The translations under genes were made by a program, and so were the position numbers. Shown piece by piece: positions 1-64,000 of a stretch of DNA of 64,000 nucleotides; positions within the stretch are counted from its first letter, which is position 1, and every line of letters starts with the position of its first letter. This DNA comes from Nannocystales bacterium (GTDB lineage Bacteria; Myxococcota_A; Polyangia; Nannocystales; Nannocystaceae), in NCBI GenBank assembly GCA_050633305.1, contig JBOEGF010000024.1, positions 64,001-128,000 on the forward strand, in the 5' to 3' direction. The notes under the pieces are model-generated. The model worked only from the letters and a program-made list of their open reading frames with translations. It searched no databases and was not told the origin of the DNA.

Positions 1-592
1 GCCCCCGTTGAACCGGAAGCGTACGGAGGGCGAATCCGATGTTGGACGAACTTGAAATCTAGAACCGGCCCAACCCGGGTGACAGCTTCGACAGACGCAT
101 GAGGATCAGCGAATCCTTCTAGACGACGATGCCGCGAACCAAGTGACACCACTGCCGAGACCGTCCGCCGACAATGCCTGACACCGAGCCGTGTGACCGG
201 ATGCAGGCGATGGGCAACGCGAGGAATACGGGCGTCAAGCGAAGTGGGTCCCGGGGGGCGACTCCACTTTGAGTCATACAAGGGCGACTGTGTCTACCTC
301 GCCGACCCTCCAGCAGGCGCGAAGAGCGTCCCCGCTCTGGGTGCCGACTGCAACACCCCGGCAAGGGCCCCATGTGCTCTCTCCTTCGCAGTTTCGTCGC
401 CTTCAACCTGCATGACAATGTTGGAGCTTCGCGGACGACCGCCACAGTGGCTTCTACGCCGGAGCGGGGGCGAACCGGGGCGGAAGCCCACGTTGGTTTC
501 TGTCGTCTTGCCGACGCTTCAGGTGCCGTTTGTCGATGTGCCCCCGCTCGCTTGCGCCGACTCCCCAACCCTGAAATCCTGCGGCCGATCCC

Positions 593-2293
593 ATGCGCCG
601 CATCCTTCTTTCCGGTCTGGCCCTCGCTGCGACCGCTTGCCTCACGCCTCCGCCTTCCACCACGCCTGCGGACAGCGCAGCGGCGTCGACGACGGACGAG
701 GCCACTGCGCCCAAGCGCCTGTGGCCTGGGGTTGCGACCAAGGATGCGTACCCGATCGGGCAGACCCGTGCGTTCGAGTTTGTTCAAGCGGACCGACGGA
801 TCGGGCGCTCGTGGGGGCGCTACGTGGGGACGATCGATGGGGCGCCCAACCATCATCGCTTCGAGACCCGCATCGAGCTCGAGCTTCCTGGTCGTGAGCC
901 ACTGCGGTCCGCTGGGGAGTTGATCCTCGACGACAACGGGGCACTTGTCCGTGGGTTCGAGCGCAGCAGCGCGGCGGAGCTGACCTTCGTCCGCGAAGGC
1001 GACACGTTGCGGATCTCGGACGGGAAGACGGAGAACGAGGTCGGCTACGCACCCGAGACTGCGCCGACCGGCGTGATGGCGCACTCGGCAATCCTGCACG
1101 AAGAGCTGCTGCTGAGACTTCGGCCTCTGGACGTCGGCACCTTGGAGCTGCGACTGCTCTCGCTTTCGGGGGGCATCCCCGCGGAGTGGAGCGGCAACAT
1201 TCGCGAGGCGCAGGACACCATCGTGGTCGAGACCAACCTCGGAGAGCGCATCGCCCTGCGCGATGGCTTCATCGAGTCTCTGGTGGTCGGGGCCAGCGAC
1301 CTGCTGATCGCGAGCGTGGAGGAGCCGTGGCCGACGTGGGAGATTTCGGGGCCGGTCCGGCTGACCTACAGTAAGCCTCCGGGGGCGAGCTTCGAGCGGC
1401 GCGAGGTTGAAATCCCCGGCACGGCGGACTCGCCGACGCTCGCGGGTGAGGTCTTGGTCCCACCCGCAGAGGGTGCTCGGCCCGCGGTGCTGTGGGTGGG
1501 GACGACGGGCCGCGAAGACCGCTACGGCTTCGCGGGACCACCACCGGTCGACCTCGGGGCACACGAGATCACGGACGCGCTCGCAGAGGCGGGATTTGTG
1601 GTGCTGCGCTTCGACGAGCGTGGGCGCGGAGCCTCGGAGGCGGGACCGTTGACCTTCGTCGGTCAGGTTGACGACGCCAAGCGAGCGCTCGGCATGCTCC
1701 TGGTCCAACCCGAAGTGGACCCCGATCGCGTGCTGCTGATCGGGCACGGGGAAGGGGGGCTGCGCCAACTCATGCTCGCTGCCAACATGCCGCGTGGCGT
1801 GGTGGGCTTGGGCTTGCTTGCAACACCGGGCCGCCCGTACCGGGAGGTGTTCCTCGAACAGTCCGCGGCCGCGCTGGAAGAGTTGCCTCCAGAGCTTCGA
1901 GCCGGGGCCGCGACGCAGCAGCGCAAGATGGTCGAGGCCGTCGAGCGCGGTACCGAGATCCCGCCCGAGCTCGAACGCGAAGCACAGTGGTTGCGCGAGA
2001 TGTTCACGGTTCGGCCCAGCAAGCTTTTTGCCCGCGTGAAGGCGCCGGTGTTTGTGGGCCAGGGGGACAAGGACTTCGAGATCGACCCCGACAAGGACCC
2101 CATCGCACTGCGTCGTGCGGCCAAGCGGGCCAAGGTTCGGGTCGAAGTTCGTCGCTACCCGGACCTCGACCACCTGTTCAAGGTTGAGCCAGGAGAGTCG
2201 GCACCATCGCGCTACCTGGAGCCTGGCCGACCCGTCGATGTGGCGTTCATCCGAGACCTCGTGGCATGGGCCAAGGCCCGCGTCGAACCGTGA
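593..2293 (+). CDS. Lipoprotein with C-terminal alpha/beta-hydrolase domain; nucleophile motif is GHGEG (no Ser)
   Basis: Lipobox-like ATAC; LRFDERGRGAS, LIGHGEGG, GDKDFEI and DLDHLF motifs typical of esterase-like alpha/beta hydrolases. Confidence 0.8.
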   Translation: MRRILLSGLALAATACLTPPPSTTPADSAAASTTDEATAPKRLWPGVATKDAYPIGQTRAFEFVQADRRIGRSWGRYVGTIDGAPNHHRFETRIELELPGREPLRSAGELILDDNGALVRGFERSSAAELTFVREGDTLRISDGKTENEVGYAPETAPTGVMAHSAILHEELLLRLRPLDVGTLELRLLSLSGGIPAEWSGNIREAQDTIVVETNLGERIALRDGFIESLVVGASDLLIASVEEPWPTWEISGPVRLTYSKPPGASFERREVEIPGTADSPTLAGEVLVPPAEGARPAVLWVGTTGREDRYGFAGPPPVDLGAHEITDALAEAGFVVLRFDERGRGASEAGPLTFVGQVDDAKRALGMLLVQPEVDPDRVLLIGHGEGGLRQLMLAANMPRGVVGLGLLATPGRPYREVFLEQSAAALEELPPELRAGAATQQRKMVEAVERGTEIPPELEREAQWLREMFTVRPSKLFARVKAPVFVGQGDKDFEIDPDKDPIALRRAAKRAKVRVEVRRYPDLDHLFKVEPGESAPSRYLEPGRPVDVAFIRDLVAWAKARVEP

Positions 2294-2329
2294 CTGTCCC
2301 CGCGACAAAACGCTCGGCTGGGCAAGACG

Positions 2330-2369
2330 CAGAGAAGGCGGGCCACGTGTTGTGGACCCGCCTTGTCTG
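2330..2369. terminator. Hairpin between convergent genes, likely bidirectional terminator
   Basis: aaggcggg-ccac...gtgg-a-cccgcctt inverted repeat between stops at 2293 and 2386. Confidence 0.6.
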
Positions 2370-2385
2370 ACACCGGAGGTGCCGC

Positions 2386-3576
2386 TTAGAAGTCGGCCAG
2401 GAACTGCGCGCGCTTGGCCTTGTATTCCTCTTCGGTGAGGAGGTCAGCTTCGAACGCGGCTTTGAGCTTGGTGAGCTTCTCCTCGAGGGAGCCGGGCGCG
2501 GGACCGGCGGCTGGAGCTGCAGCGGCCGGAGCTGCTTGTGGTGGGGGCTGGCCTTGGGGCGGGTAACCCGGCTGGGGGTGATGCCCGTGCTGGGGGTGAT
2601 GCCCGTGTTGGGGATGGTGTCCTTGGGGCGGATAGCCCTGCTGCGGATAGCCTTGCTGCGGGTACCCCTGTTGCGGGTAGCCCTGGTGCGGCATCGCCTG
2701 GCCCATCATGCCAGCCATCATGTTGCCCATACCGACGCCCATGCCCAGGCCCATCCCAGCCTGCATCACGCCAGAGCCCTGACCGGGCTGCTTGGCTGCG
2801 TCACGCATGGCCTGCATGCCTTCCCAAGCCATGGTGTTGTCGACACCGCGGGCCGACTGCGCGGCGGCAGCGTCGAGCGCCTTCTCGATCTCGGCGGGCA
2901 ACGAGATGTTCTCGACGACGAACGAGGTGAGCTGAATGCCCAGGTCTGCGATGTCGGCGTTGATGCCCTCGAGCACGCCCTTTCCGAGCACGTCGTAGTG
3001 CGCGGCCATGTCGGCGACGGACAGCTCGCTCGACGCGGCGGCTTTTGTGAAGCCTTGCAGCAGGCGGCTGCGCACGAAGCCTTCGATGTCGTCGCTGGAC
3101 ATGAAGCCCTGCGTGCCGACGACCTCGTCGAAGAACTTGCGGGGGTCGACGATCTTGAAGTTGTAGCTACCGAACGCCCGAATGCGCACGCGGCCCGGAC
3201 GGTTGCCCACGGCAAACTCGGGGTCGCGGATCAGGACCGGCTTGGGGGTGCCCCACTTCTGGTCGAGGTACTGCTTGAGGTTGATGAAGTAGACCTCGGC
3301 CTTGTAGGGGCTGCTGAAGCCGTACTTCCACCCCTTGAGGCGGGAGAGAACGGGGACGTTCTCGGTCGAGAGCGTATGCGTGCCGGGTCCGAATACGTCG
3401 GCGGCTTTGCCTTCGTTGACAAGAATGGCGGCCTGCCCATTGCGGCAGACGAGCTTGGCGCCGTTCTTGATCTCGTGGTCTTCGTCGGGGAAGCGCCACA
3501 CGAGTGTGTAGTTGGTGTCGTCGAGCCACTCGATGATCTCGATCACCTGGCTCTTGATGAAGCTCATCAGTCCCAT
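2386..3576 (-). CDS. SPFH/Band-7-like domain protein (YdjI type) with Q/G/Y/P/H repeat linker and SHOCT-like C-terminus
   Basis: IIEWLDD..LVWRFP, FGPGTHTLSTENVP, KWGT.KP..IRDPEF, RAFGSY; C-terminal LTKLKAAFEADLLTEEEYKAKRAQFL. Confidence 0.85.
   Translation of the reverse strand: MGLMSFIKSQVIEIIEWLDDTNYTLVWRFPDEDHEIKNGAKLVCRNGQAAILVNEGKAADVFGPGTHTLSTENVPVLSRLKGWKYGFSSPYKAEVYFINLKQYLDQKWGTPKPVLIRDPEFAVGNRPGRVRIRAFGSYNFKIVDPRKFFDEVVGTQGFMSSDDIEGFVRSRLLQGFTKAAASSELSVADMAAHYDVLGKGVLEGINADIADLGIQLTSFVVENISLPAEIEKALDAAAAQSARGVDNTMAWEGMQAMRDAAKQPGQGSGVMQAGMGLGMGVGMGNMMAGMMGQAMPHQGYPQQGYPQQGYPQQGYPPQGHHPQHGHHPQHGHHPQPGYPPQGQPPPQAAPAAAAPAAGPAPGSLEEKLTKLKAAFEADLLTEEEYKAKRAQFLADF
2553..2690 (-). repeat. 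Coding tandem repeats (QGYPQ and GHHPQH units)
   Basis: PHQGYPQQGYPQQGYPQQGYPPQGHHPQHGHHPQHGHHPQPGYPPQG in the translation. Confidence 0.85.
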
Positions 3577-3635
3577 GCGTATTGTTCCTTCTTGGCTGGC
3601 GTGAGGGCGGGGGCGGTACTGGCTAGCACCCGGTG

Positions 3636-4016
3636 CTATTCCAACGACGCGCGCGAGGCTTCTTGTTCGAGGTCACCGAATTCGGCGTTGGAGAGGCCGA
3701 ACGCGTCTGCGATCTCGCCAAGGGCGTGGCGTTCGGGGGAGCTGAACTCGCCGTCGGCCTTGAACATTGCGATGGCGGCCATGATGAACATGCGCCGCTG
3801 AAAGCTCGTTTCGAGGACTTGTGAAGCCTCGTGCATCGAGAAGGCTGAGTCCTCCTTGAGTTCATCGAAGGCCAGGGTGCAGCCCGACTCGGTGATGAAG
3901 TCACGCAGGAGGGCTTCCTCGCGCTGCTCCATTCCGTCGACATTGGCGAGATAGAAGAGGCCGCGCGCGAACAAGTCGGCAGCTTCTGTGGACAGGCCGC
4001 TGTTGGGTTCCGTCAT
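3636..4016 (-). CDS. TerB-like family protein
   Basis: Start MTEPNS at 4016; two helical halves, LANVDG..EE and MFKADGEFSSPERHALGEIADAFGL. Confidence 0.7.
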   Translation of the reverse strand: MTEPNSGLSTEAADLFARGLFYLANVDGMEQREEALLRDFITESGCTLAFDELKEDSAFSMHEASQVLETSFQRRMFIMAAIAMFKADGEFSSPERHALGEIADAFGLSNAEFGDLEQEASRASLE

Positions 4017-4092
4017 CGTCGGGCGTGATGCTACGACGCCACGGACCCCATGGCCATGAACGGTGACCCACCGCACCGACAAAAAAGGGCGC

Positions 4093-4117
4093 AAAAAAGC
4101 CCGCCAAGGAGGCGGGC
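4093..4117 (-). terminator. Rho-independent terminator
   Basis: gcccgcc-aagga-ggcgggc stem next to an A6 tract (U6 on minus strand), downstream of the 4138 stop. Confidence 0.7.
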
Positions 4118-4137
4118 CGACGACGAGCGAGCGAAGG

Positions 4138-4746
4138 CTACAGGGCTGTTGCTTCGACGACGAACTCGCGGTGGAACAGGACCTGGGGCTCCGTCCCGGG
4201 GGCTTGGCCGCCGGCGGCATCGGTTGCGCCCGCGACATCGGTGAGCACGTCGACCTCCCAGTGGCCGGACTGCTCGGGGGCGATGTCGAAACTGGTGCCA
4301 AGCATGAGGGCATCGGTCGAAAGCAGCGTGCCCGGCACCTCGACCACGAAGTCGTCGTGGCGCCAGCGGTACACAACCCGGCGGCTGCTCAGCAGTCCGT
4401 CGGCGCGCACGTGAAGGTAGACGGTGCCCACACCAGCGCTGAACTCCGCGCGGTCTTCGAGCGGCCCCTCGGCCTGAGAGGCGAGGACGGCGGACACGCG
4501 GACCGCCTGGGCGACTTTCTGCGGTTCGGCCGACAAGGAGGCCTGCTGGACTCCGCTGCCCGCGTAGCCCCCGCGGAGCGTTCCGTCCGCCTGGAGCTGA
4601 TCCGCCGTGATCGGCGCGTCGACGCATGCGGCAAGCGCGGTTGCCGCGATGAGCCCGAAGCAGGCGCCGAGTGGGTAGAGAGCGGAGGCTCGCACGCGCC
4701 GCCATACAGCAGGTTCCGTGCCACGGCCCCGAATGCGCTCGATCAC
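4138..4746 (-). CDS. Lipoprotein with DUF2914-like Ig-like domain
   Basis: Lipobox LAAC; VYLHV..VVYRWRH..QSGHWEVDV pattern; start uncertain. Confidence 0.55.
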   Translation of the reverse strand: MIERIRGRGTEPAVWRRVRASALYPLGACFGLIAATALAACVDAPITADQLQADGTLRGGYAGSGVQQASLSAEPQKVAQAVRVSAVLASQAEGPLEDRAEFSAGVGTVYLHVRADGLLSSRRVVYRWRHDDFVVEVPGTLLSTDALMLGTSFDIAPEQSGHWEVDVLTDVAGATDAAGGQAPGTEPQVLFHREFVVEATAL

Positions 4747-4794
4747 CGCGTTACCGCGGGATCTGATCTGTAGAAGACACTAAAAGAGTCGCCA

Positions 4795-7700
4795 ATGATG
4801 TCAAACGTGACTAACACGAACACCGGACTCCGCGCGCTATGCTGCGTGTCCATGCTGTCGTGTCTGCGTCGTGCGCTTGGCGTCTTTTTCTGCGGCGTCT
4901 TACTCGTCGCCGCCTGCAAGAGTACGGACGCCTCGCCGTCGGTCCAAGATTCCCGCGAATCCAACGCGAGCTCGGGTGGGGCGGAAACGCCCGCGCCAGA
5001 TCTCGCGGACCGCGCCTTCCCGCTGCTCGCCTGGGCGGTTCACATGGTGAAGACCGAGTACTTCGACCAGGGCCGCTTCGATGGGCGCGCTCAGCTTGCC
5101 TCGGCGCTCGAGGGGGTCGGAATGCAAACGCCCGAGTTCTTCGCGGAGCTGGGCGGCGACTCGGTCGTCCTTCGGGTTCGCGGGGCCAGTTCAACCTTCA
5201 ACATCGCCGACGTTCGAACGATCGATGACGCTTCACTCGCGCTCGAGGAGATGCTGGTGTTCGCGCAGACCGAGCTCGACCTCGACCCCGAGGCCTTGCA
5301 TGCCCTGGAGTACGCGGCGATCAACGGGCTCCTGGCGCCGCTCGATCCCCACACGATCCTGCTGACGCCGGAGGAGCACGCCGACCTTGGAGAGCGAACG
5401 CGGGGTTCCTTCGGAGGGATCGGGGCAGAGATTCGGGTGGAGAACCGCGCGGTCTTGGTCGTTCGTGTATTGCCCGACATGCCGGCCGAAAAGGCCGGTC
5501 TGCAGGGTGGCGACATCCTGCTGCGTATCGGTGGCCGATCGACGGTCAGCATGAGCGTGACCGAAGCGCAGGAGTTGTTGCGAGGCCCGGTGGGGACGCC
5601 TGTCGAGGTGAAGGTGCGCCGCAAGTCCAAGTCCTTGGATGTGACGATCGAGCGCGCCGTCATCCGCCTCGCCTCGGTCACCGCCACCGCCTTGCCCGGA
5701 GGCGTCAGTCACTTCCGTATCTCGAGCTTTCAAGAGGATACCGCCGAGAAGCTTCGCGAGGCGATCGCTGCGGCGAGTGCTGCCGGGGCGCTCAATGGGA
5801 TCGTGCTCGATCTTCGCGGCAACGGAGGGGGGTTGCTGGTCCAGGCGACGCAGATCGTCGATCTCTTCGTGCCTCGCGGCGAGCTCGTGATCGTGCGAAG
5901 CGTCTACGGTCGGGAGGTCGACGAGGCGACGGATGCGACCGCGGTTTCCGGAGATGTGCCGGTGGTGGTGTTGGTCGACGAGCAGGCGGCGAGTGCGTCC
6001 GAGATCGTCAGCGGAGGGCTTCAGGCCCTGGGGCGCGCCATCATCGTGGGACGTTCGACGTTCGGCAAGGGGTCGGTACAGGTCGTCCGCCCTGCCTCCC
6101 CCTACGGGCGGGAGCTCGCGCTCAAGCTGACGATGGCCGAGTACCTCGTCGCGGGCGACAAGCGCATCCAGGCCCGCGGAGTCGTCCCGGACCTGGAGTT
6201 GCTCCCGGTCGAGCCGACGGGGTTGGACCACGTCGTTCGTTACTACGACGTCGAGCGCTTCGAGCGAGCGCGCGAGCGGGCCCGCATGGCGCACCATCCC
6301 TCGGCCGGACACGAGAACCTCGATGCCGCGGTGCGCGAGCCCGATGCGCGGCTGCGGTACCTGGCGGACCTCGAGTTGCCCGCTGCGTTGAAGAAACAAC
6401 CGGATGTTCCGCCGCTGATGCGTGACCCAGAGGTTCGCATCGCGGCCGAGGTGGCGAGAGCTGTGCCCTCGCGCCTCGATGCGGAAGGACGTCGCACCTC
6501 GGTCGCTCGGCTCGCGGCGTCGTTGGCCGCAAACGAGACGCCCCGCATCGCCGACGCCCTGGGAAAGGCCGGCGTGGCGTGGGGTGCCGAGGGGGCCACC
6601 GACACGCCGCTGGATGCGACCGCTCGCATCGTGACCCCTCTTCCGATCGAGGCCGGCAAGACGTTCGAACTGGAGGTCTCGGTCACGAACCGGTCCTCCG
6701 AGACCGCGCACCGCGTGCATGCGATCACGGACTGCGAGCGGGAGCGACTCGACGGCATTGAGGTGCTCTTTGGGGACATCGAGGCGGGGCAGACCCAGTC
6801 TCGGACGATCGAGCTCCACGTGATGCCGTGGTACGCGGATTTTGTCGGGGACCTCGACGTGCAGGTTCATGTCGGCGAGCCCGACGAGACCCCCGACGCC
6901 ACGTCTCGGGCGATCTTCGAGACGCAAGCGAAGCCTCGCCCCGCGCTGTCGTACGACGCTTGGATCGTGGATGACCCGGCGTTGGTCGCCAAGGCCCCGC
7001 GTCGTCCCGAGTCCGAGCCTGTGCCGGGATTGCCCGAGTTCTCGGTGCAGGGCAACGGCGACGGAATGCTGCAGCCGGGCGAGCGGGTGCTGCTTGCATT
7101 TCGGGCCTACAACCACGGGGATGGCGACAGCCCCGATGTGCGTGCCTTCTTGCGGAACCTCAGCGGCGACCAAGGTCTGCTCGAGGAGGGATTCGTGCAA
7201 CTTGGGGCCATACCGGTCGGAGAGTCCGTCTCGGGCGCCTTCGGAATCTGGGTCAAGCAGAACGCGGACCCGAGTCGGCCGTTCTTGCTCGATCTGACGG
7301 TCGGTGACGTTCAGCTGCGCATGACCGTGTCCGACGCGATGTCGCTGAAGGTGCTGTCGAACTCGGGCGAGCCGGCGACGCTGGAGCGTGCGATTCGGGT
7401 CGACGGTGACGCGCTGCAGCTGCGCCGTGGAGCCCATGCGTCCTCGGCCGTCGCTGCCGACGCGTCCGTATCCACCGTCCTGTCCTTGGAGGGCAAGGTT
7501 GGGTCGTGGCTGTATACGACCGCCCCGGACGAGCCCAGCCGTCGATGGTTCGTCGCCGAAGACCATGGAGGTTTCTCCGACCACGAGTCCGAGTCCGGTG
7601 CGCCCAAGGGGCTGGTGGCCCGTCGTTCGGTCCGTCCGCCCACCCTCGAGGTGAAACCGATCCCACGCCGTACGACGGCCGCCGCGGTCACCCTCGAAGG

Positions 7701-7944
7701 CTTGGCGTCTCATCCGCGGCACCTTCGCGATGTTGTCGTGATGGTGCGTCCGGCCGGTCCGGGGCAAGTCGACAGGAAGGTCGAGTACGTTGCTGCCGGG
7801 CCCCAAGGGACCGCACTCGAGTTTGAGGCTGAGATCCCGCTGCAGCCCGGGGGCAATCGGGTCCTCGTCCTCGCTCGGGGCGATGGGGATGTTCAGAACT
7901 CGACCAAGCTGTGGATCTACCGAGCCGCCGCGGATGGTGGCTGA
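4795..7944 (+). CDS. S41A carboxy-terminal processing protease with PDZ domain and C-terminal Ig-like extensions
   Basis: LDPHT, FGGIGAEI (PDZ), DLRGNGGG, ASASEIV (catalytic Ser), FGKGSVQ (catalytic Lys), GVVPD. Confidence 0.9.
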   Translation: MMSNVTNTNTGLRALCCVSMLSCLRRALGVFFCGVLLVAACKSTDASPSVQDSRESNASSGGAETPAPDLADRAFPLLAWAVHMVKTEYFDQGRFDGRAQLASALEGVGMQTPEFFAELGGDSVVLRVRGASSTFNIADVRTIDDASLALEEMLVFAQTELDLDPEALHALEYAAINGLLAPLDPHTILLTPEEHADLGERTRGSFGGIGAEIRVENRAVLVVRVLPDMPAEKAGLQGGDILLRIGGRSTVSMSVTEAQELLRGPVGTPVEVKVRRKSKSLDVTIERAVIRLASVTATALPGGVSHFRISSFQEDTAEKLREAIAAASAAGALNGIVLDLRGNGGGLLVQATQIVDLFVPRGELVIVRSVYGREVDEATDATAVSGDVPVVVLVDEQAASASEIVSGGLQALGRAIIVGRSTFGKGSVQVVRPASPYGRELALKLTMAEYLVAGDKRIQARGVVPDLELLPVEPTGLDHVVRYYDVERFERARERARMAHHPSAGHENLDAAVREPDARLRYLADLELPAALKKQPDVPPLMRDPEVRIAAEVARAVPSRLDAEGRRTSVARLAASLAANETPRIADALGKAGVAWGAEGATDTPLDATARIVTPLPIEAGKTFELEVSVTNRSSETAHRVHAITDCERERLDGIEVLFGDIEAGQTQSRTIELHVMPWYADFVGDLDVQVHVGEPDETPDATSRAIFETQAKPRPALSYDAWIVDDPALVAKAPRRPESEPVPGLPEFSVQGNGDGMLQPGERVLLAFRAYNHGDGDSPDVRAFLRNLSGDQGLLEEGFVQLGAIPVGESVSGAFGIWVKQNADPSRPFLLDLTVGDVQLRMTVSDAMSLKVLSNSGEPATLERAIRVDGDALQLRRGAHASSAVAADASVSTVLSLEGKVGSWLYTTAPDEPSRRWFVAEDHGGFSDHESESGAPKGLVARRSVRPPTLEVKPIPRRTTAAAVTLEGLASHPRHLRDVVVMVRPAGPGQVDRKVEYVAAGPQGTALEFEAEIPLQPGGNRVLVLARGDGDVQNSTKLWIYRAAADGG

Positions 7945-9701
7945 GTCGGCTCGGGGCCCTGCGCCTCCATCGTGTCGGGGGCCTCTGCGGCGGTCTCGTA
8001 CGCCTCGGCGATGATGCGCTCGAAGGTCGCGGGCGCCGGGGCGATGGGGTCGAGGGCTCGCGCGCGGCCCGAAAGTGTGAGGCGAACCCGCTGCGGGGTG
8101 CCCGGGGCGACCGTCTTCGCGGCGAGGGCCTCGACACGCCATCGGTCGACGCCGCGGTCGTCCAGGGCCTTCCGGATCGCCTCGGTCCGTGCCTGGGCGA
8201 GTCGGCCATCGGCGGCGGCGTCCCGGGTCTTGGGAACGAAGACCGCGAGCTGGAGACGCTCGATCCAAGGGTTGAGGCGGAGCAGCTCCGCGATCTCATC
8301 GAGTTGAGCGCCCATGGTCGGGTCCACGGCTGCGGAGCCTTCGGCGAAGTGCAGGGCGGGCAGGAGCTGGCGCGCCTCAAACGTTTCGAAGGTTTCGCCT
8401 TTGCCGTCTGCCAGCCTCCGGTCAGGGCATCCATCAAGGTCTCGGTAGCCGTTGATGACCTCCGGGGCGGCGGGACACAGGTCTACGACGTCGGGGATCC
8501 CGTCCCGGTCGTCGTCGAGCTCGGGGCAGCCGTCGCCGTCCTGCGTTCCATCCCGATCCTCGGGGACTGTGGGACACAAGTCGGCCCGCGCGAGCACGCC
8601 ATCGCCGTCGGGATCGGCTGGCCTCGGGGGAAGTGTGGCCGGTGGCCTGTCCATCGAGGCCATCAGCGCCCGGTCGTGGTCCCGGGCCAAGGCGGCCGCT
8701 CCGGGCCGCTCGCTGCCTTCGAATGCCGGCTCTGTTCGGACCCGACGGATGGGGGCAAAGGCCGCGCTGAGCCCGACTTGCATGCTCGGCAGTCCGACGG
8801 ATGAGAGGACCGAGCCGCCACCCCACAGTTGCATGACGAGTCCGCCTCGGGTTTGCCAACGAAAGCCTCCGCGTAGAGCGACGGGGCTGTCCGCGCCCTG
8901 AACCATCGAGGCTTGGCCATCCAACTCCGCGAACAAGGCGAAGGCGTCGCGGGGGGCGACGGGCACCCGAACGGCGAGCCGAACCGGGAGCGCATCCCCA
9001 CCCAGCACGTCGCCGTAGTTGACCTCCGGCCGTATCGAGTAGCCGACGTTCGTTGCGACTGCGACGCCACGTCGCCCACGGTACTCGGCGAGGAGGCTGG
9101 GCGTGTACGTGCCACCACCGTAGGTCGTCAGCGCATCCTCGCGGCCCGAGGGGACCGTCGCGTCGAAGCCGATCCCCAGTCCGAACCCGCGCCGAGGCGT
9201 TCGCAGAAAGGTGCCTCGGGCGCCGAGCCGGATGTCGCCGACCGCTGCGCCCGGAAGCGCCACGATGCCGCCGCCATCCACCGTCGCCCCGCGTTGGTGC
9301 AAGACCATCGGGAGGTCCATCTCCAGCTGCGCCCAGTCTGCAATCCCGAACGCGAGCAGGAGATCTGTCTGCAGCCGGGCGTCGACGCTCGGGCCCGCTT
9401 CGACGGGCTCGAAGCTGCGCAGGTACGTGGTCGCAACCCCGGCGGAGGGGGTCCAGGCGGGCAGGACCTGACTCGAGTCCGTCGCGAGGTGGCCGTTGAC
9501 GCTCGCGCTGTGTCGGACGGTGTCTCCGGGAGCCGCGTGCGCGGGCGCTGCCCAGCCTGCGCTGAGCGCTGCGGCGACGACGAGCACTGCGACACGAGGG
9601 AGACCCACGAGCGGTGCATCGGGCGTGCTGCGTACCGCTTGAGGGTCGCCCACGGACCCGGCCGGGGACGGTCCAGAGCGGGAAATGCGCGGCCCGGTCA
9701 C
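7917..9701 (-). CDS. Outer-membrane protein: beta-barrel + thrombospondin type-3 repeats + degenerate OmpA-like domain
   Basis: Signal peptide ..AHA; DPDGDGV..DLCP..EDRDG..DGDGCPE..DDDRDGIPD..DLCP repeats; OmpA-like C-terminus LHFAEGSA..RLAQARTEAIR. Confidence 0.8.
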   Translation of the reverse strand: MTGPRISRSGPSPAGSVGDPQAVRSTPDAPLVGLPRVAVLVVAAALSAGWAAPAHAAPGDTVRHSASVNGHLATDSSQVLPAWTPSAGVATTYLRSFEPVEAGPSVDARLQTDLLLAFGIADWAQLEMDLPMVLHQRGATVDGGGIVALPGAAVGDIRLGARGTFLRTPRRGFGLGIGFDATVPSGREDALTTYGGGTYTPSLLAEYRGRRGVAVATNVGYSIRPEVNYGDVLGGDALPVRLAVRVPVAPRDAFALFAELDGQASMVQGADSPVALRGGFRWQTRGGLVMQLWGGGSVLSSVGLPSMQVGLSAAFAPIRRVRTEPAFEGSERPGAAALARDHDRALMASMDRPPATLPPRPADPDGDGVLARADLCPTVPEDRDGTQDGDGCPELDDDRDGIPDVVDLCPAAPEVINGYRDLDGCPDRRLADGKGETFETFEARQLLPALHFAEGSAAVDPTMGAQLDEIAELLRLNPWIERLQLAVFVPKTRDAAADGRLAQARTEAIRKALDDRGVDRWRVEALAAKTVAPGTPQRVRLTLSGRARALDPIAPAPATFERIIAEAYETAAEAPDTMEAQGPEPTQPPSAAAR

Positions 9702-9754
9702 GGTCGGTGGGAACCTTTGGCGAGCAGGACGGTCTGTGGTCGTGCAAGATCCCG

Positions 9755-11080
9755 ATGCGAGGTCCCGTGAGCGAGTCCAACGAGCACCCCGAAGATCAAG
9801 AGCCCGAACAGCCCAATGCGAGTCCGCAAGGCGGTGAGCTCAGCCACGACGACTTCGAGGACGATGACCTCGACGACCTCGACGCGTTCGGCATCGATGG
9901 CGTTGTCGCCCAGATGACCGGCGACGAGCCCGCGATGCCGAAAAAGCGCACCCGTCCAGCGTGGATATCGGCGGTCGTGGTGCTCGCCTGCCTGTACCCG
10001 CTCATCAGCATGTGGGGGGACTTCCGATTCTGGCTGCGCTCCTCCGAGCCCGAGTCACTAGGGGATTCGGCTGCGCTCTTCGAGCCGGGCGCGCCCACGC
10101 CCGATCTTCTCGACCGCTACATCTCCATCGAGGGCACGCCCGATGTGCAGTGGACGAGCGTGCTCACCAAGAAGAGCGGGGCGAAGGTCAACTACTTCCG
10201 GGTTCTCGAAGGCGGGGGTCGGTTGTTTGCCGCCGTTCCGCGTCCCGAAGGTGATGCCGGCAAGACTGCGAAGTATCCCAGTGGGTTCACGGGTCGGGTC
10301 ACGCGGTTGGGAGATGCGGGCGGATTTGACTGGATCGCTCGGCTGTTCGCAGAACAAGAGGTCACGGAGCTCTACGACGTCTCGGGCCAGTCGGTCGCGG
10401 ACGCTGTCTCCGCAGGAAATGCTTCCCTGTCGATGACGGCAGAGGATGGCCGCGGCGTCATCGCCGAGCCCGCCGACATGATCCGCGTGGTGGCACGGCC
10501 CGAGGACGCGCGCGTATTGCTCGGTGCGGCCTCGTTCCCCAGCGCCAAGGCGGCGGATGCTGCCGTCGCTGCGCTGGGATACCCGTACGCGGTGTTGGGA
10601 CAAGGGCGCACCGATCTGCGGCGGTACGTCGTTCGGGTGCCAGAGGCTGCTCGCGATGACGCTCGCAAAGCGTTGCTCGCCAAGGTCGAAGGCGAGGTCG
10701 ACGAGAACGACCCGAAGGAAGGGGTCTCGGTCTTCCCGCTGTCCGCGACCTACACCGCGCCCGCTGGCGAGATTTCGCTCGAGGGGGCCGAGCTGGTGTT
10801 CCCCTACGGCGACAACACCACCGCCCCGGGCTACCGGGTCGAGGACGGCAAGCTCGTCGAGGCGGAGCTCGATGGCGGGCGGATGCGGATCCCGGTGACG
10901 GCGGTCCATGCGGCGCGGGTCGAGAAGCCGGTCTTCGTCGATCCCGACGGGTTCCTCGTCGAGGTTGGTGTCGAGCCGAGCTCGCAGCTCAAGTGGGGAA
11001 TCCTCTGGCTGCTGGTCCTTGGGCTCGCGCTCACGAACGCTGTGGTCCTGTACAGCGGGCTGCGCCGACGCGCAGTGTGA
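9755..11080 (+). CDS. Hypothetical membrane protein (acidic N-terminus, two TM helices)
   Basis: Long ORF with plausible composition; TM segments WISAVVVLACLYPLISMW and WGILWLLVLGLALTNAVVLY. Confidence 0.7.
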   Translation: MRGPVSESNEHPEDQEPEQPNASPQGGELSHDDFEDDDLDDLDAFGIDGVVAQMTGDEPAMPKKRTRPAWISAVVVLACLYPLISMWGDFRFWLRSSEPESLGDSAALFEPGAPTPDLLDRYISIEGTPDVQWTSVLTKKSGAKVNYFRVLEGGGRLFAAVPRPEGDAGKTAKYPSGFTGRVTRLGDAGGFDWIARLFAEQEVTELYDVSGQSVADAVSAGNASLSMTAEDGRGVIAEPADMIRVVARPEDARVLLGAASFPSAKAADAAVAALGYPYAVLGQGRTDLRRYVVRVPEAARDDARKALLAKVEGEVDENDPKEGVSVFPLSATYTAPAGEISLEGAELVFPYGDNTTAPGYRVEDGKLVEAELDGGRMRIPVTAVHAARVEKPVFVDPDGFLVEVGVEPSSQLKWGILWLLVLGLALTNAVVLYSGLRRRAV

Positions 11081-11128
11081 GCGGACTTTCCGCTCGGGAG
11101 CGCCACGGGTCGCCGTGGTGCGCGTCTT

Positions 11129-12046
11129 TTGGACCCCGACCGGGCCAATGGGCTACGGTCAGGGAGCCAACCCGTGGGCGAGGCCTCGAACATCACACTG
11201 CAGTTGCTGGGCGCCGGTGGGGCGTTTACCCGAATCTTTGGGACAACGTGCTCGGTGCTCACGCTCGCCAACGACGAGCGGTGGCTGATCGATTGCGGTC
11301 GGCAAGCGCCGGACCAGCTGCATGCCGCAGGCATCGAGTGGCACGCGATCTTCGGTCAGCTCGTCACGCACGTGCACGGCGACCACACGTTCGGCCTGGA
11401 GGATTTCGCGTTCTCCCGTTTCTTCTTCACGCGTGAGGGCGTAGAGGCCGTGCGCGAAGGCGGACCGCGCCCCAAGCTGGTGTGTCACAGCGCGGTGCAG
11501 GAGGAACTCTGGGAGTCCCTTGCGTCGTCGCTTCGCTACGTTCCGCCACCACTGGCACCCAAGTCCGGGACGCTCGACACCTACTTCGAGACGGTCGCGG
11601 CGCATGCATCGGAGCCTCCGGGCGACAACCCATGGCACCACGCCGAGTCCTTTCGCGCAGGTCAGCTCACGGTGCATACGACCGAGACGGAGCACGTGCC
11701 CGGGAAACCGAGCACGGCGCTGACCATCGAGGTCGGTGATGGAAAGGTCGCGTGGTGGAGCGGAGACAGCACGGTCGACGCCGATGCGCTCGTCGCCCTC
11801 GAACCCAGGACGACGGTCTTCTTCCACGACTGCACGTTCGTCGAATACCCCGGTCAGGTTCACGGTTCGTTCGCGGCGCTCGAGAAACTCCCGCTCGCGG
11901 TCCGCAAGAAGCTCGTGCTGATGCACCACGAGGACGACCTCGCAGACCACCGCGATCGAGCCGATGCGCTCGGCTTTCGCGTCGCGCTGCCCGGCCAGAC
12001 CTACGATCTGCAGACCGGCCAGTGCCACGCAGCGCTGGCCGACTGA
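11129..12046 (+). CDS. Metallo-beta-lactamase-fold hydrolase (RNase Z-like)
   Basis: LLGAGGAF, LIDCG, THVHGDH (HxHxDH), WSGDS, FHDC, VH, LMHH. Confidence 0.85.
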   Translation: MDPDRANGLRSGSQPVGEASNITLQLLGAGGAFTRIFGTTCSVLTLANDERWLIDCGRQAPDQLHAAGIEWHAIFGQLVTHVHGDHTFGLEDFAFSRFFFTREGVEAVREGGPRPKLVCHSAVQEELWESLASSLRYVPPPLAPKSGTLDTYFETVAAHASEPPGDNPWHHAESFRAGQLTVHTTETEHVPGKPSTALTIEVGDGKVAWWSGDSTVDADALVALEPRTTVFFHDCTFVEYPGQVHGSFAALEKLPLAVRKKLVLMHHEDDLADHRDRADALGFRVALPGQTYDLQTGQCHAALAD

Positions 12047-12047
12047 G

Positions 12048-12608
12048 CTACGCTTTCGCTTCGTTTCGGCCCCGGATGCGATCGAAGAGCATGGGGAAGT
12101 TGCACGGCTTGTGCGTGGCGTCGAGCTGCTTGATCAGAATCCGGTCCATCGCGGTTCGGACTGCACCGGTGGACCCTGGAAGCGCGAACACGAACGTCCC
12201 GCTGCACAGGGCTGCCGTCACGCGGCTTTGAATGGTCGAGGTCCCGATCTCTTCGTAGCTGAGCATGCGGAACAGCTCCCCGAATCCGGGGATGGACTTG
12301 GTCACCAACGGCTCCAGTGCATCCGGGGTGATGTCCCGGTCGGTGAGCCCGGTGCCGCCGGTTGTAATCAGGACATCAACCTGAGGATCGTCGATCGCCC
12401 GTTGCATCGAGGACCGCACCCGCTGCAGATCGTCGGGCACGATCTCCTTCCAGCTGATGCGGTGCCCCGCGCCCTCGAGACGCTCAACGGCCAGCTGTCC
12501 TGACGTGTCGGTCTGTTCCGTACGCGTATCCGAGACGGTCAGGACGGCGGCACGCACGGGGACGAAGGTGTCGGAGACCATTCGCCGTGACGATAGCAGC
12601 CGCGACAC
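12048..12608 (-). CDS. moaB: Molybdenum cofactor biosynthesis protein B
   Basis: [53 protein letters not shown]. Confidence 0.9.
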
Positions 12609-12805
12609 GGCTGTCAGGGTGGGGCAGAGGATCGTGCCGTGAATGTCGTGTTCGACGGCAACCCCGGCCTCCAGGACCCAGAATTCCGATCTGGCATCCC
12701 TCGTGCTTACAGTGGGGCTGTCGACGGGCTCCGGGGCGGGCGATTGCTCGGGGAGAACGTATGGCGGCTTTGCTTGGGGCCTTGCGGCCGAAAATTGGAG
12801 AACCG

Positions 12806-14575
12806 ATGAAACGACTCTTTGCTGGATCGCTGATGACTGTCCTTACGGGTGCCGTGATGGTGGCTGCCCCTCAACCCGCCGAGGCGTGCGGTGGGTTCTT
12901 CTGCGACGGAGGTCCGCAGCCGATGCCGGTGGATCAGACCGGCGAGGACATCCTTTTCGTCATGGACGGCGATGAGATCGAGGTTCACATCCGGGTGGAG
13001 TACGAAGGAGAGGCGGAGAACTTCGCGTGGCTAATTCCCGCGTCTTCGGTCCCCACGGACTTCAACGTCGGCTCGCAAGCGTTGGTCGATGCGGTCAAGG
13101 CGGCGACCGTCCCGACCTACGGCATCACGAACACGGCCGATGACTGCAGTCTCGACGACAATGAAGGCTTCGGCACCGGGGCGGATGGAGCCGGGGATTC
13201 GGGCGACCCTTCAGGGGGGAGCGCGACCGAGGGGGGCAACGATGGGCCCGTGGTCCTCGCACAGGAGCAGGTCGGTGCCTACGAGATCACCGTGATCGGT
13301 GAGGCTGAAGGCGGCGACCTGACGGCCCAGCAGGTCTTCGACTGGCTCGAGGAGAACGAGTACCAGCAAGACGAGTCCGCGCTGCCGATCATCGAGGAGT
13401 ACCTCGCGGAGGACCACAACTTCATCGCGATCAAGCTCACCGGGGGTGCGGATGTGGATGAGTTGCATCCCATCGCCCTGAAGTTCGACCACACCAACCC
13501 GTGCGTGCCCCTTCGGCTCACGCGGATCGCGGCGGTCGACGACATGGACGTGCGAACCTACTTTCTCTCCGACAGCCGCGTCGTGCCCAGCACCTACAAG
13601 CACGTCCTGGTCAACGCGCTGAAGATCGATTGGACGAGTCAGGCATCCAACTACAAAGAAGTCATCACCAAGGCCGTCGACGCAGACGGGGCGGATGGCC
13701 GAGCCTTTGTGACCGAGTACGCCGGCCCCACAAACGTCGTGCAGACCAACTCGATCTTTCAGTCGCAGTGGAACGCCGCAGAGTTCGAGGGGTTGGAGCC
13801 CGCACTCGCGATGCAAACCCTCATGGACCAGGGGCTGTTTCGCTGCGACTACGACTTTACGGTGGACGACGACGTTTGCTTTGGGCTGCACCCGCTCATC
13901 GAGCCGCTCGTCAACGAGTTCTTGGTGCCCGACGATGTCGAGCCGCGTGACTTCTACTCCGACCCCGATCAGTTCGCGGAGTTGATCGATCTCGAGCGGT
14001 GGGCGAACGGGGAAGTGTTCGCGCAGCGTCTTGGCGAGCGAGTCATCGAGCCCGGTCAGAATGCGGTCGAGCTGCTGGAGACCCACGACTATCTGACCCG
14101 GATGTACACGACCATCTCTCCCTCGGAGATGACCGCGGATCCGATGTTCCATACAAACCCCGACTTGGACGACGTTGAAAACAACCGCACCGCGACGAAC
14201 AGGCTGCTGTGCAACGGTGACAACTTGTGGACGTTGCCCGATGGACGGGACGTGTACGTGCCCGCAGGTGAGCCATGGCCCAACATCGGTGGTGAAGACT
14301 TCTGGGAGGAAGAGGTCGACGAGATGCCCTCCGCTGGCGCGCCCATGGTGCTGGTGAACAACACCGAAGCTATCGAGGTCGCCCGCCGCAGGTACAACAC
14401 CGGCGTGGGCTACAACGGCGTCGCACCCGAGCAAGGCGGGGATCTCGACGACACGCCGCAGCCGGGCTTTGATGACGGCGGCTGCGGCTGCCGGACCTCC
14501 TCGCCGACCGGTGCGGTGTGGTCGATGGCGTTCCTGTTTGGCATCGCGGCGCTCCGTCGCCGCCGTAGCGTCTAG
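12806..14575 (+). CDS. DUF2330-like protein with MYXO-CTERM sorting signal
   Basis: GGAG RBS before ATG 12806; signal peptide ..[31 protein letters not shown]-terminal GGCGCRT + TM + RRRR. Confidence 0.85.
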
Positions 14576-14587
14576 CGCGGAGCTGTA

Positions 14588-14636
14588 ACCCGAAAATAGC
14601 CCTCTGGTGGTCTCTCGCCAGAGGGCTTCTTCGGGT
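14588..14636. terminator. Bidirectional terminator hairpin
   Basis: agccctctgg...ccagagggct stem extended by acccgaa/ttcgggt, between convergent stops. Confidence 0.7.
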
Positions 14637-14647
14637 GGTGCGCTTCG

Positions 14648-15268
14648 TCACGAAGACGGGGGCAGGGCTCGCTGCGCGTTGTCCTCGGCTTCCATGAGCG
14701 CGGAGGAAGCGATCGCCTGCGCGCGACCGGCCGCGCTGCGGAGCTTGGTGAAGTTTCGCAAGACCAGGACCGCGCCCAAGGCTCCAAGTCCCAGTCCGCC
14801 CATCACCAGCGTGGTGCTGAACAACATCCCCAGCGCGAGCATGGTGAGGCTGATACCCGCGATCCCCGTGGCGGCCAAGCTCTGCACTCCCTTGCCAGCG
14901 GAGGTGTCGACATCCACCCGAACGAGCGCGCCGCCGGCTCCGTCGGGTGTGCTGCGAATCTTGTACGTGAGGCCCGCATCGTCGTCGACGATGTCCGCAG
15001 ATCCGTCGCCCTGCCCATGGCCTCCCCGCCCGGTCTGGCGCTCGAGAGAGCTCTGTACCGAGGCGAGCGCGTCTGGTGGCGCTGCTGCGATTCGCGACTC
15101 CACGTGGGCGGTCGAGGTCCCGCGGGTGAGGGGACCGACAGCGCTCCCTGCGTCCTGTGTCGCTGGAAGGTCTCCCGCACGCTCGGCTAGCGCGAGCCGC
15201 AACTCCTGCGGGGAGATCCCTGCTTCGGCCGCAGCGTCCCGCAACTCGTCGTCGGTGAGATTCGCCAT
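14648..15268 (-). CDS. Hypothetical membrane protein
   Basis: N-terminal LRDAAAEAGISP motif and two C-terminal TM helices. Confidence 0.65.
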   Translation of the reverse strand: MANLTDDELRDAAAEAGISPQELRLALAERAGDLPATQDAGSAVGPLTRGTSTAHVESRIAAAPPDALASVQSSLERQTGRGGHGQGDGSADIVDDDAGLTYKIRSTPDGAGGALVRVDVDTSAGKGVQSLAATGIAGISLTMLALGMLFSTTLVMGGLGLGALGAVLVLRNFTKLRSAAGRAQAIASSALMEAEDNAQRALPPSS

Positions 15269-15340
15269 TGCTGCGGAGCTTACCCCAGTGTCGGGCGGCC
15301 GCTAGCGCTGGGAGGGGGCCGCGTGGACGACGTTGGGGCC

Positions 15341-16240
15341 TCAGACCGTACCTGGGCCACCGACTCGGTTCCGCCCGTTGCGCTTGGCTTGGTACAGGTT
15401 CCGATCTGACTCCTCGACGAGTTGCAGCGCCGAGTTGTGCCTTGCGCCGTCGAAGGTCGCGACGCCCAGAGACATCGTCACCGGGATCTCTTTGCCGCCG
15501 TAGACGAACCGCGTCGCCTCGATCAGCGCCCGGAGTCGGTCGGCGAGGACCATCGCCTCGGCGGAGTCGCAGTCCCGCATGATGATGCCGAACTCTTCGC
15601 CGCCGACGCGGCAGAATGCGTCCTCGGCCCGCAGCGAGCCCATCACGGCGGCGGCAAGACGTTGCAGGACGTGATCGCCTGCAGGGTGGCCGTGGGTGTC
15701 GTTGATCATCTTGAAGTGATCAACATCCATGCTCACCAGCGAGAGGTCGAGCTTGTGCCGCTCGGCGTGCAGGAAATCCTTCTCCATCTGCTCGGTGAAG
15801 AATCGCTTGTTGTACGCCTGCGTGAGGGGGTCCCGCGTTGCGCTCTCGTAGAGCTGCTGCTGGAACTGCTCCTCGAGCGAATCCTGATAGGAGAACTTCA
15901 AGATGGTGACGGACCCGACTTGGATGCGGTCCCCGTCGCTGAGTTCCATCTGGTTGACGCGGGTCCCGTTGACGTAGGTGCCGTTGGTGCTCCCCCGATC
16001 GTCGAGCATGACGGTGCCGTCGTCCCGGCGGTGCATGCTCGCGTGGATCCGAGAGACACCCTCGTCCTCGAGGCGAACGTCGGCTTCCAGTGAACGGCCC
16101 AGGTCGACCTGACCCACTGGCACCTTAAACATCTTGCCCACGGACCGACCGGACAAGACGATCAGGTACGCATTGACTTCGGCAGACGCCCAGCCCTCAA
16201 TCGGTTGCCGGCGTCGGATGACGGTTTGTTCCTCGTTCAC
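15341..16240 (-). CDS. FHA-GGDEF diguanylate cyclase
   Basis: FHA motifs LGRS, VSRIHA, GSTNGTYVNG; DVDHFK.IND.HGH.AGD; RAED I-site; GGEEF. Confidence 0.92.
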   Translation of the reverse strand: MNEEQTVIRRRQPIEGWASAEVNAYLIVLSGRSVGKMFKVPVGQVDLGRSLEADVRLEDEGVSRIHASMHRRDDGTVMLDDRGSTNGTYVNGTRVNQMELSDGDRIQVGSVTILKFSYQDSLEEQFQQQLYESATRDPLTQAYNKRFFTEQMEKDFLHAERHKLDLSLVSMDVDHFKMINDTHGHPAGDHVLQRLAAAVMGSLRAEDAFCRVGGEEFGIIMRDCDSAEAMVLADRLRALIEATRFVYGGKEIPVTMSLGVATFDGARHNSALQLVEESDRNLYQAKRNGRNRVGGPGTV

Positions 16241-16272
16241 CCTGCACCGTCATCCTAGAACAGACTCAGCCG

Positions 16273-17460
16273 GTGGACCAGTGCGCGGCTTGGAAACTCC
16301 GAGCCGCGCGCGCTCGACCGAATGAGGCTGAGGCCCGTGATAGCCTCCGAGCGGTGGACGCAGAGGGGTTGGAGGAGCGTTTACGCGAATTCGCGGCCCG
16401 GGGAGTCGAGATCGTCGATCCTCGTCAGACCTTCATCGGGGCCGATGTGGTCCCAGAACGGGTGCGACCGGGTGCGACACTGCATCCGGGCACCCGACTC
16501 CACGGCGCCCGCACGTTCCTCGCGGACGGAGCAGAGATCGGTACCGAAGGACCGGCGACGGTCCGGGATGCGGTGTTCGGGCCGGGAGCGACGGTGGCCT
16601 CCGGCTACGTCGAAGGGGCGGTCTTGTTTGCCAACGCGAGCTTGGGAGCGGCCGCGCACGTGCGCCCAGGGACGATCCTGGAGGAGGAAGCCTCGACCGC
16701 CCACTGTGTGGGCCTCAAGCACACCATTCTGCTCAGCTTTGTCACGCTGGGTTCGCTGATCAACTTCTGCGACTGCCTCATGGCCGGCGGAACGTCCCGC
16801 AAAGACCACTCAGAAGTGGGCAGCGGGTTCATCCACTTCAACTTCACGCCCTGGGGCGCCCGTGGTGACAAGGCCACACCCTCGTTGATCGGTGACGTTC
16901 CGCGCGGGGTGTTCTTGCGGGAGCCCAAGATCTTTCTCGGCGGATCGGCAGGGCTCGTGGGTCCGGGCCAAGTGGGCTACGGAGCAATCACCGGGGCTGG
17001 TCAGGTTGTCCGGAAACCTGTGGACACCGGCAGGCTCAGTTTGCAGCCGATCCGAGCGCTCGACGTTGTCCGGGATCCCGGACACCTCGATCGTGCCGAG
17101 CCCAGGGCCCGGCGGAACGTGGCGTATCTCTCGAACCTGGTTGCGCTGCGGGCCTGGTATCGCGATGTCCGTTTGGCTCGTGCCCAAGGAACGGACCGTG
17201 TGATCGTGTCTGCGGGGATCGAGACGCTCGGGCTGTGCATCGCCGAGCGTGTCAAGCGGCTCGCGGCCTTCCTTGCTGAACGAGGGGAGCCCATGCCTGC
17301 GCTGCAGCTCGAGCCCGACGTCCCATCTCCCCTCGATCCCGCGATCGATGGGGGAGTCGCTGAGCTCAACCATGTGCAGTGGGTGCAGCAGCTCAGCGAA
17401 GCGCAGCACGGCCTTGGCGTCCGGTGGCTGCAAGAGGTCGCGAACTCCGTGGCCGGCTGA
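16273..17460 (+). CDS. GlmU-like left-handed beta-helix protein lacking the N-terminal uridyltransferase domain
   Basis: GVEIVDPRQTFIG, hexapeptide-like repeats, HVRPGT, GSGFIHFNF..G.K; start uncertain. Confidence 0.7.
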   Translation: MDQCAAWKLRAARARPNEAEARDSLRAVDAEGLEERLREFAARGVEIVDPRQTFIGADVVPERVRPGATLHPGTRLHGARTFLADGAEIGTEGPATVRDAVFGPGATVASGYVEGAVLFANASLGAAAHVRPGTILEEEASTAHCVGLKHTILLSFVTLGSLINFCDCLMAGGTSRKDHSEVGSGFIHFNFTPWGARGDKATPSLIGDVPRGVFLREPKIFLGGSAGLVGPGQVGYGAITGAGQVVRKPVDTGRLSLQPIRALDVVRDPGHLDRAEPRARRNVAYLSNLVALRAWYRDVRLARAQGTDRVIVSAGIETLGLCIAERVKRLAAFLAERGEPMPALQLEPDVPSPLDPAIDGGVAELNHVQWVQQLSEAQHGLGVRWLQEVANSVAG

Positions 17461-17621
17461 TCTCTTTCGTTGGGCGGCTGCGGACCGGTGGGGTCAGGGG
17501 GCGGTTCGTCGTGCTCCCACGCGGTCCAAAGGCGGACGACCTGCGCAGGTGAGGGAACCTCCTTGGACCTGGCAGGGCTCCAGGGTCGCCGCATGTTCGT
17601 TTCACCGGTCAAGGACGAACC

Positions 17622-18191
17622 ATGAGACGACACATCGCACTGAGTTTCTTTTCCGCTGCAGTCCTCCTTGGAGGCTGTGGCGATGACTTCACTTCTTCGG
17701 GCTCGAGCAAAGTCGACTCCGACGAACAAGAGATGACGCTGGACCCCGACGGGGATGGCGTTGCAGAGGGGCAAGAGGCCGGCGATTTGGCCGCCATGTC
17801 CTTCGAGCTGAGCGAGCCGCTGCCCGAGATTGCAGAGGCCGAGGTTGACCACGGAGGCAGTGTCCACCGCTCCTTCGACGCAACCAATGACTTCGCACTG
17901 GAGACCATCGCGGAAGCGATTGAGGTCAACGTCGCCAGCCCACGTACGGGTGTGAGCCTCTCGCTCACCGCCGACGGGATGCTGGTCCCCGCGCCGCCGA
18001 GCGGTCCGGGGGAGTGGAGCCTCACCCTGAGCGACGACCGTAGGGAAGTGTCGCTGCAGTGGTACAACGAGGCCGCGGGCGGCACCCGAATCCAATCTGG
18101 GCAGAGCTACCAGGTCGTGTACTCGCTCGACGCCAACTGCTGCCTCGAGAGCGTCGGTGAGACGGCGATCGAGTTCACCCTCGGCGGCTGA
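17622..18191 (+). CDS. Lipoprotein, unknown function
   Basis: AAGGA RBS; lipobox LLGGC; acidic body. Confidence 0.75.
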   Translation: MRRHIALSFFSAAVLLGGCGDDFTSSGSSKVDSDEQEMTLDPDGDGVAEGQEAGDLAAMSFELSEPLPEIAEAEVDHGGSVHRSFDATNDFALETIAEAIEVNVASPRTGVSLSLTADGMLVPAPPSGPGEWSLTLSDDRREVSLQWYNEAAGGTRIQSGQSYQVVYSLDANCCLESVGETAIEFTLGG

Positions 18192-18193
18192 TC

Positions 18194-19075
18194 ATGGCCC
18201 GCAGGTTCGCCATCGCGACCCTGCTGGGCGCTTGCCTGCTTGCCCCCGAGGTGAGCGCTCGAGAGCCGGTCCATCCTGACCTTGGACCGGTTCGACATCG
18301 AGACCCGCAGGGACAGCGAACGCTGTGGCTCGGTCTGGATGGTGGGGGGGTCGTCTTGCCACGTCGCCTCGGCTTGTATGAAAACCGCGTTTGGACTGCC
18401 CACGCCACCTCGGCGTGGGCGCTTTCTTTGGTTCCCGGTCTCGCGATCGGGGGACGGCACGGCCTGTGGGGCTACGACGTGACGGGCGCCAACACGGCCG
18501 TCCGGCTGCGACTGCATCACCATCAGCTCGAGCTGTCGGGGAGCCCATTGTCCCGCTGGGGGCACACGCGGGCCCAGGACCGCTTGTTCATCGGCGTGCA
18601 GACTCATGCGGTCCTGGAGATGAAGGTCGATGATGTCGAGCTTCACCCCGGTGGGGTGCGCGACACCCTGCTCGAGGTCGGCTACGGCATGCACCATCCA
18701 CTTGGACGCCGTTGGTCGTTCGACTGGCGGCTCTCTGGGCGCTACGCGTGGGTCTTCCTCAAGACCCAGCGGCATGCACTGGCGGCAGCGCGGGTCACGT
18801 TCGAGCCTCGTCCGGCGCACGCGTTGTCGGCCAGCAGTCAACTCTTCGTCGTCCATCGTGACGCGGGGGCATCCGGCGACCTGGATCGACTGTCTGCCCA
18901 TGGTGTCTTTCGAGGGCAATACAGTTGGATGAGTTCCGCTGGGGTTGGCCCCTTCCTCGCCGGCCGTTTTGCGACGCATTTCGCCTCGGGGACCACGCCC
19001 GTGTTCGAGACTCGCGCCGCAGCCGTAGACTCGGTCTACGGTGACCTCACCGTCGGCTTGCGCGCGCACTGGTGA
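18194..19075 (+). CDS. Secreted, probable outer-membrane beta-barrel protein
   Basis: Signal peptide; alternating beta-strand pattern; C-terminal aromatic LTVGLRAHW. Confidence 0.6.
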   Translation: MARRFAIATLLGACLLAPEVSAREPVHPDLGPVRHRDPQGQRTLWLGLDGGGVVLPRRLGLYENRVWTAHATSAWALSLVPGLAIGGRHGLWGYDVTGANTAVRLRLHHHQLELSGSPLSRWGHTRAQDRLFIGVQTHAVLEMKVDDVELHPGGVRDTLLEVGYGMHHPLGRRWSFDWRLSGRYAWVFLKTQRHALAAARVTFEPRPAHALSASSQLFVVHRDAGASGDLDRLSAHGVFRGQYSWMSSAGVGPFLAGRFATHFASGTTPVFETRAAAVDSVYGDLTVGLRAHW

Positions 19076-19100
19076 TGCCCGAGCGGGTGTCCCCAGGTGT

Positions 19101-20036
19101 ATGCTTCGCGGCGTGTTCGAGGCCTGGCTGCGGCACCTGGACGAACCAGACGATCCGAAGCTCGAGTCGCTGAAGGTCTTCACCGCGTTGATTCCGCTGC
19201 AGCTCGCGACGGAGTACGTCTGTGCGACGCTCGCGTCGTGGCATTCCCTGGACGCTGGCCGGTTCCCAACGGATGGGTCTCCGCTCGCACACGGGTTTGG
19301 CATCCCGCTCCAGACCTTCCTGCTCGTGCTCTGCTGTTCTGCGGTCGTGCTGATCCCGGTGCAACTGTGGTCTCGCAGCCGCCGGTTGGGAAGATTGGGC
19401 GCCTTGGCGCTCGCCCTGTCGATGGTGGTGGCGACCTTCCCCCGCAGCGGCAATCACCTGTATCTCGTCGTCGTCATCCTCGGCCTGTGCGTCCGGTTGG
19501 AGTTTGGCTCGGATGCGATGCGGGACCTCTTGGCCCGGTCGCTGCGATGGATCCTCGTGGTCGTGCTGTTCTACAGCGGCCTTCAGAAGCTCGCGCATGG
19601 GTTCTACCTCGATGGCCAGATGCTGGCGTATCTGGGCGATCGCGATGGGTACTCCGGCCTTCTGTCGTTGCTCGCGCCGGAGGCCGAGGTGCATCGTCTT
19701 GCCGCCTTACCTCGTACCCAAGGGGGCGGACCGTTCTCCACAACGGCGCCCTTGCTGTTGGTCGCCTCGAACCTGACCTACGTCGCCGAGATGGCGCTGC
19801 CGTTTCTGCTTCTTTCTGCGAAGAGCCGACGTTTCGCGGTCCCTGCGACATTCGGCCTGATTCTTGTCATCGAGGTCTTCGCACGCGAAGTCTTCTTCGG
19901 ATTGTGGTTCTCCGCGTTACTGCTGCTCTTCGTGAGACCAGCGGTTGCGCGCAGGGCCCTGTGGGTCGTGGTGCTGACCGATGTGGGGCTCGTGCTGGTC
20001 CGGCTGGGTGTCCTTCCGGAGGCATCGTTCACATGA
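19101..20036 (+). CDS. HTTM-like (vitamin K-dependent carboxylase/SdpB-like) multi-pass membrane protein
   Basis: Several TM helices; GNHLYL and LFYSGLQKL..LDG motifs. Confidence 0.6.
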   Translation: MLRGVFEAWLRHLDEPDDPKLESLKVFTALIPLQLATEYVCATLASWHSLDAGRFPTDGSPLAHGFGIPLQTFLLVLCCSAVVLIPVQLWSRSRRLGRLGALALALSMVVATFPRSGNHLYLVVVILGLCVRLEFGSDAMRDLLARSLRWILVVVLFYSGLQKLAHGFYLDGQMLAYLGDRDGYSGLLSLLAPEAEVHRLAALPRTQGGGPFSTTAPLLLVASNLTYVAEMALPFLLLSAKSRRFAVPATFGLILVIEVFAREVFFGLWFSALLLLFVRPAVARRALWVVVLTDVGLVLVRLGVLPEASFT

Positions 20037-20461
20037 GCGGAAGAGCGTTGCCTGCGGTGCCGCGAAGTGTCGCGATCGCTCTGGCGTTGTTCACCGGGTG
20101 GCCCATGGTTCACATCGTGCTCACCGCCGTGACCGGGAGCGACGCGTGGAAACTGGGCGGCTTCGGGATGTACGCGGCTCCCCGTCCGAGGGTCCACATC
20201 GAGCTGGGCGTGGACACGGGCAACGGCGTGTCGCGGTTCAACCCCGCGACTCTCGAGGGCCCGTTGCAGCGCGAGTTCAGACAGATGAGAGACGAACTCG
20301 CGATCCTCGGGTCCTGGGCGAGTCCGGAACCGTTGGCGCTCGCAATCCTCGAGCGCTATCCGCAGGCGCGCGCCGTGGAGGTGGTGGTCGACACCACGAC
20401 GTTGGACTCGGAGACCGCGACGCTGCGCACTCGTACGAGGCGATACAGATACGCTCGATGA
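20033..20461 (+). CDS. Small membrane-anchored partner of the HTTM-like protein
   Basis: ATGA overlap with upstream stop; N-terminal TM followed by WKLGGFGMYA. Confidence 0.6.
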   Translation: MSGRALPAVPRSVAIALALFTGWPMVHIVLTAVTGSDAWKLGGFGMYAAPRPRVHIELGVDTGNGVSRFNPATLEGPLQREFRQMRDELAILGSWASPEPLALAILERYPQARAVEVVVDTTTLDSETATLRTRTRRYRYAR

Positions 20462-20493
20462 GGTCTGCCGCGGTGCGCGGAGTGACCGAGGCC

Positions 20494-21198
20494 CTAGGCG
20501 GCGCGGCGAGGCGCCTCTGGGCGGCCGGAGGCGGTCGGGCGATGCATGTCGCTGCCGACCTCGTCGACCCACTCGCGCTCCTGGAGCTGCTTGACGAAGT
20601 CTGCACGCGGCGTCGCACGTTTTGCCGCGGGGGTGCGGTTGACCTGAAAACGGGCGCCGGCGGAGCGGAGATCTTCGAGGAGGTCGAGGCCGGATTCTCC
20701 GCGGAGGTATCGGTAGCGCTCGACGTGAGCGAGCAGGGGGGTGAAGCCGCGGTCCGAGAGCGCAAAGCAGACATCCATCAGCGCCTCGGGTGTTTCGCTG
20801 CCCGTGGTCGTTTCGAACAGCACGTACCGCTCGGGTCCAAAGGGGAGGAGCTTGCCCGCCTCGATGCGGGGCAACAGCCCCGGCCCCAGCCAATGCTCGG
20901 CGCCAAGTTCGAGCTCGACGGTGATTTCCGGATGTTTGTCGACCTCGGCGAGCAGCCTATCGAACGAGCGCCGCAGGGGGTCGGGCTCGTTGTCGAACCG
21001 GCCGGGGTAGATATGGGGCGTCGCGATGATGCGCTTCGCCCCCTGCTTCTGCAGCATGCGCAGCATCTGCAGGGACTCCTCCATCGAGCGACTGCCGTCA
21101 TCGACCTCCGGGACCACGTGGGTGTGGCAGTCGCGGGGACGCAGCGCCACCGCTCCGTCACAGGTGCGGCGGCGCTTCTTTCGAAACAGTCCAAACAT
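20494..21198 (-). CDS. PHP-family protein-tyrosine phosphatase (CpsB/CapC/YwqE type)
   Basis: DCHTHVVPEVDDGS, IATPH, GAEH, LAHVERY, GSDMH. Confidence 0.9.
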   Translation of the reverse strand: MFGLFRKKRRRTCDGAVALRPRDCHTHVVPEVDDGSRSMEESLQMLRMLQKQGAKRIIATPHIYPGRFDNEPDPLRRSFDRLLAEVDKHPEITVELELGAEHWLGPGLLPRIEAGKLLPFGPERYVLFETTTGSETPEALMDVCFALSDRGFTPLLAHVERYRYLRGESGLDLLEDLRSAGARFQVNRTPAAKRATPRADFVKQLQEREWVDEVGSDMHRPTASGRPEAPRRAA

Positions 21199-21248
21199 GC
21201 TTGTTTCTTAGTGTCGCCAGGGTCCGGGGCCACCCCCCTGCGCGTCCG

Positions 21249-22457
21249 CTACTGGGCCGCTGCGGGGGCGAGTGCGGCGGCTTGTGTCGCGACGCTGGTA
21301 CCACCTTGGGCCGCCAGTCCGAGCGCCTGCGCACCGCCGAGGAACGGAAGCACCTGCTGCATGTAGCGGCTCGAAGTCGACAAACCGGTGGGGGCGATCA
21401 CCACGCGGTCTCCAGGACGGAGTTGGATCTGGTGGTCGATGAGGAGCGCTTCTTCGAGGTTGATTCGATACACGACCGGCTCGGCGAATCCGCCTCGGAG
21501 CACGGCCAGCTCCCGCCGGGCGCGGGCTGGCGTGGGGCCGCCCGCGGTTGCGATGGCCTCTGCGAGTGAGATCCGGCCGTCGACGATGGCGACCGAGGTG
21601 GGGGTCTTGACCTCGCCGAGGACGAACACCTTCATCGAAGATGCGTCGGGGACGTAGACGAGGTCACCCTTGCGCATGAACACGTTGCGCGACATGTCCC
21701 CGCCTTTGACCAGGGCCGCGAGGTCGATCGGCAGGAGCTTGCCGTCGCGAACGATCGTTGCCCCCTCGATGCTCCCGGTCTCCCCGATCCCTCCGGCGAG
21801 AGAGAGGGCCTCGAGCAGCGTGGTATCGCCATCGACCGGGAATGAGCCCGGGGTCCGCACGTGGCCGAGAACGTGGAACTTCTGGGACTCGTGCTCGAGG
21901 ATCTCGACATGGACCTGTGGGTCGACGACGAACTTGGAAGCTGCCCGCCGCAGGGATGTCTCAAACTCGGTGACGGTGAGTCCGTCGGCCTTCACCTTGC
22001 CGACGACCGGTAGGTAGGCGAAGCCGTCCTTGCGGACGGTGGTGCCTGCGAGCTCGCCCAGACCGACCCGTTGCGAGCTCATCTCGGGGTGCTCCATCAC
22101 GAACACGTCGAGGACGTCGTTGCTGCCCAGCCGGTACTCGTCGGTCTGCGCGCTGAAGTCGTACCGCACACTGTCCCGAGCGACGGTCGTGGCACTGTCG
22201 GCAACCAGATCCTCGAGGTCGCGGAGCTCGACGTTGTCGCTGCGTTCGTCGAGGTGGTCGTACCGAAACGTGCCGGTCGCACAGCCCGACAGAAGCGGCT
22301 GGCTGAACCAGGCGATCGCGCTGGCGGTTCCGATGCGGGCCCAGTTCCGGATCCGGCCGGCGAAACGGCTTTTGGCAACGGTCGGCCCGTTGCCGGCAAA
22401 GGGCGTGCGCCCTACGTGATGGAGGCCTTGTTGACGGGTTGAAAAGGACTTCTGCAT
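21249..22457 (-). CDS. Wza/OPX polysaccharide export lipoprotein with SLBB domains
   Basis: Lipobox LSGC; EYRLGSNDVLDV, DG..YLPVVGKV.ADGLT, DPQV, VLGHVRTPG, VFVLGEV; true start may be downstream of 22457. Confidence 0.85.
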   Translation of the reverse strand: MQKSFSTRQQGLHHVGRTPFAGNGPTVAKSRFAGRIRNWARIGTASAIAWFSQPLLSGCATGTFRYDHLDERSDNVELRDLEDLVADSATTVARDSVRYDFSAQTDEYRLGSNDVLDVFVMEHPEMSSQRVGLGELAGTTVRKDGFAYLPVVGKVKADGLTVTEFETSLRRAASKFVVDPQVHVEILEHESQKFHVLGHVRTPGSFPVDGDTTLLEALSLAGGIGETGSIEGATIVRDGKLLPIDLAALVKGGDMSRNVFMRKGDLVYVPDASSMKVFVLGEVKTPTSVAIVDGRISLAEAIATAGGPTPARARRELAVLRGGFAEPVVYRINLEEALLIDHQIQLRPGDRVVIAPTGLSTSSRYMQQVLPFLGGAQALGLAAQGGTSVATQAAALAPAAAQ

Positions 22458-24420
22458 GAGCGCCGTTGAGACTTCATTGAGAACCGAAAGCGAACCCGCA
22501 AGTGGGCAGAGCCGAACTTCTGAGCACAGCGTCCGTCGAGGACTGCCGACGGTGACTTGGGGGTTTGGCGCGAAGCTCGTTCTGGACATGATGGGCCTGA
22601 CCCTCGCGGCTTGGGTGGCGCTGGCGTTGCTGGTTGCAGAGCCGGTTGTGGGGTTTGCGTTCGGGGTCGCTGCACTCCGCATGACCGTCCTCGCGATGCG
22701 TGGGGCGTACGCGCACAGCTGGCGACATACCTCGTTGGCGGACGCGCTCGTCGTGGTGCCTGCGTTGTTGGGACCGACGGTCGTTCTGATGGCGGGAGCG
22801 CTTTGGACCGATGCCCACGAACTCATCGCACCGCTGGCCTTGGAAGGCCTGTTGGCGACGTTCGTCGGGCTGGGTTCCCGGACGGCGATTCGCTGGCTGG
22901 ATGAACGGCAGGCTCGAACGCAATCCGTGGCCCACAGTGAGACCCCTGTACGCCCGGTGCTGCTCGTCGGGGCCGGACGGGCGGGGACATTGGCCGCCTG
23001 CGAACTACGGCGCCGCCCCGACCTGGGGTATCGCCCGGTGGGTTTCCTCGATGATGACCCCACCCTCGGTGGGCGCCGGATCGATGGACTCGAGGTCCTT
23101 GGCACAACCTTCGACGCCGAAGAGGTTGCCGAACGGTTGGACGTGGAGTGCCTGATCCTCACCCTCCCATCCGCGACTCAGGCGCAGCGCCGAGCGGTTG
23201 TTGCCCGGTGCAGTGATGTGGGCCTCGAGGTGCGGACACTTCCCGACTACCACGACCTGCTCTCAGGCAAGGTTGAGTTCACGAAGATCCGCCCGGTGAA
23301 GATCGAGGACCTGCTCAACCGCAGCGTCGTACAGATGGATACGAAGCGCTGGTCCAACATCGTGGGCACGATCTCGGGGAAGCGGGTGCTCGTGACCGGG
23401 GCGGGAGGCTCGATCGGCTCCGAACTCTGCCGTCAGATCGCCGAACTCGGTCCCGAACGGCTCGTTCTGCTCGAGGCCAACGAGAACAACCTCTTCGACA
23501 TCGAGGGCGAGATCCGAAAGGTCTTGGGCCGCGGTGCGGTCCCCTGCCTGGCGGACGTCCGGGACGTCGACCGCATGCGGCGGGAGTTCGAGCACCACCG
23601 GCCGCACGTCGTATTCCATGCGGCAGCGTTCAAGCATGTTCCGATGATGGAGCTGCATCCGCAGGCCGCCATCCTCAACAACGTGTTCGGGACCCGAACC
23701 GTCGTTGAGGCGGCTGAGGCGGTCGGCGTGGAGCGTTTCTTGTTCGTCTCGACGGACAAGGCGGTGAACCCGGCCAATGTGATGGGGGCGAGCAAGCGTA
23801 TGGCCGAGATGGTCGTTCAGGCGCACGCTTCCCGAAGCCGCGGCATGTACTGCTGTGTTCGTTTCGGCAACGTTTTGGGCTCTCGTGGCTCGGTCGTGCA
23901 CACCTTCCGACGCCAGATCGAGGCGGGTGGTCCCGTGACCGTGACCCACCCGGACGTCACCCGGTTCTTCATGACCATCCCAGAGGCGGTTCGGTTGCTG
24001 ATTCAGAGCAACGCGACGCAGGAGGGTGGGGAGGTGTTCCTGCTCGACATGGGCGAACCGGTGAAAATCATCGACTTGGCACGCCAGATGGTCCAGCTCT
24101 CGGGACTCACCCTCGACGACGTCCCGATCAAGATCTGCGGCCTTCGTCCGGGCGAGAAACTCTACGAGGAGCTGCTACGGGACGAGGAAGGAACACTGCC
24201 GTCCAAGATCGAGGGGGTGTGTCACGCGAAGCTCGCGCCTGTGAGCCCAGACTCCTTGGAAACTTGGTTGGGACCCCTTGGCAAGGCGGCTCGGTCGCAC
24301 GATGAGAACACCATCCGACGCATTCTCGCGGTCGCCGCTGGCTACCGGCCCGACCCCGAGGCTGCGCCGCTCCCCGAACCTCTCGAAGCCGCCGGCGCCC
24401 GACGTCGCGACGTTGCCTGA
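22456..24420 (+). CDS. Membrane-bound nucleotide-sugar 4,6-dehydratase (CapD/PglF/WbpM family)
   Basis: N-terminal TMs; LLVGAGRAG; IEDLLNR; LVTGAGGSIGSELCRQ; FHAAAFKHVP; STDKAV; RFGNVLGSRGSV; GLRPGEKLYEEL. Confidence 0.93.
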   Translation: MSAVETSLRTESEPASGQSRTSEHSVRRGLPTVTWGFGAKLVLDMMGLTLAAWVALALLVAEPVVGFAFGVAALRMTVLAMRGAYAHSWRHTSLADALVVVPALLGPTVVLMAGALWTDAHELIAPLALEGLLATFVGLGSRTAIRWLDERQARTQSVAHSETPVRPVLLVGAGRAGTLAACELRRRPDLGYRPVGFLDDDPTLGGRRIDGLEVLGTTFDAEEVAERLDVECLILTLPSATQAQRRAVVARCSDVGLEVRTLPDYHDLLSGKVEFTKIRPVKIEDLLNRSVVQMDTKRWSNIVGTISGKRVLVTGAGGSIGSELCRQIAELGPERLVLLEANENNLFDIEGEIRKVLGRGAVPCLADVRDVDRMRREFEHHRPHVVFHAAAFKHVPMMELHPQAAILNNVFGTRTVVEAAEAVGVERFLFVSTDKAVNPANVMGASKRMAEMVVQAHASRSRGMYCCVRFGNVLGSRGSVVHTFRRQIEAGGPVTVTHPDVTRFFMTIPEAVRLLIQSNATQEGGEVFLLDMGEPVKIIDLARQMVQLSGLTLDDVPIKICGLRPGEKLYEELLRDEEGTLPSKIEGVCHAKLAPVSPDSLETWLGPLGKAARSHDENTIRRILAVAAGYRPDPEAAPLPEPLEAAGARRRDVA

Positions 24421-24425
24421 GCACC

Positions 24426-25664
24426 ATGAAGATCCTCTACCTCCACCAGTACTTCATCTCGCCCTCCGGAGCGGGGGGCACTCGGTCCTACGAACTCGCT
24501 CGGAGGCTCGTCCGCCGTGGGCATGACGTCACGCTGGTCACGTCAAATGCCTTCATGCCCGAGCACGCGAACCTTCAGGACCGTCACGAGTCCACCATCG
24601 AGGGGTTTAAACTCGTGGTGCTTCCGGTCGCGTACACGCAGAGCATGTCGTACGCCCGCCGTACCCGGTCGTTCTTCTCGTTCGCCGCGGCCGCGGCCCG
24701 GGAATGCCTCCGGCACGATGCGGACGTTGTCTTCGCGACATCGACGCCGCTGACCGTCGCCCTTCCCGGGCTCTTCGCTCGGCTCAAGACCGGGGCCCCG
24801 ATGGTGTTCGAGGTCCGCGATCTGTGGCCCGAGCTCCCCATCGCGATGGGGGCGATCAAGAACCCCGTCGCAAAAGTTGCCGCGCGGACACTCGAGTGGG
24901 TCGCGTACCACGGGAGTGAGCAGGTCGTCGCGCTGTCTCCGGGCATGGCCCGAGGCGTCGAGGCCCGCGGCATCCCGGCGAACCGCGTGACGGTGATCCC
25001 CAACGGTTGCGATGTGGACGTGGGTCACATCCCGGCGGAGGACCTCGCTGCGTATCGACGCTCGCTGTTGCCCGAGGTCCGACCCGACCAGCCGCTGTTG
25101 GTGTACGGCGGGTCGATGGGGGTCGCGCACGATCCTGGATGGCTCGTCGAGGTCGCGGCGAAGATGCAGACCGTCGACCCCGACGTCCGCTTCGCGTTGG
25201 TGGGAAAGGGGGCCATTGTCGAGGACCTCCGCGCCCGAGCGGAAGCCCTAGGGGTGCTGGGGAAGAACCTGTTCATTCCCGGCCCGATCCCCAAGAGCGA
25301 CATTCCCAAGCTCCTTCGCTCGGCCCAGATGGCGGTCTCGACCATGGCACCGCTGCCCGAGCTCGAAGACAACAGCGCCAACAAGTTCTTTGATGCGCTC
25401 GCCAATGGGGTTCCGGTTGCCTTGAACTACGGCGGCTGGCAAGCGGACCTCGTTCGTCAGTACGGGGCGGGCCTTGTGCTTCGGCAGTCGAAGCCCGCGG
25501 AGTCCGCTCAGCGACTCGCCGCGACGCTTCGCGATGAGACAGCCCTTGCCTCGATGAAGGTCGGTGCAGCGGCATTGGCCCGCGAACACTTCGACCGGGA
25601 AAACCTCACCTCCGCCCTCGAAGGCGTGCTCAGTGAGGCCGTGCAGACGCACGCCGCGGCGTAG
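24426..25664 (+). CDS. GT4 glycosyltransferase (WbuB-like)
   Basis: ILYLHQYF, GGTRSYELAR, ATSTPL, FEVRDLWPE, IPNG, NKFFDALANGVP. Confidence 0.9.
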   Translation: MKILYLHQYFISPSGAGGTRSYELARRLVRRGHDVTLVTSNAFMPEHANLQDRHESTIEGFKLVVLPVAYTQSMSYARRTRSFFSFAAAAARECLRHDADVVFATSTPLTVALPGLFARLKTGAPMVFEVRDLWPELPIAMGAIKNPVAKVAARTLEWVAYHGSEQVVALSPGMARGVEARGIPANRVTVIPNGCDVDVGHIPAEDLAAYRRSLLPEVRPDQPLLVYGGSMGVAHDPGWLVEVAAKMQTVDPDVRFALVGKGAIVEDLRARAEALGVLGKNLFIPGPIPKSDIPKLLRSAQMAVSTMAPLPELEDNSANKFFDALANGVPVALNYGGWQADLVRQYGAGLVLRQSKPAESAQRLAATLRDETALASMKVGAAALAREHFDRENLTSALEGVLSEAVQTHAAA

Positions 25665-25778
25665 CTCGTCGCGGAGCAGGGGTCCTCGGAGGCCAGGGCG
25701 GTTGTTCACCGGACAACGACGCGTGCTCGGTCTCTGAGCGGGCAAGCGCCGTTGGGGCCACGAGCGCTGCGGCGGTTG

Positions 25779-26076
25779 TCAGGGCGTAGCCACGGCCTGT
25801 TTGGACGCAGTGAGCCGGTCGGTGACGGCTTGGAGTTTCGGCGGGTCGAGTTGGTCGAACTCACGGAGGTCATGTCGTGCGAGCGCGATCCATGCCTCGG
25901 CGCCATCCAGGTCCAACTCCAAGGTCTGATCCCACATCCGCGCCGTGCCGCTTGAGTGCCCATGACGGATCCTCGAGCGTGTTCGGGGGCTCCGCGGACT
26001 CGATGACGTCGGCACCCTCCCGCGCAGTGGCCGACGTGGAGCCGGAGCAGCCGGGAAGGAAGGCGAAGCCGAGCAT
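25779..26076 (-). pseudogene. Possible frameshifted small lipoprotein
   Basis: MLGFAFLPGC... frame reads plausibly to LKRHG, then ARMWDQTLELDLDGAEAW... continues in another frame at a GC dinucleotide run near 25940. Confidence 0.35.
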
Positions 26077-26211
26077 CGCCTTCACACAGACGCGACATGG
26101 CGGGCGACGGGGGACGAATTGCACACGAGGAGAGCTTCCCCGCGAGCGGTTCACCGCGCTGCGGGTCGAGGCCCGTAGCGCGGTGTACTCGAGTCCCGCT
26201 CGGTCGTGCGC

Positions 26212-27477
26212 TCAGCGCCGGGCGACTCGCATGACGCGGTCGACCGCCTCTGCCACGTCATCCATGTCGGTTGCCGTACACGTGTGCTGGACCTTGAAAC
26301 ACAAGGACGTCTCTCCCAGTGCCTTGGTGAGGGGCAGGTGGCGGGCCTTGGGACGCCAGCGCTCGGGAAACGCTGCTTCGAGATAGATCTCCGAGCAGCT
26401 TCCGCTTTGGCACGGAACACCCTCGGCCTCGATCGCGGCCATCAAGCGGTCACGACTCCAACCTTCGGCGAGCATCGGCGTGCGCACGTAAGCGTAGAGG
26501 CGATAGTAGGCATGACGGACCCCTGGGCCTGGCGTGGGAACCCGCAACGTGTCGTGGGTCTTCAGCCGAGCGATCAAGCGATGCGCGTTCTCCCGTCGGT
26601 CATCGACCCAACCGGGCAGCTTGCTCAGCTGCACTCGACCGATCGCCGACTGCATCTCGGTCATGCGGGCGTTGCTGCCGACCGACTCGTGCAGCCAGCG
26701 GAACCCGGGAGGATGTTCTCGCTCGTAGACGGCATCCCAACTCTTGCCGTGGTCCTTTCGGCTCCACATCCGCGACCAGATGTCTCGGTCCGAGGTGGTC
26801 ACCATGCCGCCTTCGCCACCGGAGGTCATGATCTTGTCCTGGCAGAAAGAGAAGGCGGCGGCGTCGCCAAACGACCCGACCGACCGACCTGCGATCTTCG
26901 CGTCGTGGGCCTGCGCGCAGTCCTCGATCAGTGCCCAGCCCTTGCGGTCACACAGCGCGCGGATCTCCGACATCTCGGCCGGCCACCCGGCGACGTGGAC
27001 GACGATGACCGCGCGGGTCCGATGGGTGGACGCCGCTTCGATACTGGCAGCGGTGACGTTGCCCGTATCCGCGCAGACGTCGGCGAACTGAGGTCGACCT
27101 CCGCTGAGCACGACGGCGTGCGCGGTCGCGACGAAGGTTCGCGACGGCACCACGACGCCGTCTCCGGTGCTCAGACCGATGCCGTGGAGGCACAGCTCGA
27201 GTGCGACCGTCCCGTTGCTACACGCGATCGCGTGCGGCACACCGACAAACCCTGCGAACTCTCGTTCGAAAGCTCGACCGACGGACCCGGTCCAGTAGTT
27301 CACTTTCCCCGACGCCAGCACTTCGGTGCAGGCGGCCACTTCGTCGGCGGGAAAGGTCGGCCAGGCCGGCCACGCGGTGGTGCGGACAGGTGCACCACCA
27401 TCAACTGCGAGTTTGTTGAGATCCAACGCTGCTACCACGGGAGTTTTCCAGACATGAAGGAACGCTCCATTCCTCAT
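26212..27477 (-). CDS. DegT/DnrJ/EryC1/StrS sugar aminotransferase
   Basis: SGKVNYWTG, SNGTVALEL, TFVATA, IEDCAQAH, FSFCQDKIMTSGGEGG, NARMTEMQSAIG; start may be slightly downstream. Confidence 0.93.
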   Translation of the reverse strand: MRNGAFLHVWKTPVVAALDLNKLAVDGGAPVRTTAWPAWPTFPADEVAACTEVLASGKVNYWTGSVGRAFEREFAGFVGVPHAIACSNGTVALELCLHGIGLSTGDGVVVPSRTFVATAHAVVLSGGRPQFADVCADTGNVTAASIEAASTHRTRAVIVVHVAGWPAEMSEIRALCDRKGWALIEDCAQAHDAKIAGRSVGSFGDAAAFSFCQDKIMTSGGEGGMVTTSDRDIWSRMWSRKDHGKSWDAVYEREHPPGFRWLHESVGSNARMTEMQSAIGRVQLSKLPGWVDDRRENAHRLIARLKTHDTLRVPTPGPGVRHAYYRLYAYVRTPMLAEGWSRDRLMAAIEAEGVPCQSGSCSEIYLEAAFPERWRPKARHLPLTKALGETSLCFKVQHTCTATDMDDVAEAVDRVMRVARR

Positions 27478-27574
27478 GGGCCCGCGCGTGGGCCGAAACC
27501 AGTGGCAGGGCGACCCAACCTGGGCCAGTCGAACCGTGAGGCAGCCCTCGGCGCGGAACCGAGGGCGCCCGTGA

Positions 27575-29203
27575 CTACACAGAAGGTCGCAGCAACGGCA
27601 GCGCGCGGGCGGGCGTCATGATCGCCAGCAACGTGCTCATCTTGGGCCCGCGGTCGCGGTCGAGCAGCAGATCGTAGACGACCGGGAAGAAGGCTTTCAT
27701 GTCGACGCCGCTGTGCGACAGGGCCTTCATCTTTTCGCCGATGGAGGTCTCGGTCGCGTCCGGGTCCGCCTCGAGAATCTCCACCAAGCTCTGGAGCGGT
27801 CCACGCTGGGCCTCGGGGATCTCGCGGGTCACCGGCTCGGTTCGGATCCGATACCGGAAGTCCTCAGGGGCGTATCGCTCGACCCAGTTCCACACGCAGC
27901 GGGCTCGGGCTTCGAACCGCGCTCGGTCGGCTTCGGGCAGCTCACCGGAGCTCACGAAGTAGTCCGCGGCACCACAGATGTCTCCGTCGTAGGTCTGCAA
28001 GACGGTGCTCAAATGGCGGAAGGCGATGAGCGTGGGCGCGGCGCTGCCCGGTTCGATCCTGCGCGCAGAGACGGACGCGAGCTCGAGCACGCGCCGGGCG
28101 GTCTGCCGCTTCTTGTCCTTTTTGCCGCCGTCTTCAGCCTCGTGGGCCAGCCGCACTGCGCGGTCGTAGTCCTCGTAGAGCTTGATGACGTCCAGGTCGA
28201 AGGAAATCGCGAACTCGGTGTTGGGTCGGTAGCCCGCAAACAACCACCGCAACACCTCGGGCTCGTAGACCTCGAGACAGGTGGTGACATCGACGACGCC
28301 GCCTTTGCTGGAGCTGAGCTTTCCACCTTGGCCTTTGGCGGACACGAAGTCGTAGCCGACGTACTGCGGCGCGGACCAGCTGTAGACGTCACGCACGATG
28401 CCCTTGGCGGTGTCGTAGCTACCACCGGCGGAGCTGTGGTCCTTGCCGCCCGGCTCGAAGGCGACTTGCTCGTAGCCCCAGCGCATCGGCCAATCCACCC
28501 GCCACGGCAGCTTGAGGTTGCCGCCCTTGCGGAGGTCGACAGCCTCGTCGTGACCGCATGCGTTGCAGTGCACGTCGACGGTCCAGTCCCCATCGTAGGA
28601 AAAGGCGAGGTCGTCCTTGCCGCACGAGCTACAGAAACCGGCGAGCGGCAGCCAGTCGTCCGCGATTCGGGTGCGAGCTCCGGTGGCTTCGCGTGCGGCG
28701 TTGATCAGGTCACGAATCTGCTCGGCGTTCTGCAGCGCGGCTCGAATGCCGTCGGCGTACTTGCCCCCGCGATACATGGCGTGCTGCCGAATGAACTCGG
28801 GCTCGATCCCCAGCGGACCGATGCTGTCCTCAAAACGCGCGATGTTGTGGGCGGCGTAGCTCTCGTGTGTGCCCCAGGGATCGGGCACGTCCGCGATGCT
28901 CTTGCCCAGAGACTCCGTGAGCATCTCCTGCTCCGGCGCATCCTTGGGCACCTTGCGAAGGACGTCGAAGTCGTCCCACGAGTAGATGAAGCGGACTTCG
29001 ACCCCGCGGTCGGCGAGGGCCCGTGCGACCAAGTCGACGGTGATGACCTCGCGAAAGTTTCCGATGTGCACCACGCCCGAGGGCGTGATGCCGGCTGCAA
29101 CCACGATGCGTTTCGCGTCGGGGTGAGCGCGCAGCGTCTTGTCCGCTGCGTGATCGGCCCAGTGGTTGAGATAGGGATCTCGCTCGCTGCGGTCACCAGT
29201 CAT
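27575..29203 (-). CDS. lysS: Lysine--tRNA ligase, class I
   Basis: HWAD, AGITPSG.VHIGNFRE (HIGH), WDDFD.LRKVP, two CxxC pairs, KLPWRVDWPMRW, EPGGKDH, KLSSSKG (KMSKS-like), RGPK. Confidence 0.93.
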   Translation of the reverse strand: MTGDRSERDPYLNHWADHAADKTLRAHPDAKRIVVAAGITPSGVVHIGNFREVITVDLVARALADRGVEVRFIYSWDDFDVLRKVPKDAPEQEMLTESLGKSIADVPDPWGTHESYAAHNIARFEDSIGPLGIEPEFIRQHAMYRGGKYADGIRAALQNAEQIRDLINAAREATGARTRIADDWLPLAGFCSSCGKDDLAFSYDGDWTVDVHCNACGHDEAVDLRKGGNLKLPWRVDWPMRWGYEQVAFEPGGKDHSSAGGSYDTAKGIVRDVYSWSAPQYVGYDFVSAKGQGGKLSSSKGGVVDVTTCLEVYEPEVLRWLFAGYRPNTEFAISFDLDVIKLYEDYDRAVRLAHEAEDGGKKDKKRQTARRVLELASVSARRIEPGSAAPTLIAFRHLSTVLQTYDGDICGAADYFVSSGELPEADRARFEARARCVWNWVERYAPEDFRYRIRTEPVTREIPEAQRGPLQSLVEILEADPDATETSIGEKMKALSHSGVDMKAFFPVVYDLLLDRDRGPKMSTLLAIMTPARALPLLRPSV

Positions 29204-29266
29204 CGACGGACCGTACACCGGATCTGGCAGATCCGGCACATCGGCTCCGCCAGCCTACGCGGCGTC

Positions 29267-30121
29267 TCACTTGGGAAGCTTGCAGCCGAACTTGTCTGCG
29301 AGACCCCGGGGTCCTTCGACCAAGAAGTCGGACACGCCCGCCTTGGTGAAGTGGGTGTACGAGGCCGTGGCGTGGGTGCAGATCCCCGGCTTGTCACCCT
29401 GGTAGCGGGAGACGGCGGCGAGGCCTTCCTCCACCCGGCCCATCAAGGCGTCGGTCTCCTTGCCCGCTTTGGCGACGTCGGCGGCAGCGGCGTAGGCTTC
29501 CTTGGCGGAGACGAGATCCTCGGGGTTCTCGACCTGGTCGCTGGCCGAGCTCCCGAATGCGCTGCCGATGAGGGACTCGGCCCGCAGGATGTTGGCCAGG
29601 GCGCCCGCGACGGTCTTGGGCGCGGCCCCGGCTGCGTTGGTGAACGCGGCTTGTGCAGCCTCGTAGTCTTCGTTGCCCAGGAGCATGGCGCCGTGGGCGA
29701 GCTGCGCAACGGCTTTGACCTCGGGGTCCTGGGTGCGGTCGGCCATCTCCAGGCCGTGCTTGCTCGGCTCCTGCCCGCTCTCAAACACGATCTGCGCGTG
29801 GGCGAGGGCGAGCCATCCGCCGGCGAGTCCGCTCGCGCGGTACTGCTTGCGCTCCTTGAGGTCCGCGTACAGGGGCGTCAGAAGGTCGATCGCTTCCTGG
29901 TAGTGCCCTAGCAGGTACTGGTGGGCGCCCTCAGCGATCTGCGGAGGGTCCGGCTCTTGCGGGACGTCCGGCTCGATCGGTTCTTTGGGGGTCTCTTCGA
30001 CGGCGGGGGTGTCTGCCACATCGCCGGGGGTTGCGACGTCGTCCGGGGACGTCGGAGGCTTCTTGTCCTTGCCGCATGCCAGCGGCGCGAGCAGAGCGAG
30101 GGAGATGACGAGGCGTTTCAT
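29267..30121 (-). CDS. TPR-like helical lipoprotein
   Basis: MKRLVISLALLAPLAC lipobox; Pro/Glu linker; Ala-rich helical repeats; start overlaps upstream stop (ATGA). Confidence 0.75.
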   Translation of the reverse strand: MKRLVISLALLAPLACGKDKKPPTSPDDVATPGDVADTPAVEETPKEPIEPDVPQEPDPPQIAEGAHQYLLGHYQEAIDLLTPLYADLKERKQYRASGLAGGWLALAHAQIVFESGQEPSKHGLEMADRTQDPEVKAVAQLAHGAMLLGNEDYEAAQAAFTNAAGAAPKTVAGALANILRAESLIGSAFGSSASDQVENPEDLVSAKEAYAAAADVAKAGKETDALMGRVEEGLAAVSRYQGDKPGICTHATASYTHFTKAGVSDFLVEGPRGLADKFGCKLPK

Positions 30122-30855
30122 GGCTGCGCGGTGTCTGAAGGAGGGGCGGCTTCGTCGGCTTGGGGCTCGGATGCAGGCCGCTCGAGCAGTCGCATGTCGA
30201 GCCCGTCGACGAGGGTGAGCGTACCGTAGACCCGCTCGCTGGGGTGGCCCTCGGCGCCGGTGGGCGCCTCGGGTGTGAAGTGCCCCAGTACCTCGATTCG
30301 GTCGCCCAGATACAAAGAGACGTTCTCGTGGTGAAAGCTGTGCTTCTCCGAAGCGGCGATCACGTAGGCGTTCTCGAGGTCTTCGATGCTGACCGAGCCC
30401 GCGTCGTCTTGCAGGAAGACCATCTCCGCACCCACGGCCGAGGCCGCGCTGGCGCCCGCCCGGTTTCTCCACACGCACTCACGTCCAGGGACACCACCCA
30501 GATTCTCCGACGCATTGACCAGCACCCCTTGCAGCCGAACGGGCCCGGGTTTTGCGGTCGCCGTCGTGCTCGGTTCGCGGGCTTCGAGTCTCTTGACGGT
30601 GGCCCGCCATCGTTCGCTTCGTTTGCGAGGTTGGTCGAAGAACACCCGTCCTCGGGGGCGCAGGGCGGAGGTGCCACGCTCTTTGGAAACGCGGCGCGAG
30701 CCCACCCAGAAGACCAACACCGCCACGGGCACCAGTAGGGCCAGCATGAACAGCGGCCCGCCGGAGTCCGCGAGCATCGAGAACGGGTCGCCGTCGGCTG
30801 CCGTGGGGACCGGACTCGGTTCACCCGTGAAGAGGAGCAGGACCTGCGTGATCAC
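30118..30855 (-). CDS. Membrane-anchored hypothetical protein (GIDE-like beta domain possible)
   Basis: GTG start overlapping upstream TGA; one TM; GPVRLQG..GRECVW..LYLGDRIEVLG. Confidence 0.55.
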   Translation of the reverse strand: MITQVLLLFTGEPSPVPTAADGDPFSMLADSGGPLFMLALLVPVAVLVFWVGSRRVSKERGTSALRPRGRVFFDQPRKRSERWRATVKRLEAREPSTTATAKPGPVRLQGVLVNASENLGGVPGRECVWRNRAGASAASAVGAEMVFLQDDAGSVSIEDLENAYVIAASEKHSFHHENVSLYLGDRIEVLGHFTPEAPTGAEGHPSERVYGTLTLVDGLDMRLLERPASEPQADEAAPPSDTAQP

Positions 30856-32147
30856 CAGAATGCCTCGGACAGGCCCAGCTTGAAGTGGCCTTCCGACTTG
30901 CCCTGAGTCCCGGAGCCGACCTTGCCCTTGACCAACGACCGTCCCACTTGGCCGGGCCCGATTTCGTCGATCTTTGCGCCGAGAAGCGTGGGGCCACCGG
31001 TGAAGGCTGCGCTGGGGATGACGTCCTTGACCGGCACGGTGCTGCGGTTGTGAACCTTGATCACCCAGTGCACGCGGTCCCCCCACATCACCGCATCGCC
31101 GTCGACCTCGAGCTCGACCATGGGGCCGATGTCGTAGGCGCGGTTGGGGCGGGTCTCGCTGGCCCGTGGCACGAGCAGCATTCGCCCGCCTTGGAAATCG
31201 ATGCGCGCCAGGAACCGGCGCATGACGTTCTGGCCAAGCAGCCCGGTGTGGCGGCCGTTGATGCACTTGTCGCAGACCGACACGACGAGGCCTTCGATTC
31301 GAACCTGCCCAACCCGAAGCGCCGGCAGGTAGACCATTCGGCTTTCACGACGGCCCTTGGCGGTGTCGAACTCGAGGATGGGTGCGTCGGCGGGGATCTG
31401 GATCCCAAGCTCGGATGCGGCTTGGCTGCTGATCGTCGTGTACGAAGCCCCGGTGTCGAACAGGTAGGTCTTCTTCGCGTGACGGCCCCCGTACCCTTCG
31501 AGGCCGACATCGACGAAGATCGCGGTGCCCTGCTCTTCGAGCGGCACGCTGATCGCCTTTGCGAGCTCGACGTCGGTCGAGCGGCGCGGCAACGCAGAAA
31601 CGCCTCGGTCGGGGACCGTGGGGACCGGCTCAGGGTCGACGACGTCGGCGGTGTGGTGTCCCAACGCCGACATCACCCGTGTCGCGGAATGGGATTCACC
31701 CAGCGTCTCGGATGCGATGTTGGAGCCTTGCCCCCGCAGCGCCGCGCCGACGATGTCGGGGACGAGCTGGGCGACCACCAGGAGACCTATCGTGTTCCAG
31801 ACCATCGGGAGCCAAGCCATCGTCAGGCTGATCCGACGGGGCTGTTGTTGGTGCTTCCATGCCGCGAGGGCGAAGGGGAGTCCGAGGGTGAGGGCGATCG
31901 CGGTAAACCAGTGAAGGACGGCGTTTCCACCTCCATCGGCGGCAGCGCGCGACAACGACAGGACAACCCATAGGGCCACGACCGCGCTCGCGAGCGAGCC
32001 GAGCCCAAGCAGGACCCAAAGAAATGCGAACAACACCGACTGAACAGCCGATGTCGGTCCGGCGGCCGGAGCCGCTTTTCTGCGACGGGGAGGGCGCGGA
32101 CGCGCGCGTTCCTGGGCGCTCGCAGGTCGCCTAGGCTGGTCTGGCAT
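30852..32147 (-). CDS. Membrane-anchored clan AA (retropepsin-like) aspartic protease
   Basis: Three N-terminal TMs; YLFDTGASYTTIS catalytic motif; GLLGQNVM. Confidence 0.85.
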   Translation of the reverse strand: MPDQPRRPASAQERARPRPPRRRKAAPAAGPTSAVQSVLFAFLWVLLGLGSLASAVVALWVVLSLSRAAADGGGNAVLHWFTAIALTLGLPFALAAWKHQQQPRRISLTMAWLPMVWNTIGLLVVAQLVPDIVGAALRGQGSNIASETLGESHSATRVMSALGHHTADVVDPEPVPTVPDRGVSALPRRSTDVELAKAISVPLEEQGTAIFVDVGLEGYGGRHAKKTYLFDTGASYTTISSQAASELGIQIPADAPILEFDTAKGRRESRMVYLPALRVGQVRIEGLVVSVCDKCINGRHTGLLGQNVMRRFLARIDFQGGRMLLVPRASETRPNRAYDIGPMVELEVDGDAVMWGDRVHWVIKVHNRSTVPVKDVIPSAAFTGGPTLLGAKIDEIGPGQVGRSLVKGKVGSGTQGKSEGHFKLGLSEAFW

Positions 32148-32293
32148 CACTGTGGGAGAGTGTAGAGGAATGCACGGGTCCCCGCACCATTCCCCGTGTC
32201 TGGAATGCTCGACTTCGCGCCGCGCAGCGATCGCATCCCACATGGCAAAACTGTTGGAGCACACCTGTAAAAAACCGTAGGCTTGGGCACAGC

Positions 32294-33400
32294 GTGGGGG
32301 AAGCCGAGCAGCAGGATGCGCAATCGCGGCGCTCCGTCCCGACATTCGGAGTCCGATTCGAATCTCGGGACGACTTCGTGGTCGAGTATGCCGACCGCCT
32401 GCGCGGCGGCCGGCTTCGGCTCCCTGTGGATCCTTCGCCGGCTCCGGGGACCGCCATTCGCGTGAAGCTGACGCTCCCCGATCAAGCGGTCCTCTACCTT
32501 CGTGGGCAGGTGTCTCGCACCTTCACCCGGGACGGCGAGACCGTCGTCGAACTCGAGGCGTTCAACCCCGCGCAAACCGAAGCGCTCGAGAACTGCGTCG
32601 ACGGTGTCGTGGGCCGGGACGATGAGCCGTGTACCGTGCCCAATCCGGTCACAGGGGAGGCCCTGCACGTTCTGGTGGTCGACGACTCCGTGAGTCACCG
32701 GATCGAGCTGGGCGACATTTTGAGGGCTCGCGGCATGCGGGTGCGCGTCGCCGAGAATGGTCTGTTGGCGCTCTCGGCCGCGTTGAAGAAACTCCCCGAC
32801 GTCATCCTGACCGACGTCGAGATGCCCCAGATGGACGGGTGGTCGTTGTTGCGTTCCATTCGGCAACGCAAGCGACTGAGTTCCGTTCCCGTCGTCTTCC
32901 TCACTCGTCTCTCCGATGAACTCTCCCGGCTCCGGGGCTACCGGATGGGCGCAGACGACTTTCTCCCGAAGGACATGCCTGCTGACGAGATCGCGGCCCG
33001 CCTCATCGGTGTGGTCACGCGGCGGCGACAACTACCGGCGACGCCCGACGCCCATGGGCTCCGGGGTGAACTGGAACACGTTCGGTTGGGAAGTGTTCTC
33101 GCGTTCCTCGAGTCCGAGCGCCGTAGCGGCGCCCTGCGTCTACGCCGCGGCACCGAAACTTCGACGCTCCACATGCGCAACGGTGCCTTGGCCAAGGTCG
33201 AGTCGCTCGGCAGCAACTCGCATCCCCACGATCGCGTGTTCGAGATGCTCGGCTGGCAGCGCGGCGAATTCGATTTCCAAGCCGCGGGGAGCATCGAGGA
33301 GCCGCTGCCCGGGCCGGCGAACGATGGCGCGATCACGCCGGTCTCCTACCTGCTGATGGAACACGCGCGGCGCGAAGACGAAGAGCGCAACCCGGACTGA
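32294..33400 (+). CDS. Response regulator: PilZ-like + receiver + DUF4388/PatA-like domains
   Basis: N-terminal VRFESRDDFVVEYA; VLVVDDS, ILTDVEMPQMDG, VFLT, GADDFLPK; LRGELEHV..RRSGAL..W..GEFDF. Confidence 0.85.
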   Translation: MGEAEQQDAQSRRSVPTFGVRFESRDDFVVEYADRLRGGRLRLPVDPSPAPGTAIRVKLTLPDQAVLYLRGQVSRTFTRDGETVVELEAFNPAQTEALENCVDGVVGRDDEPCTVPNPVTGEALHVLVVDDSVSHRIELGDILRARGMRVRVAENGLLALSAALKKLPDVILTDVEMPQMDGWSLLRSIRQRKRLSSVPVVFLTRLSDELSRLRGYRMGADDFLPKDMPADEIAARLIGVVTRRRQLPATPDAHGLRGELEHVRLGSVLAFLESERRSGALRLRRGTETSTLHMRNGALAKVESLGSNSHPHDRVFEMLGWQRGEFDFQAAGSIEEPLPGPANDGAITPVSYLLMEHARREDEERNPD

Positions 33401-33453
33401 CGGGTGGTCTCCCTCGACTCGAGGGTCCTCTGTGCATCGCGAAACCAAAAACA

Positions 33454-33486
33454 AAGCGCCGCGTCTCCGTGGAGACTGCGGCGCTT
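33454..33486. terminator. Bidirectional terminator hairpin
   Basis: aagcgccgc-gtctcc..ggagac-t-gcggcgctt with A-rich flank between convergent genes. Confidence 0.7.
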
Positions 33487-33502
33487 GTTCGTTGCGCGTG
33501 GG

Positions 33503-33871
33503 CTACTCGGCTGCGGGGGCGGCCGCGAACACGGCACAGACTCCGTCCACTTTCCAGGCGCCGGCAGATTCATAGGGCTCGACGTTGAGCACGTAGAGCT
33601 CGGCGCCTTCGCGGCCGCACTGGTTCTTGGCGACGTCCATGGCTTCCTTCACGGTGGGGGCGCGGCCGACGTAGATGCCGATCTCGGTGTAGGCGCTGGT
33701 CAGGTCGTCCTTGCTCTTGACGACTTTCACCTTGTTTTGCGCGACGGGCTGGGTCTTCACATCGAAGTTGGTCTGGCGGTAGGAAGACTTGTAGGCGCAG
33801 CCGACCAGGCTGCTCGAAGCCACGAGCGCGAGGGTGAGGACTGATGCGAGGCGGGGGCTAGAGGACAACAT
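33503..33871 (-). CDS. Small lipoprotein
   Basis: GGAG RBS; MLSSSPRLASVLTLALVASSSLVGC lipobox. Confidence 0.75.
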   Translation of the reverse strand: MLSSSPRLASVLTLALVASSSLVGCAYKSSYRQTNFDVKTQPVAQNKVKVVKSKDDLTSAYTEIGIYVGRAPTVKEAMDVAKNQCGREGAELYVLNVEPYESAGAWKVDGVCAVFAAAPAAE

Positions 33872-33974
33872 GGCGTTTGCTCCGTTCGTGGCCCTTCGTT
33901 CGGGCGCTGGGTTCGACGCAGGCGGGGGCCCCGAGATTCGACGCGATCGGGACGCGCGTGTGAAGGGGTCGTAA

Positions 33975-35507
33975 CTATGCCGAATCTGAGGCAGATCGAC
34001 CCGCCGGCAGGGTGACACGAAACACCGCGCCGGGGAATCGTGCCCCCGCCAGGGGCTTGCGCGACCCATTCTTCCGCAGGACGAGGGCTCCATCCATCGA
34101 CTGGGCGAGCCCTTGGCAGATCGGAAGCCCCAGGCCGGTTCCCTCGCCGGCCTTGGCGGTGGTGAAGAACGGCTCAAACAGCTGGTCGCGGAGCTCGTCG
34201 GGGACACCAGGCCCGCTGTCCTGGACGTCGATGTGGGTCGTCTGCCCGTCGGACTCGACGAAGAGGGTGACCAGGTGGGGATTCTCGGACTCGTCGGTGT
34301 GTGTGGCCCGAGCGGCGTTGACGAGCAGGTTGCGAAGGATCTGGTCGAGCAGGCCTGGGTCCGCGAAGACCTTGGCGTCCACATCGCCTTGGACGCTCAG
34401 CGTCACGTTTGCGCAACGAGGGTCGTGTTCGAGCAGTCGAACGAGACCCTCACCGGCCGCGACAGCGGATAGCGTGACGAGTTGCTGCCGGGTCGGCCGG
34501 GCGTAGTGGAGGAGCTGGGTGACGATGCCCTGGATCCGTTCGATCTGCGTCCGGCTTCGCTCGAGCATGTCGCGTTGTGTCTCGTCCAACGCGGGCTCGG
34601 AGCGGGGGTCGAGCAGCAACTCGACGTAGCCCAACACCGCCGCGAGCGGGTTGCCGACCTCGTGGGCGATGCCGGCGGAGATTCGGCCTACCGAGGCCAG
34701 CTGCTCGGCACGAACCAGGTGCTCGCGTTGGCGTTCGATCTGCTCGACCCGGTCCCGTAGCGACTGCGTCATCTGGTTGAAGGAGCCGGCCAGCGATTGC
34801 AGCTCGGCGGGTCCTTCTTCGGGGATCTCCGCCTTGAGGTTGCCCATCGCGACCTGACCGACCGCATCCCTGACCCGGGCGAGCGGCCGTGCGACCTGCA
34901 TCTCGATGAGACCGATACCGAGCACGAGCATCACCACGCCGACACCGAGCGCGAGCACGGCGACCTCGGTCCAGTCTTGGCTGCGGGTCCACGGTGCCCG
35001 GCGGGCGACCACGCGCAGTACGAGCGTGCCGCCGTTTCGCGCACCGCCGAAGGTCCGCAGCGCCCGGTCGACGATCACCAACCCGTCGCGGTCCACGACC
35101 CGGGTCCCACCGGGTTTGCCCATGGGTTCTGGAGGGGGCAGCGGAGGGGCGAGCCCCACCGCGATGCGGGGCGGTTCGTCGGGACGGTCGGTGATGCGGT
35201 GCAACGCGATCGCCTCGATGCCGAGCGTTCCGATGCTTGCACGAAGGACCGGTTCGAGCTGTCCACGCCCCGCCGCAGCGAGCGCTCCGCTCCCCAGCTG
35301 CGGGGCGATGAGTGCCGCCAGGCCCTGAACGTGGTCGGAGAGTTGTTGCTGCTGCGCTGCGTCGTGGCGACGTCGACCCAAGACCTCGGTCGCGAGGGAA
35401 AGCGAGACGACAGCCATCATCAACGTGACCGCGAGCGTCACGACCAGCTCCCACCGAAGCGAGCGTCGGGAGCGGGCGGGGGCCGGAGCGCTCACCGGGT
35501 CGCTCAC
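33975..35507 (-). CDS. HAMP-domain sensor histidine kinase
   Basis: Two TMs; HAMP ELQSLAGSFNQM; H-box AGIAHEVGNPL; N-box NLLVNA; DSGPG; FEPFFTT; GTGLGL. Confidence 0.93.
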   Translation of the reverse strand: MSDPVSAPAPARSRRSLRWELVVTLAVTLMMAVVSLSLATEVLGRRRHDAAQQQQLSDHVQGLAALIAPQLGSGALAAAGRGQLEPVLRASIGTLGIEAIALHRITDRPDEPPRIAVGLAPPLPPPEPMGKPGGTRVVDRDGLVIVDRALRTFGGARNGGTLVLRVVARRAPWTRSQDWTEVAVLALGVGVVMLVLGIGLIEMQVARPLARVRDAVGQVAMGNLKAEIPEEGPAELQSLAGSFNQMTQSLRDRVEQIERQREHLVRAEQLASVGRISAGIAHEVGNPLAAVLGYVELLLDPRSEPALDETQRDMLERSRTQIERIQGIVTQLLHYARPTRQQLVTLSAVAAGEGLVRLLEHDPRCANVTLSVQGDVDAKVFADPGLLDQILRNLLVNAARATHTDESENPHLVTLFVESDGQTTHIDVQDSGPGVPDELRDQLFEPFFTTAKAGEGTGLGLPICQGLAQSMDGALVLRKNGSRKPLAGARFPGAVFRVTLPAGRSASDSA

Positions 35508-35710
35508 CGGAACTTGGGGGCGCGAGAGGAGAGAACCGGCAGTCGATGGCGAACCCTCGCCGGTTGCGCCCTCGCCTGCTCACATCCGGCGCAGCCACTG
35601 TCCGCTGTCGAGCCCGTCCGCATCCAACGACGCACCAGCCACGTGCCTGCCAACAGGACGAGCACCAGCGGAACGACCTCTTGAAAGAACGTGTGGCTCA
35701 GCGACAGCAT
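35504..35710 (-). CDS. Small Cys-containing membrane protein (FeoB-associated Cys-rich type)
   Basis: 68 aa; one TM then GCAGC; TGATG overlap with fur stop and GTGA overlap with the kinase start. Confidence 0.55.
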   Translation of the reverse strand: MLSLSHTFFQEVVPLVLVLLAGTWLVRRWMRTGSTADSGCAGCEQARAQPARVRHRLPVLSSRAPKFR

Positions 35711-36240
35711 CAGCGAGGGGTCTTCTTCTCGGCATCCTGTCCGGGGCAGGACCCGCCCTTGATGCCCCGCGCCCGGGGACACAAACCATAGAGTTCGTGG
35801 CGATGCCGGATCACGTTGAAGCCGAAGCTTCGTGCGACGCGCTCCTGCTCCTTCTCGATCTCTTCGTTGTGGAACTCGAGCACGTGATTGCATTCGATGC
35901 AGATCAGGTGGTCGTGGTGCTCGGCGTCGCCGGCGGTCTCGTAGGTTGTGTGCCCTTCGCCGAAGCGTCGCTCCGCAGCGAGGCCGCACTCGGTCAAGAG
36001 CTTGAGGGTCCGGTACACCGTGGCGTACCCGACCTTGGGTGCGTCCTCGCGGGCCAGCGCGAGTAGCTCTTCGATGGAGGTGTGCCCGTCCGTCGCGAAG
36101 AAGCGCTCCGCGATGACGTCACGTTGCCGGGTCGACTTCAGCCCCTGCTTCGTGAGGTAGGCCCGGAACTGCTCCATCAAGCTATCGACGTCCACCGGGT
36201 TTTCGGCCGCGTCCACCATGGAGCGGACCATAGGACGCAT
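35710..36240 (-). CDS. fur: Fur family transcriptional regulator
   Basis: GLKSTRQR, GYATVYRTL, HHDHLICIEC, ELYGLCPRA. Confidence 0.9.
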   Translation of the reverse strand: MRPMVRSMVDAAENPVDVDSLMEQFRAYLTKQGLKSTRQRDVIAERFFATDGHTSIEELLALAREDAPKVGYATVYRTLKLLTECGLAAERRFGEGHTTYETAGDAEHHDHLICIECNHVLEFHNEEIEKEQERVARSFGFNVIRHRHELYGLCPRARGIKGGSCPGQDAEKKTPR

Positions 36241-36339
36241 TCGACCGGCGCCGCAAGCGTCGCCTGCGCCCTCGTGCGTTCCCCAGTCTGGGCCGGCGTT
36301 GCGGCGCCCCGGCGGCCGCCCCTATACTCCGCGCCGCCC

Positions 36340-36609
36340 ATGGCGCGGACGTCCAAGAAGAAGGCCGAATCCGACGCGGCTCCTCCGCCGAGCATCGACG
36401 CGATGCTCGATGGTCTGGAAGCTGTCGTCACCGAACTCGAGTCGGGGGAACTCCCGCTCGAGGAGGCGCTGCGGAAGTTCGAGGAGGGCGTCAAGCTGGC
36501 GCGCCAAGGCGAACAAGTCTTGGAGTCCGTCGAGGAGCGCATCGAAGCGCTGCTCGCCGACGCCGAGGGCACCGAGCCCTTCGAGGCTCACTCAGAGGAA
36601 TCCACATGA
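36340..36609 (+). CDS. xseB: Exodeoxyribonuclease VII small subunit
   Basis: LEAVVTELESGELPLEEALRKFEEGVKLAR; directly upstream of ispA. Confidence 0.9.
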   Translation: MARTSKKKAESDAAPPPSIDAMLDGLEAVVTELESGELPLEEALRKFEEGVKLARQGEQVLESVEERIEALLADAEGTEPFEAHSEEST

Positions 36610-37454
36610 GCACCTTCGACCTCGAATCCTACCTCGCGCCCCGAAGAGAGCGCGTTGACGCCACGCTCAGCGCTTTGCTGCCTGAGCCCACGGGCGACGA
36701 CCCCGGAAAACTCCGCGAGGCCATGCGCTACGCCGTACTTCTTGGCGGCAAGCGAATGCGCCCCCTGATGGCGATCGCGGCCGCTGAGGCTGTGGGCGGG
36801 ACGGCCGAGACGGCCCTGCCGGCCTGCTGTGCGATCGAGCTCGTCCACGCCTACTCGTTGGTCCACGACGACCTGCCCGCGATGGACGACGATGCAGAAC
36901 GTCGCGGCAAGCCGACCATTCACGTCGCGTTTGGCGAGGACAAGGCGATCCTGGTCGGGGATGCGCTGCTGACCCTCGCATTTGGTGTGCTTGCTGGGGG
37001 CGTCGGCGGCCGTCCCTCCACGGGTCGCGTCGGCGACGCGGTGGCCAAGCTGGCTCATCACTCGGGCATCGATGGGATGGTGGGCGGACAAGCGCTCGAT
37101 CTCGTCGCAGGCCAGGACATCCACGACCTCGAGCTGCTCGAGCGTGTCCACGCGCTCAAGACCGGTGGGCTCTACGCCGCCAGCGCGGCAATGGCGGGCA
37201 TGCTCGCGGGCAAGGACGACGAAGTTGTCGGTCGCCTCGAGCGATACGGCCTCATGTTCGGGATCGCCTTCCAACACGCCGACGACGTGCTCGACGACGA
37301 CCAGCCCGCACTGCGGGAGAAGGCGTTGGCCCGCACAGATGCCCTCGTGGCGAGCTGCATCGACGAAGTCTCCGTCTTTGGAGACTCGGCCGAGCCGCTG
37401 CGAGCGATCGCGCGATGGGTGGGCGAGCGAGCCCACACCGCCGCCGGCGAATGA
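36606..37454 (+). CDS. ispA: Polyprenyl (farnesyl/geranylgeranyl) diphosphate synthase
   Basis: GGKRMRP, HAYSLVHDDLPAMDD, RRGKPT, GQALD, KTG, FQHADDVLD. Confidence 0.93.
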   Translation: MSTFDLESYLAPRRERVDATLSALLPEPTGDDPGKLREAMRYAVLLGGKRMRPLMAIAAAEAVGGTAETALPACCAIELVHAYSLVHDDLPAMDDDAERRGKPTIHVAFGEDKAILVGDALLTLAFGVLAGGVGGRPSTGRVGDAVAKLAHHSGIDGMVGGQALDLVAGQDIHDLELLERVHALKTGGLYAASAAMAGMLAGKDDEVVGRLERYGLMFGIAFQHADDVLDDDQPALREKALARTDALVASCIDEVSVFGDSAEPLRAIARWVGERAHTAAGE

Positions 37455-37508
37455 CGGCGCGGGCGGGTCGTCGACGCACGGTGACCCTGCGCACCCGTCG
37501 GCCGCGGC

Positions 37509-38450
37509 CTACTCCGCGAGGCGGCTGATCGGCACGGTATCGATCACCAACTCGAGCTCGCCCTCTACGTTCGTATAGGGCGAGTGGTCGTTTTGGCGCA
37601 GGACCGCGGTGAGTGTGGTCTCGGCCGCGGGGGACTCGGGCAGCAGCAGGCCTTCGCTGAGCTTGGTGAGCTGGAGCGCTGCTTCTTCGGGCGCCGCTGA
37701 GACGACGCCGATGTAGCCGGCATCGCAGATGATGTCTTCGGCGCACTCCGGGAACTCATCGTCATAGTAGACGTGCACGTGGCCGGTGTTGTCGGCGAGC
37801 GCCGTGTCGGGCTGACCGTACGAGAAGTTCAGCATCGCGACCTCCACATCGACCAGCCCGTCGGGCTGAAGCTCAAACTCAGACCCGGGCCACGGGGTGG
37901 TGATCGCGATGTGGGGATTGCCGTCGTTGCGCCAGAAGACCTGCGCTGAGGATGCCCCGTCGTTGTCGAAGGGCGTGCCGTCGACCCGCATGGCTTGGGC
38001 GCTGATTCGGTGCGCACCTGCATCGTTGGGAACGACCAGGTTCTCGACCACGAGTGGGCGGGTCAGATCGCCCGAGAGGATGTCGATGGTTTCTTCATCG
38101 AGTGTGACTCGGATGAAACCGCCCCCCGCGTCGTCCTCGTCGGTGCTGAAGGTCAGCCCTGAGACCTGCAGCGTGACGACGACTTCTTCGTCGAGCGGCA
38201 GCGCCTGCAAAGACTCGGGCGACAGCACCGAGACCGTGGGGAGTCGTTCGACGCATACCCGGCCGTTGCAGCGCAGGGCGCCTGGGCAGTCGACGTCGGC
38301 CTCGTCGGCGACCTCGGACACCTCGCAGGCGTACAGGGCGTCGGCTGTCTCGTCCAACTCGGCGCCGTAGCAGCCGCCGAGCGTGAGGGCCAACGCGGCG
38401 CCCAAAGGACCGGAGCGAAGGGAGAGCGGGGAAGACCGGTGCATACGCAT
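37509..38450 (-). CDS. Cys-containing acidic lipoprotein with Ig-like repeats
   Basis: Lipobox LGGC; small Cys module; GHVHVYYD..NDHSPY motif. Confidence 0.65.
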   Translation of the reverse strand: MRMHRSSPLSLRSGPLGAALALTLGGCYGAELDETADALYACEVSEVADEADVDCPGALRCNGRVCVERLPTVSVLSPESLQALPLDEEVVVTLQVSGLTFSTDEDDAGGGFIRVTLDEETIDILSGDLTRPLVVENLVVPNDAGAHRISAQAMRVDGTPFDNDGASSAQVFWRNDGNPHIAITTPWPGSEFELQPDGLVDVEVAMLNFSYGQPDTALADNTGHVHVYYDDEFPECAEDIICDAGYIGVVSAAPEEAALQLTKLSEGLLLPESPAAETTLTAVLRQNDHSPYTNVEGELELVIDTVPISRLAE

Positions 38451-38452
38451 GA

Positions 38453-39307
38453 CTAGAACCGTCCTTGGAGGGAGAGCCCGGCGGAGCGGCCCGTCCACGT
38501 TGGCATGAGGGTTGCCGTCGGGCCGGCCTCGGCCCGTTTCTTGCGCTTGAGCCCCACTGCGAGCAGGGCCACGCCGGTGACCGCAACCGCGGCGCCGGTG
38601 GCGGCCATCACGATCTGAAGGGTCTCGAATCGGCGACCCTCGTCGTCGAGCGTCTGCGCCTCCGCGAAGGTGAGGTCGTCGGGGTTGCCGCTCGCCACGT
38701 CCTCGACGGAGAGGCTCCGATTTCGCGCCGCCAACCCGAAGCCGAGGCCGCCGCCGAGGGCGACCACGCCACCAACCCCTGTGAGTACAGCGCCAGCAAG
38801 GATGAGGCCCTTCCCGTTGGGGAGCTCTTCAGGAGGGTCGGGCTCCGGTTCCGGTTCCGGCGCGACCTCGGGGGGCGGCTGGTTCTCCGCCTCTTCGATC
38901 TCCTTTTTGAGCGTGAAGATCCTATCCTCGACGTTGGCGCGGTCCTTGGCCTCTGGCTTGGCGCGCAAGTACGTCCGGAAGGCGCGAACCGCCTCCTCCC
39001 GCTTGCCCAGGCGCTCGTAGCAGAGCCCGATGTTGTACTGGAAGTCCGGCGATGCGTACCGCGTGGCGGCCTCTTGGAAGTGCTCCAGAGCGTCTTCGTA
39101 TCGCGCGGCGTTGTAGGCCTTCTTCCCCAAATCGTACGAGACCATCGCCTGTTCGAGCTTGGGGTCCTCCTTTGGAGCCTCCGGAGGCGCCGTGCCAGCG
39201 GGCGCGTCGGCCGGTGCCTCCCCGCCTGGGGCCGGGGGGGCCCCCACCAAGGACCCAACCAAGGAGAGGGAGAGGGGAATGGCCAGGAACGGAGCTGCAA
39301 CGCTCAT
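38453..39307 (-). CDS. Secreted TPR protein with C-terminal hydrophobic/beta tail
   Basis: GKKAYNAARYEDALEHF, YNIGLCYERLG..EAVRAFRTYL; C-terminal GLSLQGRF. Confidence 0.8.
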   Translation of the reverse strand: MSVAAPFLAIPLSLSLVGSLVGAPPAPGGEAPADAPAGTAPPEAPKEDPKLEQAMVSYDLGKKAYNAARYEDALEHFQEAATRYASPDFQYNIGLCYERLGKREEAVRAFRTYLRAKPEAKDRANVEDRIFTLKKEIEEAENQPPPEVAPEPEPEPDPPEELPNGKGLILAGAVLTGVGGVVALGGGLGFGLAARNRSLSVEDVASGNPDDLTFAEAQTLDDEGRRFETLQIVMAATGAAVAVTGVALLAVGLKRKKRAEAGPTATLMPTWTGRSAGLSLQGRF

Positions 39308-39398
39308 GGAAAATCGGAGGCCAGGGGCCGAGCGCGACTATACGCCCCTGCGCGGCGTTGTTGCCAGAAGTCGGCCGTCGGTTCTACGATGGCCGCGG

Positions 39399-40316
39399 AT
39401 GTCCAAGACGACGATACGCCTAGAGCCCGACGGACTGAATCGGGCCCGAGACGGGAAGAAGCGTGCATTCGTCGTGGTGTTGTCTGGCGATCGCATGGGG
39501 GAGATGTTTCCGCTCAAGGAAAGCGCGCGAACCACCCTAGGCCGAGGCCTACAAACCGACGTCCGAATCAACGACGAGGGAATCTCGAGGACCCACGCGG
39601 CCGTAGAGGGGGAGGGTGGGGGCTACTACCTGCTCGACGCAGGCTCCACCAATGGAACCTACGCGAACGGCAAGAAAGTGGATCGGTACGAACTCCAAGA
39701 GGGGGACAAAATTCAGATCGGCGCGCAGAGCGTCCTGAAGTTCACCTATCACGACGATTTCGACGAGGACTTCCAGCGGAACCTCTACGAATCGGCGCTC
39801 CGAGACCGGCTCACGGGAGTGTTCAACCGTGGCTACTTCAACAACCGGCTCGAGAGCGACGTGGCCTTTGCGTTGCGCCACGGCAAGCCCTTGTCGCTGG
39901 TTCTCTTCGACATCGACCACTTCAAGAAGATCAACGACACCCTTGGACACCCGGCAGGTGATCAGGTGCTCAAGGATCTCTCCGACCGCGTCGCGGGGAC
40001 GACTCGCAGCGAGGACATTTTCGCTCGATACGGCGGGGAAGAGTTCGCGCTGATCTGTCGGGATGTCGACGCCCTGCGGGCCGCCCGGGCCGCCTACCGA
40101 ATCTTGGAGACCGTTGGTGGCAAGGCGTTCTCCCACGACGAGAATTCACTCACCGTGACCGTCAGCCTTGGCGTCGCCGATCTTGGCATGTTGGTCGAGC
40201 CCACCGCGGACGCCCTCATCGAAGCGGCGGATGCTGCCCTGTACGTCGCAAAGCGAAACGGCCGCAACCGCGTCGAGATCTACGATCCCGAGAGCGAGCC
40301 GACCCGGTTGGTGTGA
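39399..40316 (+). CDS. FHA-GGDEF diguanylate cyclase (paralog of 15341..16240)
   Basis: LGRG, ISRTHA, GSTNGTY; DIDHFKKIND.LGH.AGD; RSED I-site; GGEEF. Confidence 0.92.
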   Translation: MSKTTIRLEPDGLNRARDGKKRAFVVVLSGDRMGEMFPLKESARTTLGRGLQTDVRINDEGISRTHAAVEGEGGGYYLLDAGSTNGTYANGKKVDRYELQEGDKIQIGAQSVLKFTYHDDFDEDFQRNLYESALRDRLTGVFNRGYFNNRLESDVAFALRHGKPLSLVLFDIDHFKKINDTLGHPAGDQVLKDLSDRVAGTTRSEDIFARYGGEEFALICRDVDALRAARAAYRILETVGGKAFSHDENSLTVTVSLGVADLGMLVEPTADALIEAADAALYVAKRNGRNRVEIYDPESEPTRLV

Positions 40317-42704
40317 TTGATCGTGCGTAGCCCCACTCTTGTCCGTGCTCTCTTGTCGCTGCTGGCGGCCAGCTGTGTTTCCTGCAAGACCGACGGTCCA
40401 GCTGCGACGGTGTCGGCCGGGAGCTCCGAAGCGGCGGAAACCGTCGCCGCCGAATCGAATGACGAGCGGGCCGGGGATATCTCGCCGGGGAGCGCCGGTC
40501 CCATCGCCCAGCCGGATCGCTCGTTGTGGTTTGCAGACGGACTGGGCCGCGACGCAATTCTGGCCCGGGAGCGTCGGGACCACGCCGAAGCGGTGCGCTT
40601 GCTCGATGCGCTCCTGGCGACCGAGTTGAGCCAAGCGCAGCGGGCCGGAGCGTTGTGGCTGCGCGGCCTCGAAGATGTCTCGGCGGAGCGCTACGCCGCT
40701 GCGGCAGACCGGTTCTCCGAAGCTGCGAAGGCGCCTGAGCTCGCGTTGGTGCGGGCACGGTTGGTCCGGCTGGAGGCGCAGGCTCGGCTGGACGCGGGAC
40801 AGCCGGACGCCGCGCTCGAGCGCATCCGGTCGGTCGACGCCAAGCAGCGGAAGAACTCCGGGTTGGGTGAGGCGTTCGCCGTGCTCGAGGCCGATGCGCT
40901 GCTTCGGACCAAGGCGCGCGGTGATGCCCGAGTGGCGTACGAGCGGTACTTGTCCGACTTTCCCAAGGGCAGCCATCGCGTGGGCGTGAGCATCAAGCTC
41001 GCGCGCATGTTGGCGGCGGAGGAGGAGGACCGCAAAGCCCAAGCCAAGGCGGTTGGGTTGTTCGAGACCTTGCTGCTCGAGGCGCCGCTTTCCGACTACG
41101 GTAAAGAAGCCGAGCTGGCTCTGCCGGGGTTGCGCCGCAGCGTGGGGCAGACCCGGTCCGCCGCAGACCGGGCCACGTTCGAGCGTAAGCTGGCGTTGGC
41201 CCGCATGGACGCGATGCTCGCGGGGCGCCGATACAAAGGGGCGACCAAAGCCGCGGACGCGTTGTTGCGCAAAGGTGCCGACCAGCCCACGCGCTGTCGA
41301 GCGCTTTATGTGAAAGGCTCGGCGATCTTCAAACAGCGTCGTCGTGCTGATGCCCGACCGGTGTTCGACAAGGCGGCCGCAGCTTGCAAGAAGGCCAAAG
41401 GCGTCACCACGTACGAAGTGAAGTCCCGGTACCAGGGCAGCCGTGGTCTATACGCCGCCGGGAAGTACGAAAAGGCCGCGCTGGCCTTCTCGTCGTTGGC
41501 CAAGGAGCACGCCAAGAACTCCTACGCGGACGATGCCTGGGTGCTCGCAGGAGAGTCCTGGTCCGAGCACGGGGACGATGCAAAGGCGACGGCTGCGTTC
41601 GAGGCCGCCGTGGGGGTCGATGGCGACATGAAGGACGAGGCGCGACGGCGTCTGCTCGTCCTTGCGTTTTCGTCCGGCAACGCTGCCCGGGCGCTCGCGC
41701 TGTGCGACTCCGCGCTCGGGGAACACATCCCGCGCCCCGCCACCAAGGCGAAGCTCCACTACTTTCGCGGCCGAGCGCTCGCGGACCTCGGCAAGCCAGG
41801 GGACGCCGCGTCTGCATGGGTGGATGCCGTCGAAGCCGACCCGCTGGGGTACTCGGCCGCCCAGGCGATGTCTCGCCTGCACGCGGCGGGTCCAGAGTCG
41901 TTTGAGCGGGGACTCGCCGTGCTACAGCGCGAGAGTCCGAAGGCCGATGTCTCCACGTCATCCGAGGGCACGGAGCGGGCTGTCCTGCTCGCGCGGCTCG
42001 GACTCGGAGACGATGCGCGTGAGGAACTCTCTCGGGCGGGGGTGCGTGGATGGCCAGCCATCGCGGTCCTCAACCAGGCCGGTCTGTACGCCGAAGCCCA
42101 GCGCACACTCGCGAACCTGGGGACGACGTGGCGTCGGACTCCTCCGGGCGGTGAGAATCTTCCGGTCTGGAAGCTTGCGCACCCGCAGCCGTTCGCCGAT
42201 CTGATCGACGGGTACGAGCAGAGCCACGATGTGCCCGACCTCCTCGCCTTTGCGGTGATGCAGACCGAGAGTCGGTTCAACCCCGGCGCGACGTCATGGG
42301 CTGGCGCTCGGGGTCTCATTCAGCTGATGCCCGCGACGGCGCAGGGCGTCGCGAAGAAAGCCGGGATGAAGGTCAGCAAGGAAGACCTCTACGATCCCGC
42401 GACGAACCTCAACCTCGGCATGCGCTACCTGTCCGGGTTGGTCGGCCGCTACGGCGGAGGGCCGGGCGCAGTCGCGCTCGCAATCCCCAGCTACAATGCG
42501 GGGGCGGGAGCGGTCGACAAGTGGCTTGCGAAGCGCGGCAGTTGGGACCTCGATCTGTTCATCGAGGCGATTCCGTACGACGAGACCCGCAAGTACACCC
42601 AGTCGGTGTTCGGCCGCTGGTGGGCGTATCGTTGGATCTACGGTGAGGGCAGTCCTGCGGACCGCGTCCCACTGCTCCCGGTCTCGACGCCAAAGAAGGC
42701 TTGA
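40317..42704 (+). CDS. TPR-containing soluble lytic transglycosylase (Slt-like), probable lipoprotein
   Basis: AVMQTESRFNP (catalytic Glu), GARGLIQLMP, SYNAG, ETRKY. Confidence 0.9.
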   Translation: MIVRSPTLVRALLSLLAASCVSCKTDGPAATVSAGSSEAAETVAAESNDERAGDISPGSAGPIAQPDRSLWFADGLGRDAILARERRDHAEAVRLLDALLATELSQAQRAGALWLRGLEDVSAERYAAAADRFSEAAKAPELALVRARLVRLEAQARLDAGQPDAALERIRSVDAKQRKNSGLGEAFAVLEADALLRTKARGDARVAYERYLSDFPKGSHRVGVSIKLARMLAAEEEDRKAQAKAVGLFETLLLEAPLSDYGKEAELALPGLRRSVGQTRSAADRATFERKLALARMDAMLAGRRYKGATKAADALLRKGADQPTRCRALYVKGSAIFKQRRRADARPVFDKAAAACKKAKGVTTYEVKSRYQGSRGLYAAGKYEKAALAFSSLAKEHAKNSYADDAWVLAGESWSEHGDDAKATAAFEAAVGVDGDMKDEARRRLLVLAFSSGNAARALALCDSALGEHIPRPATKAKLHYFRGRALADLGKPGDAASAWVDAVEADPLGYSAAQAMSRLHAAGPESFERGLAVLQRESPKADVSTSSEGTERAVLLARLGLGDDAREELSRAGVRGWPAIAVLNQAGLYAEAQRTLANLGTTWRRTPPGGENLPVWKLAHPQPFADLIDGYEQSHDVPDLLAFAVMQTESRFNPGATSWAGARGLIQLMPATAQGVAKKAGMKVSKEDLYDPATNLNLGMRYLSGLVGRYGGGPGAVALAIPSYNAGAGAVDKWLAKRGSWDLDLFIEAIPYDETRKYTQSVFGRWWAYRWIYGEGSPADRVPLLPVSTPKKA

Positions 42705-42877
42705 AGTCACCGCATGTGCTCCGCGAGGGCAGGGATGTGACTGCGGTCGGCGAGTGCAGGCGCTCCCTACTCCGGGAGCTGTTCGTCGGCGCCGACGTCC
42801 GGCGCCCCGTCTCGTGAGCGTTCTTGGCGCGCTCACGAACCCCGGCGTGTGGAGGTGCGACCTCCATCCGAGCGCGC

Positions 42878-44365
42878 TCAGTGACGCTTGTGGAACTTGC
42901 GCTTGCCGCCGTAGCCACCGCGGTTGGGTCCGCGACGGTTGAAGCGACGGCCGCTATTCCGCCCGTCGTCTTCGCGGGCGGGCTCGGCCTCGATGACCCG
43001 GGCGGACATCGGCTCCAGCGGAAGACGAGGCTCGGCCATCTGCAGCAACGTCGCCACGAGCAGCGCGGGGTCACGCTTCTCGAGGATGCTCGCCGCATAC
43101 GCCATCGTCTTCTCATCGGGCTGCGCCGCGTTGTCCATGCGGGCGTGCAAGTCGCGACGGACGTTTTTCGTGATCGTCTTTCGGACCTTACCGGGCGTGG
43201 GGACCGGCTCCCAGCTCGCCTCGACCTTGGCGGAGCGGAGCAGGTGCCGGACGAAATGCTGGGCGCGTGGGGGGACGAGCAGCAGGCTGCGGCCCTGGCG
43301 ACCGGCACGACCGGTACGACCCGAGCGGTGGGTGTAGTCGTCCGGGTCTTGAGGCGGGGTCATGTGAACGACCAAGCCGATGTCGGGCACATCGATGCCA
43401 CGCGCGGCAACGTCGGTGCTGACCAACACCTGGATGGTGCCGTTGCGGAACGCGCTGAGCGTTCGGGTGCGTTGTGCCTGACTCAGGTCGCCGGAGAACG
43501 GGAGCGCGGCAAATCCGTCCTGGCTGAGCTTCTCGGCCAGCTCGGAGGCGCCGATCCGCTTGTTCACGAACACCAGCACTTGCTCGCCGAGCGTCAGCAG
43601 AAGCGCGTTGACCAAGGCCTCGTAGCGCTGGTCGTAGTCGACGAGCTGAACCACGTGCGCGATGTCGACGTTGGCCTGTCCAAGCTGGGTGCCTTCGAGG
43701 TGGAGCGCGTCTTTTTGGAATTTGTTGGCGATGCCCTTGACCGCGCCTGCGAACGTTGCGGACACGAGGTGGCTCCGGCGCTCCTCCGGGACGGCCTCGA
43801 TGATCGCTTCGAGGTCCTCGCGAAAGCCCATGTCGAGCATTCGGTCGGCCTCATCGAGCGCGACGGTGTGCACTTCTTTGCAGGAGACGGCCTCGCTGCG
43901 GATGTGGTCGAGCATGCGGCCGGGCGTGCCCACCAGGATCGTCGGCGGGCGACGAAGCATCCGGAGGTCGGCTCGCATGTCGGTGCCTCCGACGACGTAC
44001 TCGACACGAAGCCCTTCGATCTCGGCCAGCAGCCAGGTGAGCTCTTCAGCGACCTGGGTGGCGAGCTCGCGCGTGGGCGCGATGATCAGCGCGCGCGGAC
44101 CGTCGATGTTCCGCGGCAACGGCGGTCCCTCGAGGAACGTGCGACCGAGCACGAGACCCAGGGCGACGGTTTTTCCCGAGCCGGTCTGCGAGGAGATTCG
44201 CAAGTCCTTCTCCGTGGATGGCTCGTTCAAGACGGCGAGCTGAACCGCGGTGAGCGTGGTGAACCCGCGGCGCTGGAGCGCTGTGCGGAGTTGTGGCGGC
44301 ACCCCCTCGAACGGATCGGTCTTGGGTTCGGGGGCGTCGACTTCGTGCTCGGGGGCGGACATCAC
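42878..44365 (-). CDS. DEAD-box RNA helicase
   Basis: QTGSGKT, APTRELA, GTPGR, DEAD, SAT, STDVAARGID, HRSGRTGRAG; basic C-tail. Confidence 0.95.
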   Translation of the reverse strand: MMSAPEHEVDAPEPKTDPFEGVPPQLRTALQRRGFTTLTAVQLAVLNEPSTEKDLRISSQTGSGKTVALGLVLGRTFLEGPPLPRNIDGPRALIIAPTRELATQVAEELTWLLAEIEGLRVEYVVGGTDMRADLRMLRRPPTILVGTPGRMLDHIRSEAVSCKEVHTVALDEADRMLDMGFREDLEAIIEAVPEERRSHLVSATFAGAVKGIANKFQKDALHLEGTQLGQANVDIAHVVQLVDYDQRYEALVNALLLTLGEQVLVFVNKRIGASELAEKLSQDGFAALPFSGDLSQAQRTRTLSAFRNGTIQVLVSTDVAARGIDVPDIGLVVHMTPPQDPDDYTHRSGRTGRAGRQGRSLLLVPPRAQHFVRHLLRSAKVEASWEPVPTPGKVRKTITKNVRRDLHARMDNAAQPDEKTMAYAASILEKRDPALLVATLLQMAEPRLPLEPMSARVIEAEPAREDDGRNSGRRFNRRGPNRGGYGGKRKFHKRH

Positions 44366-44507
44366 AAGTTCCGGAGGGCCGGGGAAGAGCCCCGTCTAAC
44401 ACCGTTTGCACGCGATTGCTCCCTCATGGTCGCGCGTTGCATCACGCGGGGACTCCCGAGCTGGTGCGCTCGAAGCGAACCAACAGCTCGGCGGGCTCCA
44501 CGGTGGT

Positions 44508-45836
44508 TCACGGGGTTGGCTCGAACACGCTCGTCCCAGGACCCATGCGTTGCTGCAGACGGGAGACTCGGGGCTCGTCCACGTGCACGGGGCCTTCTGC
44601 CTCGCGTCGGCCCGTATCGACCCACTCGCGCACGATGCGGTACAGGCCGTGGTCGAACGGGATGCCCGGTGCGGCCGCGACGGGCTCGATGCGTTCCCGT
44701 TGCCCTTGTCGCTCCATTTCGAGCGCTCGATGGTGGCAAAACGGGTTGTTTCCAGGGCGGCCCATCAAGGGCTCGGATGTCGCGGTGCACCCGCCTCGGC
44801 ACGTGTCGGCGTAGTAACACTGGGCACAGTAGCCCCACAGTTCGGCCGTGCTTCGCTCGCGGATGTACGCCAGCTCGGCGGAGCGAGCCCACAGCTCGCG
44901 GAGGGAGTGTTCGCGGATGTTGCCTCCGACATTCTCGGGCCCTCCGAGGCTGGGGCAGCCCTTGATGTCGCCGTGCGACTCGATCCCGATCTGTGCGCGC
45001 CCCGCTGCGCACCCTTTGTAGTGACGCTTCTGCAGCGAGCGGAGTTCGGCTTCGAGGGGCCCGAAGTACCCGAGGTTGTTGCCTGGCCAGATCTTGATGC
45101 CGCGCTCTCGGGCCCGCGCGAGGAGCGGTCGCAACACCTCGAATACCTCCAGCATCATGTACGGCTGCAGCAGAATCTCGGGGTGGTCGGCCGCGTTGCC
45201 GAACGGCGATGTGATCTGTAGTTGCCATCCGAAGGCCCCCGCGTCGCCGATGCGCTCGAGGAGCGTCGGGAGGTCGTACAGCGTGCGTCGGTTGATCTGC
45301 GTGTTCACGCCCACCGGAATCCCGGCCGCGCGTAGACGCCCGATGGCCTCGAACGCCTTGTCGTGGCTGCCCGGGATGCCCCTCAATTCATCATGGGCCT
45401 CGGCCAACCCGTCGACCGAGATCGACACGGTGCGAATCCCGGCCTCACGAAGCGCCCCGACTCGCGCTTGCGTCAGGTTGAGGCCGCCGGTCGTCATCGT
45501 GACGGACATGCCACGCGCACGGATCTCGTTGACGATCAGGACGAAGTCGTTGCGCAGATAGGCTTCGCCACCGACCAGGGTGACCTCGCCGACGCCCATG
45601 TCCGCGAGCTGCCCCACGAGGTCCAGGCACTCGTCCGTCGTCAGCTCGTCCTTTCTCGCCTTTCCGGCTCGAGACCCGCAGTGGATGCAGCGCTGGTCGC
45701 AAGCCAACGTAATCTCCCAGACGGCGTAGCGCGGGGTCGGGACTTCGCCCGCAGGCGTGTCTCGCAGCCGCCGTTGGTCGGGCGTTGGCAGATCTTGAAG
45801 CACCCGTAGGCGCCGTCTGGCGTCCTCGAGGCGCAC
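44508..45836 (-). CDS. Radical SAM/SPASM maturase, PlpX/splicease-like (copy 1)
   Basis: GTG 1 nt after upstream stop; AVWEITLACDQRCIHCG (Cx3Cx2C), GGEAYLR, SPASM CAAG..GIES.GDIKGCPSL..CAQCYYADTCRGGC..GNNPFCHHRAL..RERI..PFDHG. Confidence 0.88.
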   Translation of the reverse strand: MRLEDARRRLRVLQDLPTPDQRRLRDTPAGEVPTPRYAVWEITLACDQRCIHCGSRAGKARKDELTTDECLDLVGQLADMGVGEVTLVGGEAYLRNDFVLIVNEIRARGMSVTMTTGGLNLTQARVGALREAGIRTVSISVDGLAEAHDELRGIPGSHDKAFEAIGRLRAAGIPVGVNTQINRRTLYDLPTLLERIGDAGAFGWQLQITSPFGNAADHPEILLQPYMMLEVFEVLRPLLARARERGIKIWPGNNLGYFGPLEAELRSLQKRHYKGCAAGRAQIGIESHGDIKGCPSLGGPENVGGNIREHSLRELWARSAELAYIRERSTAELWGYCAQCYYADTCRGGCTATSEPLMGRPGNNPFCHHRALEMERQGQRERIEPVAAAPGIPFDHGLYRIVREWVDTGRREAEGPVHVDEPRVSRLQQRMGPGTSVFEPTP

Positions 45837-45837
45837 G

Positions 45838-46665
45838 TCAGGCCGGGGTGCAGACGTCGGAATCCAGGGCCTTGTCGGCGACGGGCTCGCACGCCTCGTC
45901 CTTCGCACAACTGGCGACCTCGGGGTCGCAGGTTTCGAAGCACAGGGGGAGCGCGCCCTCGAACTGCACCACACATGTCCCTTCGAGGCATACCGGGGCG
46001 TCCTCCGAGTTGCTGCACATCTCGACGCAGACGCCCTCCGTGGTCTTGGCATCCACGTAGAAACACATGGCTCCGAGCACACAGGTATCGATACCTGTCG
46101 TGCCGCTTCCTTCGACGGTGCATGGCTCGCCCGGGCCGACTGGAGCTGGGTCGATCGGCGTACATCGGCTGGCGTTCCAGACCTCCCCGCCGTCGTTCGC
46201 CCAGGGCATGCATTTCTCTCCCTTGGCGCAGTCCTGCATGAACACGTCGCACTCGTAGGAGAGGTCTCCAACATCTGTCGGACACCCGCCGTAAAAGCCT
46301 CCGCAAGAGTCGAAGGTGTCGTCGTCGAGCGTGGTGCTGTCGCCGCCGGTCGTCGTGTCCCCGATGTCCGTTCCGCCCGACGTGGTCGCAGCTGGATCGG
46401 TCGTGGTCGTCCCCGGCGGGGGGAGTGTCGTCGCGACGCTGGGATCGCCGGAGCTCGAGCTGGTCGAGCTCGGTGAAGACTCATCGGTCGTATCTCCCGC
46501 GTCCGACACCGCCGGTCCACATGCGCTGAGAACGGCACCGACCGCGATGACCATGACGGCGACCGGAATCCGCTGGGGAGGCGTCGAGCGAAGCGGCGAC
46601 GAGCAAAACGGACAAGCCGGTTCCGCGTCGAGAACATGACGTGTGCAAGACGGGCAGGGCAGCAT
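45838..46665 (-). CDS. Candidate precursor lipoprotein 1: Zn-ribbon leader, lipobox, S/T-rich stalk, CGGFYGGC motif, Cys-rich C-terminal domain
   Basis: MLPCPSC..CPFC; VGAVLSAC; S/T/G/D linker; DSCGGFYGGCP; CDVFMQDCAKGEKCMPWANDGG Cys-rich module. Confidence 0.8.
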   Translation of the reverse strand: MLPCPSCTRHVLDAEPACPFCSSPLRSTPPQRIPVAVMVIAVGAVLSACGPAVSDAGDTTDESSPSSTSSSSGDPSVATTLPPPGTTTTDPAATTSGGTDIGDTTTGGDSTTLDDDTFDSCGGFYGGCPTDVGDLSYECDVFMQDCAKGEKCMPWANDGGEVWNASRCTPIDPAPVGPGEPCTVEGSGTTGIDTCVLGAMCFYVDAKTTEGVCVEMCSNSEDAPVCLEGTCVVQFEGALPLCFETCDPEVASCAKDEACEPVADKALDSDVCTPA

Positions 46666-46705
46666 TGGAGTACGATAGCTTTGTTGGAGTTCGTTTTGGT
46701 AGAAA

Positions 46706-47260
46706 TTATTCGATACCCGGGACCTCGACATCTGGGAGGACGACGGCCTCTCCCCCGACCACCACATCCGGCCCCAAAATGGCCACGACCAGCTGACCGC
46801 TGGCGCAAACCTCTCCCGTTTCGTCGGTGATCGTGGCTTCCCAGCGGCCCCGGTTCCTGTGGGCTTCCGCCGCTGGCGTGGCTTCGGCGCGAAGTCTTGC
46901 TCCCAGCCGGGTGGCCCGATGGAACCGGGTCGTGTTCTCCAGTCCTACGGCGTTGTGACCCCGCGCGAGCTCTGCGAACGCAGCTCCGACCGAGCACACC
47001 GACTCGAGCATCGCCGCATAGACGCCGCCATGCGTTAGTGCGTAGGGCTGCAGGTGATTCTCCGTGACCACGAGTGTCGCGACGACCCGCTCGTCCTCGA
47101 CCGCTTCGTAGTGGATTCCCAAGTGCAGATCGAGCCCAGTCCGATTGGCGTCAACCAGCGTGGCACGCTGATCGGAAGGGAGCGAAGAGAGGAGCTTGGC
47201 CAACGCGGCCGCCGAGGGAGGCCCGCCGCCGAGTCTACTCTGAACCGCGGGTCCTTCCAC
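46706..47260 (-). CDS. PaaI family thioesterase
   Basis: HLQPYALTHGGVYAAMLESVCSVGA..AVGLENTTRF hot-dog fold motif. Confidence 0.85.
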   Translation of the reverse strand: MEGPAVQSRLGGGPPSAAALAKLLSSLPSDQRATLVDANRTGLDLHLGIHYEAVEDERVVATLVVTENHLQPYALTHGGVYAAMLESVCSVGAAFAELARGHNAVGLENTTRFHRATRLGARLRAEATPAAEAHRNRGRWEATITDETGEVCASGQLVVAILGPDVVVGGEAVVLPDVEVPGIE

Positions 47261-47311
47261 TCGCGAGGCTTCGACGAGGCTCCCTACCCAGAAACGCGAT
47301 AGGGTTCGCGG

Positions 47312-47848
47312 ATGTTCTACTGGGTGGTGATCGCGACCTCGATCTGGATGGCGGTCGACGCGTCGAAGATCGGATACGACAAACGCGACATCAAAGGACT
47401 CGCCGCGATCGGCCCCGCAGGCTGGCTCTTCGCCGGGTTATTGCTGTGGATCGTCACGTTTCCGCTGTATCTCATCAAGCGCCCGGAGCTGAAGGCCGCC
47501 GCAGAGAGAAAACGGCAGATGCTCGCGTATGGGCACGGCGCGCCGGGACAGCTGATGGGTCAAGGGTACCCGCCAGCGCAAGGGTACCCGCCAGCGCAGG
47601 GGTACCCGCCGGCGCAGGGGTACCCACCAGCGCAGGGATACCCACCAGCGCAGGGATACCCACTAGCGCAGGGATACCCGCCGATGCCGCCGCAGCAGCC
47701 CTACGGACAGCCGAACGGGGGCCCGCCGTCGCAGCCTTCGCCGGACGTCGAGTTGGGGTTGCGGAAGCTTGAAGAGTTGCGGACCTCCGGGCTCCTCTCC
47801 GAAGCGGAGTTCCAGCAGCAACGGGCGCAGCTGCTGGCTCAGGTCTGA
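47312..47848 (+). CDS. Membrane protein with QGYPPA repeats and SHOCT-like C-terminus
   Basis: Two TMs (..LLWIVTFPLYLIKR); C-terminal LRKLEELRTSGLLSEAEFQQQRAQLL. Confidence 0.8.
   Translation: MFYWVVIATSIWMAVDASKIGYDKRDIKGLAAIGPAGWLFAGLLLWIVTFPLYLIKRPELKAAAERKRQMLAYGHGAPGQLMGQGYPPAQGYPPAQGYPPAQGYPPAQGYPPAQGYPLAQGYPPMPPQQPYGQPNGGPPSQPSPDVELGLRKLEELRTSGLLSEAEFQQQRAQLLAQV
47561..47686 (+). repeat. Seven 18-bp coding tandem repeats (QGYPPA)
   Basis: cagggRtacccRccRgcg-type units: QGYPPA x5, QGYPLA, QGYPPM. Confidence 0.9.
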
Positions 47849-48090
47849 GCAGGCGCAGGTCTGCGAGGGCGCTTCTCGGACGGCGAATACAGATCACTCC
47901 GATCGACCGCGCGAGGCGTCCAAGTGCGCCATACCTGTGCACACCGACGATCCGGGGCAGACCCCGCGGCTCGCGGGTGCCATCAGCTCGGCCGATTCGG
48001 ACGTTGTGGGGCGCGGCTTGGCGGCGCGAGCGAGGGAAGGGCGTGGTTTCTCGGAACGTTTTTGAGCCGCGGCAAGACTACCAGCGCAGC

Positions 48091-49266
48091 ATGCGTATTG
48101 CCCCTTCCCCCCGTCGTCTTCTTCTCTGCGGTTTGCCGCTCGTCGCCGCGTCCTTCACGGCGTGCGCTGCCTCCTCGGACGGTGCGCCCGACCGCGTGTC
48201 GTGGCGCTCGGCGTGCGGGCCTGCGTCGCGCCAACTGACCAACGGCGATGACGCTCCGCCGCCCACCATGCCGTGGTTCGATCTGGAGTGTGATCACGAA
48301 GCGGGAGAGGTTCTCGTCGGCGTCGTGAGTTTCGACTACGGCTGGGATTCGTTGGACACCGTCGCGGCGGTCTGCGAGGCCGAGGACGGCTCGCAGCGAC
48401 AGGTCGGCAACCTGGCCGATCAGCTCAATGTCGCGGGGTCCGGCGAGCAGGTCACGTGTCCCGCCGGTCAAACTGTCGTCGAGTTGGTCTATCGAGATGC
48501 CTACTTCCCAGGCATTCCGCTCGGGACCACGGATGCAGTGGGCATCGTGTGTAGCGGCGATGCGACTCCGATCCTACCGCCCGACTTGGCGTCCAACCCT
48601 CTTGCGGACCGCATCGTGGGCTGTGATGCCGGGCAGATCGCGGTGGGCGTGTCGTACGGGGATGGCGTGCGGCACCCTGTGAGCAACGCGCACTACAGCG
48701 ATCTGACCGATGCGGTCACGCTGCTGTGCGCCGACGACTGCGGCGAATGTGAACCCACGGTAGAGCTACAGCCATACCCTGACGATTTCGTGCTGGGCAG
48801 CGCCGAGCATATCGAGGTCGAACTCCTGTGCGACGACGACGAGACGATGACCGGGCTCATGTATCGCGACTACTGGTGGGACGGGATGGACAGCGCGGCC
48901 GTGCAGTGCTCCAACGCCGAAGGAGAGGTTCGCCTCGTCGCCAACCAAGCGGATCTCGTCAACTCGCTGGGCCCCGAAGAATGGGTGTCCTGCCCTGCGC
49001 CTGAAACGGTCATCGGCATCGCGTACAAGGACATCCCCTACTGGGCTGGCGTCCCGGTCGACAAGACCGATGGGGTCACCGTCGTCTGCAGCGGCGGCTC
49101 CATCGGCAAGGTCGAGGACCTCGCCAGCAACGACGAGCACCCGTTTCGCACCGTAGCGTGCCCAGCCGGGACCGAGCCGGCGGGGATTCAGTACGCGGAC
49201 ACCTGGGTCGGCTACAGCGACCTGACCGATGGGGTGACCGTAGCGTGCCGTGTGCCTTGCGACTGA
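48091..49266 (+). CDS. Secreted/lipoprotein with six Cys-bounded repeats (tandem beta-prism-like domains)
   Basis: Signal/lipobox FTAC; six units of C-x(4-6)-[EQ]-xx-VG..Y/F.D...D.V..C. Confidence 0.65.
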   Translation: MRIAPSPRRLLLCGLPLVAASFTACAASSDGAPDRVSWRSACGPASRQLTNGDDAPPPTMPWFDLECDHEAGEVLVGVVSFDYGWDSLDTVAAVCEAEDGSQRQVGNLADQLNVAGSGEQVTCPAGQTVVELVYRDAYFPGIPLGTTDAVGIVCSGDATPILPPDLASNPLADRIVGCDAGQIAVGVSYGDGVRHPVSNAHYSDLTDAVTLLCADDCGECEPTVELQPYPDDFVLGSAEHIEVELLCDDDETMTGLMYRDYWWDGMDSAAVQCSNAEGEVRLVANQADLVNSLGPEEWVSCPAPETVIGIAYKDIPYWAGVPVDKTDGVTVVCSGGSIGKVEDLASNDEHPFRTVACPAGTEPAGIQYADTWVGYSDLTDGVTVACRVPCD

Positions 49267-49443
49267 GCTGAGTGCACCGGGCGCGAGGGCGGAGCGCCAA
49301 GACCGAGATCGCGGCACACCTCCGCCGGATGCGACGCCGCAAACTCAAATGGGGTGCCTTCGTAGGGCTTGAATGAAGACACTGTGGACCTCGGGTCGCG
49401 AGCATCTCTCGAGCGGGCGTGGCGTTCGAGCTGTAAGCACCCC

Positions 49444-49968
49444 TCAGGCGCCTTCCTCACGCTTGCTTTGTGCCGCGAAGTTCCACGCACGGGGGAGCGC
49501 GTGTCCACAGAGGTCGCACTCGAACCATCCGTCCTTCACGAGGTTTCGCTCACCGCAGTTGGGGCACAGGCGGAACGTGTACGCTTGCGTGAGCGCCTCA
49601 GGGCAGGGGATCCCGAGCGCGACGAAGGCCTCGTGGGCGGCCTCCCAGCACCCGGGGTCGGGGCAATAGCCCGTGGACTGGTTCGAGACGCCGATGATCG
49701 CGAGGTCGGGTTGGCGTGCGAGCATCAGCTCTCCTGCTGCGAGCACGGGGCCGCCGCGGGCACAGGCCACATGCTCGGACCGTTGCGGCGCAATCCGAAG
49801 TGTCCCGTCCTCAACGACGACGAACGTCACCGTCAGCACCTCGCCCTCCCACTCGTCTTGTTCGCCGGCCCACGCGAGCAACACGTCCGCTCGGGTGACC
49901 GACACGCCCGAGTCGTCTCCTGCGACCGCCGCCTTGATCTTCGCCGGTCCAACATACTGATAGAGCAT
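49444..49968 (-). CDS. Hypothetical protein with C-terminal zinc ribbon
   Basis: YQYVGP, RSEHVACARG..VLAAGE, SNQSTGYCPD, CPNC..CDLC..LPRAWNF. Confidence 0.7.
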   Translation of the reverse strand: MLYQYVGPAKIKAAVAGDDSGVSVTRADVLLAWAGEQDEWEGEVLTVTFVVVEDGTLRIAPQRSEHVACARGGPVLAAGELMLARQPDLAIIGVSNQSTGYCPDPGCWEAAHEAFVALGIPCPEALTQAYTFRLCPNCGERNLVKDGWFECDLCGHALPRAWNFAAQSKREEGA

Positions 49969-50184
49969 GACCATCCTGTCCCGACAAGGGTGCCACGGGA
50001 GACCTCGGGCACGGGAGAATCCGTGAAAGGAAGTCGATCGCCTGGTTCGAGATCGCCGGGGTTGGAGCACGGTGGAGGCCAGCGGCTTTTCCCGCGACTG
50101 CCTAGCTAGGGCTCAATCGGCCGAGGTTTCGATGTTCGTGTCGCTTGCGGCGGACCGTCGGACGGCTCGCGCCCGCTTGACGGT

Positions 50185-50521
50185 CTAGGTGTTCCTCGCT
50201 CGACCAAATACGATGGGCGGCTTCTTGATGACGTGCTTCTTGCCGTCGGGCGTGCGAAGTGAGTTGAAGCCCGTCCTGTGCGCGGTCCTGTGGACGATGC
50301 CGGCGACGACGGCGTTGGCGAGGGGGTAGATGCAACGCTTGAGAAGCTTCTCGCCGCCGACGACGGTCTGGACACCGGGTCCTTCCTTGAAAAATTCGCC
50401 GCTCCGCCGTGAATCGAGTTCAGCTCGCGGGCGACGACGGAGTTGAACCCTTAAGAAAGTGGCTGACTTGCCCGAACCGGTCGAGGAACAGCATGTTGTG
50501 GTGCGTCGAGAGAAGCTCGAA
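50185..50521 (-). pseudogene. Frameshifted remnant of an HUH/Y1 (RAYT-like) transposase
   Basis: Across two frameshifts reads FELLSTHHNMLFLDRFGQVSHFLK / GFNSVVARELNSIHG / RSGEFFKEG..LKRCIYPLANAVVAGIV..TGFNSL, collinear with the intact gene at 52361. Confidence 0.65.
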
Positions 50522-50652
50522 TGGGCACGATCCGTTTGGCCGGACACTCCGCGAGCGGAGACAATGCCAACACAACGAACGTGACGAGGAAGCGGACAAG
50601 AAGGAAATTCAGCGCGGAGTTCAAGGTCAACGCAGTGAAGCTGGCGATGTGA
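50522..50652 (+). mobile_element. IS3-family left-end remnant with truncated OrfA
   Basis: TG-starting end tgggcacgatccgtttggccggacac; 50581..50652 encodes VTRKRTRRKFSAEFKVNAVKLAM*, the typical IS3 OrfA N-terminus. Confidence 0.6.
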
Positions 50653-51018
50653 AGCGGTACGAGGATCGCGACGATGGCCCGCAGAGGAGGGCTTCTTCGG
50701 TCGAGCCGAGGCGGGAGAGGTGCCGTACGCGTTGAGGTCGCGCCAGCTCCGAGGTGTCCTGGGTCCTCTCGAACTCGAACTCGAATCCGAGTTGGACGGC
50801 TGCGCGGAACACCTGTCGCAGTTTCGGAACACCGAGGTGAGGGGAAGCTGACCAGCGAAGGGTCGACCGGCAAGGTCACGACAGCGAGTCGGTGGGAGAG
50901 CGACAGGGGCGAGGAAGTGGGCCGGTGTGCCGCCGCGAAAGTGCAAGGCGCTCGTCTCCCGTGGTCCCGGAAGTCGACGCAGGGCGTCTCGTGCCCGTGC
51001 ACGCGCGCTCAGCAGGCG

Positions 51019-52095
51019 TTAGTACTCGGCTCGCAGTCGCAGGATCATGTCTGCCTCCGCGACGCTGAAGTACAGCCACCCGTCATCGACCGCCAGCAGT
51101 GAGAGTGCATCCTCGCTTTGCACAAGCGTCTGTGGTGGGCCGCCTTCGAGCGCGACCCGGCGGATGAAGGTGGGGTCGTCTGGTCCGATGCTGCCGGTCG
51201 AAAAGTACGCTCGCCCGCCCGCGATTGCGACCGCCTGCGGGTTCTGCCCGGCGTCCGCGAGGCGGCGGTGCGCTCGGGTGTTCGTGTCGACCGCGATGAC
51301 CTCACCCGAGGTCTCGAGTAGGGCGACGGCAGTGGTGTCTTCGAGTGCGAGGGCGACAGGACCGGCCGCATGTGCGACGATCGACTGAGTGCGCCCGCCG
51401 GCTTTCGGCAGGCGTCCGATGCGATTGCGGAAGAACGACGCGAAGTAGATGTGGGTCTCGGTGACGACGATGTCCCCGGGCCGGGGCTGCGTGCTGATTT
51501 GCTCGAGTGTGCCGCCGGCCTTCGGCACCCGAAAGATGCCTGGGTTCTGGAACGGGGTCAGGTAGACGAAGTGGTCATCGAGGGCGAGGCCGAGCACACC
51601 ATCGAGTTCTTCGACCGCCTCGACGTCGACCAGTCGGATCGGTGTGTCCGAGTCGTGCTCGATTCGAAGAACGCCCGAGAGCGAGGCCGCGTACAGCGCG
51701 CTGTCGTCGAGCCAGAGCCGCTCGGAAGAAGAGTCGTCGTCGAGCGTCGTCCGTTTTCCACTCCACCGGTCGACACGCAGGAGCACCCCCGATTCGATCG
51801 AGGCGTAGTAGTGATGCGGGGTGACCGCGAAGTGCCACGTGCTCGGCATGTCCGTCAGCACGACCTCGACCGCAGCCTCGGTTTCGATCGACGCCGGAGG
51901 AGCTGGGTTCTGTGGGGCTGCGGGTTCGGGTTGGACGGAACTTCCGAGATCGGGTGGAGGCGAGACCGGCGTGTGCACGATGCGGGCACGGGGAGACTCC
52001 TTGGTCTTCCCTCGCTCGAGCTCGAGCTCGCACGCGCCGACGACGAACGAGTAGGCGAGCAGGCCAGCGAGCCAGGATCGGCGATCCGCGTTCAC
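51019..52095 (-). CDS. Beta-propeller lipoprotein
   Basis: Lipobox VGAC; repeated blades LALDDHFVY..RVPKAGG, IVVTETHIYF..RLPKAGG, LAVDDGWLYF. Confidence 0.8.
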   Translation of the reverse strand: MNADRRSWLAGLLAYSFVVGACELELERGKTKESPRARIVHTPVSPPPDLGSSVQPEPAAPQNPAPPASIETEAAVEVVLTDMPSTWHFAVTPHHYYASIESGVLLRVDRWSGKRTTLDDDSSSERLWLDDSALYAASLSGVLRIEHDSDTPIRLVDVEAVEELDGVLGLALDDHFVYLTPFQNPGIFRVPKAGGTLEQISTQPRPGDIVVTETHIYFASFFRNRIGRLPKAGGRTQSIVAHAAGPVALALEDTTAVALLETSGEVIAVDTNTRAHRRLADAGQNPQAVAIAGGRAYFSTGSIGPDDPTFIRRVALEGGPPQTLVQSEDALSLLAVDDGWLYFSVAEADMILRLRAEY

Positions 52096-52141
52096 GATGC
52101 GCAGAGTACCCGCACGGGGGCGGCCTCATTCCGGGGAGTGA

Positions 52142-52327
52142 GGGGAGAACCGGAAGTGAGGTGGGAGAACCGGACGTTAGGGGGGAGAACCGGACGTAGG
52201 GTCTCCGTTTTCGAACGGTGGACGGGTGAGAACCGGACGTAGGACGGGTGAGAACCGGACGTAGGGTCTCGGCTTTCGAACAGCGACGGAGGGGAGAACC
52301 GGACGTAGGATCTCCGTTTTCGAACGG
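52142..52327 (+). repeat. Array of REP-like hairpin repeats upstream of the HUH transposase
   Basis: GAGAACCGGA at 52145, 52165, 52185, 52228, 52250, 52294; three long units GAGAACCGGACGTAGGRTCTCSGYTTTCGAAC. Confidence 0.85.
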
Positions 52328-52360
52328 CGAAAAGCTAGGAGTTCTGGCTCCGGCCCACGG

Positions 52361-53440
52361 GTGGGCCACGGGTTGGCGTTCGCTACGGCGTTCGATTTTT
52401 TTCGCAACACCTCCGAACTGCGGTCGACCCGTTCTGCGGTGCCCTCTGCCCTCAAGGCGGCCAGCGCAGCAAGACGCAAGGCCAACCGTGCTCGCGGCGA
52501 CGCTCGCGACTACGAGCGCGTTCGGGCTCGGGCCGTCAGGCCCAATACCCGCGTCATGATCACCCGGCGGTGTCATGACCGCCGAATGTACCTCAGTGCC
52601 TACGGCGATCCCAAGAGGGGCCATACGCCGGAACAGACGAAGAACTTCTATGGCTTCACGGTTGCCCGTGCCGTCAAGAAGTACGGCGTCTCGTTCCATG
52701 GTGCGATTCAGATGGGCAACCATCACCACCAGAACATCACCGACCGGCTCGGCAATCGGCCCAACTACAAGAACTCGGTGCACGGAAATCTCGCTCGAGG
52801 CATCAATGCCCGCTTCGGACGCTTCGACGGCTTGTGGAGCAGTGGTGGCTCTTGCGACACCGTTACTCCCTCCGACGACGACACCCTCAAAGACCTTGCC
52901 TACAACGACTGCAATGCGACGACGTCCGGCCTGGTCAAGTGGGGGCACCTGTGGCCTGGCTTCACGACCTACGGATGGCGCTTCGGCGAGACCCGCGTGT
53001 TCGTGCGTCCGGACTGGTACTACGACCCGAAAGAGCCCGACAATCCCGAGACCATCGAGCTCACACGGACGCGGCCAGACATCTTTCCCGAGCTGACCGA
53101 CGATGAGCTGTCCGACAAGTTGCTCGCGCTGTGCCGCGAGATTGAGCTCGAGGCGCAGGCTCAGATGAAGGCAGAGAACCGCCGGTTCGTGGGTCTTCGG
53201 AAGCTTGGAAAGACACAGTGGTGGCGCCGTGCGAAGTCACCGGAGAAACGGTTCGGCACCGTCCCGACCGTTGCGTCCTCACAAGCCGAAAGTCGCAAGC
53301 GGGAGCTCCGGAGGAACGAGAATTGGCGGCGCGAGTACGCGGCTCAGCGTGACAACTATCGCTGCGGTGCGCCGGCGAAGTTCCCCGCTGGTTCGTACTT
53401 TTTACCGAAGATCTACAAGGCCGACGTCGAGCCACCGTAG
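52361..53440 (+). CDS. HUH/Y1 tyrosine transposase (RAYT-like)
   Basis: VMITRRCHDRR, QMGNHHH (HUH), LARGINARFGRFDGLW, LAYNDCNATTSGLV..WPG (catalytic Tyr helix), C-terminal FPAGSY. Confidence 0.8.
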   Translation: MGHGLAFATAFDFFRNTSELRSTRSAVPSALKAASAARRKANRARGDARDYERVRARAVRPNTRVMITRRCHDRRMYLSAYGDPKRGHTPEQTKNFYGFTVARAVKKYGVSFHGAIQMGNHHHQNITDRLGNRPNYKNSVHGNLARGINARFGRFDGLWSSGGSCDTVTPSDDDTLKDLAYNDCNATTSGLVKWGHLWPGFTTYGWRFGETRVFVRPDWYYDPKEPDNPETIELTRTRPDIFPELTDDELSDKLLALCREIELEAQAQMKAENRRFVGLRKLGKTQWWRRAKSPEKRFGTVPTVASSQAESRKRELRRNENWRREYAAQRDNYRCGAPAKFPAGSYFLPKIYKADVEPP

Positions 53441-53629
53441 ACGTCTGCACATACGGCCGCGGCGGCGTTGCCTTGGGCTTCGTCGCCGTGATGGATTGGT
53501 TCGGATTCGGTTCGGAGCGCGTCGTTGCCCCGTATCCGTCCGGAGCGGTCAAATTCGGGGCTGTCGAGAGCCCGCGAGCCGCGGACCTCTGAGTTCCCGC
53601 GTCCGAACCGAATGCGAACGGGATTCCTT

Positions 53630-53726
53630 ATGCCGGAGACCTCCCGTCCGGACTCATCCCCCGTCTTCCGGACTCATCTCATGCCGGAGACCTCCCGTCC
53701 GGACTCATCCCCGTCCGGACTCATCT
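53630..53726 (-). repeat. Second repeat array downstream of the transposase, inverted relative to the upstream array
   Basis: TCCGGACTCATC at 53647, 53667, 53698, 53714; 32-nt duplication at 53630 and 53681; reverse complement shares CCGGACG..GGTCTCCG with the upstream unit. Confidence 0.8.
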
Positions 53727-55693
53727 TCCGGGGCGTCGTGCCACTGCGCCTGCTTGGCCGGCGCATAGATCCCGAACGACCAGATCTGGCGGGTCTTGGA
53801 CACGTCGACCAAGATCCACGTCGGGTCGGGTCCAGCAGGAACCTCGATCGGCATGACGCTGGGGAAGTTCTCCGTGCCCCGGTACTGGAAGGGAACGACC
53901 GCTCCTCGGAAGACGCGCTCGTCACCCGACCACACCGTCAGTCCCACGTAGTAGCGCCAGATCAACGGAACGGTTGTCTCCGTGCTCGCTGACAACCGCA
54001 CCGCGAGAAACCCGGGCTGTCCGTGAAGCGTTCCGTCGAGGTCAAAGGCTCCGTCCTGCGCTTCGAGACGCGTCCAGCTCGGGTCGGTCGTACTCGTGGG
54101 TGGTGGCGGCGGAGTCTCCCTGTCCCAGGCCCGGATGTACGCGACCGGAACCGGTGTGTGGGGATCGACGCGACGGATCTCTTGCAACACGACCCCGTCT
54201 CGCTCGATGCGCCGAACCACCTCTCCGGGCAAGGTCGACTCCCAGCCCTGGCGGACCTCCGACAGGAAGAACTCGAAGTGGTCGGCGTTGAGCTGGAGGT
54301 CGTGCTTCCAACCCAGGTACGATCCGAGCGCCGAACCGTTGCCGACGATGTGGACGGCGGCACCGGGGTGTTCGTCGCGGAGCCAGTGAAATCCTTCTTG
54401 GTACGTCTCCGAGTAGTGCGCGACGTCGAATCGCCCTCGTGCCCCCTGCGTTCCGCCGACGAGCGGATTGAAGTACAGCGAAGCATAGGGGTGGAGCCGA
54501 GCGCTGGCGGTTGTGCTCTCGGCGACGCCCAGCACCACCGCCACGGCCGCGATGCACCTCGCCCGGGTCCCCAGACGAGCCACGCGCACCCAGCCGACGG
54601 CCGCCAGCACACAGATGGGGGGAACCATGAACAACAGATGGCGCGAGGTGTCGTACAGCGTGGTCTGTTTGAGCACGGGAACCAGTGCCGGGCCGACCGT
54701 CCAAGCGACCAGCAGCACCCAGCCGAACGCGACACGGGCCCTCGGTCGGTTGCGGACCGTTGTCCAAAACAGTCCGCCAAGCGTGGCGACGAATCCGAAG
54801 ACGACGGGAACGGGGAGGGTGATGCCCAACCACACGACAACGTAGCTGGAGGGCGCATCCCAAAACGGGTGGAGTTCGCCCATGAACAGGCTTCGTGAGC
54901 CGTGCACGTGGCGCGTCAGATCCATCGATGCCGTGACGAGATGCCATGGCGGTCGTACCCAGAGCACGGGCCAGGTCGCGAACGTGATCGCATACGCGAC
55001 CACCAGTACGGCGCCAATGCGAAGGGCCACGGCCCGCGCCTGAGATTCGCAGGGGCGGCCGACGACGACCGCGCTGGCCGCAACGAAGTAGAACACAACA
55101 CCGAACGGGCGAATCGTCGCGCACAGCCCCGCCAAGATGCCGGCGGTGATCAGGCGTCGCCGGGTCGGTTCGTGGGCGAGACGGATGCACGCCCACGCGG
55201 ACCAGACCGCGGCTGCGGAGAACGGGATGTCCTTGGGGTTCACACACGCCGAGCCCCAAACCCGGGGGGCGGTCGCAAGGAAGACCATCGCAAGCAAGGC
55301 GACAGCTTCACCACCGAGCGCTTTGGCAAGGCGATGTGTCCCCAGCAGCCCGAGCCCCGCGGCGAACAGGTTGAGCACATGGCGGGCGAAGAACTCGTCC
55401 GTCCCCCCGAACCAGTGATGGTCCGCCAGCCAGGCCAGACGCCCCATGAGGTCGTAGAGCACGCCGTAGTACTCCCGCTCAGGCATCAGCGTGTACGCCT
55501 CGATCTCGCCAGTCGCGAGTGCGTCCATCCACCCGCGCGACCACAGCATCCGCCACGGCTCGTCCGTCGTCGGCCCGTAGTCCTGGGCGACCGTCAGCCC
55601 GATGCCCCAGAACGCCACGAGAACGACCCACGGCCCCACCTTCCAGAGCCGGTGAAGACGTGAACTCGGGTCGATCGCCTCAGACGAGCTCAT
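53705..55693 (-). CDS. GT-C fold glycosyltransferase (PMT/ArnT-like, GT39/GT83)
   Basis: Start MSSSEA overlaps the rSAM 3' end; DYGPTTDEP after first TM, EYYG, NPKDIPF, multiple TMs, YDTSRHLLF, HPY..YFN. Confidence 0.8.
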   Translation of the reverse strand: MSSSEAIDPSSRLHRLWKVGPWVVLVAFWGIGLTVAQDYGPTTDEPWRMLWSRGWMDALATGEIEAYTLMPEREYYGVLYDLMGRLAWLADHHWFGGTDEFFARHVLNLFAAGLGLLGTHRLAKALGGEAVALLAMVFLATAPRVWGSACVNPKDIPFSAAAVWSAWACIRLAHEPTRRRLITAGILAGLCATIRPFGVVFYFVAASAVVVGRPCESQARAVALRIGAVLVVAYAITFATWPVLWVRPPWHLVTASMDLTRHVHGSRSLFMGELHPFWDAPSSYVVVWLGITLPVPVVFGFVATLGGLFWTTVRNRPRARVAFGWVLLVAWTVGPALVPVLKQTTLYDTSRHLLFMVPPICVLAAVGWVRVARLGTRARCIAAVAVVLGVAESTTASARLHPYASLYFNPLVGGTQGARGRFDVAHYSETYQEGFHWLRDEHPGAAVHIVGNGSALGSYLGWKHDLQLNADHFEFFLSEVRQGWESTLPGEVVRRIERDGVVLQEIRRVDPHTPVPVAYIRAWDRETPPPPPTSTTDPSWTRLEAQDGAFDLDGTLHGQPGFLAVRLSASTETTVPLIWRYYVGLTVWSGDERVFRGAVVPFQYRGTENFPSVMPIEVPAGPDPTWILVDVSKTRQIWSFGIYAPAKQAQWHDAPEDESGRG

Positions 55694-57011
55694 CGATCGT
55701 TCGTCCGGGCCCGGTCCACTCGATCGTTCGGTCCACCCGGGGTTCTTCGATCGCCACGGGACCCTCGGATTCGCGCCGTGCTTCGTCGACCCACTCTCGA
55801 ACGATCCTGAACAGCGCGAACGCAAAGCCGTCGTCCGCCGCGGGCTTCACAAGCTCAATGCGCTCCCGCATGCCCTCCTTCTCCATCTGGAGCGCTCGGT
55901 AGTGGCAGAAGGGATTGTTGCCCGGCCGCCCCATCAGTGGCTCAGAGACTGCCGTACATCCTCCCTTGCAGACGTCCGCGTAGTAGCACTGCGCGCAATA
56001 ACCCCACAGATCCGTTCGGGTCCGGTTGCGCAGCGAATCGATCTGCGGCTTTGTCCACAGGGCCGCGAGACCCTCCTCCCGCCACGAACCACCGACGTTC
56101 GTCGGGCCACCCAATGAAGGGCAGTTCTTGATCGCGCCGTTGCTCTCGATGCCGATCGTCGACTTGCCAGCCTCGCACCCACCGAAGTGTCCCGTTCGCA
56201 TGCGCTGCTTCGCGCGCAGTTTTCGCTCGACGGGGCCGAAGTAGCCCAGAGAGTTCGCCGGCCAGATCCGAACCCCGAGTTCCTCTGCGCGGTCGCAGAC
56301 GGCGTCGAGGGCTTCAAAGACTTCGAGCAGCATGTACGGCTCCATGACCAGCTCGAGGTTGTCGGCCGCGTTTCCGTGCGGCACGGTGATTTGCAGCTGC
56401 CACGAGTGGACTCCTTCGGCCGCGATCAGCTCGAGCAAGTCCAGCAGTTCGAACCGGGTGTACGCATTGATCTGGGTGTTGACCGCCACGCCACATCCCG
56501 CACCTCGCAAATACCGGAGAGCCCGGAACGCATGCTCCCAGCTGTCCTTGGTGTTCCGGACGAGGTCGTGGCTCTCTTGCATGCCGTCGATCGACAAACT
56601 CACACTCTCGATGCCCGCCTCCACGAGGGCTTCGGCGCGATCCTTCGTCAGGCCATATCCACCCGTCGTCATCGTCGCGGACATGCCGAGTTCCCGAATC
56701 CTGCGTACGATCAGGATGAAGTCGTTGCGCAGGTACGCCTCGCCTCCGATGAGGACCACCTCGCCGACCCCCATCTCGGCCAGCTCTTCGGTCAGCTGTA
56801 GTGCCTCGGCGGTCGTCAGCTCGTCCGGACGCGCGTCCGCAGCCCGAGGGCCGCAGTGTAGACAGCGCTGGTCACATGCGAGCGTCAGCTCCCAGACCGC
56901 CAGACGCGGAACTGGAACCTGGCCCGGCAACGTGGCCTCGAAGCCTCGGCCGCGCGCGACCGGTAGCGAGTCGACGATCGGAAGGTGATGCTTGGCCTCC
57001 CGGAGTCTCAT
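55680..57011 (-). CDS. Radical SAM/SPASM maturase, PlpX/splicease-like (copy 2)
   Basis: GGAGG RBS and ATGA overlap with precursor stop; AVWELTLACDQRCLHCG, GGEAYLRND, CEAG..GIESNGAIKNCPSL..CAQCYYADVCKGGC..GNNPFCHYRAL. Confidence 0.9.
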   Translation of the reverse strand: MRLREAKHHLPIVDSLPVARGRGFEATLPGQVPVPRLAVWELTLACDQRCLHCGPRAADARPDELTTAEALQLTEELAEMGVGEVVLIGGEAYLRNDFILIVRRIRELGMSATMTTGGYGLTKDRAEALVEAGIESVSLSIDGMQESHDLVRNTKDSWEHAFRALRYLRGAGCGVAVNTQINAYTRFELLDLLELIAAEGVHSWQLQITVPHGNAADNLELVMEPYMLLEVFEALDAVCDRAEELGVRIWPANSLGYFGPVERKLRAKQRMRTGHFGGCEAGKSTIGIESNGAIKNCPSLGGPTNVGGSWREEGLAALWTKPQIDSLRNRTRTDLWGYCAQCYYADVCKGGCTAVSEPLMGRPGNNPFCHYRALQMEKEGMRERIELVKPAADDGFAFALFRIVREWVDEARRESEGPVAIEEPRVDRTIEWTGPGRTIDELV

Positions 57012-57451
57012 GCCTCCTGGTCCGAGTCCGTGGGTTCTTCCCAAACCGACGATCCGGTCGAAGACGAGGAGGTGCCGGGGCCGGCGTAGTACGAGCCGCC
57101 GAAGTCCGTCGTGCTGCTGCTGGAGTCGCCGCCGGTGGTCGAGCTGGTCGAGCTGGTCGAAGCCGGCCCCGCGTAGTACGAGCCGCCAAAGTCCGTTGTG
57201 GAGCTTTCGTCGGCGGTCGTGCTGCTGCTCGTCGAGGCGTCGGTCGTCGACGAACTCGATGCTGACTGAGTGGTGGTCCCCGGTCCGGTCGATGCGCCCG
57301 TGTCCCCATCGCTGTCGCAGCCGACGAGACTGAGCCCCAAGGAGAGGCCGAGCACCGCGGCGGCTCTCGCAGTTCGCGAGGGTGCCTTGCAATGAGGGCA
57401 CACGGTCTCCGAGGCGACCACGAACTGATCACATGTCATGCAAAGTCTCAT
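57008..57451 (-). CDS. Candidate precursor lipoprotein 2: Zn-ribbon leader, lipobox, S/T-rich stalk, two TTDFGGSYYAGP cores
   Basis: MRLCMTC..CPHC; LGLSLVGC; SSTTDFGGSYYAGP twice, 29 aa apart. Confidence 0.85.
   Translation of the reverse strand: MRLCMTCDQFVVASETVCPHCKAPSRTARAAAVLGLSLGLSLVGCDSDGDTGASTGPGTTTQSASSSSTTDASTSSSTTADESSTTDFGGSYYAGPASTSSTSSTTGGDSSSSTTDFGGSYYAGPGTSSSSTGSSVWEEPTDSDQEA
57077..57199 (-). repeat. Two coding copies of TTDFGGSYYAGP (about 57077-57112 and 57164-57199)
   Basis: Identical 12-aa peptide with synonymous nucleotide differences (gaag/aaag, gtc/gtt, ccg/ccc). Confidence 0.9.
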
Positions 57452-57521
57452 GCGTACTCAAGTCGCAACCGACCCCGATTCGATCGGTTGCATGTTGAAA
57501 AAAAACGCTACTCTGGGGAAG

Positions 57522-58169
57522 GTGGCCGCCGATCGCGTTTTGCTTGAACGTTGGCGGAACGGCGATCGCACCGCGGGAGAGGCGCTCTACCGCAACTGGG
57601 TGGGGGCGCTCTCACGCTTCTTTCGAAACAAGGTGAGCGATCGTGAAGAGGTCCCCGACCTGGTTTCGCAGACGTTCGTCGCCCTGACTGAAGTCAAGGA
57701 CCGGTTTCGAGGCGAGTCGAGCATCCGGCGTCTGGTCTTCAGCGTGGCCAGCAACGTCCTCTCCACGTACCTGCGCAAGCGCTACAAGCGAGCCCGCGAG
57801 GCGAAGGACTTCGACGCACTGTGTGTGGCGCAGGTTTCGGCGCACGGGCCGAGTTCCCTGGTCGCCCAAGAACGGGGGCTCCGGGCCTTCGTGGATGGGC
57901 TCCGGCAGCTTTCCCTCGGCGACCAAACGCTCCTCGAGCTGCGCTACTTCGAGGGGCTGACCGGTCCCGAACTCGCCGACGCGTACGACGTGCCCGAGGG
58001 CACGATTCGGGGTCGAATCGGGCGAGCCGTCGAGCGGTTGACCCGCGTGGTCGCGGAAAACCTGGGTCACGCGCCCGGCCGGAGTGATGCACCACAGGTC
58101 GACGAGGTGGCCTTGGGCGGTTGGGCCCGCGCGCTTCGGGTCCAGCTGGGACGCGACCCCGATGCTTGA
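57522..58169 (+). CDS. ECF-type sigma-70 factor
   Basis: DRVLLERWRNGD..AGEAL, DLVSQTF, FRGESS, LELRYFEGL..ELA...VPEGTIRGRIGRA; alternative start at 57492. Confidence 0.88.
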   Translation: MAADRVLLERWRNGDRTAGEALYRNWVGALSRFFRNKVSDREEVPDLVSQTFVALTEVKDRFRGESSIRRLVFSVASNVLSTYLRKRYKRAREAKDFDALCVAQVSAHGPSSLVAQERGLRAFVDGLRQLSLGDQTLLELRYFEGLTGPELADAYDVPEGTIRGRIGRAVERLTRVVAENLGHAPGRSDAPQVDEVALGGWARALRVQLGRDPDA

Positions 58170-60633
58170 GGACCCCCCCCACAGTGTTCACGGAGGGCGG
58201 CTTCCGTTCGACGAGCGCTGGATGCGACGCAAGTCGCGGGTGGCTCTCTTCGGTGAGGACGGCGCCCTATCCCTGGGTCGTTACCAAATTGGCGAACGTC
58301 TCGGGGCCGGGGGAATGGGCACGGTCTACTCGGCGTGGGATCCGGAACTCGAGCGCAAGATCGCGATCAAGGTTCTCCACCATCGAGATTCGGACGCGGC
58401 CAGACGACTGCGGCAGGAAGCTCGAGCGCTGGCCGCACTCGCGCACCCCAACGTCGTCACCGTGTTCGAGGTCGCGCATGCATCCAGCGAGGTGTTCCTC
58501 GTGATGGAACACGTTGAAGGAAGCACGCTTCGCGACTGGCAAGGCGCGGAGGGCCGACGCGTCGGCGAGGTCCTGGGCGCCTACCACCAAGCGGGGCTGG
58601 GGCTCGCCGCGGCACATCGCGCGGACTTGGTTCATGGCGACTTCAAGCCCGACAACGTGCTCGTCCACGCCGATGGGCGAGTCCGTGTTGCCGACTTCGG
58701 CCTATGCGGACGCGGACCGACCCCGGGCTCGGACTCCGAGGACCACGGACAAACGCGTGGTGGAGGAACCGCCGCCTACATGGCGCCGGAGCTGCAGCAG
58801 GACGCTCGGGCGGATGCGCGCAGCGACCAGTTCGCGTTCTGCGTCTCCCTTCGCGAGGGACTGCGGACCGCCGAGGGGCGAGTACCGCGGCGTGTACATC
58901 GCGCAGTCGAACGAGGCTTGTCGCGGGATCCTGACGAACGGTTTTCTTCGCTCGAAGAGCTGTTGCGGGCGATCGAGCCGCGTAGTCGTTGGTGGATCGG
59001 GCCAACCGCAGGGCTGGCGGCCGCCGGGGTACTTCTGGCGATCGGGTCTCGCGATCCTTGCTCCGAGTCTGCGCGGCGCGTTTGGTCCGAACACCGGGCT
59101 CTCGTTCAGCCCGAGTTTGAGGCCGGGGAGCCCCGCTGGGTTGCCTCAACGTGGCGTGGAGTCGATCAAGCGCTGCAGGCCCACGAGAATGCCTTGGTGC
59201 TGGCGGGCGATGATGCGTGCCGGGCCGCGGACCACCGCACCCCAGTGTTGTCCGAGCGAGCGCAGACGTGTCTCGAAACGGCGTCGACCGAACTCGACAC
59301 TTTCATCGAGCGCCTCCTCGAGTCCGACGCTTCGGTGCTCGCAACCGCGGCGCTTCGCGTCTCGCTGCTCACCCCGGTCGAGCGCTGCCGAAACGAGGCG
59401 ACGCTCGAACATCTCGAACCGCGGCTCGACCCAAGACGGCATCAGCGGTTGGTCGATGCGGCCGTCTCGTTCGCTCGCCTTCCCAACGTCCCGATCAGCG
59501 CTGATGAGGCGGAACAGCGCGCGGGGATCGAAGACGGAGGCATGACCGCGTCGCTTGCGCTGAGGGTCAGAGCCCAGTCGGCGATCTCCGAGGGGAGGCC
59601 GTCCGATGCGGTCACGGACCTCAAGCGGTCGGTCGCCATCTCCGAGCGGCAGGGGGATGACGCCGCTCGTGTTCACGGCCTCGCGCTGCTCGCCTTCGCC
59701 ATCGGCCAAGACACACAACGCCTTCGCGAAGCCGAGCAGATTGGGGTTCAAGCCCTGTCCGCTCTCGACGCGATGTCGCCCCAGCCGATTCTTCGCGCCC
59801 GCCTCTTGCACGACCTGGGGTCGGTGGCTGCCCACGCTCGGCCGCCAAGTCTCGAGGACGCGATCGCACGACATGAGGATGCCGTCGCAACCCTCGAGCA
59901 ACACGTCGGAGCGGAGCACCCGCTGACCCTCCGGGCTCGACTGAGCCTTGGGTCGGCGCTCAGTCTTGCGGGGCGCCATGCCGAAGCGGTGTTCTTGCTC
60001 GAGAGCACCGACGCCGCAGTTCAGGGCGTTTGGAAGCACCAAGAGCCTACGTGGGCTCGAGCCCGCCGTGCGCTGGGCCTCGCACACTTGGCAGCGCGAA
60101 ACCACGCGGATGCCCTCGAGGTCCTCTCCGATGCTCGAGAGGCGAACCGAGAGCGAGGTGCGCCCCCGTTGGAGCGCGCGTACGACCACTACAATCTTGC
60201 CCTGGTTCAGCGCCGGCTCGACCGTCCTGCCGATGCTTACGCCGAGCTCGAGCGGGGTTATCCCATCGCGCGCGAGGCACTGGGAGCTGAACACCCCGAG
60301 CTCACCCCTTGGCTCGCGCTTCTCGGGCGCACGGCCCTGAAGCTCGGGCGCGATGCCGAGGCCGCGCGATGGTTCGAACGCGCGCTTTACCTGTGCGAAC
60401 TCGACGGCGCGGAGCCCAAGGAATTCGCCAAGCTTCGACTCAATCTCGCAGAGGCGTTGCGCGAGAGCGATGCCGAAACAGCCCGAGTTCACGCAGACGG
60501 CACACGCCGCTTCCTGGCGCAACAGCCCGAGGGGACGTACAAGAAGCTCCGCGCGCGCCTGCAGGCGTTGACTGAAGCGTTGGTCACAGACCGAGCTCTG
60601 CCAGGGTCCGAGGCGCCACTTCAAAGCCGTTGA
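58162..60633 (+). CDS. Ser/Thr protein kinase with TM and TPR repeats
   Basis: LGAGGMGTVY, AIK, HGDFKPDNV, DFG, GTAAYMAPE; TPR-like GAEHPLT/GAEHPEL; start overlaps the sigma stop. Confidence 0.92.
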   Translation: MLEDPPHSVHGGRLPFDERWMRRKSRVALFGEDGALSLGRYQIGERLGAGGMGTVYSAWDPELERKIAIKVLHHRDSDAARRLRQEARALAALAHPNVVTVFEVAHASSEVFLVMEHVEGSTLRDWQGAEGRRVGEVLGAYHQAGLGLAAAHRADLVHGDFKPDNVLVHADGRVRVADFGLCGRGPTPGSDSEDHGQTRGGGTAAYMAPELQQDARADARSDQFAFCVSLREGLRTAEGRVPRRVHRAVERGLSRDPDERFSSLEELLRAIEPRSRWWIGPTAGLAAAGVLLAIGSRDPCSESARRVWSEHRALVQPEFEAGEPRWVASTWRGVDQALQAHENALVLAGDDACRAADHRTPVLSERAQTCLETASTELDTFIERLLESDASVLATAALRVSLLTPVERCRNEATLEHLEPRLDPRRHQRLVDAAVSFARLPNVPISADEAEQRAGIEDGGMTASLALRVRAQSAISEGRPSDAVTDLKRSVAISERQGDDAARVHGLALLAFAIGQDTQRLREAEQIGVQALSALDAMSPQPILRARLLHDLGSVAAHARPPSLEDAIARHEDAVATLEQHVGAEHPLTLRARLSLGSALSLAGRHAEAVFLLESTDAAVQGVWKHQEPTWARARRALGLAHLAARNHADALEVLSDAREANRERGAPPLERAYDHYNLALVQRRLDRPADAYAELERGYPIAREALGAEHPELTPWLALLGRTALKLGRDAEAARWFERALYLCELDGAEPKEFAKLRLNLAEALRESDAETARVHADGTRRFLAQQPEGTYKKLRARLQALTEALVTDRALPGSEAPLQSR

Positions 60634-61534
60634 GCGTCAGGAGGAACGTGCCTCCCACCTCGTCGAACATCGCGGCGGTTGGGAGCTCGACCCCAGCGGC
60701 GCGCAGGAAGCGGTCGTCGACGCGGAGACCCGCATACGCCAACTGGAGCTCGCCGTCGCAGTCGGCATCCTGAGCCGTCGAGGGAGGAAGCGAGACGAGA
60801 ACGCTGTCGTACGGTTGAACATCGACCGTGCCCTCCGCGATGCCTTGCAGGACCTCGAAGTCGATCTCGAGCGGGGGCGGTTGCATGCCTTGCCCCTGGT
60901 CCGCGATCCAGTTCGGGTTGGTCGCGAGTTGATTGGTGAGCTTGGATGCTTCGAGGTCGGCGAAGATCGTCAACATCAGCCCAGGTTCGACCGGAACCTC
61001 GTTGGGGTCGGCGTCGACGCGGATGGTGATGCCCGAATGCAGGCCGCCGCTGGGATCGGACACCGTGAACATGCTCCCGATTCCGTTCGGGCCCGTGACT
61101 GGGGGCGATGTCGCCACGACGCCGGACACGGAGACCCACGTGCCTTGAGGCACCATGCCCTGCTGAATCGCGAACACACTCGAGGCGAGCGGGGGATCAC
61201 CGCCCATCCCGATCCCGGTGTCCTCGCCGCCCGCGGACCCTCCTCCGTCGGAGTTGCCGTAGCCGCTCGTCGCTCCATCGAACCCGTCGAACCCGTCCGC
61301 CTCCGCCTCGTCGCACCCCGATTCGATGATGCCGGTCTCGCACATCGTCTCGCAGGTCGTCTCTGTCGACTCGGACCCCGGTGTCGTCGTCCCGCTGGAG
61401 GTCGAGGCGCCCGCCGTCCCGGTGGGTCCTGTTGAACCGGCAGACCCCGTCGAAGCGGAGCCTCCGGCCATCGGCTCGGGCGCACGACAGCCAGCGAGCG
61501 CGAGCACCGCGACGCAAAGACAAATGCACTTCAC
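60584..61534 (-). CDS. Lipoprotein with S/T/G-rich linker and beta-rich (OB-fold-like) domains
   Basis: Lipobox LAGC; VSVSGVVAT..SGITI; YDSVLV; FEVAPRT..EL. Confidence 0.7.
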   Translation of the reverse strand: MKCICLCVAVLALAGCRAPEPMAGGSASTGSAGSTGPTGTAGASTSSGTTTPGSESTETTCETMCETGIIESGCDEAEADGFDGFDGATSGYGNSDGGGSAGGEDTGIGMGGDPPLASSVFAIQQGMVPQGTWVSVSGVVATSPPVTGPNGIGSMFTVSDPSGGLHSGITIRVDADPNEVPVEPGLMLTIFADLEASKLTNQLATNPNWIADQGQGMQPPPLEIDFEVLQGIAEGTVDVQPYDSVLVSLPPSTAQDADCDGELQLAYAGLRVDDRFLRAAGVELPTAAMFDEVGGTFLLTLNGFEVAPRTLAELGL

Positions 61535-61582
61535 TCCGATGATCGTAGCTCAAGTGAGATCGAGTGGGTCGCGCTCCAAAAC

Positions 61583-61975
61583 GTGGGGTGCACAGGGCGA
61601 GACTTCGAGGCCACCCGCTGCACGACCTACGACGTCAAGGTCTTTGCCGATGGGCGTGTGATCTGGGAAGGCCACCAGCTCGTGCAGCCACTCGGTCCGG
61701 CGCACTCGAAAATCTCCCGGGCTCAGGCTCGGCGCCTGCTCGCGTACGTTCGCTCGAAAGCTCCCCAGTTGGCAGCACGCGAGTGCGGATACGACCACGC
61801 TCGCTACTTCGGGATCGTCCTCGGCGAGCCGGGCCGGGCCAGTCTCCTCGCGTACTGGTCCTGCGGAAGGCCCTATCGCGCGGTCGCACGCCGGATCAGC
61901 CGGGTCGCGGGTGTCTCTCGCCAGACGCGATTCCGCCCTAGCGAATCTCCGTTCACGGGCAGCCCTACACCTTAG
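61583..61975 (+). CDS. Hypothetical protein or fragment (DUF6438-like)
   Basis: C..YDVKVFADGRVIWEG...DH pattern; no clear signal peptide or start. Confidence 0.35.
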   Translation: MGCTGRDFEATRCTTYDVKVFADGRVIWEGHQLVQPLGPAHSKISRAQARRLLAYVRSKAPQLAARECGYDHARYFGIVLGEPGRASLLAYWSCGRPYRAVARRISRVAGVSRQTRFRPSESPFTGSPTP

Positions 61976-62147
61976 GTGTCCCTCACCCATGTGGCTCGTG
62001 GGTGTGAGCAGTGTGAGCCGTTGATGAATGGACCCCTGGAGGTGTCGCATGGACCGGAATCGACCGGACAGTGGGGGTCCGGCGGGAGCCCTCGAAAGTG
62101 CATCGCTCGGTGGCCTTGGGGGCTGAATCACATCGGCCCATGTCCAG

Positions 62148-62954
62148 TCATCCCTGAACCAGTGCCAGGTGCGCTCCAACGGGATCACGGATCACGGCAC
62201 TGGCGTACTCGCCATCAGACCCGCGCGTAGCCTTGACCACCTCTCCGCCGAGAGCTCCCGCGAGTCGGATGCTCTCGGCCAGGTCGCCCACCGGAAGGTA
62301 AAGCAGCCAGACCGGGGGCAGGCCGACGTTCACACCCCGCGCATGGCAGACGCCTGCCACGGCGCTGTTGTCTTCATCGAGCATGCAGTAGTCGGCATAG
62401 GCCTTGTCGCCGGGCGGCGGCTTCATGGCCACGTCCTCCACCGACCAGCCGGTCACCTGTCGGTAGAAGTCTCCGGTGGTAGCGGCGTCGGCGACGGTCA
62501 GGTCGAGCCATGCGATGCGCCCGGCGCTGGACTTCGCATCCTCATCGTGTTCGCCGGATTGTGACGGCCCTGCCGGACCTGCGGGGACGAGGCCGAATGC
62601 AGCCTCGTTTGGATCGAGAAGCACCGCCCACTGGCTCGCCCCGTCCTCCCCCTTGTTGTGCATGAGCTCGCTACCGCCGAGCGAGAGCGCCCGTTCGACG
62701 CTGACCGCAACATCGGCCACCTGAATGTGGGGCATCCACTGGAGCGGGAGGTGCTCGTACTCTGGGAGTCGCTCGCCGACACCGACGACGGGCATGCCCA
62801 AGTTGTTCAGCAGCTTGTCGCCCCACAGGGGGCCATCGCCAGTGCCCAGGACGCTGGCGTAGAACGCCAACACACGCGCATGCTGGGGCACGGCGATGTC
62901 GGCGCTGAGGACTGCGCCGACGCGAGAGAGGAAAGGGTCGCTCATAGCCACCAT
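62148..62954 (-). CDS. Two-domain VOC/glyoxalase family protein
   Basis: AFYASVLG, WMPHIQVADV, DPNEAAFGL; IAWLDL..DFYRQVTGW, WLLYLPV, DPVGAHLAL. Confidence 0.88.
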   Translation of the reverse strand: MVAMSDPFLSRVGAVLSADIAVPQHARVLAFYASVLGTGDGPLWGDKLLNNLGMPVVGVGERLPEYEHLPLQWMPHIQVADVAVSVERALSLGGSELMHNKGEDGASQWAVLLDPNEAAFGLVPAGPAGPSQSGEHDEDAKSSAGRIAWLDLTVADAATTGDFYRQVTGWSVEDVAMKPPPGDKAYADYCMLDEDNSAVAGVCHARGVNVGLPPVWLLYLPVGDLAESIRLAGALGGEVVKATRGSDGEYASAVIRDPVGAHLALVQG

Positions 62955-63011
62955 CTTCGCTCGTCTCTGGCGCGCCCGTCTCGCTGCATGAACAAGGCCT
63001 CGCCGCCAGGC

Positions 63012-63602
63012 CTACTTGCCGCCCAGCCGGGACGCGTACTCGGCGAATGCCTCATCGCCCAGAGCTTTGCTGATCTTCTCGATCATCGCGCGTTCGTCCT
63101 CGGAGATCGGGTTGAAGATCTGCAGGAATCCACCGGCCGCCTCGGCTACGAGGATGCACAGCCCGACGACGGTCTTCGCACCGCTCGGCTTCTCTCGCAG
63201 AAGATCCCGGAGGACTTCCAGCGACTCGTCCAGGTATTCCTTGGAGGGACGTTTTTCGAGCAGCGCCTGGAGCACCGTGAACGCGCTGCCACCATTGACA
63301 CCGCGGACCCGTAGCAGATTCAGAATCATCGCGCGTTCGCCTTGCTGGACCTTCCCGTCGGCCCACGCGACGTGGACCAGCGGCAGCAGATCGAAGACGC
63401 GCTCGGCCTCCCCCTCAAACCCGAGCTCTCGGATTCGGTCCGATAGCTTGTGGCGCGACTCTTCGATCTCACCCTGCGCCAGCGCGACACGATCGACCTG
63501 CATGGCGACAGCTGACTCATGCAGAGCCACCCGCAGCTCCTCGCGCTCTCCGGCGCCCTCTGTCGAAAAAACGGGGGCTCCGGGCTCGGTCTGATCCGCC
63601 AT
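63012..63602 (-). CDS. TerB-like helical protein
   Basis: LPLVHVAWADGKVQQGER, VAEAAGGFL..ISEDERAMIEKI..ALG. Confidence 0.7.
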   Translation of the reverse strand: MADQTEPGAPVFSTEGAGEREELRVALHESAVAMQVDRVALAQGEIEESRHKLSDRIRELGFEGEAERVFDLLPLVHVAWADGKVQQGERAMILNLLRVRGVNGGSAFTVLQALLEKRPSKEYLDESLEVLRDLLREKPSGAKTVVGLCILVAEAAGGFLQIFNPISEDERAMIEKISKALGDEAFAEYASRLGGK

Positions 63603-63801
63603 GGGTACATGGTAGCGCCAAACCAAGGCTGCACGGTTTGCCGGCCGGGCGGGTGAGCGCCGCCGGCGTCTCACGGACCGAATCACGTCGGGGGAAGTCG
63701 ACTGGACGCCGACGTTCACTGTTTCCAGAACGAAAAAGTCGACCGCGGTGCCTCCGGGCCTTAGGAGCCCAGGGGTCGTCGTGGACGGATCACCACTGTG
63801 G

Positions 63802-63999
63802 TCAGTTCAACGTGATGTACATCGGCAGCATCGCCGGGGACATCCCCTGGCCACCCACGTCGATCTCCGTCTCGATGAAGTCGTGGTCGCTCATCTCGTA
63901 GGTCTGGTCCGCCTCGTAGTTGGGCTCGAACACCTGGGTGCGGAGGCCCGTGAGTTCGAAGCTCGGGTCGCGGAGGAATACATGGTCGACGGCGGCCGT
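63802..63999 (-). CDS. C-terminal part of an endonuclease/exonuclease/phosphatase family protein (5' truncated by window edge)
   Basis: Minus frame reads AVDHVFLRD...EMSDHDFIETEI...TLN*, with the EEP DH and SDH motifs. Confidence 0.65.
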   Translation of the reverse strand, partial: TAAVDHVFLRDPSFELTGLRTQVFEPNYEADQTYEMSDHDFIETEIDVGGQGMSPAMLPMYITLN

Positions 64000-64000
64000 C

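Follow-up and report, generated by a model that had tools for sequence, protein, structure and literature searches.

Two putative enzyme–substrate cassettes and their neighbours

The window, the whole 64,000-nucleotide stretch of a Nannocystales bacterium contig (JBOEGF010000024.1) that was analysed, carries on its minus strand two cassettes in which a gene for a predicted zinc-ribbon lipoprotein precursor (the substrate) directly precedes a gene for a radical SAM/SPASM enzyme. Both lie where an earlier note had placed them and have the junctions it described: in cassette 1 a 1-nt gap separates the substrate 1 TGA stop (45840–45838) from the rSAM1 GTG at 45836, and in cassette 2 the substrate 2 and rSAM2 genes overlap in an ATGA (57011–57008). 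The two enzymes are 58–59% identical, and all four sequence blocks quoted as common to them are present in each. The description as two paralogous cassettes is accurate but understated, as the genome contains five rSAM enzyme paralogs and about 19 zinc-ribbon substrates. Four of the five paralogs are adjoined by a zinc-ribbon substrate; none was found adjacent to the fifth, which is on C14. The features are as follows.

44508–45836, minus strand: rSAM1, radical SAM/SPASM enzyme, 442 aa, GTG start; Pfam Radical_SAM and SPASM
45838–46665, minus strand: substrate 1, putative zinc-ribbon lipoprotein precursor, 275 aa, with a Ser/Thr-rich stalk, one F-Y-G-G-C-P site and a Cys-rich domain
46603–46656, minus strand: zinc ribbon of substrate 1, CPSC-x10-CPFC, residues 4–21
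46519–46530, minus strand: lipobox LSAC of substrate 1, with lipidation and cleavage predicted at Cys49
46285–46302, minus strand: candidate modification site G-G-F-Y-G-G of substrate 1, Tyr125
53705–55693, minus strand: 662-aa membrane protein, third gene of the cassette 2 operon; marginal match to PMT_2 (glycosyltransferase)
55680–57011, minus strand: rSAM2, radical SAM/SPASM enzyme, 443 aa, ATG start
57008–57451, minus strand: substrate 2, putative zinc-ribbon lipoprotein precursor, 147 aa, with a Ser/Thr stalk and two D-F-G-G-S-Y-Y-A-G-P sites
57389–57442, minus strand: zinc ribbon of substrate 2, CMTC-x10-CPHC, residues 4–21; predicted docking handle
57317–57328, minus strand: lipobox LVGC of substrate 2, Cys45; Cys invariant in alignment A2
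57170–57187, minus strand: first Tyr site of substrate 2, G-G-S-Y-Y-A, Tyr92/Tyr93
57083–57100, minus strand: second Tyr site of substrate 2, Tyr121/Tyr122

The proposed substrate design (CxxC-x10-CxxC, signal, lipobox Cys, stalk and Tyr motif) can be recognized in both sequences. Substrate 2 has two copies of DFGGSYYAGP and a mature region that is 51% Ser plus Thr; in substrate 1 a domain with 18 Cys lies downstream of GGFYGG. Searches of Pfam and NCBIfam gave no family match for substrate 1; its four ribbon Cys align with four Cys that are invariant across a 17-row alignment of substrate 2 with related substrates, and the ribbon of substrate 2 has a weak hit (E 0.0014) to the TIGR03913 profile, in its C-terminal part. 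Phe124, Pro129 and Asp131 of substrate 1 are invariant in 7 orthologs, and orthologs of substrate 1 adjoin the closest rSAM relatives (L006, L007, L008, L011, L025 and L026). The ribbon spacer is 10 residues long in 99 of 105 substrates. Among the best 80 related loci a zinc-ribbon substrate adjoins the enzyme in 69, often with two to five in tandem, and homologs thus retain the adjacent Tyr-motif lipoproteins; no such substrate was found in the full flanks of L027, L028, L034, L043, L044 and L046.

A lipobox pattern with the expected Cys end is seen in 99/105 substrates, and 99/105 have a Lys or Arg ahead of the hydrophobic run. The lipobox Cys is positioned later than in standard signals (median 61, range 31–79), and with so late a Cys signal cleavage could fail and leave an uncleaved membrane anchor. 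The substrates might accordingly be spliced but unlipidated, single-pass proteins with a cytoplasmic ribbon and an external modified tail; the distant Cys, the atypical lipoboxes of some relatives (E-A-A-C in L007, M-T-D-C in L078) and the lack of any significant hit to lipoprotein family models are consistent with this. However, the hydrophobic run ends in Cys in every substrate, the lipobox core that fits 99/105 is something a plain anchor would have no reason to conserve, and the Cys is invariant throughout alignment A2, and we consider an unlipidated anchor distinctly unlikely.

Cassette 2 is a three-gene operon, in which the ATG of the membrane-protein gene (55693) gives a 14-nt overlap with the end of rSAM2. 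The 662-aa product matches Pfam PMT_2 only marginally (27.3 bits, cut-off 26.1) and no NCBIfam model, and a homolog is near just one of the 80 related loci (L021). It may glycosylate the Ser/Thr stalk of substrate 2, but it is not a conserved component of the system. An ECF sigma gene (57438–58169) and a Ser/Thr kinase gene are divergent from cassette 2. No PqqD-like protein, protease or exporter was found in the neighbouring genes scanned, and the genome's single PqqD match lies on a different contig, in agreement with the earlier observation that PlpY/RRE, protease and exporter genes are missing nearby. The absence of PlpY is expected because binary splicease systems also lack a Y protein (PMC11414181).

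Enzyme relationships and Tyr target sites

TIGR04103 (the PlpX type) and TIGR03913 are the only strong family matches of both enzymes, the next being at about 157 bits. The matches are full-length (E about 1e-130 and 1e-114), with rSAM1 scoring 435.6 bits for TIGR03913 and 435.2 bits for TIGR04103, and rSAM2 scoring 372.8 and 381 bits respectively, all below the curated cut-offs of 591.75 for TIGR03913 and 725 for TIGR04103. The CxxxCxxC motif and seven SPASM Cys of rSAM1 are invariant across 53 relatives, and rSAM1 and rSAM2 are intact radical SAM/SPASM proteins. In an IQ-TREE phylogeny the Nannocystaceae clade containing the window enzymes (15 rows, SH-aLRT 100) groups with five TIGR04103 members that exceed the cut-off (808–820 bits; SH-aLRT 97), and the window enzymes branch nearer to TIGR04103 than to TIGR03913; the nearest relative of rSAM2 is from Nannocystis radixulma (L021, 67%). 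The proposed membership of both enzymes in the splicease clade is therefore borne out by this grouping and by the sub-cut-off HMM matches, and, judged by sequence, they are related to enzymes that excise tyramine from the peptide backbone.

The likely target is seen in the substrate tails, which are of low complexity and have the Tyr site as their sole conserved feature. The mature regions of 86 substrates from related loci contain 229 Tyr, of which 189 (83%) precede a Gly, where the background frequency of Gly is 0.20, and 180 (79%) have Pro at +3; the preceding residue is variable. In the sister Polyangia-type clade, 176 of 182 Tyr are followed by Gly. The site in the window clade is T-Y-[A/G]-G-P-D, and the residue following its 46 Tyr is Ala in 18, Gly in 12 and Ser in 5; T-Y-x-G-P-D motifs that are otherwise the same carry either Ala or Gly at the one position. 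The window's own clade thus follows a relaxed form of the canonical X-Y-G rule. The Tyr-Gly motif attributed to the cassettes is present in substrate 1 (GGFYGG), at a Cys-flanked site with Pro at +4 instead of +3, but not in substrate 2, which has Tyr-Ala (only Y-Y-A-G-P).

An alternative explanation is that the same enzyme and substrate interact and the Tyr site is modified without tyramine excision, by cross-linking to a nearby residue, hydroxylation or epimerization. SPASM enzymes perform many peptide reactions, as reflected by the many named families that match at lower scores, both enzymes are below the curated cut-offs of both families, and the clade favours Tyr-Ala over Tyr-Gly (18 versus 12 of 46). 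Nonetheless, the clade joins bona fide TIGR04103 members (SH-aLRT 97), the modelled site has the barrel residues of TIGR04103, the sister clade is almost uniformly Tyr-Gly (176/182) with a motif close to the PlpA splice tag, and the Ala/Gly swap affects a single position of an otherwise constant T-Y-x-G-P-D. We regard a different chemistry as unlikely, while giving it more weight than an unlipidated anchor.

Predicted docking of the zinc ribbon

Models of rSAM2 with substrate 2 gave ipSAE values of 0.82, 0.83 and 0.83, and all three controls gave 0.00; the ipSAE mark is reached by 116/157 solved complexes and 2/215 mismatched pairs, in a calibration set that differs from this job, which used its own alignments and ligands. 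At least 55% of contacts agree between runs, and the partner pLDDT is 49–50, so the substrate fold is uncertain. The modelled interface consists of the zinc ribbon and substrate residues 85–100. Ribbon residues 1, 3, 7–10 and 19 contact rSAM2 residues 258–263, 269–275, 343–344 and 371, and residues 85–100 lie in the barrel, touching 84–88, 111–115, 135–138, 174–180 and 202–207. The zinc ribbon is thus predicted to sit on the SPASM region, with the first Tyr site in the active-site barrel. Barrel residues touching the modelled Tyr site (E84, N178, Q180, W204, Q205 and Q207) are common to the TIGR04103 and TIGR03913-like groups; remoter rSAM/SPASM proteins keep W204, Q205 and Q207 and have changed E84, N178 and Q180.

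A CxxC-x10-CP[HF]C ribbon is also present at the C-terminus of all nine TIGR03913-like enzymes examined. These enzyme tails are recovered (E 1e-10 to 8e-3) by an HMM made from 105 substrate ribbons, which also picks up an N-terminal ribbon on P0011, and at two TIGR03913-like loci a small upstream protein has one P-Y-G site and no ribbon. The ribbon-contact positions Y343 and H275 are mostly Tyr and His (275 is sometimes Tyr) in every ribbon-linked group, and are Glu/Phe in 5/5 TIGR04103 members; few independent evolutionary events lie behind both the co-varying residues and the enzyme–ribbon fusions.

Many anti-sigma factors have a zinc-binding N-terminus ahead of a membrane segment. The substrates resemble this general layout, and with a sigma factor and kinase divergent from cassette 2 they could be regulators such as anti-sigma factors, their adjacency to rSAM genes having no enzymatic meaning. 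This appears very improbable: tblastn with the ECF sigma factor found none near any of the 80 loci, a Pfam search found no anti-sigma domain, the low-complexity tails conserve only the Tyr site, and the linkage to the enzyme is both close and conserved, with a complex model that passes its controls.

Proposed pathway and comparison with known systems

The reading we consider likely is that each cassette is a two-component splicease-type system acting on lipoprotein precursors, with Sec and Lsp performing export and leader removal. The substrate would be synthesized in the cytoplasm as a pre-prolipoprotein, and because its N-terminal zinc ribbon precedes the signal peptide, the ribbon would stay cytoplasmic. 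There it would dock onto the SPASM region of the partner enzyme, as we infer from the model, the enzyme–ribbon fusions and the co-varying residues. The disordered stalk would deliver the Tyr site (x-Y-[G/A]-G-x-P in the window clade) to the active-site barrel for putative tyramine loss; since the Tyr sites are in the exported part, the enzyme would have to act ahead of translocation. Sec would then export the modified chain, the lipobox Cys would receive its lipid, and signal peptidase II would cleave off the zinc ribbon along with the signal peptide, so that the lipoprotein pathway would replace a dedicated RiPP leader protease and exporter. The result would be stalks that are anchored by lipid and bear electrophilic keto-amide groups, formed from up to about 19 proteins by five enzymes in this genome, and the substrate 1 stalk would terminate in a Cys-rich domain. 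The pairing of a radical SAM enzyme with a ribbon-bearing, lipoprotein-like protein with conserved Tyr sites suggests that the cell probably makes lipid-anchored envelope proteins bearing reactive keto-amide groups. A plausible role for these is as tethered protease inhibitors, directed at serine or cysteine proteases, that vary in the side chain preceding the Tyr.

The type I spliceotide systems PlpX/PlpY/PlpA and PcpXYA of Pleurocapsa (TIGR04103/IPR026482; PMC11414181, PMC11002830) belong to the same radical SAM/SPASM superfamily (E about 1e-130), several sites per substrate are possible both there and here, and both motifs are Tyr-centred with a variable residue before and Pro after. The PlpA splice tag, P-L-Y-G-L-P-I, resembles P-L-Y-G-L-P-P of Polyangia-type substrates (PMC10533398). 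Unlike the Plp and Pcp systems, the window cassettes have no Y protein, RRE, or Nif11 or NHLP leader, their substrates having a zinc ribbon and lipoprotein signal instead of a leader; in the window clade Tyr is often followed by Ala in place of Gly, the enzymes score below the TIGR04103 cut-off, and modification would yield anchored proteins instead of released peptides.

RhaX/RhaA and RcsX/RasX of Rheinheimera (PMC11414181, PMC11626197) likewise consist of an enzyme and substrate only. In these type II binary systems, whose known products inhibit serine and cysteine proteases (PMC11414181, PMC11626197), an N-terminal substrate element binds the enzyme, as predicted here; that element is a leader helix, whereas in the window it is a zinc ribbon predicted to lie on the SPASM region, and Sec and signal peptidase II would take care of export and leader removal. 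TIGR04133 (SPASM with an associated putative lipoprotein) also pairs an enzyme with a lipoprotein-like neighbour, but is distant from the window enzymes (157.5 and 139.1 bits, cut-off 425), and no match was found between the window substrates and the TIGR04133-type lipoprotein family.

TIGR03913, the 'GDL motif peptide-associated radical SAM/SPASM maturase', is an equally strong match (435.6 and 372.8 bits, both sub-cut-off), and TIGR03913-like enzymes share with the window both the CxxC-x10-CP[HF]C ribbon and the Tyr and His/Tyr at the two contact positions. Their ribbon is on the enzyme C-terminus, however, whereas in the window it is on the substrate, and at two loci the candidate substrate is small and soluble, with one P-Y-G site and neither ribbon nor signal. 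In the RhaX-leader fusion (Richter et al. 2024, PMC11414181) the recognition element is also on the enzyme, although that fusion is engineered and uses a helix, whereas the natural fusions use a zinc ribbon. The zinc ribbon therefore occurs in nature in both arrangements, on the substrate and on the enzyme.

Organization and conservation of the two cassettes

Both gene pairs are located where the earlier note had placed them, and their coordinates and gene junctions were reproduced, such that the observation of two cassettes is confirmed. In cassette 1 a single base separates the TGA stop codon of substrate 1 from the rSAM1 GTG, and in cassette 2 an ATGA is shared by the end of substrate 2 and the start of rSAM2. 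The four sequence blocks quoted as common to the two enzymes are present in each, and rSAM1 and rSAM2 share 58–59% identity. Although both cassettes are real, they are not the full complement, as the host genome (11.0 Mb in 90 contigs, 63–70% G+C, with the window at G000:C24:64001-128000) has five enzyme paralogs and about 19 substrates.

Genes of the two cassettes and genes divergent from cassette 2 (window coordinates)
46665-45838, (-) strand: substrate 1, 275 aa
45836-44508, (-) strand: rSAM1, 442 aa, GTG start
57451-57008, (-) strand: substrate 2, 147 aa
57011-55680, (-) strand: rSAM2, 443 aa
53705-55693, (-) strand: third gene of cassette 2, membrane protein, 662 aa, marginal Pfam PMT_2 (protein O-mannosyltransferase-like)
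57438-58169, (+) strand: ECF sigma factor gene, divergent from cassette 2
58084-60633, (+) strand: Ser/Thr kinase with TPR repeats, after the ECF sigma factor gene and divergent from cassette 2

A scan of 185,579 species genomes identified 592 relatives, the best 80 of which were kept as loci. The top relatives are in Nannocystis, Enhygromyxa and other Myxococcota, and 76 of the best 80 loci carry Myxococcota-type labels; of the other four, two are in Pyrinomonadaceae MAGs and two have no label beyond Proteobacteria. With a strict pattern (i.e. zinc ribbon plus lipobox), 63 of the 80 loci yielded 87 ORFs, a single one plainly spurious, and homology together with a relaxed pattern added L006, L007, L011, L014, L051 and L078. 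In this survey of homolog neighbourhoods, which the earlier note had proposed, an adjacent zinc-ribbon substrate is therefore kept at 69 of the best 80 loci. Substrate genes immediately precede or follow the enzyme gene, mostly on the same strand, and often 2–5 are in tandem. The 11 substrate-less loci include L069 and L077, which are TIGR03913-like, and L030, L041 and L048, where the downstream flank is shorter than 700 nt; at L027, L028, L034, L043, L044 and L046 no substrate was found despite full flanks. In a sample of the phylum, rSAM1 has matches at E up to 1e-100 in 99 of 401 genomes, with matches in 86 of 340 good-quality genomes and in 72 of 255 genera.

Within the host genome, one or two substrate genes are beside four of the five enzyme paralogs, and a whole-genome pattern scan gave 21 matches, 19 of which we count as credible. 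The fifth paralog (C14:165399-166595) is without a neighbouring substrate and groups with P0016 from the representative protein library in a different clade. A tandem array of five zinc-ribbon lipoprotein genes is located about 10 kb from it, at G000:C14:153522-155950 (+) and thus not in the window, four of them with a P-D-Y-G-V-P-T-T-G type site at the end.

Other genes beside the cassettes were considered as parts of the system. The 662-aa membrane protein gene starts at 55693, 14 nt ahead of the rSAM2 stop, and is translationally coupled to it; its product matches PMT_2 at 27.3 bits (cut-off 26.1), and an NCBIfam scan gave no family. A possible role of the protein is glycosylation of the Ser/Thr stalk in substrate 2. 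A homolog is near only one of the 80 loci, however, and we therefore do not regard the gene as a core part; that single instance is the orthologous Nannocystis radixulma locus, L021. The thioesterase, DEAD helicase and SHOCT genes beside cassette 1 have homologs near none of the 80 loci, and the ECF sigma factor has a tblastn match near none. The longest sigma factor ORF would share 14 nt with the beginning of substrate 2, and the true start of the sigma factor gene is thus probably further downstream. Homologs of the Ser/Thr kinase are near 10 of the 80 loci, which we take as background because such kinases are common in Myxococcota. We also considered the substrates as zinc-binding anti-sigma factors, but Pfam found no anti-sigma domain in them at E up to 0.01 and the adjacent sigma factor is matched at 0 of 80 loci, and this reading was set aside.

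Two further features of the window are of note in their own right. A 208-aa ORF at 49444-50070 (-) has a below-threshold match to the Cas12f/TnpB-like zinc-ribbon TNB domain (E 5e-4, 20.6 bits, cut-off 26.3), and may be a mobile-element remnant. At 39159-42704 (+), an FHA-GGDEF diguanylate cyclase gene is followed directly by a gene for a 795-aa TPR/SLT lytic transglycosylase.

Relationship of the enzymes to splicease families

Pfam finds both Radical_SAM and SPASM domains in rSAM1 and rSAM2. The CxxxCxxC motif (C46, C50, C53) and seven further Cys are invariant across the five paralogs and 53 relatives, such that the radical SAM motif and the complete seven-Cys SPASM domain required of TIGR04103-type enzymes are present. 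TIGR03913 (GDL motif peptide-associated rSAM/SPASM maturase) and TIGR04103 (nif11-class peptide radical SAM maturase 3, PlpX type) score 435.6 and 435.2 bits with rSAM1 (next best family 157.5) and 372.8 and 381.1 bits with rSAM2 (next best family 145.1). The match to the PlpX family claimed by the earlier note thus holds in that these two families are far ahead of all others, but both enzymes score under the curated cut-offs of 725 bits for TIGR04103 and 591.75 bits for TIGR03913, and are therefore curated members of neither. TIGR04133, a radical SAM/SPASM family with an associated lipoprotein, is not reached either (157.5 and 139.1 bits, cut-off 425 bits). The TIGR03913 matches of the window enzymes stop at profile position 396 of 477, and there are no Cys in the C-terminal tails of rSAM1 and rSAM2, which are thus without a TIGR03913-type ribbon tail.

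A protein search over 1.84 billion representatives returned 667 proteins at E up to 1e-30, and 94 near-full-length proteins chosen among the best 150 of these were scanned against NCBIfam; TIGR04103 and TIGR03913 are likewise the two top families for 93 of the 94, and only P0007 (TIGR03913, 771 bits) is over a cut-off. True TIGR04103 members were found by searching with P0015, the representative nearest that family, and five cyanobacterial positive controls score 808–820 bits with TIGR04103 and about 400–425 bits with TIGR03913. The distance between the two families is therefore similar to that of the window enzymes to each of them.

To place the enzymes we used curated TIGR04103 members as stand-ins for experimentally proven spliceases in a quick IQ-TREE search (LG+G4, 58 selected rows, five distant representatives as outgroup). 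In it, rSAM1, rSAM2 and the paralog on contig C23 fall in a 15-row Nannocystaceae-type clade (SH-aLRT 100), and the paralog on contig C6 falls in a 13-row Polyangia-type clade (support 92). These two clades and the TIGR04103 clade form a 45-row group with SH-aLRT 97, and the TIGR03913-like rows fall outside it; FastTree with 89 rows recovers the same two myxobacterial clades. The phylogeny thus groups the enzymes with curated TIGR04103 members, and the initial reading, in which putative spliceases act on lipoproteins, is supported by computation as far as computation reaches.

Substrate architecture, target sites and the zinc ribbon

Both window substrates begin with CxxC-x10-CxxC, after which come positively charged residues, an uncharged segment and a lipobox (LSAC in substrate 1 and LVGC in substrate 2). 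Bacterial lipoprotein signals (PROSITE PS51257) have a charged n-region, an uncharged h-region and a lipobox Cys subject to a positional limit. Both substrates fit this pattern as had been proposed; of the 105 family members, 99 have the Cys where the lipobox pattern predicts it and 99 have Lys or Arg ahead of the uncharged h-region. The Cys is at median position 61, beyond the limit of the positional rule, since the zinc ribbon comes ahead of the signal. None of the 105 substrates has Lys after the lipobox Cys. In Myxococcus xanthus, Lys at +2 is reported to mark inner-membrane lipoproteins and Ala at +7 matrix lipoproteins (PMC3222651), and since Lys is absent, this rule would predict that the window substrates leave the inner membrane; coming from another family of the phylum, it permits only a weak inference by analogy.

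The mature part of substrate 2 has 102 residues, 51% of them Ser or Thr and none Cys, and its four Tyr are all inside two copies of D-F-G-G-S-Y-Y-A-G-P. In substrate 1, an S/T-rich stalk leads to a C-G-G-F-Y-G-G-C-P site and then to a domain with 18 Cys. This Cys-rich domain recurs at L006, L007, L008, L011, L025 and L026, beside the closest rSAM1 relatives, and in the divergently oriented gene beside the C23 paralog; an Atlas search places it in unnamed Myxococcota clusters only, and the automatic name of one such cluster, ‘ribulose phosphate epimerase family protein’, is unsupported. Relative to its orthologs (335–364 aa), substrate 1 (275 aa) ends about 80 residues short (window 45838-46100 (-)) and is without their last Cys-rich sub-domain, by natural deletion or truncation.

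No Pfam or NCBIfam family matched substrate 1 or 2. In a wider set, Pfam gave zero families for four proteins at E up to 1, and NCBIfam gave only faint signal-peptide and zinc-finger matches for ten at E up to 1; neither database detected a Nif11 or NHLP leader. For three Nannocystis punicea substrates, the recorded annotation goes no further than ‘hypothetical protein’ or ‘zinc-ribbon domain-containing protein’; these come from five exact look-ups, the other two of which gave no match. One substrate relative, at L020:8551-9228 (+), combines an N-terminal ribbon and lipobox with a C-terminal G-C-G-C, a hydrophobic stretch and an Arg-rich tail, which we take to resemble a myxobacterial C-terminal sorting signal.

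We counted 229 Tyr in the mature parts of 86 locus substrates. Gly follows 189 of these and Ala 18 (background Gly frequency 0.20), and Pro is at +3 in 180 (background 0.11), with the preceding residue being variable (Leu 53, Ala 33, Val 28, Met 20, Thr 17, Arg 17, and others). In the 19 host substrates, Gly follows 31 of 41 Tyr. The Tyr motif depends on the enzyme clade. Polyangia-type substrates have the consensus x-Y-G-[A/G]-P-P (182 Tyr; +1 Gly 176, +3 Pro 157, +4 Pro 123), and those of the Nannocystaceae-type clade, to which the window belongs, have T-Y-[A/G]-G-P-D (46 Tyr; +1 Ala 18, Gly 12 and Ser 5; +2 Gly 22; +3 Pro 23; +4 Asp 19). The C6 paralog, an enzyme of the Polyangia-type clade, is paired with K-Y-G-A-P-P substrates, and clade and motif are therefore coupled within one genome. 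An X-Tyr-Gly site is present as F-Y-G in substrate 1, but substrate 2 has only Y-Y-A, twice.

The ribbon is also found on enzymes. All nine TIGR03913-like enzymes examined have a C-terminal CxxC-x10-CP[HF]C ribbon, and an HMM built from 105 substrate ribbons and run against 269 rSAM proteins finds nine enzyme C-terminal tails (E 1.4e-10 to 8e-3). The same HMM detects (E 3e-7) an N-terminal zinc ribbon at residues 15-38 of the splicease-like enzyme P0011 (546 aa), ahead of its radical SAM domain (85-481), and in NCBIfam the substrate 2 ribbon aligns to TIGR03913 profile positions 429-457 (E 0.0014). P0050, in which an internal ribbon follows half an enzyme, was set aside as a probable chimeric gene call. 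Conversely, the small protein upstream of the enzyme at L069 and L077 (88 or 78 aa) has one V-P-P-Y-G site and neither ribbon nor signal, an observation from two closely related loci only. These TIGR03913-like trios in Pyrinomonadaceae MAGs (L069:3657-7124 and L077:3677-7068) each consist of the small Lys-rich V-P-P-Y-G protein, the C-terminal-ribbon enzyme and a gene of about 560 aa, a putative carbamoyltransferase.

We then modelled the complex of rSAM2 (53-row alignment) and substrate 2 (17 rows) with SAM and three 4Fe-4S clusters. Predictions scored 0.82, 0.83 and 0.83, and three controls, two with an unrelated protein for the substrate and one with the enzyme replaced, all scored 0.00. 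Of 157 solved complexes 116 attain the same mark, as do 2 of 215 mismatched pairs, a calibration that is only approximate because custom alignments and ligands were used. The runs share at least 55% of contacts, although the fold of substrate 2 itself is uncertain given a partner pLDDT of 49–50. As no splicease structure had been solved according to PMC11414181, this result is unlikely to reflect memory of a solved complex.

Two segments make up the confidently predicted interface. In one, substrate 2 residues 1, 3, 7-10 and 19 in the ribbon would contact rSAM2 258-263, 269-275, 343-344 and 371, and in the other, residues 85-100 (the first site, T-T-D-F-G-G-S-Y-Y-A-G-P-A-S-T-S) would contact rSAM2 84-88, 111-115, 135-138, 174-180 and 202-207, which in the model we take to be barrel strand ends adjoining the G-G-E motif. 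Position 343, a predicted ribbon contact, is Tyr throughout the ribbon-linked groups (25/25, 25/25, 5/5 and 8/8), and position 275, another, is His in 24/25, 24/25 and 4/5, and His (5/8) or Tyr (3/8) in the TIGR03913-like group. Positions 343/275 are Glu/Phe in TIGR04103 (5/5) and near relatives (3/3), although these groups are related and so represent few independent events of co-variation. Barrel residues E84, N178, Q180, W204, Q205 and Q207 are common to all four groups; in distant rSAM/SPASM proteins other residues replace E84, I88, T115, N178 and Q180, and W204, Q205 and Q207 are retained. Three independent observations, the fused ribbons, the ribbon-less substrates and the co-varying contact residues, fit the docking model.

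A proposed pathway and its relation to known spliceases

Tyramine splicing has been described in small peptides, which are presumably released, and in engineered proteins. Here the same chemistry apparently acts on lipoproteins of the cell envelope, in roughly one in four of the genomes sampled in the phylum. We tentatively propose a joint reading, to which we give rather less than even weight, in which a ribbon-recruited splicease and the ordinary lipoprotein pathway yield anchored keto-amide stalks as a protease-inhibitor shield, with Tyr-Ala also accepted. A portable zinc ribbon, substrate-borne here and enzyme-borne in TIGR03913-like relatives, would recruit the splicease prior to export, and signal peptidase II would later discard it; in such a RiPP-like pathway, both export and removal of the leader would fall to the lipoprotein pathway. 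The scanned neighbours of either cassette include no PlpY/RRE, PqqD-like, protease or exporter gene, as the earlier note had observed, and contig C18 carries the only PqqD match of the whole genome. The absent protease and exporter fit Sec and signal peptidase II doing both jobs.

The products would be lipid-anchored disordered stalks with keto-amide warheads and many side chains, from about 19 proteins and five enzymes, and could serve as an envelope-tethered protease-inhibitor shield in a protease-secreting predator. Because characterised spliceotides are reported to inhibit serine and cysteine proteases via the keto-amide (PMC11626197; PMC9811515), a tethered-inhibitor role is a natural guess, by analogy, for the window products. 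If correct, these proposals represent a new mode of substrate recognition, by a zinc ribbon found on the substrate and fused to the enzyme, with no need for a dedicated protease or exporter where Sec and signal peptidase II cover both jobs, and they point to native membrane-tethered keto-amide proteins, possibly protease inhibitors. For engineering, the ribbon could be a small docking tag for splicing chosen proteins, and Tyr-Ala sites could broaden the range of usable motifs.

Among the papers searched, none connects spliceases to lipoproteins or zinc ribbons. According to papers citing it, the survey of Scott et al. 2022 (Chem 8:2659) looked for YG-rich neighbours of PlpX-like enzymes and detected such neighbours across 189 genera, the systems numbering 939 predicted and 27 characterised (PMC10849128; PMC10533398); given this breadth it may already list these myxobacterial enzymes. 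The present analysis places the enzymes relative to curated family members and adds the clade-specific Tyr-Ala motif, a complex model that passes its controls, the enzyme-fused ribbon, two co-varying contact residues and the genome count of five enzymes and about 19 substrates.

In lacking a Y protein, the window cassettes are the same as the binary spliceases reported in PMC11414181. Known spliceases are described as acting at X-Tyr-Gly (PMC11414181; PMC10533398), and the PlpA-derived splice tag G-P-I-R-P-L-Y-G-L-P-I given in PMC10533398 is close to the Polyangia-type P-L-Y-G-L-P-P. The main departure of the window clade from this rule is the frequent Ala after Tyr, including at both substrate 2 sites, and under the proposed reading its enzymes would also accept Tyr-Ala sites, widening the known splice motif.

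Follow-up and report, generated by a model that had tools for sequence, protein, structure and literature searches.

A putative four-cysteine metal ribbon upstream of the lipoprotein signal: a predicted docking module of candidate spliceotide precursors in a Nannocystales bacterium

Organization of the locus

The window analysed here, a stretch of 64,000 nucleotides from a Nannocystales genome of 11 Mb and 66% G+C, carries on its minus strand two gene pairs, each consisting of a precursor gene translationally coupled to a gene for a radical SAM/SPASM enzyme. Precursor 1 (45838..46665; 275 aa, ATG at 46665 and stop at 45838) is followed by the X1 gene (44508..45836), whose GTG start lies 1 nt past the precursor stop, while precursor 2 (57008..57451; 147 aa, ATG at 57451) shares an ATGA overlap with the X2 gene (55680..57011).

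Precursor 1 is laid out as ribbon, signal, Ser/Thr-rich linker, FYG site and Cys-rich domain, and gave no Pfam or NCBIfam match. The putative metal ribbon occupies residues 1-21 (46603..46665, minus strand; MLPCPSC-x10-CPFC, with Cys4, 7, 18 and 21) and is followed by the n/h-region with the lipobox LSAC (46519..46602, minus), in which Cys49 is the predicted site of lipidation and of LspA cleavage. The predicted splice site, F124-Y125-G126, lies within a CGGFYGGC loop (46282..46305, minus), where relatives show FYG or FYA. The Cys-rich domain is common to 36 other proteins of the genome; lipoproteins with this domain form a large unannotated family, with 37 loci in the genome.

In precursor 2, the ribbon again covers residues 1-21 (57389..57451, minus; MRLCMTC-x10-CPHC, motif at 57442-57389), ahead of an n/h-region with lipobox LVGC (57317..57388, minus) whose processing at Cys45 is predicted. 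The mature part is of low complexity, rich in Ser, Thr, Gly and Asp, and YG is found nowhere in the protein; instead, YYAG occurs twice (57167..57178 and 57077..57088, both minus), each a candidate non-canonical Tyr-Ala site. Both same-genus orthologues keep the ribbon and contain SYYAG twice.

The arrangement described in the initial annotation, by which both precursors open with CxxC-x10-CxxC followed by a hydrophobic stretch and a lipobox, was thus confirmed from the sequence. Its restriction to these two proteins also held: when the window was searched roughly for lipoboxes, 15 candidates emerged, some of them spurious, and these two alone bear the ribbon. This head is not due to chance, since 21 intact proteins of the genome and one frameshifted copy share it. 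Database listings name the clusters only as 'hypothetical protein', and the ESM Atlas gave no match at 0.9 or more. Elsewhere in the window, an unrelated 208-aa protein (49444-50070, minus) has a C-terminal CxxC-x12-CxxC motif, and a pair formed by an ECF sigma factor and a Ser/Thr kinase-TPR protein (57438-60633, plus) is divergent from precursor 2.

The splicease-family enzymes

X1 and X2, which are 58% identical, are assigned by sequence to the tyramine-splicease (PlpX) family. Both are radical SAM and SPASM proteins homologous to PlpX, with ~46% identity between the enzymes here and annotated family members, and each adjoins a precursor gene; the conserved Xaa-Tyr-Gly expected of a PlpX-type substrate is present in precursor 1 (FYG), precursor 2 being the exception. 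The best family matches of X1 are TIGR03913 (435.5 bits) and TIGR04103 (435.2 bits), with E about 2e-130 as against 4e-46 for the next family, and X2 scores 381 bits with TIGR04103 and 373 with TIGR03913. All these values lie below the cut-offs, so that neither enzyme belongs to type I (TIGR04103; 435 and 381 bits against 725) or to the GDL type (TIGR03913; 435 and 373 bits against 591.75). Moreover, the TIGR03913 match of the enzyme stops at profile position 396 of 477. Five splicease genes are present in the genome.

No Nif11 leader was matched, and the absence of RRE and protease genes noted initially was borne out: the sole PqqD match of the genome, the only candidate for a Y/RRE partner, lies on another contig and does not adjoin a splicease, and no protease family was found among the 11 window proteins scanned. 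Assignment to the TIGR04133 rSAM/lipoprotein system was rejected, X1 scoring 157 against a cut-off of 425. Directly after X2 lies a gene for a PMT_2-type glycosyltransferase (53705-55825, minus), the precursors being Ser/Thr-rich; membership of this gene in the system is not supported, as it follows the X2 orthologue in just one of four other loci checked.

Start codon and expression of the ribbon

The proposal of a ribbon leader would fall if the true starts lay downstream of it, the ribbon being then untranslated or an incidental reading frame. For precursor 1, six same-genus orthologues were compared: 14 of codons 1-21 keep the residue while the third base varies, and pairwise differences over codons 2-22 number 30, 61 and 160 at codon positions 1, 2 and 3, respectively. 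Judged by this pattern, the ribbon is subject to coding selection, which contradicts a later start; furthermore, no downstream start codon common to the six orthologues was found. A wider set was obtained from the best 150 database matches to a leader profile by removing 34 with several stretches (repeated ribbons), and in 101 of the remaining 116 precursors the first Cys stands 3-8 residues from the start.

The signals upstream of the genes lead in the same direction. A -10-like hexamer, TATCGT (46672..46677, minus), is placed 6 nt before the precursor 1 ATG, with no Shine-Dalgarno sequence, and a TAnnnT hexamer at this distance is kept in 6/6 orthologues, which makes a leaderless precursor 1 mRNA probable. 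Over the genome, TAnnnT precedes the start by 5-8 nt in 13 of the 22 precursor genes, compared with 1811 of 237830 ATGs (0.8%) and 240 of 2525 long ORFs (9.5%), and these hexamers suggest that precursor mRNAs are leaderless more generally.

Precursor 2 is where a later start finds some backing: no TAnnnT box precedes its ATG, and its ESM Atlas record begins at residue 33, indicating that the gene caller picked a later start. A protein beginning at residue 33 would, however, keep just 12 uncharged residues ahead of the lipobox Cys. On the coding-type conservation, the lack of a common later start, the start-to-Cys distance and the TAnnnT box together, a downstream start was ruled out, and it is regarded as extremely improbable.

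Lipoprotein signal and predicted export

Behind the ribbon, the sequence has the positive n-region, uncharged h-region and lipobox Cys by which lipoproteins are recognised. A canonical lipobox is found in 87 of the 116 database precursors and at least a relaxed one in 113; 114 have no charged residue in the 12 positions preceding the Cys, and 94 have a linker of net positive charge. The Cys itself is invariant in 38/38 aligned leaders. The genome holds the processing machinery, with three LspA and four Lgt genes. Tat export was rejected as a general route, twin arginines occurring in 10 of the 116 linkers and in neither of the two window proteins.

The main rival to removal by LspA is that the hydrophobic stretch acts as an uncleaved anchor. 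The ribbon would then remain as the cytoplasmic domain of a single-pass membrane protein; rather than being discarded, it might bring the enzyme to the membrane or serve as a metal sensor. Lipoprotein signals do not usually have some 30 extra residues at their N-terminus, which counts for such an anchor, as do the uncharged runs of 18 residues or longer found in about a quarter of the precursors and one member of the genome without a good lipobox (LGTC), whose tail is hydrophobic and then basic. Nevertheless, the uncharged run before the Cys has a median of 14 residues and is most often 13, which is short for a membrane span, and neither the invariant Cys nor the frequency of the canonical lipobox fits a mere anchor; this alternative is consequently considered unlikely.

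The conserved lipobox, together with the lgt and lspA genes, leads us instead to infer cleavage of the precursors by LspA. This peptidase is established to cut before the lipobox Cys, according to PMC13056109, and ribbon and signal would therefore leave together. The same source provides a precedent for removal of a RiPP signal peptide by LspA in the DAG-RiPPs.

The ribbon fold and its predicted contact with the enzyme

At 21 aa, with its four Cys and without a helix, the ribbon module does not qualify as an RRE (PqqD fold), and it gives no PF05402 match. It fits a zinc ribbon in pattern and fold, its predicted structure in precursor 1 reaching pLDDT 85-88, with every Pfam ribbon match remaining below cut-off. 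The nearest solved sequences are zinc fingers or ribbons (ZC4H2, MAT1, Nop10 and Spt4).

The initial annotation had recommended modelling the leader with the radical SAM enzyme. The complex of X1 (410 residues modelled, numbered from window position 45827) with residues 1-32 of precursor 1 and zinc scored 0.70, whereas the best of three controls scored 0.01. Of 157 solved complexes, 116 attain the mark applied, as do 2 of 215 mismatched pairs. This calibration is only rough here; custom alignments and a zinc ligand were used, unlike in the calibration set. The partner had a pLDDT of at least 78, and agreement of contacts between the runs was 100%. Searches by sequence and by fold found no solved splicease structure, so it is unlikely that the model recalls a similar complex.

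In the modelled interface, ribbon residues 1-3, 7-10, 12 and 19 meet residues 255-261, 268-269, 338-339 and 342 of X1. The main predicted docking surface is the FGPLEAE loop (residues 255-261; 45045..45065, minus), and the second predicted contact (338, 339 and 342) is the YYADT segment in the SPASM CxxC-x5-C loop (44802..44816, minus). On the enzyme side, G256, E259, Y338 and Y339 are invariant in 30/30 sequences; on the ribbon side, conservation is not limited to the Cys but extends to His10 (92%) and Pro19 (97%), which are exposed on the surface and lie in the interface. The docking loop is conserved also in the type I Nostoc splicease, which has no ribbon, and hence this surface is not ribbon-specific. 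As a prediction, the model supports binding of the ribbon to X1.

The position of the second contact bears on the nature of the metal. If the knuckle bound iron, as a rubredoxin type with a short spacer, the substrate would deliver a redox part beside the SPASM auxiliary cluster. The predicted contacts Y338, Y339 and T342 lie inside the CxxC-x5-C loop, which we take, by analogy with anSME-type enzymes, to belong to the SPASM cluster; in addition, a rubrerythrin-like domain model picks up 11 of 38 leaders (best E 1.5e-4), and the module is fused to the enzyme in the GDL type. Against iron stand the zinc proteins found as nearest solved sequences, the lack of such a module in the type I enzyme examined, and the location of the main contacts on the YFGPxE loop. 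Iron is accordingly held to be quite unlikely, and zinc is favoured.

Enzymes carrying the same ribbon

The TIGR03913 profile reaches beyond the end of the enzyme match, and residues 2-30 of precursor 2 match its positions 429-457 of 477 (E 0.0014). In line with this, among the matches listed, 118 of 120 GDL-type homologues of the Aquimarina enzyme bear a C-terminal ribbon, the other two being short. At the C-terminus of GDL-type enzymes from Azospirillum, Aureibacter, Aquimarina and a Crocinitomicaceae genome stands CxxC-x10-CxxC with a helix, and in a GDL enzyme model the fused ribbon reached pLDDT 93-96, with a chain pTM of 0.88. The DUF1843 peptides at four GDL loci have YG, or YA at the corresponding place, at about residue 5-13 and no ribbon; having the module built into the enzyme, such peptides would need no leader.

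Many generic ribbon families also match the ribbon weakly, and generic zinc-ribbon likeness as the source of the TIGR03913 match was ruled out by a ranking control. When a profile of the 118 fused ribbons was applied to the 146 CxxC-x9/10-CxxC motifs of this genome, precursor leaders took the top 17 places; the precursor 2 ribbon obtained 34.8 bits and the best non-leader 16.0 bits, with five leaders below the latter. Fused and precursor ribbons alike have a Leu at -3, follow their first knuckle with His/Tyr-Val, and contain C-P-F/H-C.

Of the myxobacterial enzymes, 33 were checked and all lack a ribbon of their own, as does the type I Nostoc enzyme. The splicease of Tropicibacter oceani, encoded on plasmid NZ_CP124618.1 (L047:2683-4305), bears a ribbon at its N-terminus (residues 14-36), together with a degenerate signal-like stretch. 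A quick tree nests it in a clade of enzymes whose ribbon is on the precursor (99 SH-aLRT). By its sequence, it is a natural enzyme-leader fusion, and one separate from the GDL type. No ribbon precursor was found among the neighbours at this locus; the gene at 6447 encodes an LYG motif. The same tree gives no direction of ribbon transfer, support for the GDL group being 35 and the outgroups long.

With the same knob on the enzyme in other bacteria, the ribbon appears to be a portable element by which the enzyme is activated. Richter et al. (PMC11414181) found that PlpY and the RhaA leader act as activators whether they are provided as a protein of their own, on the substrate, or by fusion to the enzyme's C-terminus; a ribbon of another fold with the same three-way mobility in nature points to a module for docking and activation and not simply to a brake on export.

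A delay of export had been the second function proposed initially. In its strict form, the ribbon would be a folded block before the signal that does not bind the enzyme and gives a leader-independent splicease time to act. As the enzyme is cytoplasmic, modification must precede export, and PlpX works without a leader (PMC11414181), both of which agree with such a delay. The homologous ribbon is, however, found on cytoplasmic enzymes that are not exported, and His10 and Pro19 are conserved in the modelled interface. Delay until modification is complete thus has no support of its own and is judged very unlikely as the function of the ribbon, though it could arise as a by-product of binding.

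Co-occurrence of ribbon leaders and spliceases

The enzyme is present in 68 of 72 genomes of the order, and no true leader was found in the four genomes without it (90-95% complete). Around the 30 closest enzyme loci, a ribbon precursor lies within 1.5 kb in 24 and is missing at that distance in six. Across 301 genomes of the phylum there were 93 with enzyme matches and 56 with leader matches, 53 having both; as the genomes are kin and the tallies not independent, these counts are descriptive. Of the three leader-positive genomes lacking an intact splicease match, the first carries a splicease gene, next to the leader, that is frameshifted, and the other two have generic ribbons with neither lipobox nor YG. 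Full leaders are thus confined, among the genomes surveyed, to those with a splicease gene. Conversely, 25 genomes combined a strong enzyme match with no leader match, and 20 loci, taken from 19 of them, were inspected: a more divergent gene with ribbon, lipobox and YG adjoins the enzyme in 15, and no ribbon precursor occurs within about 2.5 kb in the other five.

Ribbon precursors across the genome and their Tyr-Gly sites

The genome-wide scan for further substrates suggested by the initial annotation returned the N-terminal ribbon and lipobox proteins that had been predicted. Among the 21 intact precursors, five adjoin a splicease, five are clustered ~10 kb from another splicease and 11 are orphans. 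YG occurs in 20 of the 21, and 36 of their 47 tyrosines precede Gly. With an automatic filter, which overlooked eight of the 21, YG was found in the first 150 mature residues of 12/13 ribbon lipoproteins and 256/1276 others. The 116 database precursors, not chosen for YG, divide into 99 with YG, eight with YA only and nine with neither, several of the latter being short.

The Cys-rich-domain family offers a comparison within one genome. Ribbons are borne by two of its 37 proteins, both adjoining spliceases, and these two are the only ones with YG within 60 residues before the domain; one paralogue without a ribbon has YG at the first residue of the domain. Two members of the family appear to have been recruited as splicease substrates.

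Several of these genes deserve mention individually. On contig C14, five tandem ribbon-lipoprotein precursors with two YG sites each (C14:153522-155950) lie ~10 kb from the splicease gene at C14:165345-166604. A ribbon precursor on contig C16 (C16:57062-57600) contains two frameshifts, with ribbon, signal and TYG in three frames, and is either a pseudogene or an assembly error. Finally, the ribbon protein with the weak lipobox LGTC (C47:32929-33426) has an HYG site and a C-terminal tail, hydrophobic then basic, which is perhaps a second sorting signal.

Proposed mechanism

Taken together, the evidence from sequence and modelling makes it likely that the substrate brings a docking and activating module of its own and that LspA then removes this module with the signal, leaving a lipid-anchored keto-amide protein. 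The ribbon would be a four-Cys metal knuckle, most likely binding zinc, that serves as docking and activating module in a two-gene spliceotide system. Translation of the precursor with the ribbon first is well supported. According to the model, the ribbon would then fold in the cytoplasm and bind to two parts of the splicease, its YFGPxE loop and the YY segment of its SPASM region; the tethered and activated enzyme would excise tyramine at Xaa-Tyr-Gly, and perhaps at Tyr-Ala, in the disordered region, giving, by the chemistry of the family, alpha-keto-beta-amino acids. Sec export, lipidation by Lgt and cleavage by LspA would subsequently remove ribbon and signal in one piece, and the lipid-anchored keto-amide product could plausibly act as a protease inhibitor in the envelope. 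By bearing the ribbon, the orphan precursors would likewise be marked as substrates in trans for the five spliceases.

The ribbon had originally been put forward as a maturase-recognition leader. Binding to the enzyme is borne out by the co-occurrence, the Tyr-Gly association, the natural fusions and the complex model; the role of recognition by a leader is not, because a ribbon located on the enzyme cannot recognise a leader. The better reading is of an activating piece that belongs to the enzyme and is supplied by the substrate. So read, the ribbon resembles PlpY and the RhaA leader, as these are presented in PMC11414181. The same paper reports that PlpX is leader-independent and that RhaX, when deprived of its leader, retained a conversion of about 50% with one substrate; in vitro, therefore, the ribbon may be dispensable.

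A bolder and more tentative reading, to which slightly less than an even chance is given, is that the ribbon is a detachable splicease domain, which evolution has put either on the enzyme (in the GDL type and, separately, at the N-terminus in Tropicibacter) or ahead of the substrate's signal peptide. In myxobacteria it would be used as a genome-wide address tag, so that every lipoprotein gaining the knob and a Tyr-Gly site is turned into a backbone-spliced, lipid-anchored keto-amide protein. If so, the myxobacterial surface would carry ~20 tethered proteins of the protease-inhibitor type, and LspA would discard the 21-residue tag.

Relation to known systems and significance

The closest functional parallel is the type II system RhaX/RhaA of Rheinheimera which, according to PMC11414181 and PMC11626197, also uses a PlpX-family radical SAM/SPASM enzyme and Xaa-Tyr-Gly sites, lacks a separate Y/RRE gene as does the system here, and has a substrate whose N-terminal part docks on the enzyme and activates it; in the same sources, Cys-flanked cores occur in RcsA/RasA as well. 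Whereas the docking element of RhaA is an alpha-helix, that predicted here is a four-Cys knuckle placed ahead of a lipoprotein signal; moreover, the substrates are 120-350 aa long and mostly encoded far from the enzyme genes, and some have Tyr-Ala motifs only. With the type I systems PlpX/PlpY/PlpA and PcpXYA (TIGR04103), the X1 system shares the enzyme family (435 bits), the GYxGPxE loop and the target motif; it differs in having neither Nif11 leader nor Y protein, X1 and X2 being below the cut-off of 725. The GDL maturases (TIGR03913) with their DUF1843 peptides combine the same enzyme family with a homologous CxxC-x10-CxxC ribbon, but there the ribbon is the C-terminal domain of the enzyme and the peptides, of about 60 aa, have no leader or signal, while here it is on the substrate and the enzyme has none. 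A DUF1843 search of this genome gave 0 matches, its control likewise matching nowhere.

As regards export, the DAG-RiPPs, e.g. DybA/DybH, are similar in being modified in the cytoplasm and then processed by Lgt, LspA and Lnt with no dedicated protease, and different in their chemistry, that of an MNIO with a C-terminal motif (PMC13056109). Its authors expect leader-independence or followers for such RiPPs; unlike in the DAG-RiPPs, an N-terminal module precedes the signal peptide here. The words 'zinc' and 'spliceotide' are absent from that paper. Judged by title or abstract, no description of a zinc-ribbon leader or of lipoprotein spliceotides was found among the papers listed by literature searches. 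Scott et al. 2022 describe 27 enzyme-substrate pairs, as cited in PMC10849128, and may already cover myxobacterial precursors, in which case the system would be less novel, though not necessarily the ribbon. New here is the ribbon fused to GDL-type spliceases at the C-terminus and to one other splicease at the N-terminus.

The system would join two known logics, radical SAM protein splicing and RiPP-lipoproteins, in a way unforeseen in the DAG-RiPP paper, an N-terminal recognition module being made compatible with a signal peptide by its placement upstream of the signal. It also offers a function for the unexplained C-terminal domain of the TIGR03913 enzymes and a natural counterpart to engineered enzyme-leader fusions, and a portable 21-residue tag with a housekeeping peptidase as remover could serve protein engineering. 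Furthermore, with a splicease in 68/72 genomes of the order, abundant unannotated keto-amide lipoproteins are predicted in myxobacteria. One precursor subgroup (loci L055, L057 and L071-L073) has YG right after the lipobox Cys (CYG), and here the residue that is lipidated would also take part in the keto-amide.

Follow-up and report, generated by a model that had tools for sequence, protein, structure and literature searches.

A duplicated Tyr-Ala core as a probable non-glycine splice site of a myxobacterial splicease-like enzyme

Known spliceases remove all but C1 of the tyrosine in an X-Tyr-Gly site and join that carbon to C1 of X, as passages of PMC9811515 describe, and the site is written XYG in passages of PMC11414181, PMC5995677, PMC11626197, PMC10849128, PMC9811515, PMC11002830, PMC10533398, PMC13756444 and PMC10994174. 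Here we consider a locus in which a splicease-like enzyme is encoded next to a precursor whose cores read Tyr-Ala. It lies in a 64,000-nucleotide stretch of a Nannocystales genome (positions 64,001 to 128,000 of contig JBOEGF010000024.1; hereafter the window). Does such an enzyme splice at an overlooked kind of site, does it carry out different chemistry, or does it leave these tyrosines alone?

A conserved and duplicated Tyr-Ala core

The precursor, P0001 (147 aa; 57008..57451, minus strand), consists of a zinc-ribbon-like head, a lipoprotein-type signal, Ser/Thr/Asp linkers, two cores and a C-terminal WEEP. The head (CxxC-x10-CPxC, formed by C4, C7, C18 and C21; 57389..57451, minus strand) is a probable enzyme-binding handle, and its four cysteines are invariant in 19 aligned precursors. 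It is followed by a hydrophobic signal segment with the lipobox L-V-G-C45 at its end (57317..57388, minus strand). At the level of sequence pattern, P0001 thus has the hydrophobic signal and lipobox cysteine of a bacterial lipoprotein and is predicted to be lipidated; a loose form of the lipobox occurs in 112 of 119 homologous precursors. Pfam searches with P0001 gave no match to Nif11 or to PF08898 (DUF1843).

A residue count confirmed the claim of the first-pass annotation that all tyrosines of P0001 (four) lie within two copies of one 12-mer, TTDFGGSYYAGP, and that the protein contains no YG. Core 1 spans residues 85-96 (57164..57199, minus strand) and core 2, 29 aa further on, residues 114-125 (57077..57112, minus strand); the predicted excised residues are Tyr93 (57173-57175) and Tyr122 (57086-57088), with Tyr92 as the predicted beta-residue of core 1. 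The two copies differ at five nucleotides, each a synonymous third position, for which P is about 0.001 under neutrality (roughly, with about 9.3 synonymous sites in 36 and codon bias ignored), which bears out the earlier argument for selection on the peptide. The sequences flanking the copies differ in amino acids. The motif also recurs twice in precursors adjoining enzymes 88-89% identical to P0002, and P0122 and P0123, which have diverged linkers, carry it too. The annotation had named lack of conservation in homologous cassettes as grounds for dropping the idea; in the orthologous cassettes, whose enzymes are 88-89% identical, two G-G-S-Y-Y-A-G-P cores persist between diverged linkers. Because the differences are synonymous only, the flanks differ and the motif recurs beside diverged linkers, the repeat is neither chance nor a fresh duplication, and we conclude on these sequence comparisons that the Tyr-Ala motif is real, selected and conserved.

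A pattern search of the same genome listed 15 precursors with a zinc-ribbon head, P0001 included, after a composition filter that left out the precursor of a neighbouring cassette. P0001 alone among these 15 has YA cores, YG being present in the remaining 14. YG-bearing paralogues of this zinc-ribbon lipoprotein type lie on contigs C5, C12, C14, C18, C19, C43, C47 and C49, several of which contain no splicease-like gene, so that processing in trans is probable for them. The neighbouring cassette, a second splicease-like one (44508-46767, minus strand), lies about 11 kb away in the window; its enzyme is 58% identical to P0002, and in its precursor (45838-46767), as in others of a recurrent subtype, a Cys-rich folded domain follows the core, which here is F-Y-G-G.

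A splicease-like enzyme coupled to the precursor

The start codon of P0002, a splicease-like radical SAM/SPASM enzyme of 443 aa (55680..57011, minus strand), overlaps the stop codon of P0001 (ATGA), so the two genes are translationally coupled. TIGR04103, at 381 bits, and TIGR03913, at 373 bits, lead its NCBIfam matches, well ahead of the next family at 145; both scores are under the equivalog cut-offs (725 and 591.75 bits, respectively). P0002 is a PlpX-homologous radical SAM/SPASM protein with the conserved core that characterizes spliceotide enzymes. Splicease-conserved columns were taken as those with at least 90% conservation among 69 YG-partnered myxobacterial enzymes and the same residue in three reference enzymes; of these 87, P0002 retains 84, departing at E224, S254 and A399. 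Ser254 (56250-56252, minus strand) replaces a usually conserved Asn, and is the only one of 15 barrel-lining positions at which P0002 differs from the YG-partnered enzyme L075. An AlphaFold2 model (pLDDT 92.6) matches radical SAM/SPASM peptide maturases; sequence and fold searches returned no solved splicease structure, and the nearest structures were SkfB, PqqE, SuiB and anSME. The same genome encodes five splicease-like enzymes, and the named homologues of the P0002/P0001 type belong to Nannocystaceae and other Myxococcota.

The scores under the equivalog cut-offs, an identity of only about 40% to the reference enzymes, and a literature search that gave no activity report for any member of P0002's myxobacterial clade all lend some weight to a different view, namely that the whole zinc-ribbon-lipoprotein family, YG and YA precursors alike, undergoes another tyrosine-directed radical reaction, such as side-chain loss or backbone cleavage. 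We consider this unlikely, because P0002 shares nearly all of the conserved columns with spliceases, spliceases are by far its nearest families, and the Y-G-x-P consensus of the precursors matches the splice tags in passages of PMC10533398. The best explanation is that the cassette is a splicease-type system free of a Y protein, from a myxobacterial family with zinc-ribbon lipoprotein substrates. There is no room for a small downstream Y-protein gene, because the P0002 stop codon overlaps the start of a glycosyltransferase gene.

A modelled complex places the core in the enzyme barrel

We co-folded P0002 with precursor residues 1-100 and SAM in three runs, alongside three controls. The ipSAE was 0.80 in the three runs and 0.00 in the best of the three controls; the mark used for this score, which 116 of 157 solved pairs attain and 2 of 215 mismatched ones, is calibrated only roughly for this co-fold. 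Contacts agreed between runs to at least 92%, and the pLDDT of the partner was 60-61. In the model, precursor residues 1, 3, 7-10 and 19 contact the enzyme at positions 259-263, 275 and 371, and the Cys4 head is a probable enzyme-binding handle. Core residues 85-100 enter the barrel, with residues 93-96 against barrel strands, Ala94 against V39, V86, T115 and S138, and S254 within the interface. The co-fold supports binding of the core in the P0002 barrel, although its score may reflect likeness to solved complexes of radical SAM enzymes with peptides. Its output carries no SAM distances and therefore leaves the choice of the attacked tyrosine unspecified.

Tyr-Ala takes the place of Tyr-Gly in homologous precursors

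To place the Tyr-Ala core among its relatives, we kept 165 distinct homologous enzymes (tblastn E < 1e-50; most of the matches listed were fetched) and searched their flanks on both strands, an upstream-only search having missed many cassettes. A zinc-ribbon precursor was found for 108 of the 165 within the fetched flanks, which extend only about 500 nt downstream at many loci. The unfiltered count gave 119 distinct precursors, or 92 after the removal of 27 with a Cys-rich tail. Among the 203 tyrosines of these 92, the following residue is G in 109, A in 47, Y in 13, S in 13, T in 8 and another residue in 13, against background frequencies of 17% for G and 9% for A. YG alone occurs in 56 precursors, YA without YG in 29, both in three and neither in four. 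Pro stands at +3 in 38 of the 47 YA sites, and in homologous cores Y-A occupies the aligned position of Y-G, giving the pattern x-Y-[G/A]-x-P. The altered specificity proposed in the first-pass annotation is overstated if taken as singular: YA is frequent and arises repeatedly, and the residues lining the P0002 barrel match those of YG-partnered relatives except at position 254.

A similar exchange appears outside the myxobacteria. In DUF1843 proteins, an invariant Tyr is followed by G in 75, A in 34, M in 9 and D in 2 of the best 120 of 419 matches, a YA share that is biased because the query held two YA rows out of seven. At one Aureibacter locus, YA, YA and YG paralogues lie beside one enzyme, and DUF1843 proteins carrying YA, YM and YD accompany TIGR03913-type enzymes at L204:1734-2447, L203:1555-1749 and L013:2825-3022. 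Four sister cassettes of P0001/P0002 (L060, L065, L134 and L070) carry Tyr-Thr-Val-Ser or Tyr-Ser-Val-Ala cores, a larger departure from Gly; the enzymes of the Tyr-Thr cassettes have Gly at position 138. A degenerate DNA pattern run against 301 genomes of the phylum matched nine, which was not above a reversed control.

The partner core changes repeatedly among related enzymes

A quick enzyme tree (116 tips, 108 of them labelled) has 14 changes between Gly and non-Gly partners, a raw count with no shuffled-label baseline. Two enzymes that are 84% identical partner D-A-V-T-Y-G-G-A and D-A-V-T-Y-A-G-P, and the enzyme of locus L079 has both a YA and a YG precursor around it; a 95%-identical pair (L075 and L088) is weaker evidence because the downstream flank of L088 is short. 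In a careful tree of 36 chosen rows, P0002 falls in a well-supported clade of 13 enzymes (100/99), each of which partners a non-Gly core; their 19 cores have A in 16, T in 2 and S in 1.

Another residue stands in place of Asn254 in 18 of the 39 enzymes that have a non-Gly core of any kind and in 6 of the 69 with YG only (Fisher p 2e-5). Within the Nannocystaceae clade this Asn is kept in 59 of 61 YG and 19 of 36 non-Gly enzymes, and Ser138 is present in 55 of 61 and 16 of 36, respectively (raw counts, kinship ignored). Residue 254 alone was rejected as the explanation of YA, because independent-pair tests gave a median p of 0.5 and 21 enzymes with non-Gly partners keep Asn; the position is only a lead for YA specificity. 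A change of Gly399 to Ala was likewise set aside as a determinant, with only four changes on the tree.

These data also bear on the possibility that YA cores are poor substrates or non-substrates, that their Tyr motif is kept for, say, binding or glycosylation, and that P0002 acts on YG precursors elsewhere. The published sites are XYG, and the genome encodes many YG-type precursors, several of them far from any enzyme. We nevertheless hold this to be improbable, given the ATGA coupling of precursor and enzyme, the 31 cassettes labelled YA-only within the fetched flanks, the non-Gly partner of every one of the 13 clade enzymes and a co-fold that seats the core in the barrel.

The residues around the tyrosine

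The first-pass annotation had weighed splicing at Y-A against an aromatic cross-link (cyclophane or biaryl, -2 Da) within F-G-G-S-Y-Y. Three aromatics do lie in the TTDFGGSYYAGP core, and an aromatic residue precedes the tyrosine in 17 of the 19 cores of the 13-enzyme clade, so within this clade the aromatic pair could have some role. Across the family, however, the residue at -1 in 50 YA cores from 35 cassettes (motif filter) is T in 16, Y in 12, F in 9, D in 4, P in 4, A in 3, S in 1 and I in 1, and Phe occupies -5 in only 5 of the 50; close homologues replace it with G, M, Q, S, D or A. A stricter filter gave 46 YA cores, 15 of which lack any aromatic residue in the seven upstream positions. 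Because the Phe varies and these 15 cores have no upstream aromatic, and with cross-linking maturase models scoring far lower against P0002 (DynA 51 and WgkB 68 bits), a cross-link is very unlikely; that half of the earlier proposal is unsupported, whereas Y-A splicing to a beta-Tyr ketoamide is the best reading.

Least probable of all is splicing at the first Tyr (S-Y-Y to beta-Ser) or at both, which the two adjacent tyrosines and an evidently flexible +1 position might suggest: the first Tyr aligns with a variable X (T, F, D, P or A in other YA cores), and the second alone is invariant and in register with Y-G-x-P. In the aligned precursors, Y93 and G95 are invariant and position 92 varies. 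Judged from these alignments, what stays constant is the second Tyr, within x-Y-[G/A]-x-P, and the first is the variable X.

Proposed reaction

With Gly and Ala swapped repeatedly in related systems, the usual tyrosine excision by P0002 at an overlooked site is probable, and YA probably represents a naturally occurring splice site without Gly, not a sign of new chemistry. In the proposed sequence, the zinc-ribbon head would dock on P0002 and the core would thread into the barrel, as modelled. P0002 would then excise a tyramine equivalent (C8H9NO) from the second Tyr of each S-Y-Y-A-G-P, at -135 Da each, and the first Tyr would become an alpha-keto-beta-tyrosine amide linked to Ala. Hydrogen abstraction has reportedly been placed on the Tyr alpha-carbon in one mechanistic study. 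The +1 residue is retained in the net splicing reaction, so Ala there would need steric room and not new chemistry. We think it reasonably likely that -135 Da is lost at both Tyr93 and Tyr122 to give two alpha-keto-beta-Tyr-Ala units, followed by export and lipid anchoring; counting against excision at YA, even a DYG site can stay unmodified (in passages of PMC11626197). Less surely, the exported protein may be anchored through Cys45, and may display two protease-inhibitor-like ketoamide groups with an aromatic side chain.

Were X-Tyr-Ala to be spliced, about one-third of P0001-family precursors and more than one-quarter of the DUF1843 proteins sampled would count as overlooked substrates, the Gly rule would prove a matter of sterics and not of mechanism, and the tag options for ketoamide protein labelling would widen. 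Near-identical enzyme pairs with YG or YA partners, together with positions 138 and 254, make specificity directly testable. Genome mining to date has used the frequency of YG close to the enzyme, according to passages of PMC10849128, and Scott et al. 2022 reported 27 tested and 939 predicted systems (numbers as given in a passage of PMC10533398). Our literature search returned no report of YA splicing or of P0001-type myxobacterial precursors; Scott et al. 2022 and its supplement, outside that search, could cover both.

A linked glycosyltransferase and other neighbours

The gene that overlaps the end of P0002, by 14 nt, encodes P0244, a GT-C/PMT_2-type membrane glycosyltransferase (662 aa; 53705..55693, minus strand) and a candidate third component. 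P0244 matches Pfam PF13231 above the cut-off and has a GT39-like Atlas feature match (0.97). A search of 72 family genomes at E < 1e-120 found full-length orthologues in 5, and a search of 400 class genomes at E < 1e-60 found them in the same 5. In all five, the gene adjoins an enzyme whose precursor has S-Y-Y-A-G-P, an adjacency that holds despite rearranged gene order in G037 and G043 (a second genus); the metagenome locus L026 also has an orthologue. These occurrences represent two lineages, not five independent events, and the Y-Y-A-G-P cassette L062 (in G024, 94% complete) gave no P0244 match. Monophyly of the six glycosyltransferase-linked enzymes is absent from the free tree and not rejected (p-AU 0.17). 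A C-terminal Trp with acidic residues within the next two positions (57032-57043, minus strand, in P0001) recurs in glycosyltransferase-linked precursors (L052-L055).

The linkage of P0244 to the cassette is a new lead. By analogy with its enzyme family, P0244 may glycosylate the exported Ser/Thr-rich chain, a step proposed for the P0002 sub-lineage and among the less sure ones. More tentatively still, we envisage a three-gene pathway to a lipid-anchored surface glycoprotein bearing alpha-keto-beta-tyrosine, in which a splicease off the Gly rule (Tyr-Ala, with Tyr-Thr and Tyr-Ser in sisters) would edit in the cytoplasm and a dedicated GT-C enzyme would glycosylate the exported chain; as a whole this is doubtful. 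No system that we found described combines RiPP-type backbone splicing with both lipoprotein anchoring and protein glycosylation. The final product in native hosts has been elusive, according to a passage of the review PMC9811515, and the glycosyltransferase link offers a handle on it.

Elsewhere in the window, short direct repeats in families of 31 and 37 nt (52138-52327, plus strand) stand just upstream of a 359-aa ORF (52361-53440, plus strand) that has no Pfam match and is presumably similar to an HUH-type REP-associated transposase, and at 50521-50652 there is a small HTH fragment of a transposase. A divergent gene pair for an ECF sigma factor and a Ser/Thr kinase-TPR protein (57438-60633, plus strand) is also upstream in L026 and L036, and not upstream in the orthologous L001 and L002.

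Comparison with known systems

The type I spliceotide systems PlpX/PlpY/PlpA and PcpXYA (TIGR04103) resemble the cassette in their homologous radical SAM/SPASM enzyme (381 bits; P0002 is 40% identical to a Nostoc protein annotated as TIGR04103), in a precursor gene directly upstream and in a Tyr core with Pro at +3. They differ in that P0002 is under the cut-off, the cassette has no Y protein and a GT-C enzyme adjoins it, and in having a Nif11 leader and X-Y-G where P0001 has a zinc-ribbon/lipobox leader and X-Y-A. TIGR03913 'GDL motif peptide-associated' radical SAM enzymes with DUF1843 (PF08898) partners are close in score (373 bits), and the invariant Tyr of their partners is followed by G, A, M or D; those partners are unrelated helical proteins without a lipobox, and P0002 is under this cut-off too. 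Aromatic cross-linking radical SAM RiPPs of the cyclophane or dynobactin type are unlike the cassette, since P0001 has no conserved second aromatic or acceptor at a fixed spacing and P0002 lies outside the cross-linker families.

The binary spliceotides RhaX/RhaA, RcsX and RasX, as described in passages of PMC11414181 and PMC11626197, likewise have no Y protein, and their leader probably supplies the enzyme-binding element; that element is a helix and their sites are MYG or LYG, whereas P0001 has a Cys4 head, a lipoprotein signal and YA. P0001 carries no YG and so departs from the X-Tyr-Gly site by which spliceotides are recognized. This, the lack of Nif11 and a Y protein, and the scores under the equivalog cut-offs set P0001/P0002 apart from spliceotide members. 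By analogy with these systems, we conclude that the cassette probably works like a spliceotide system free of a Y protein.
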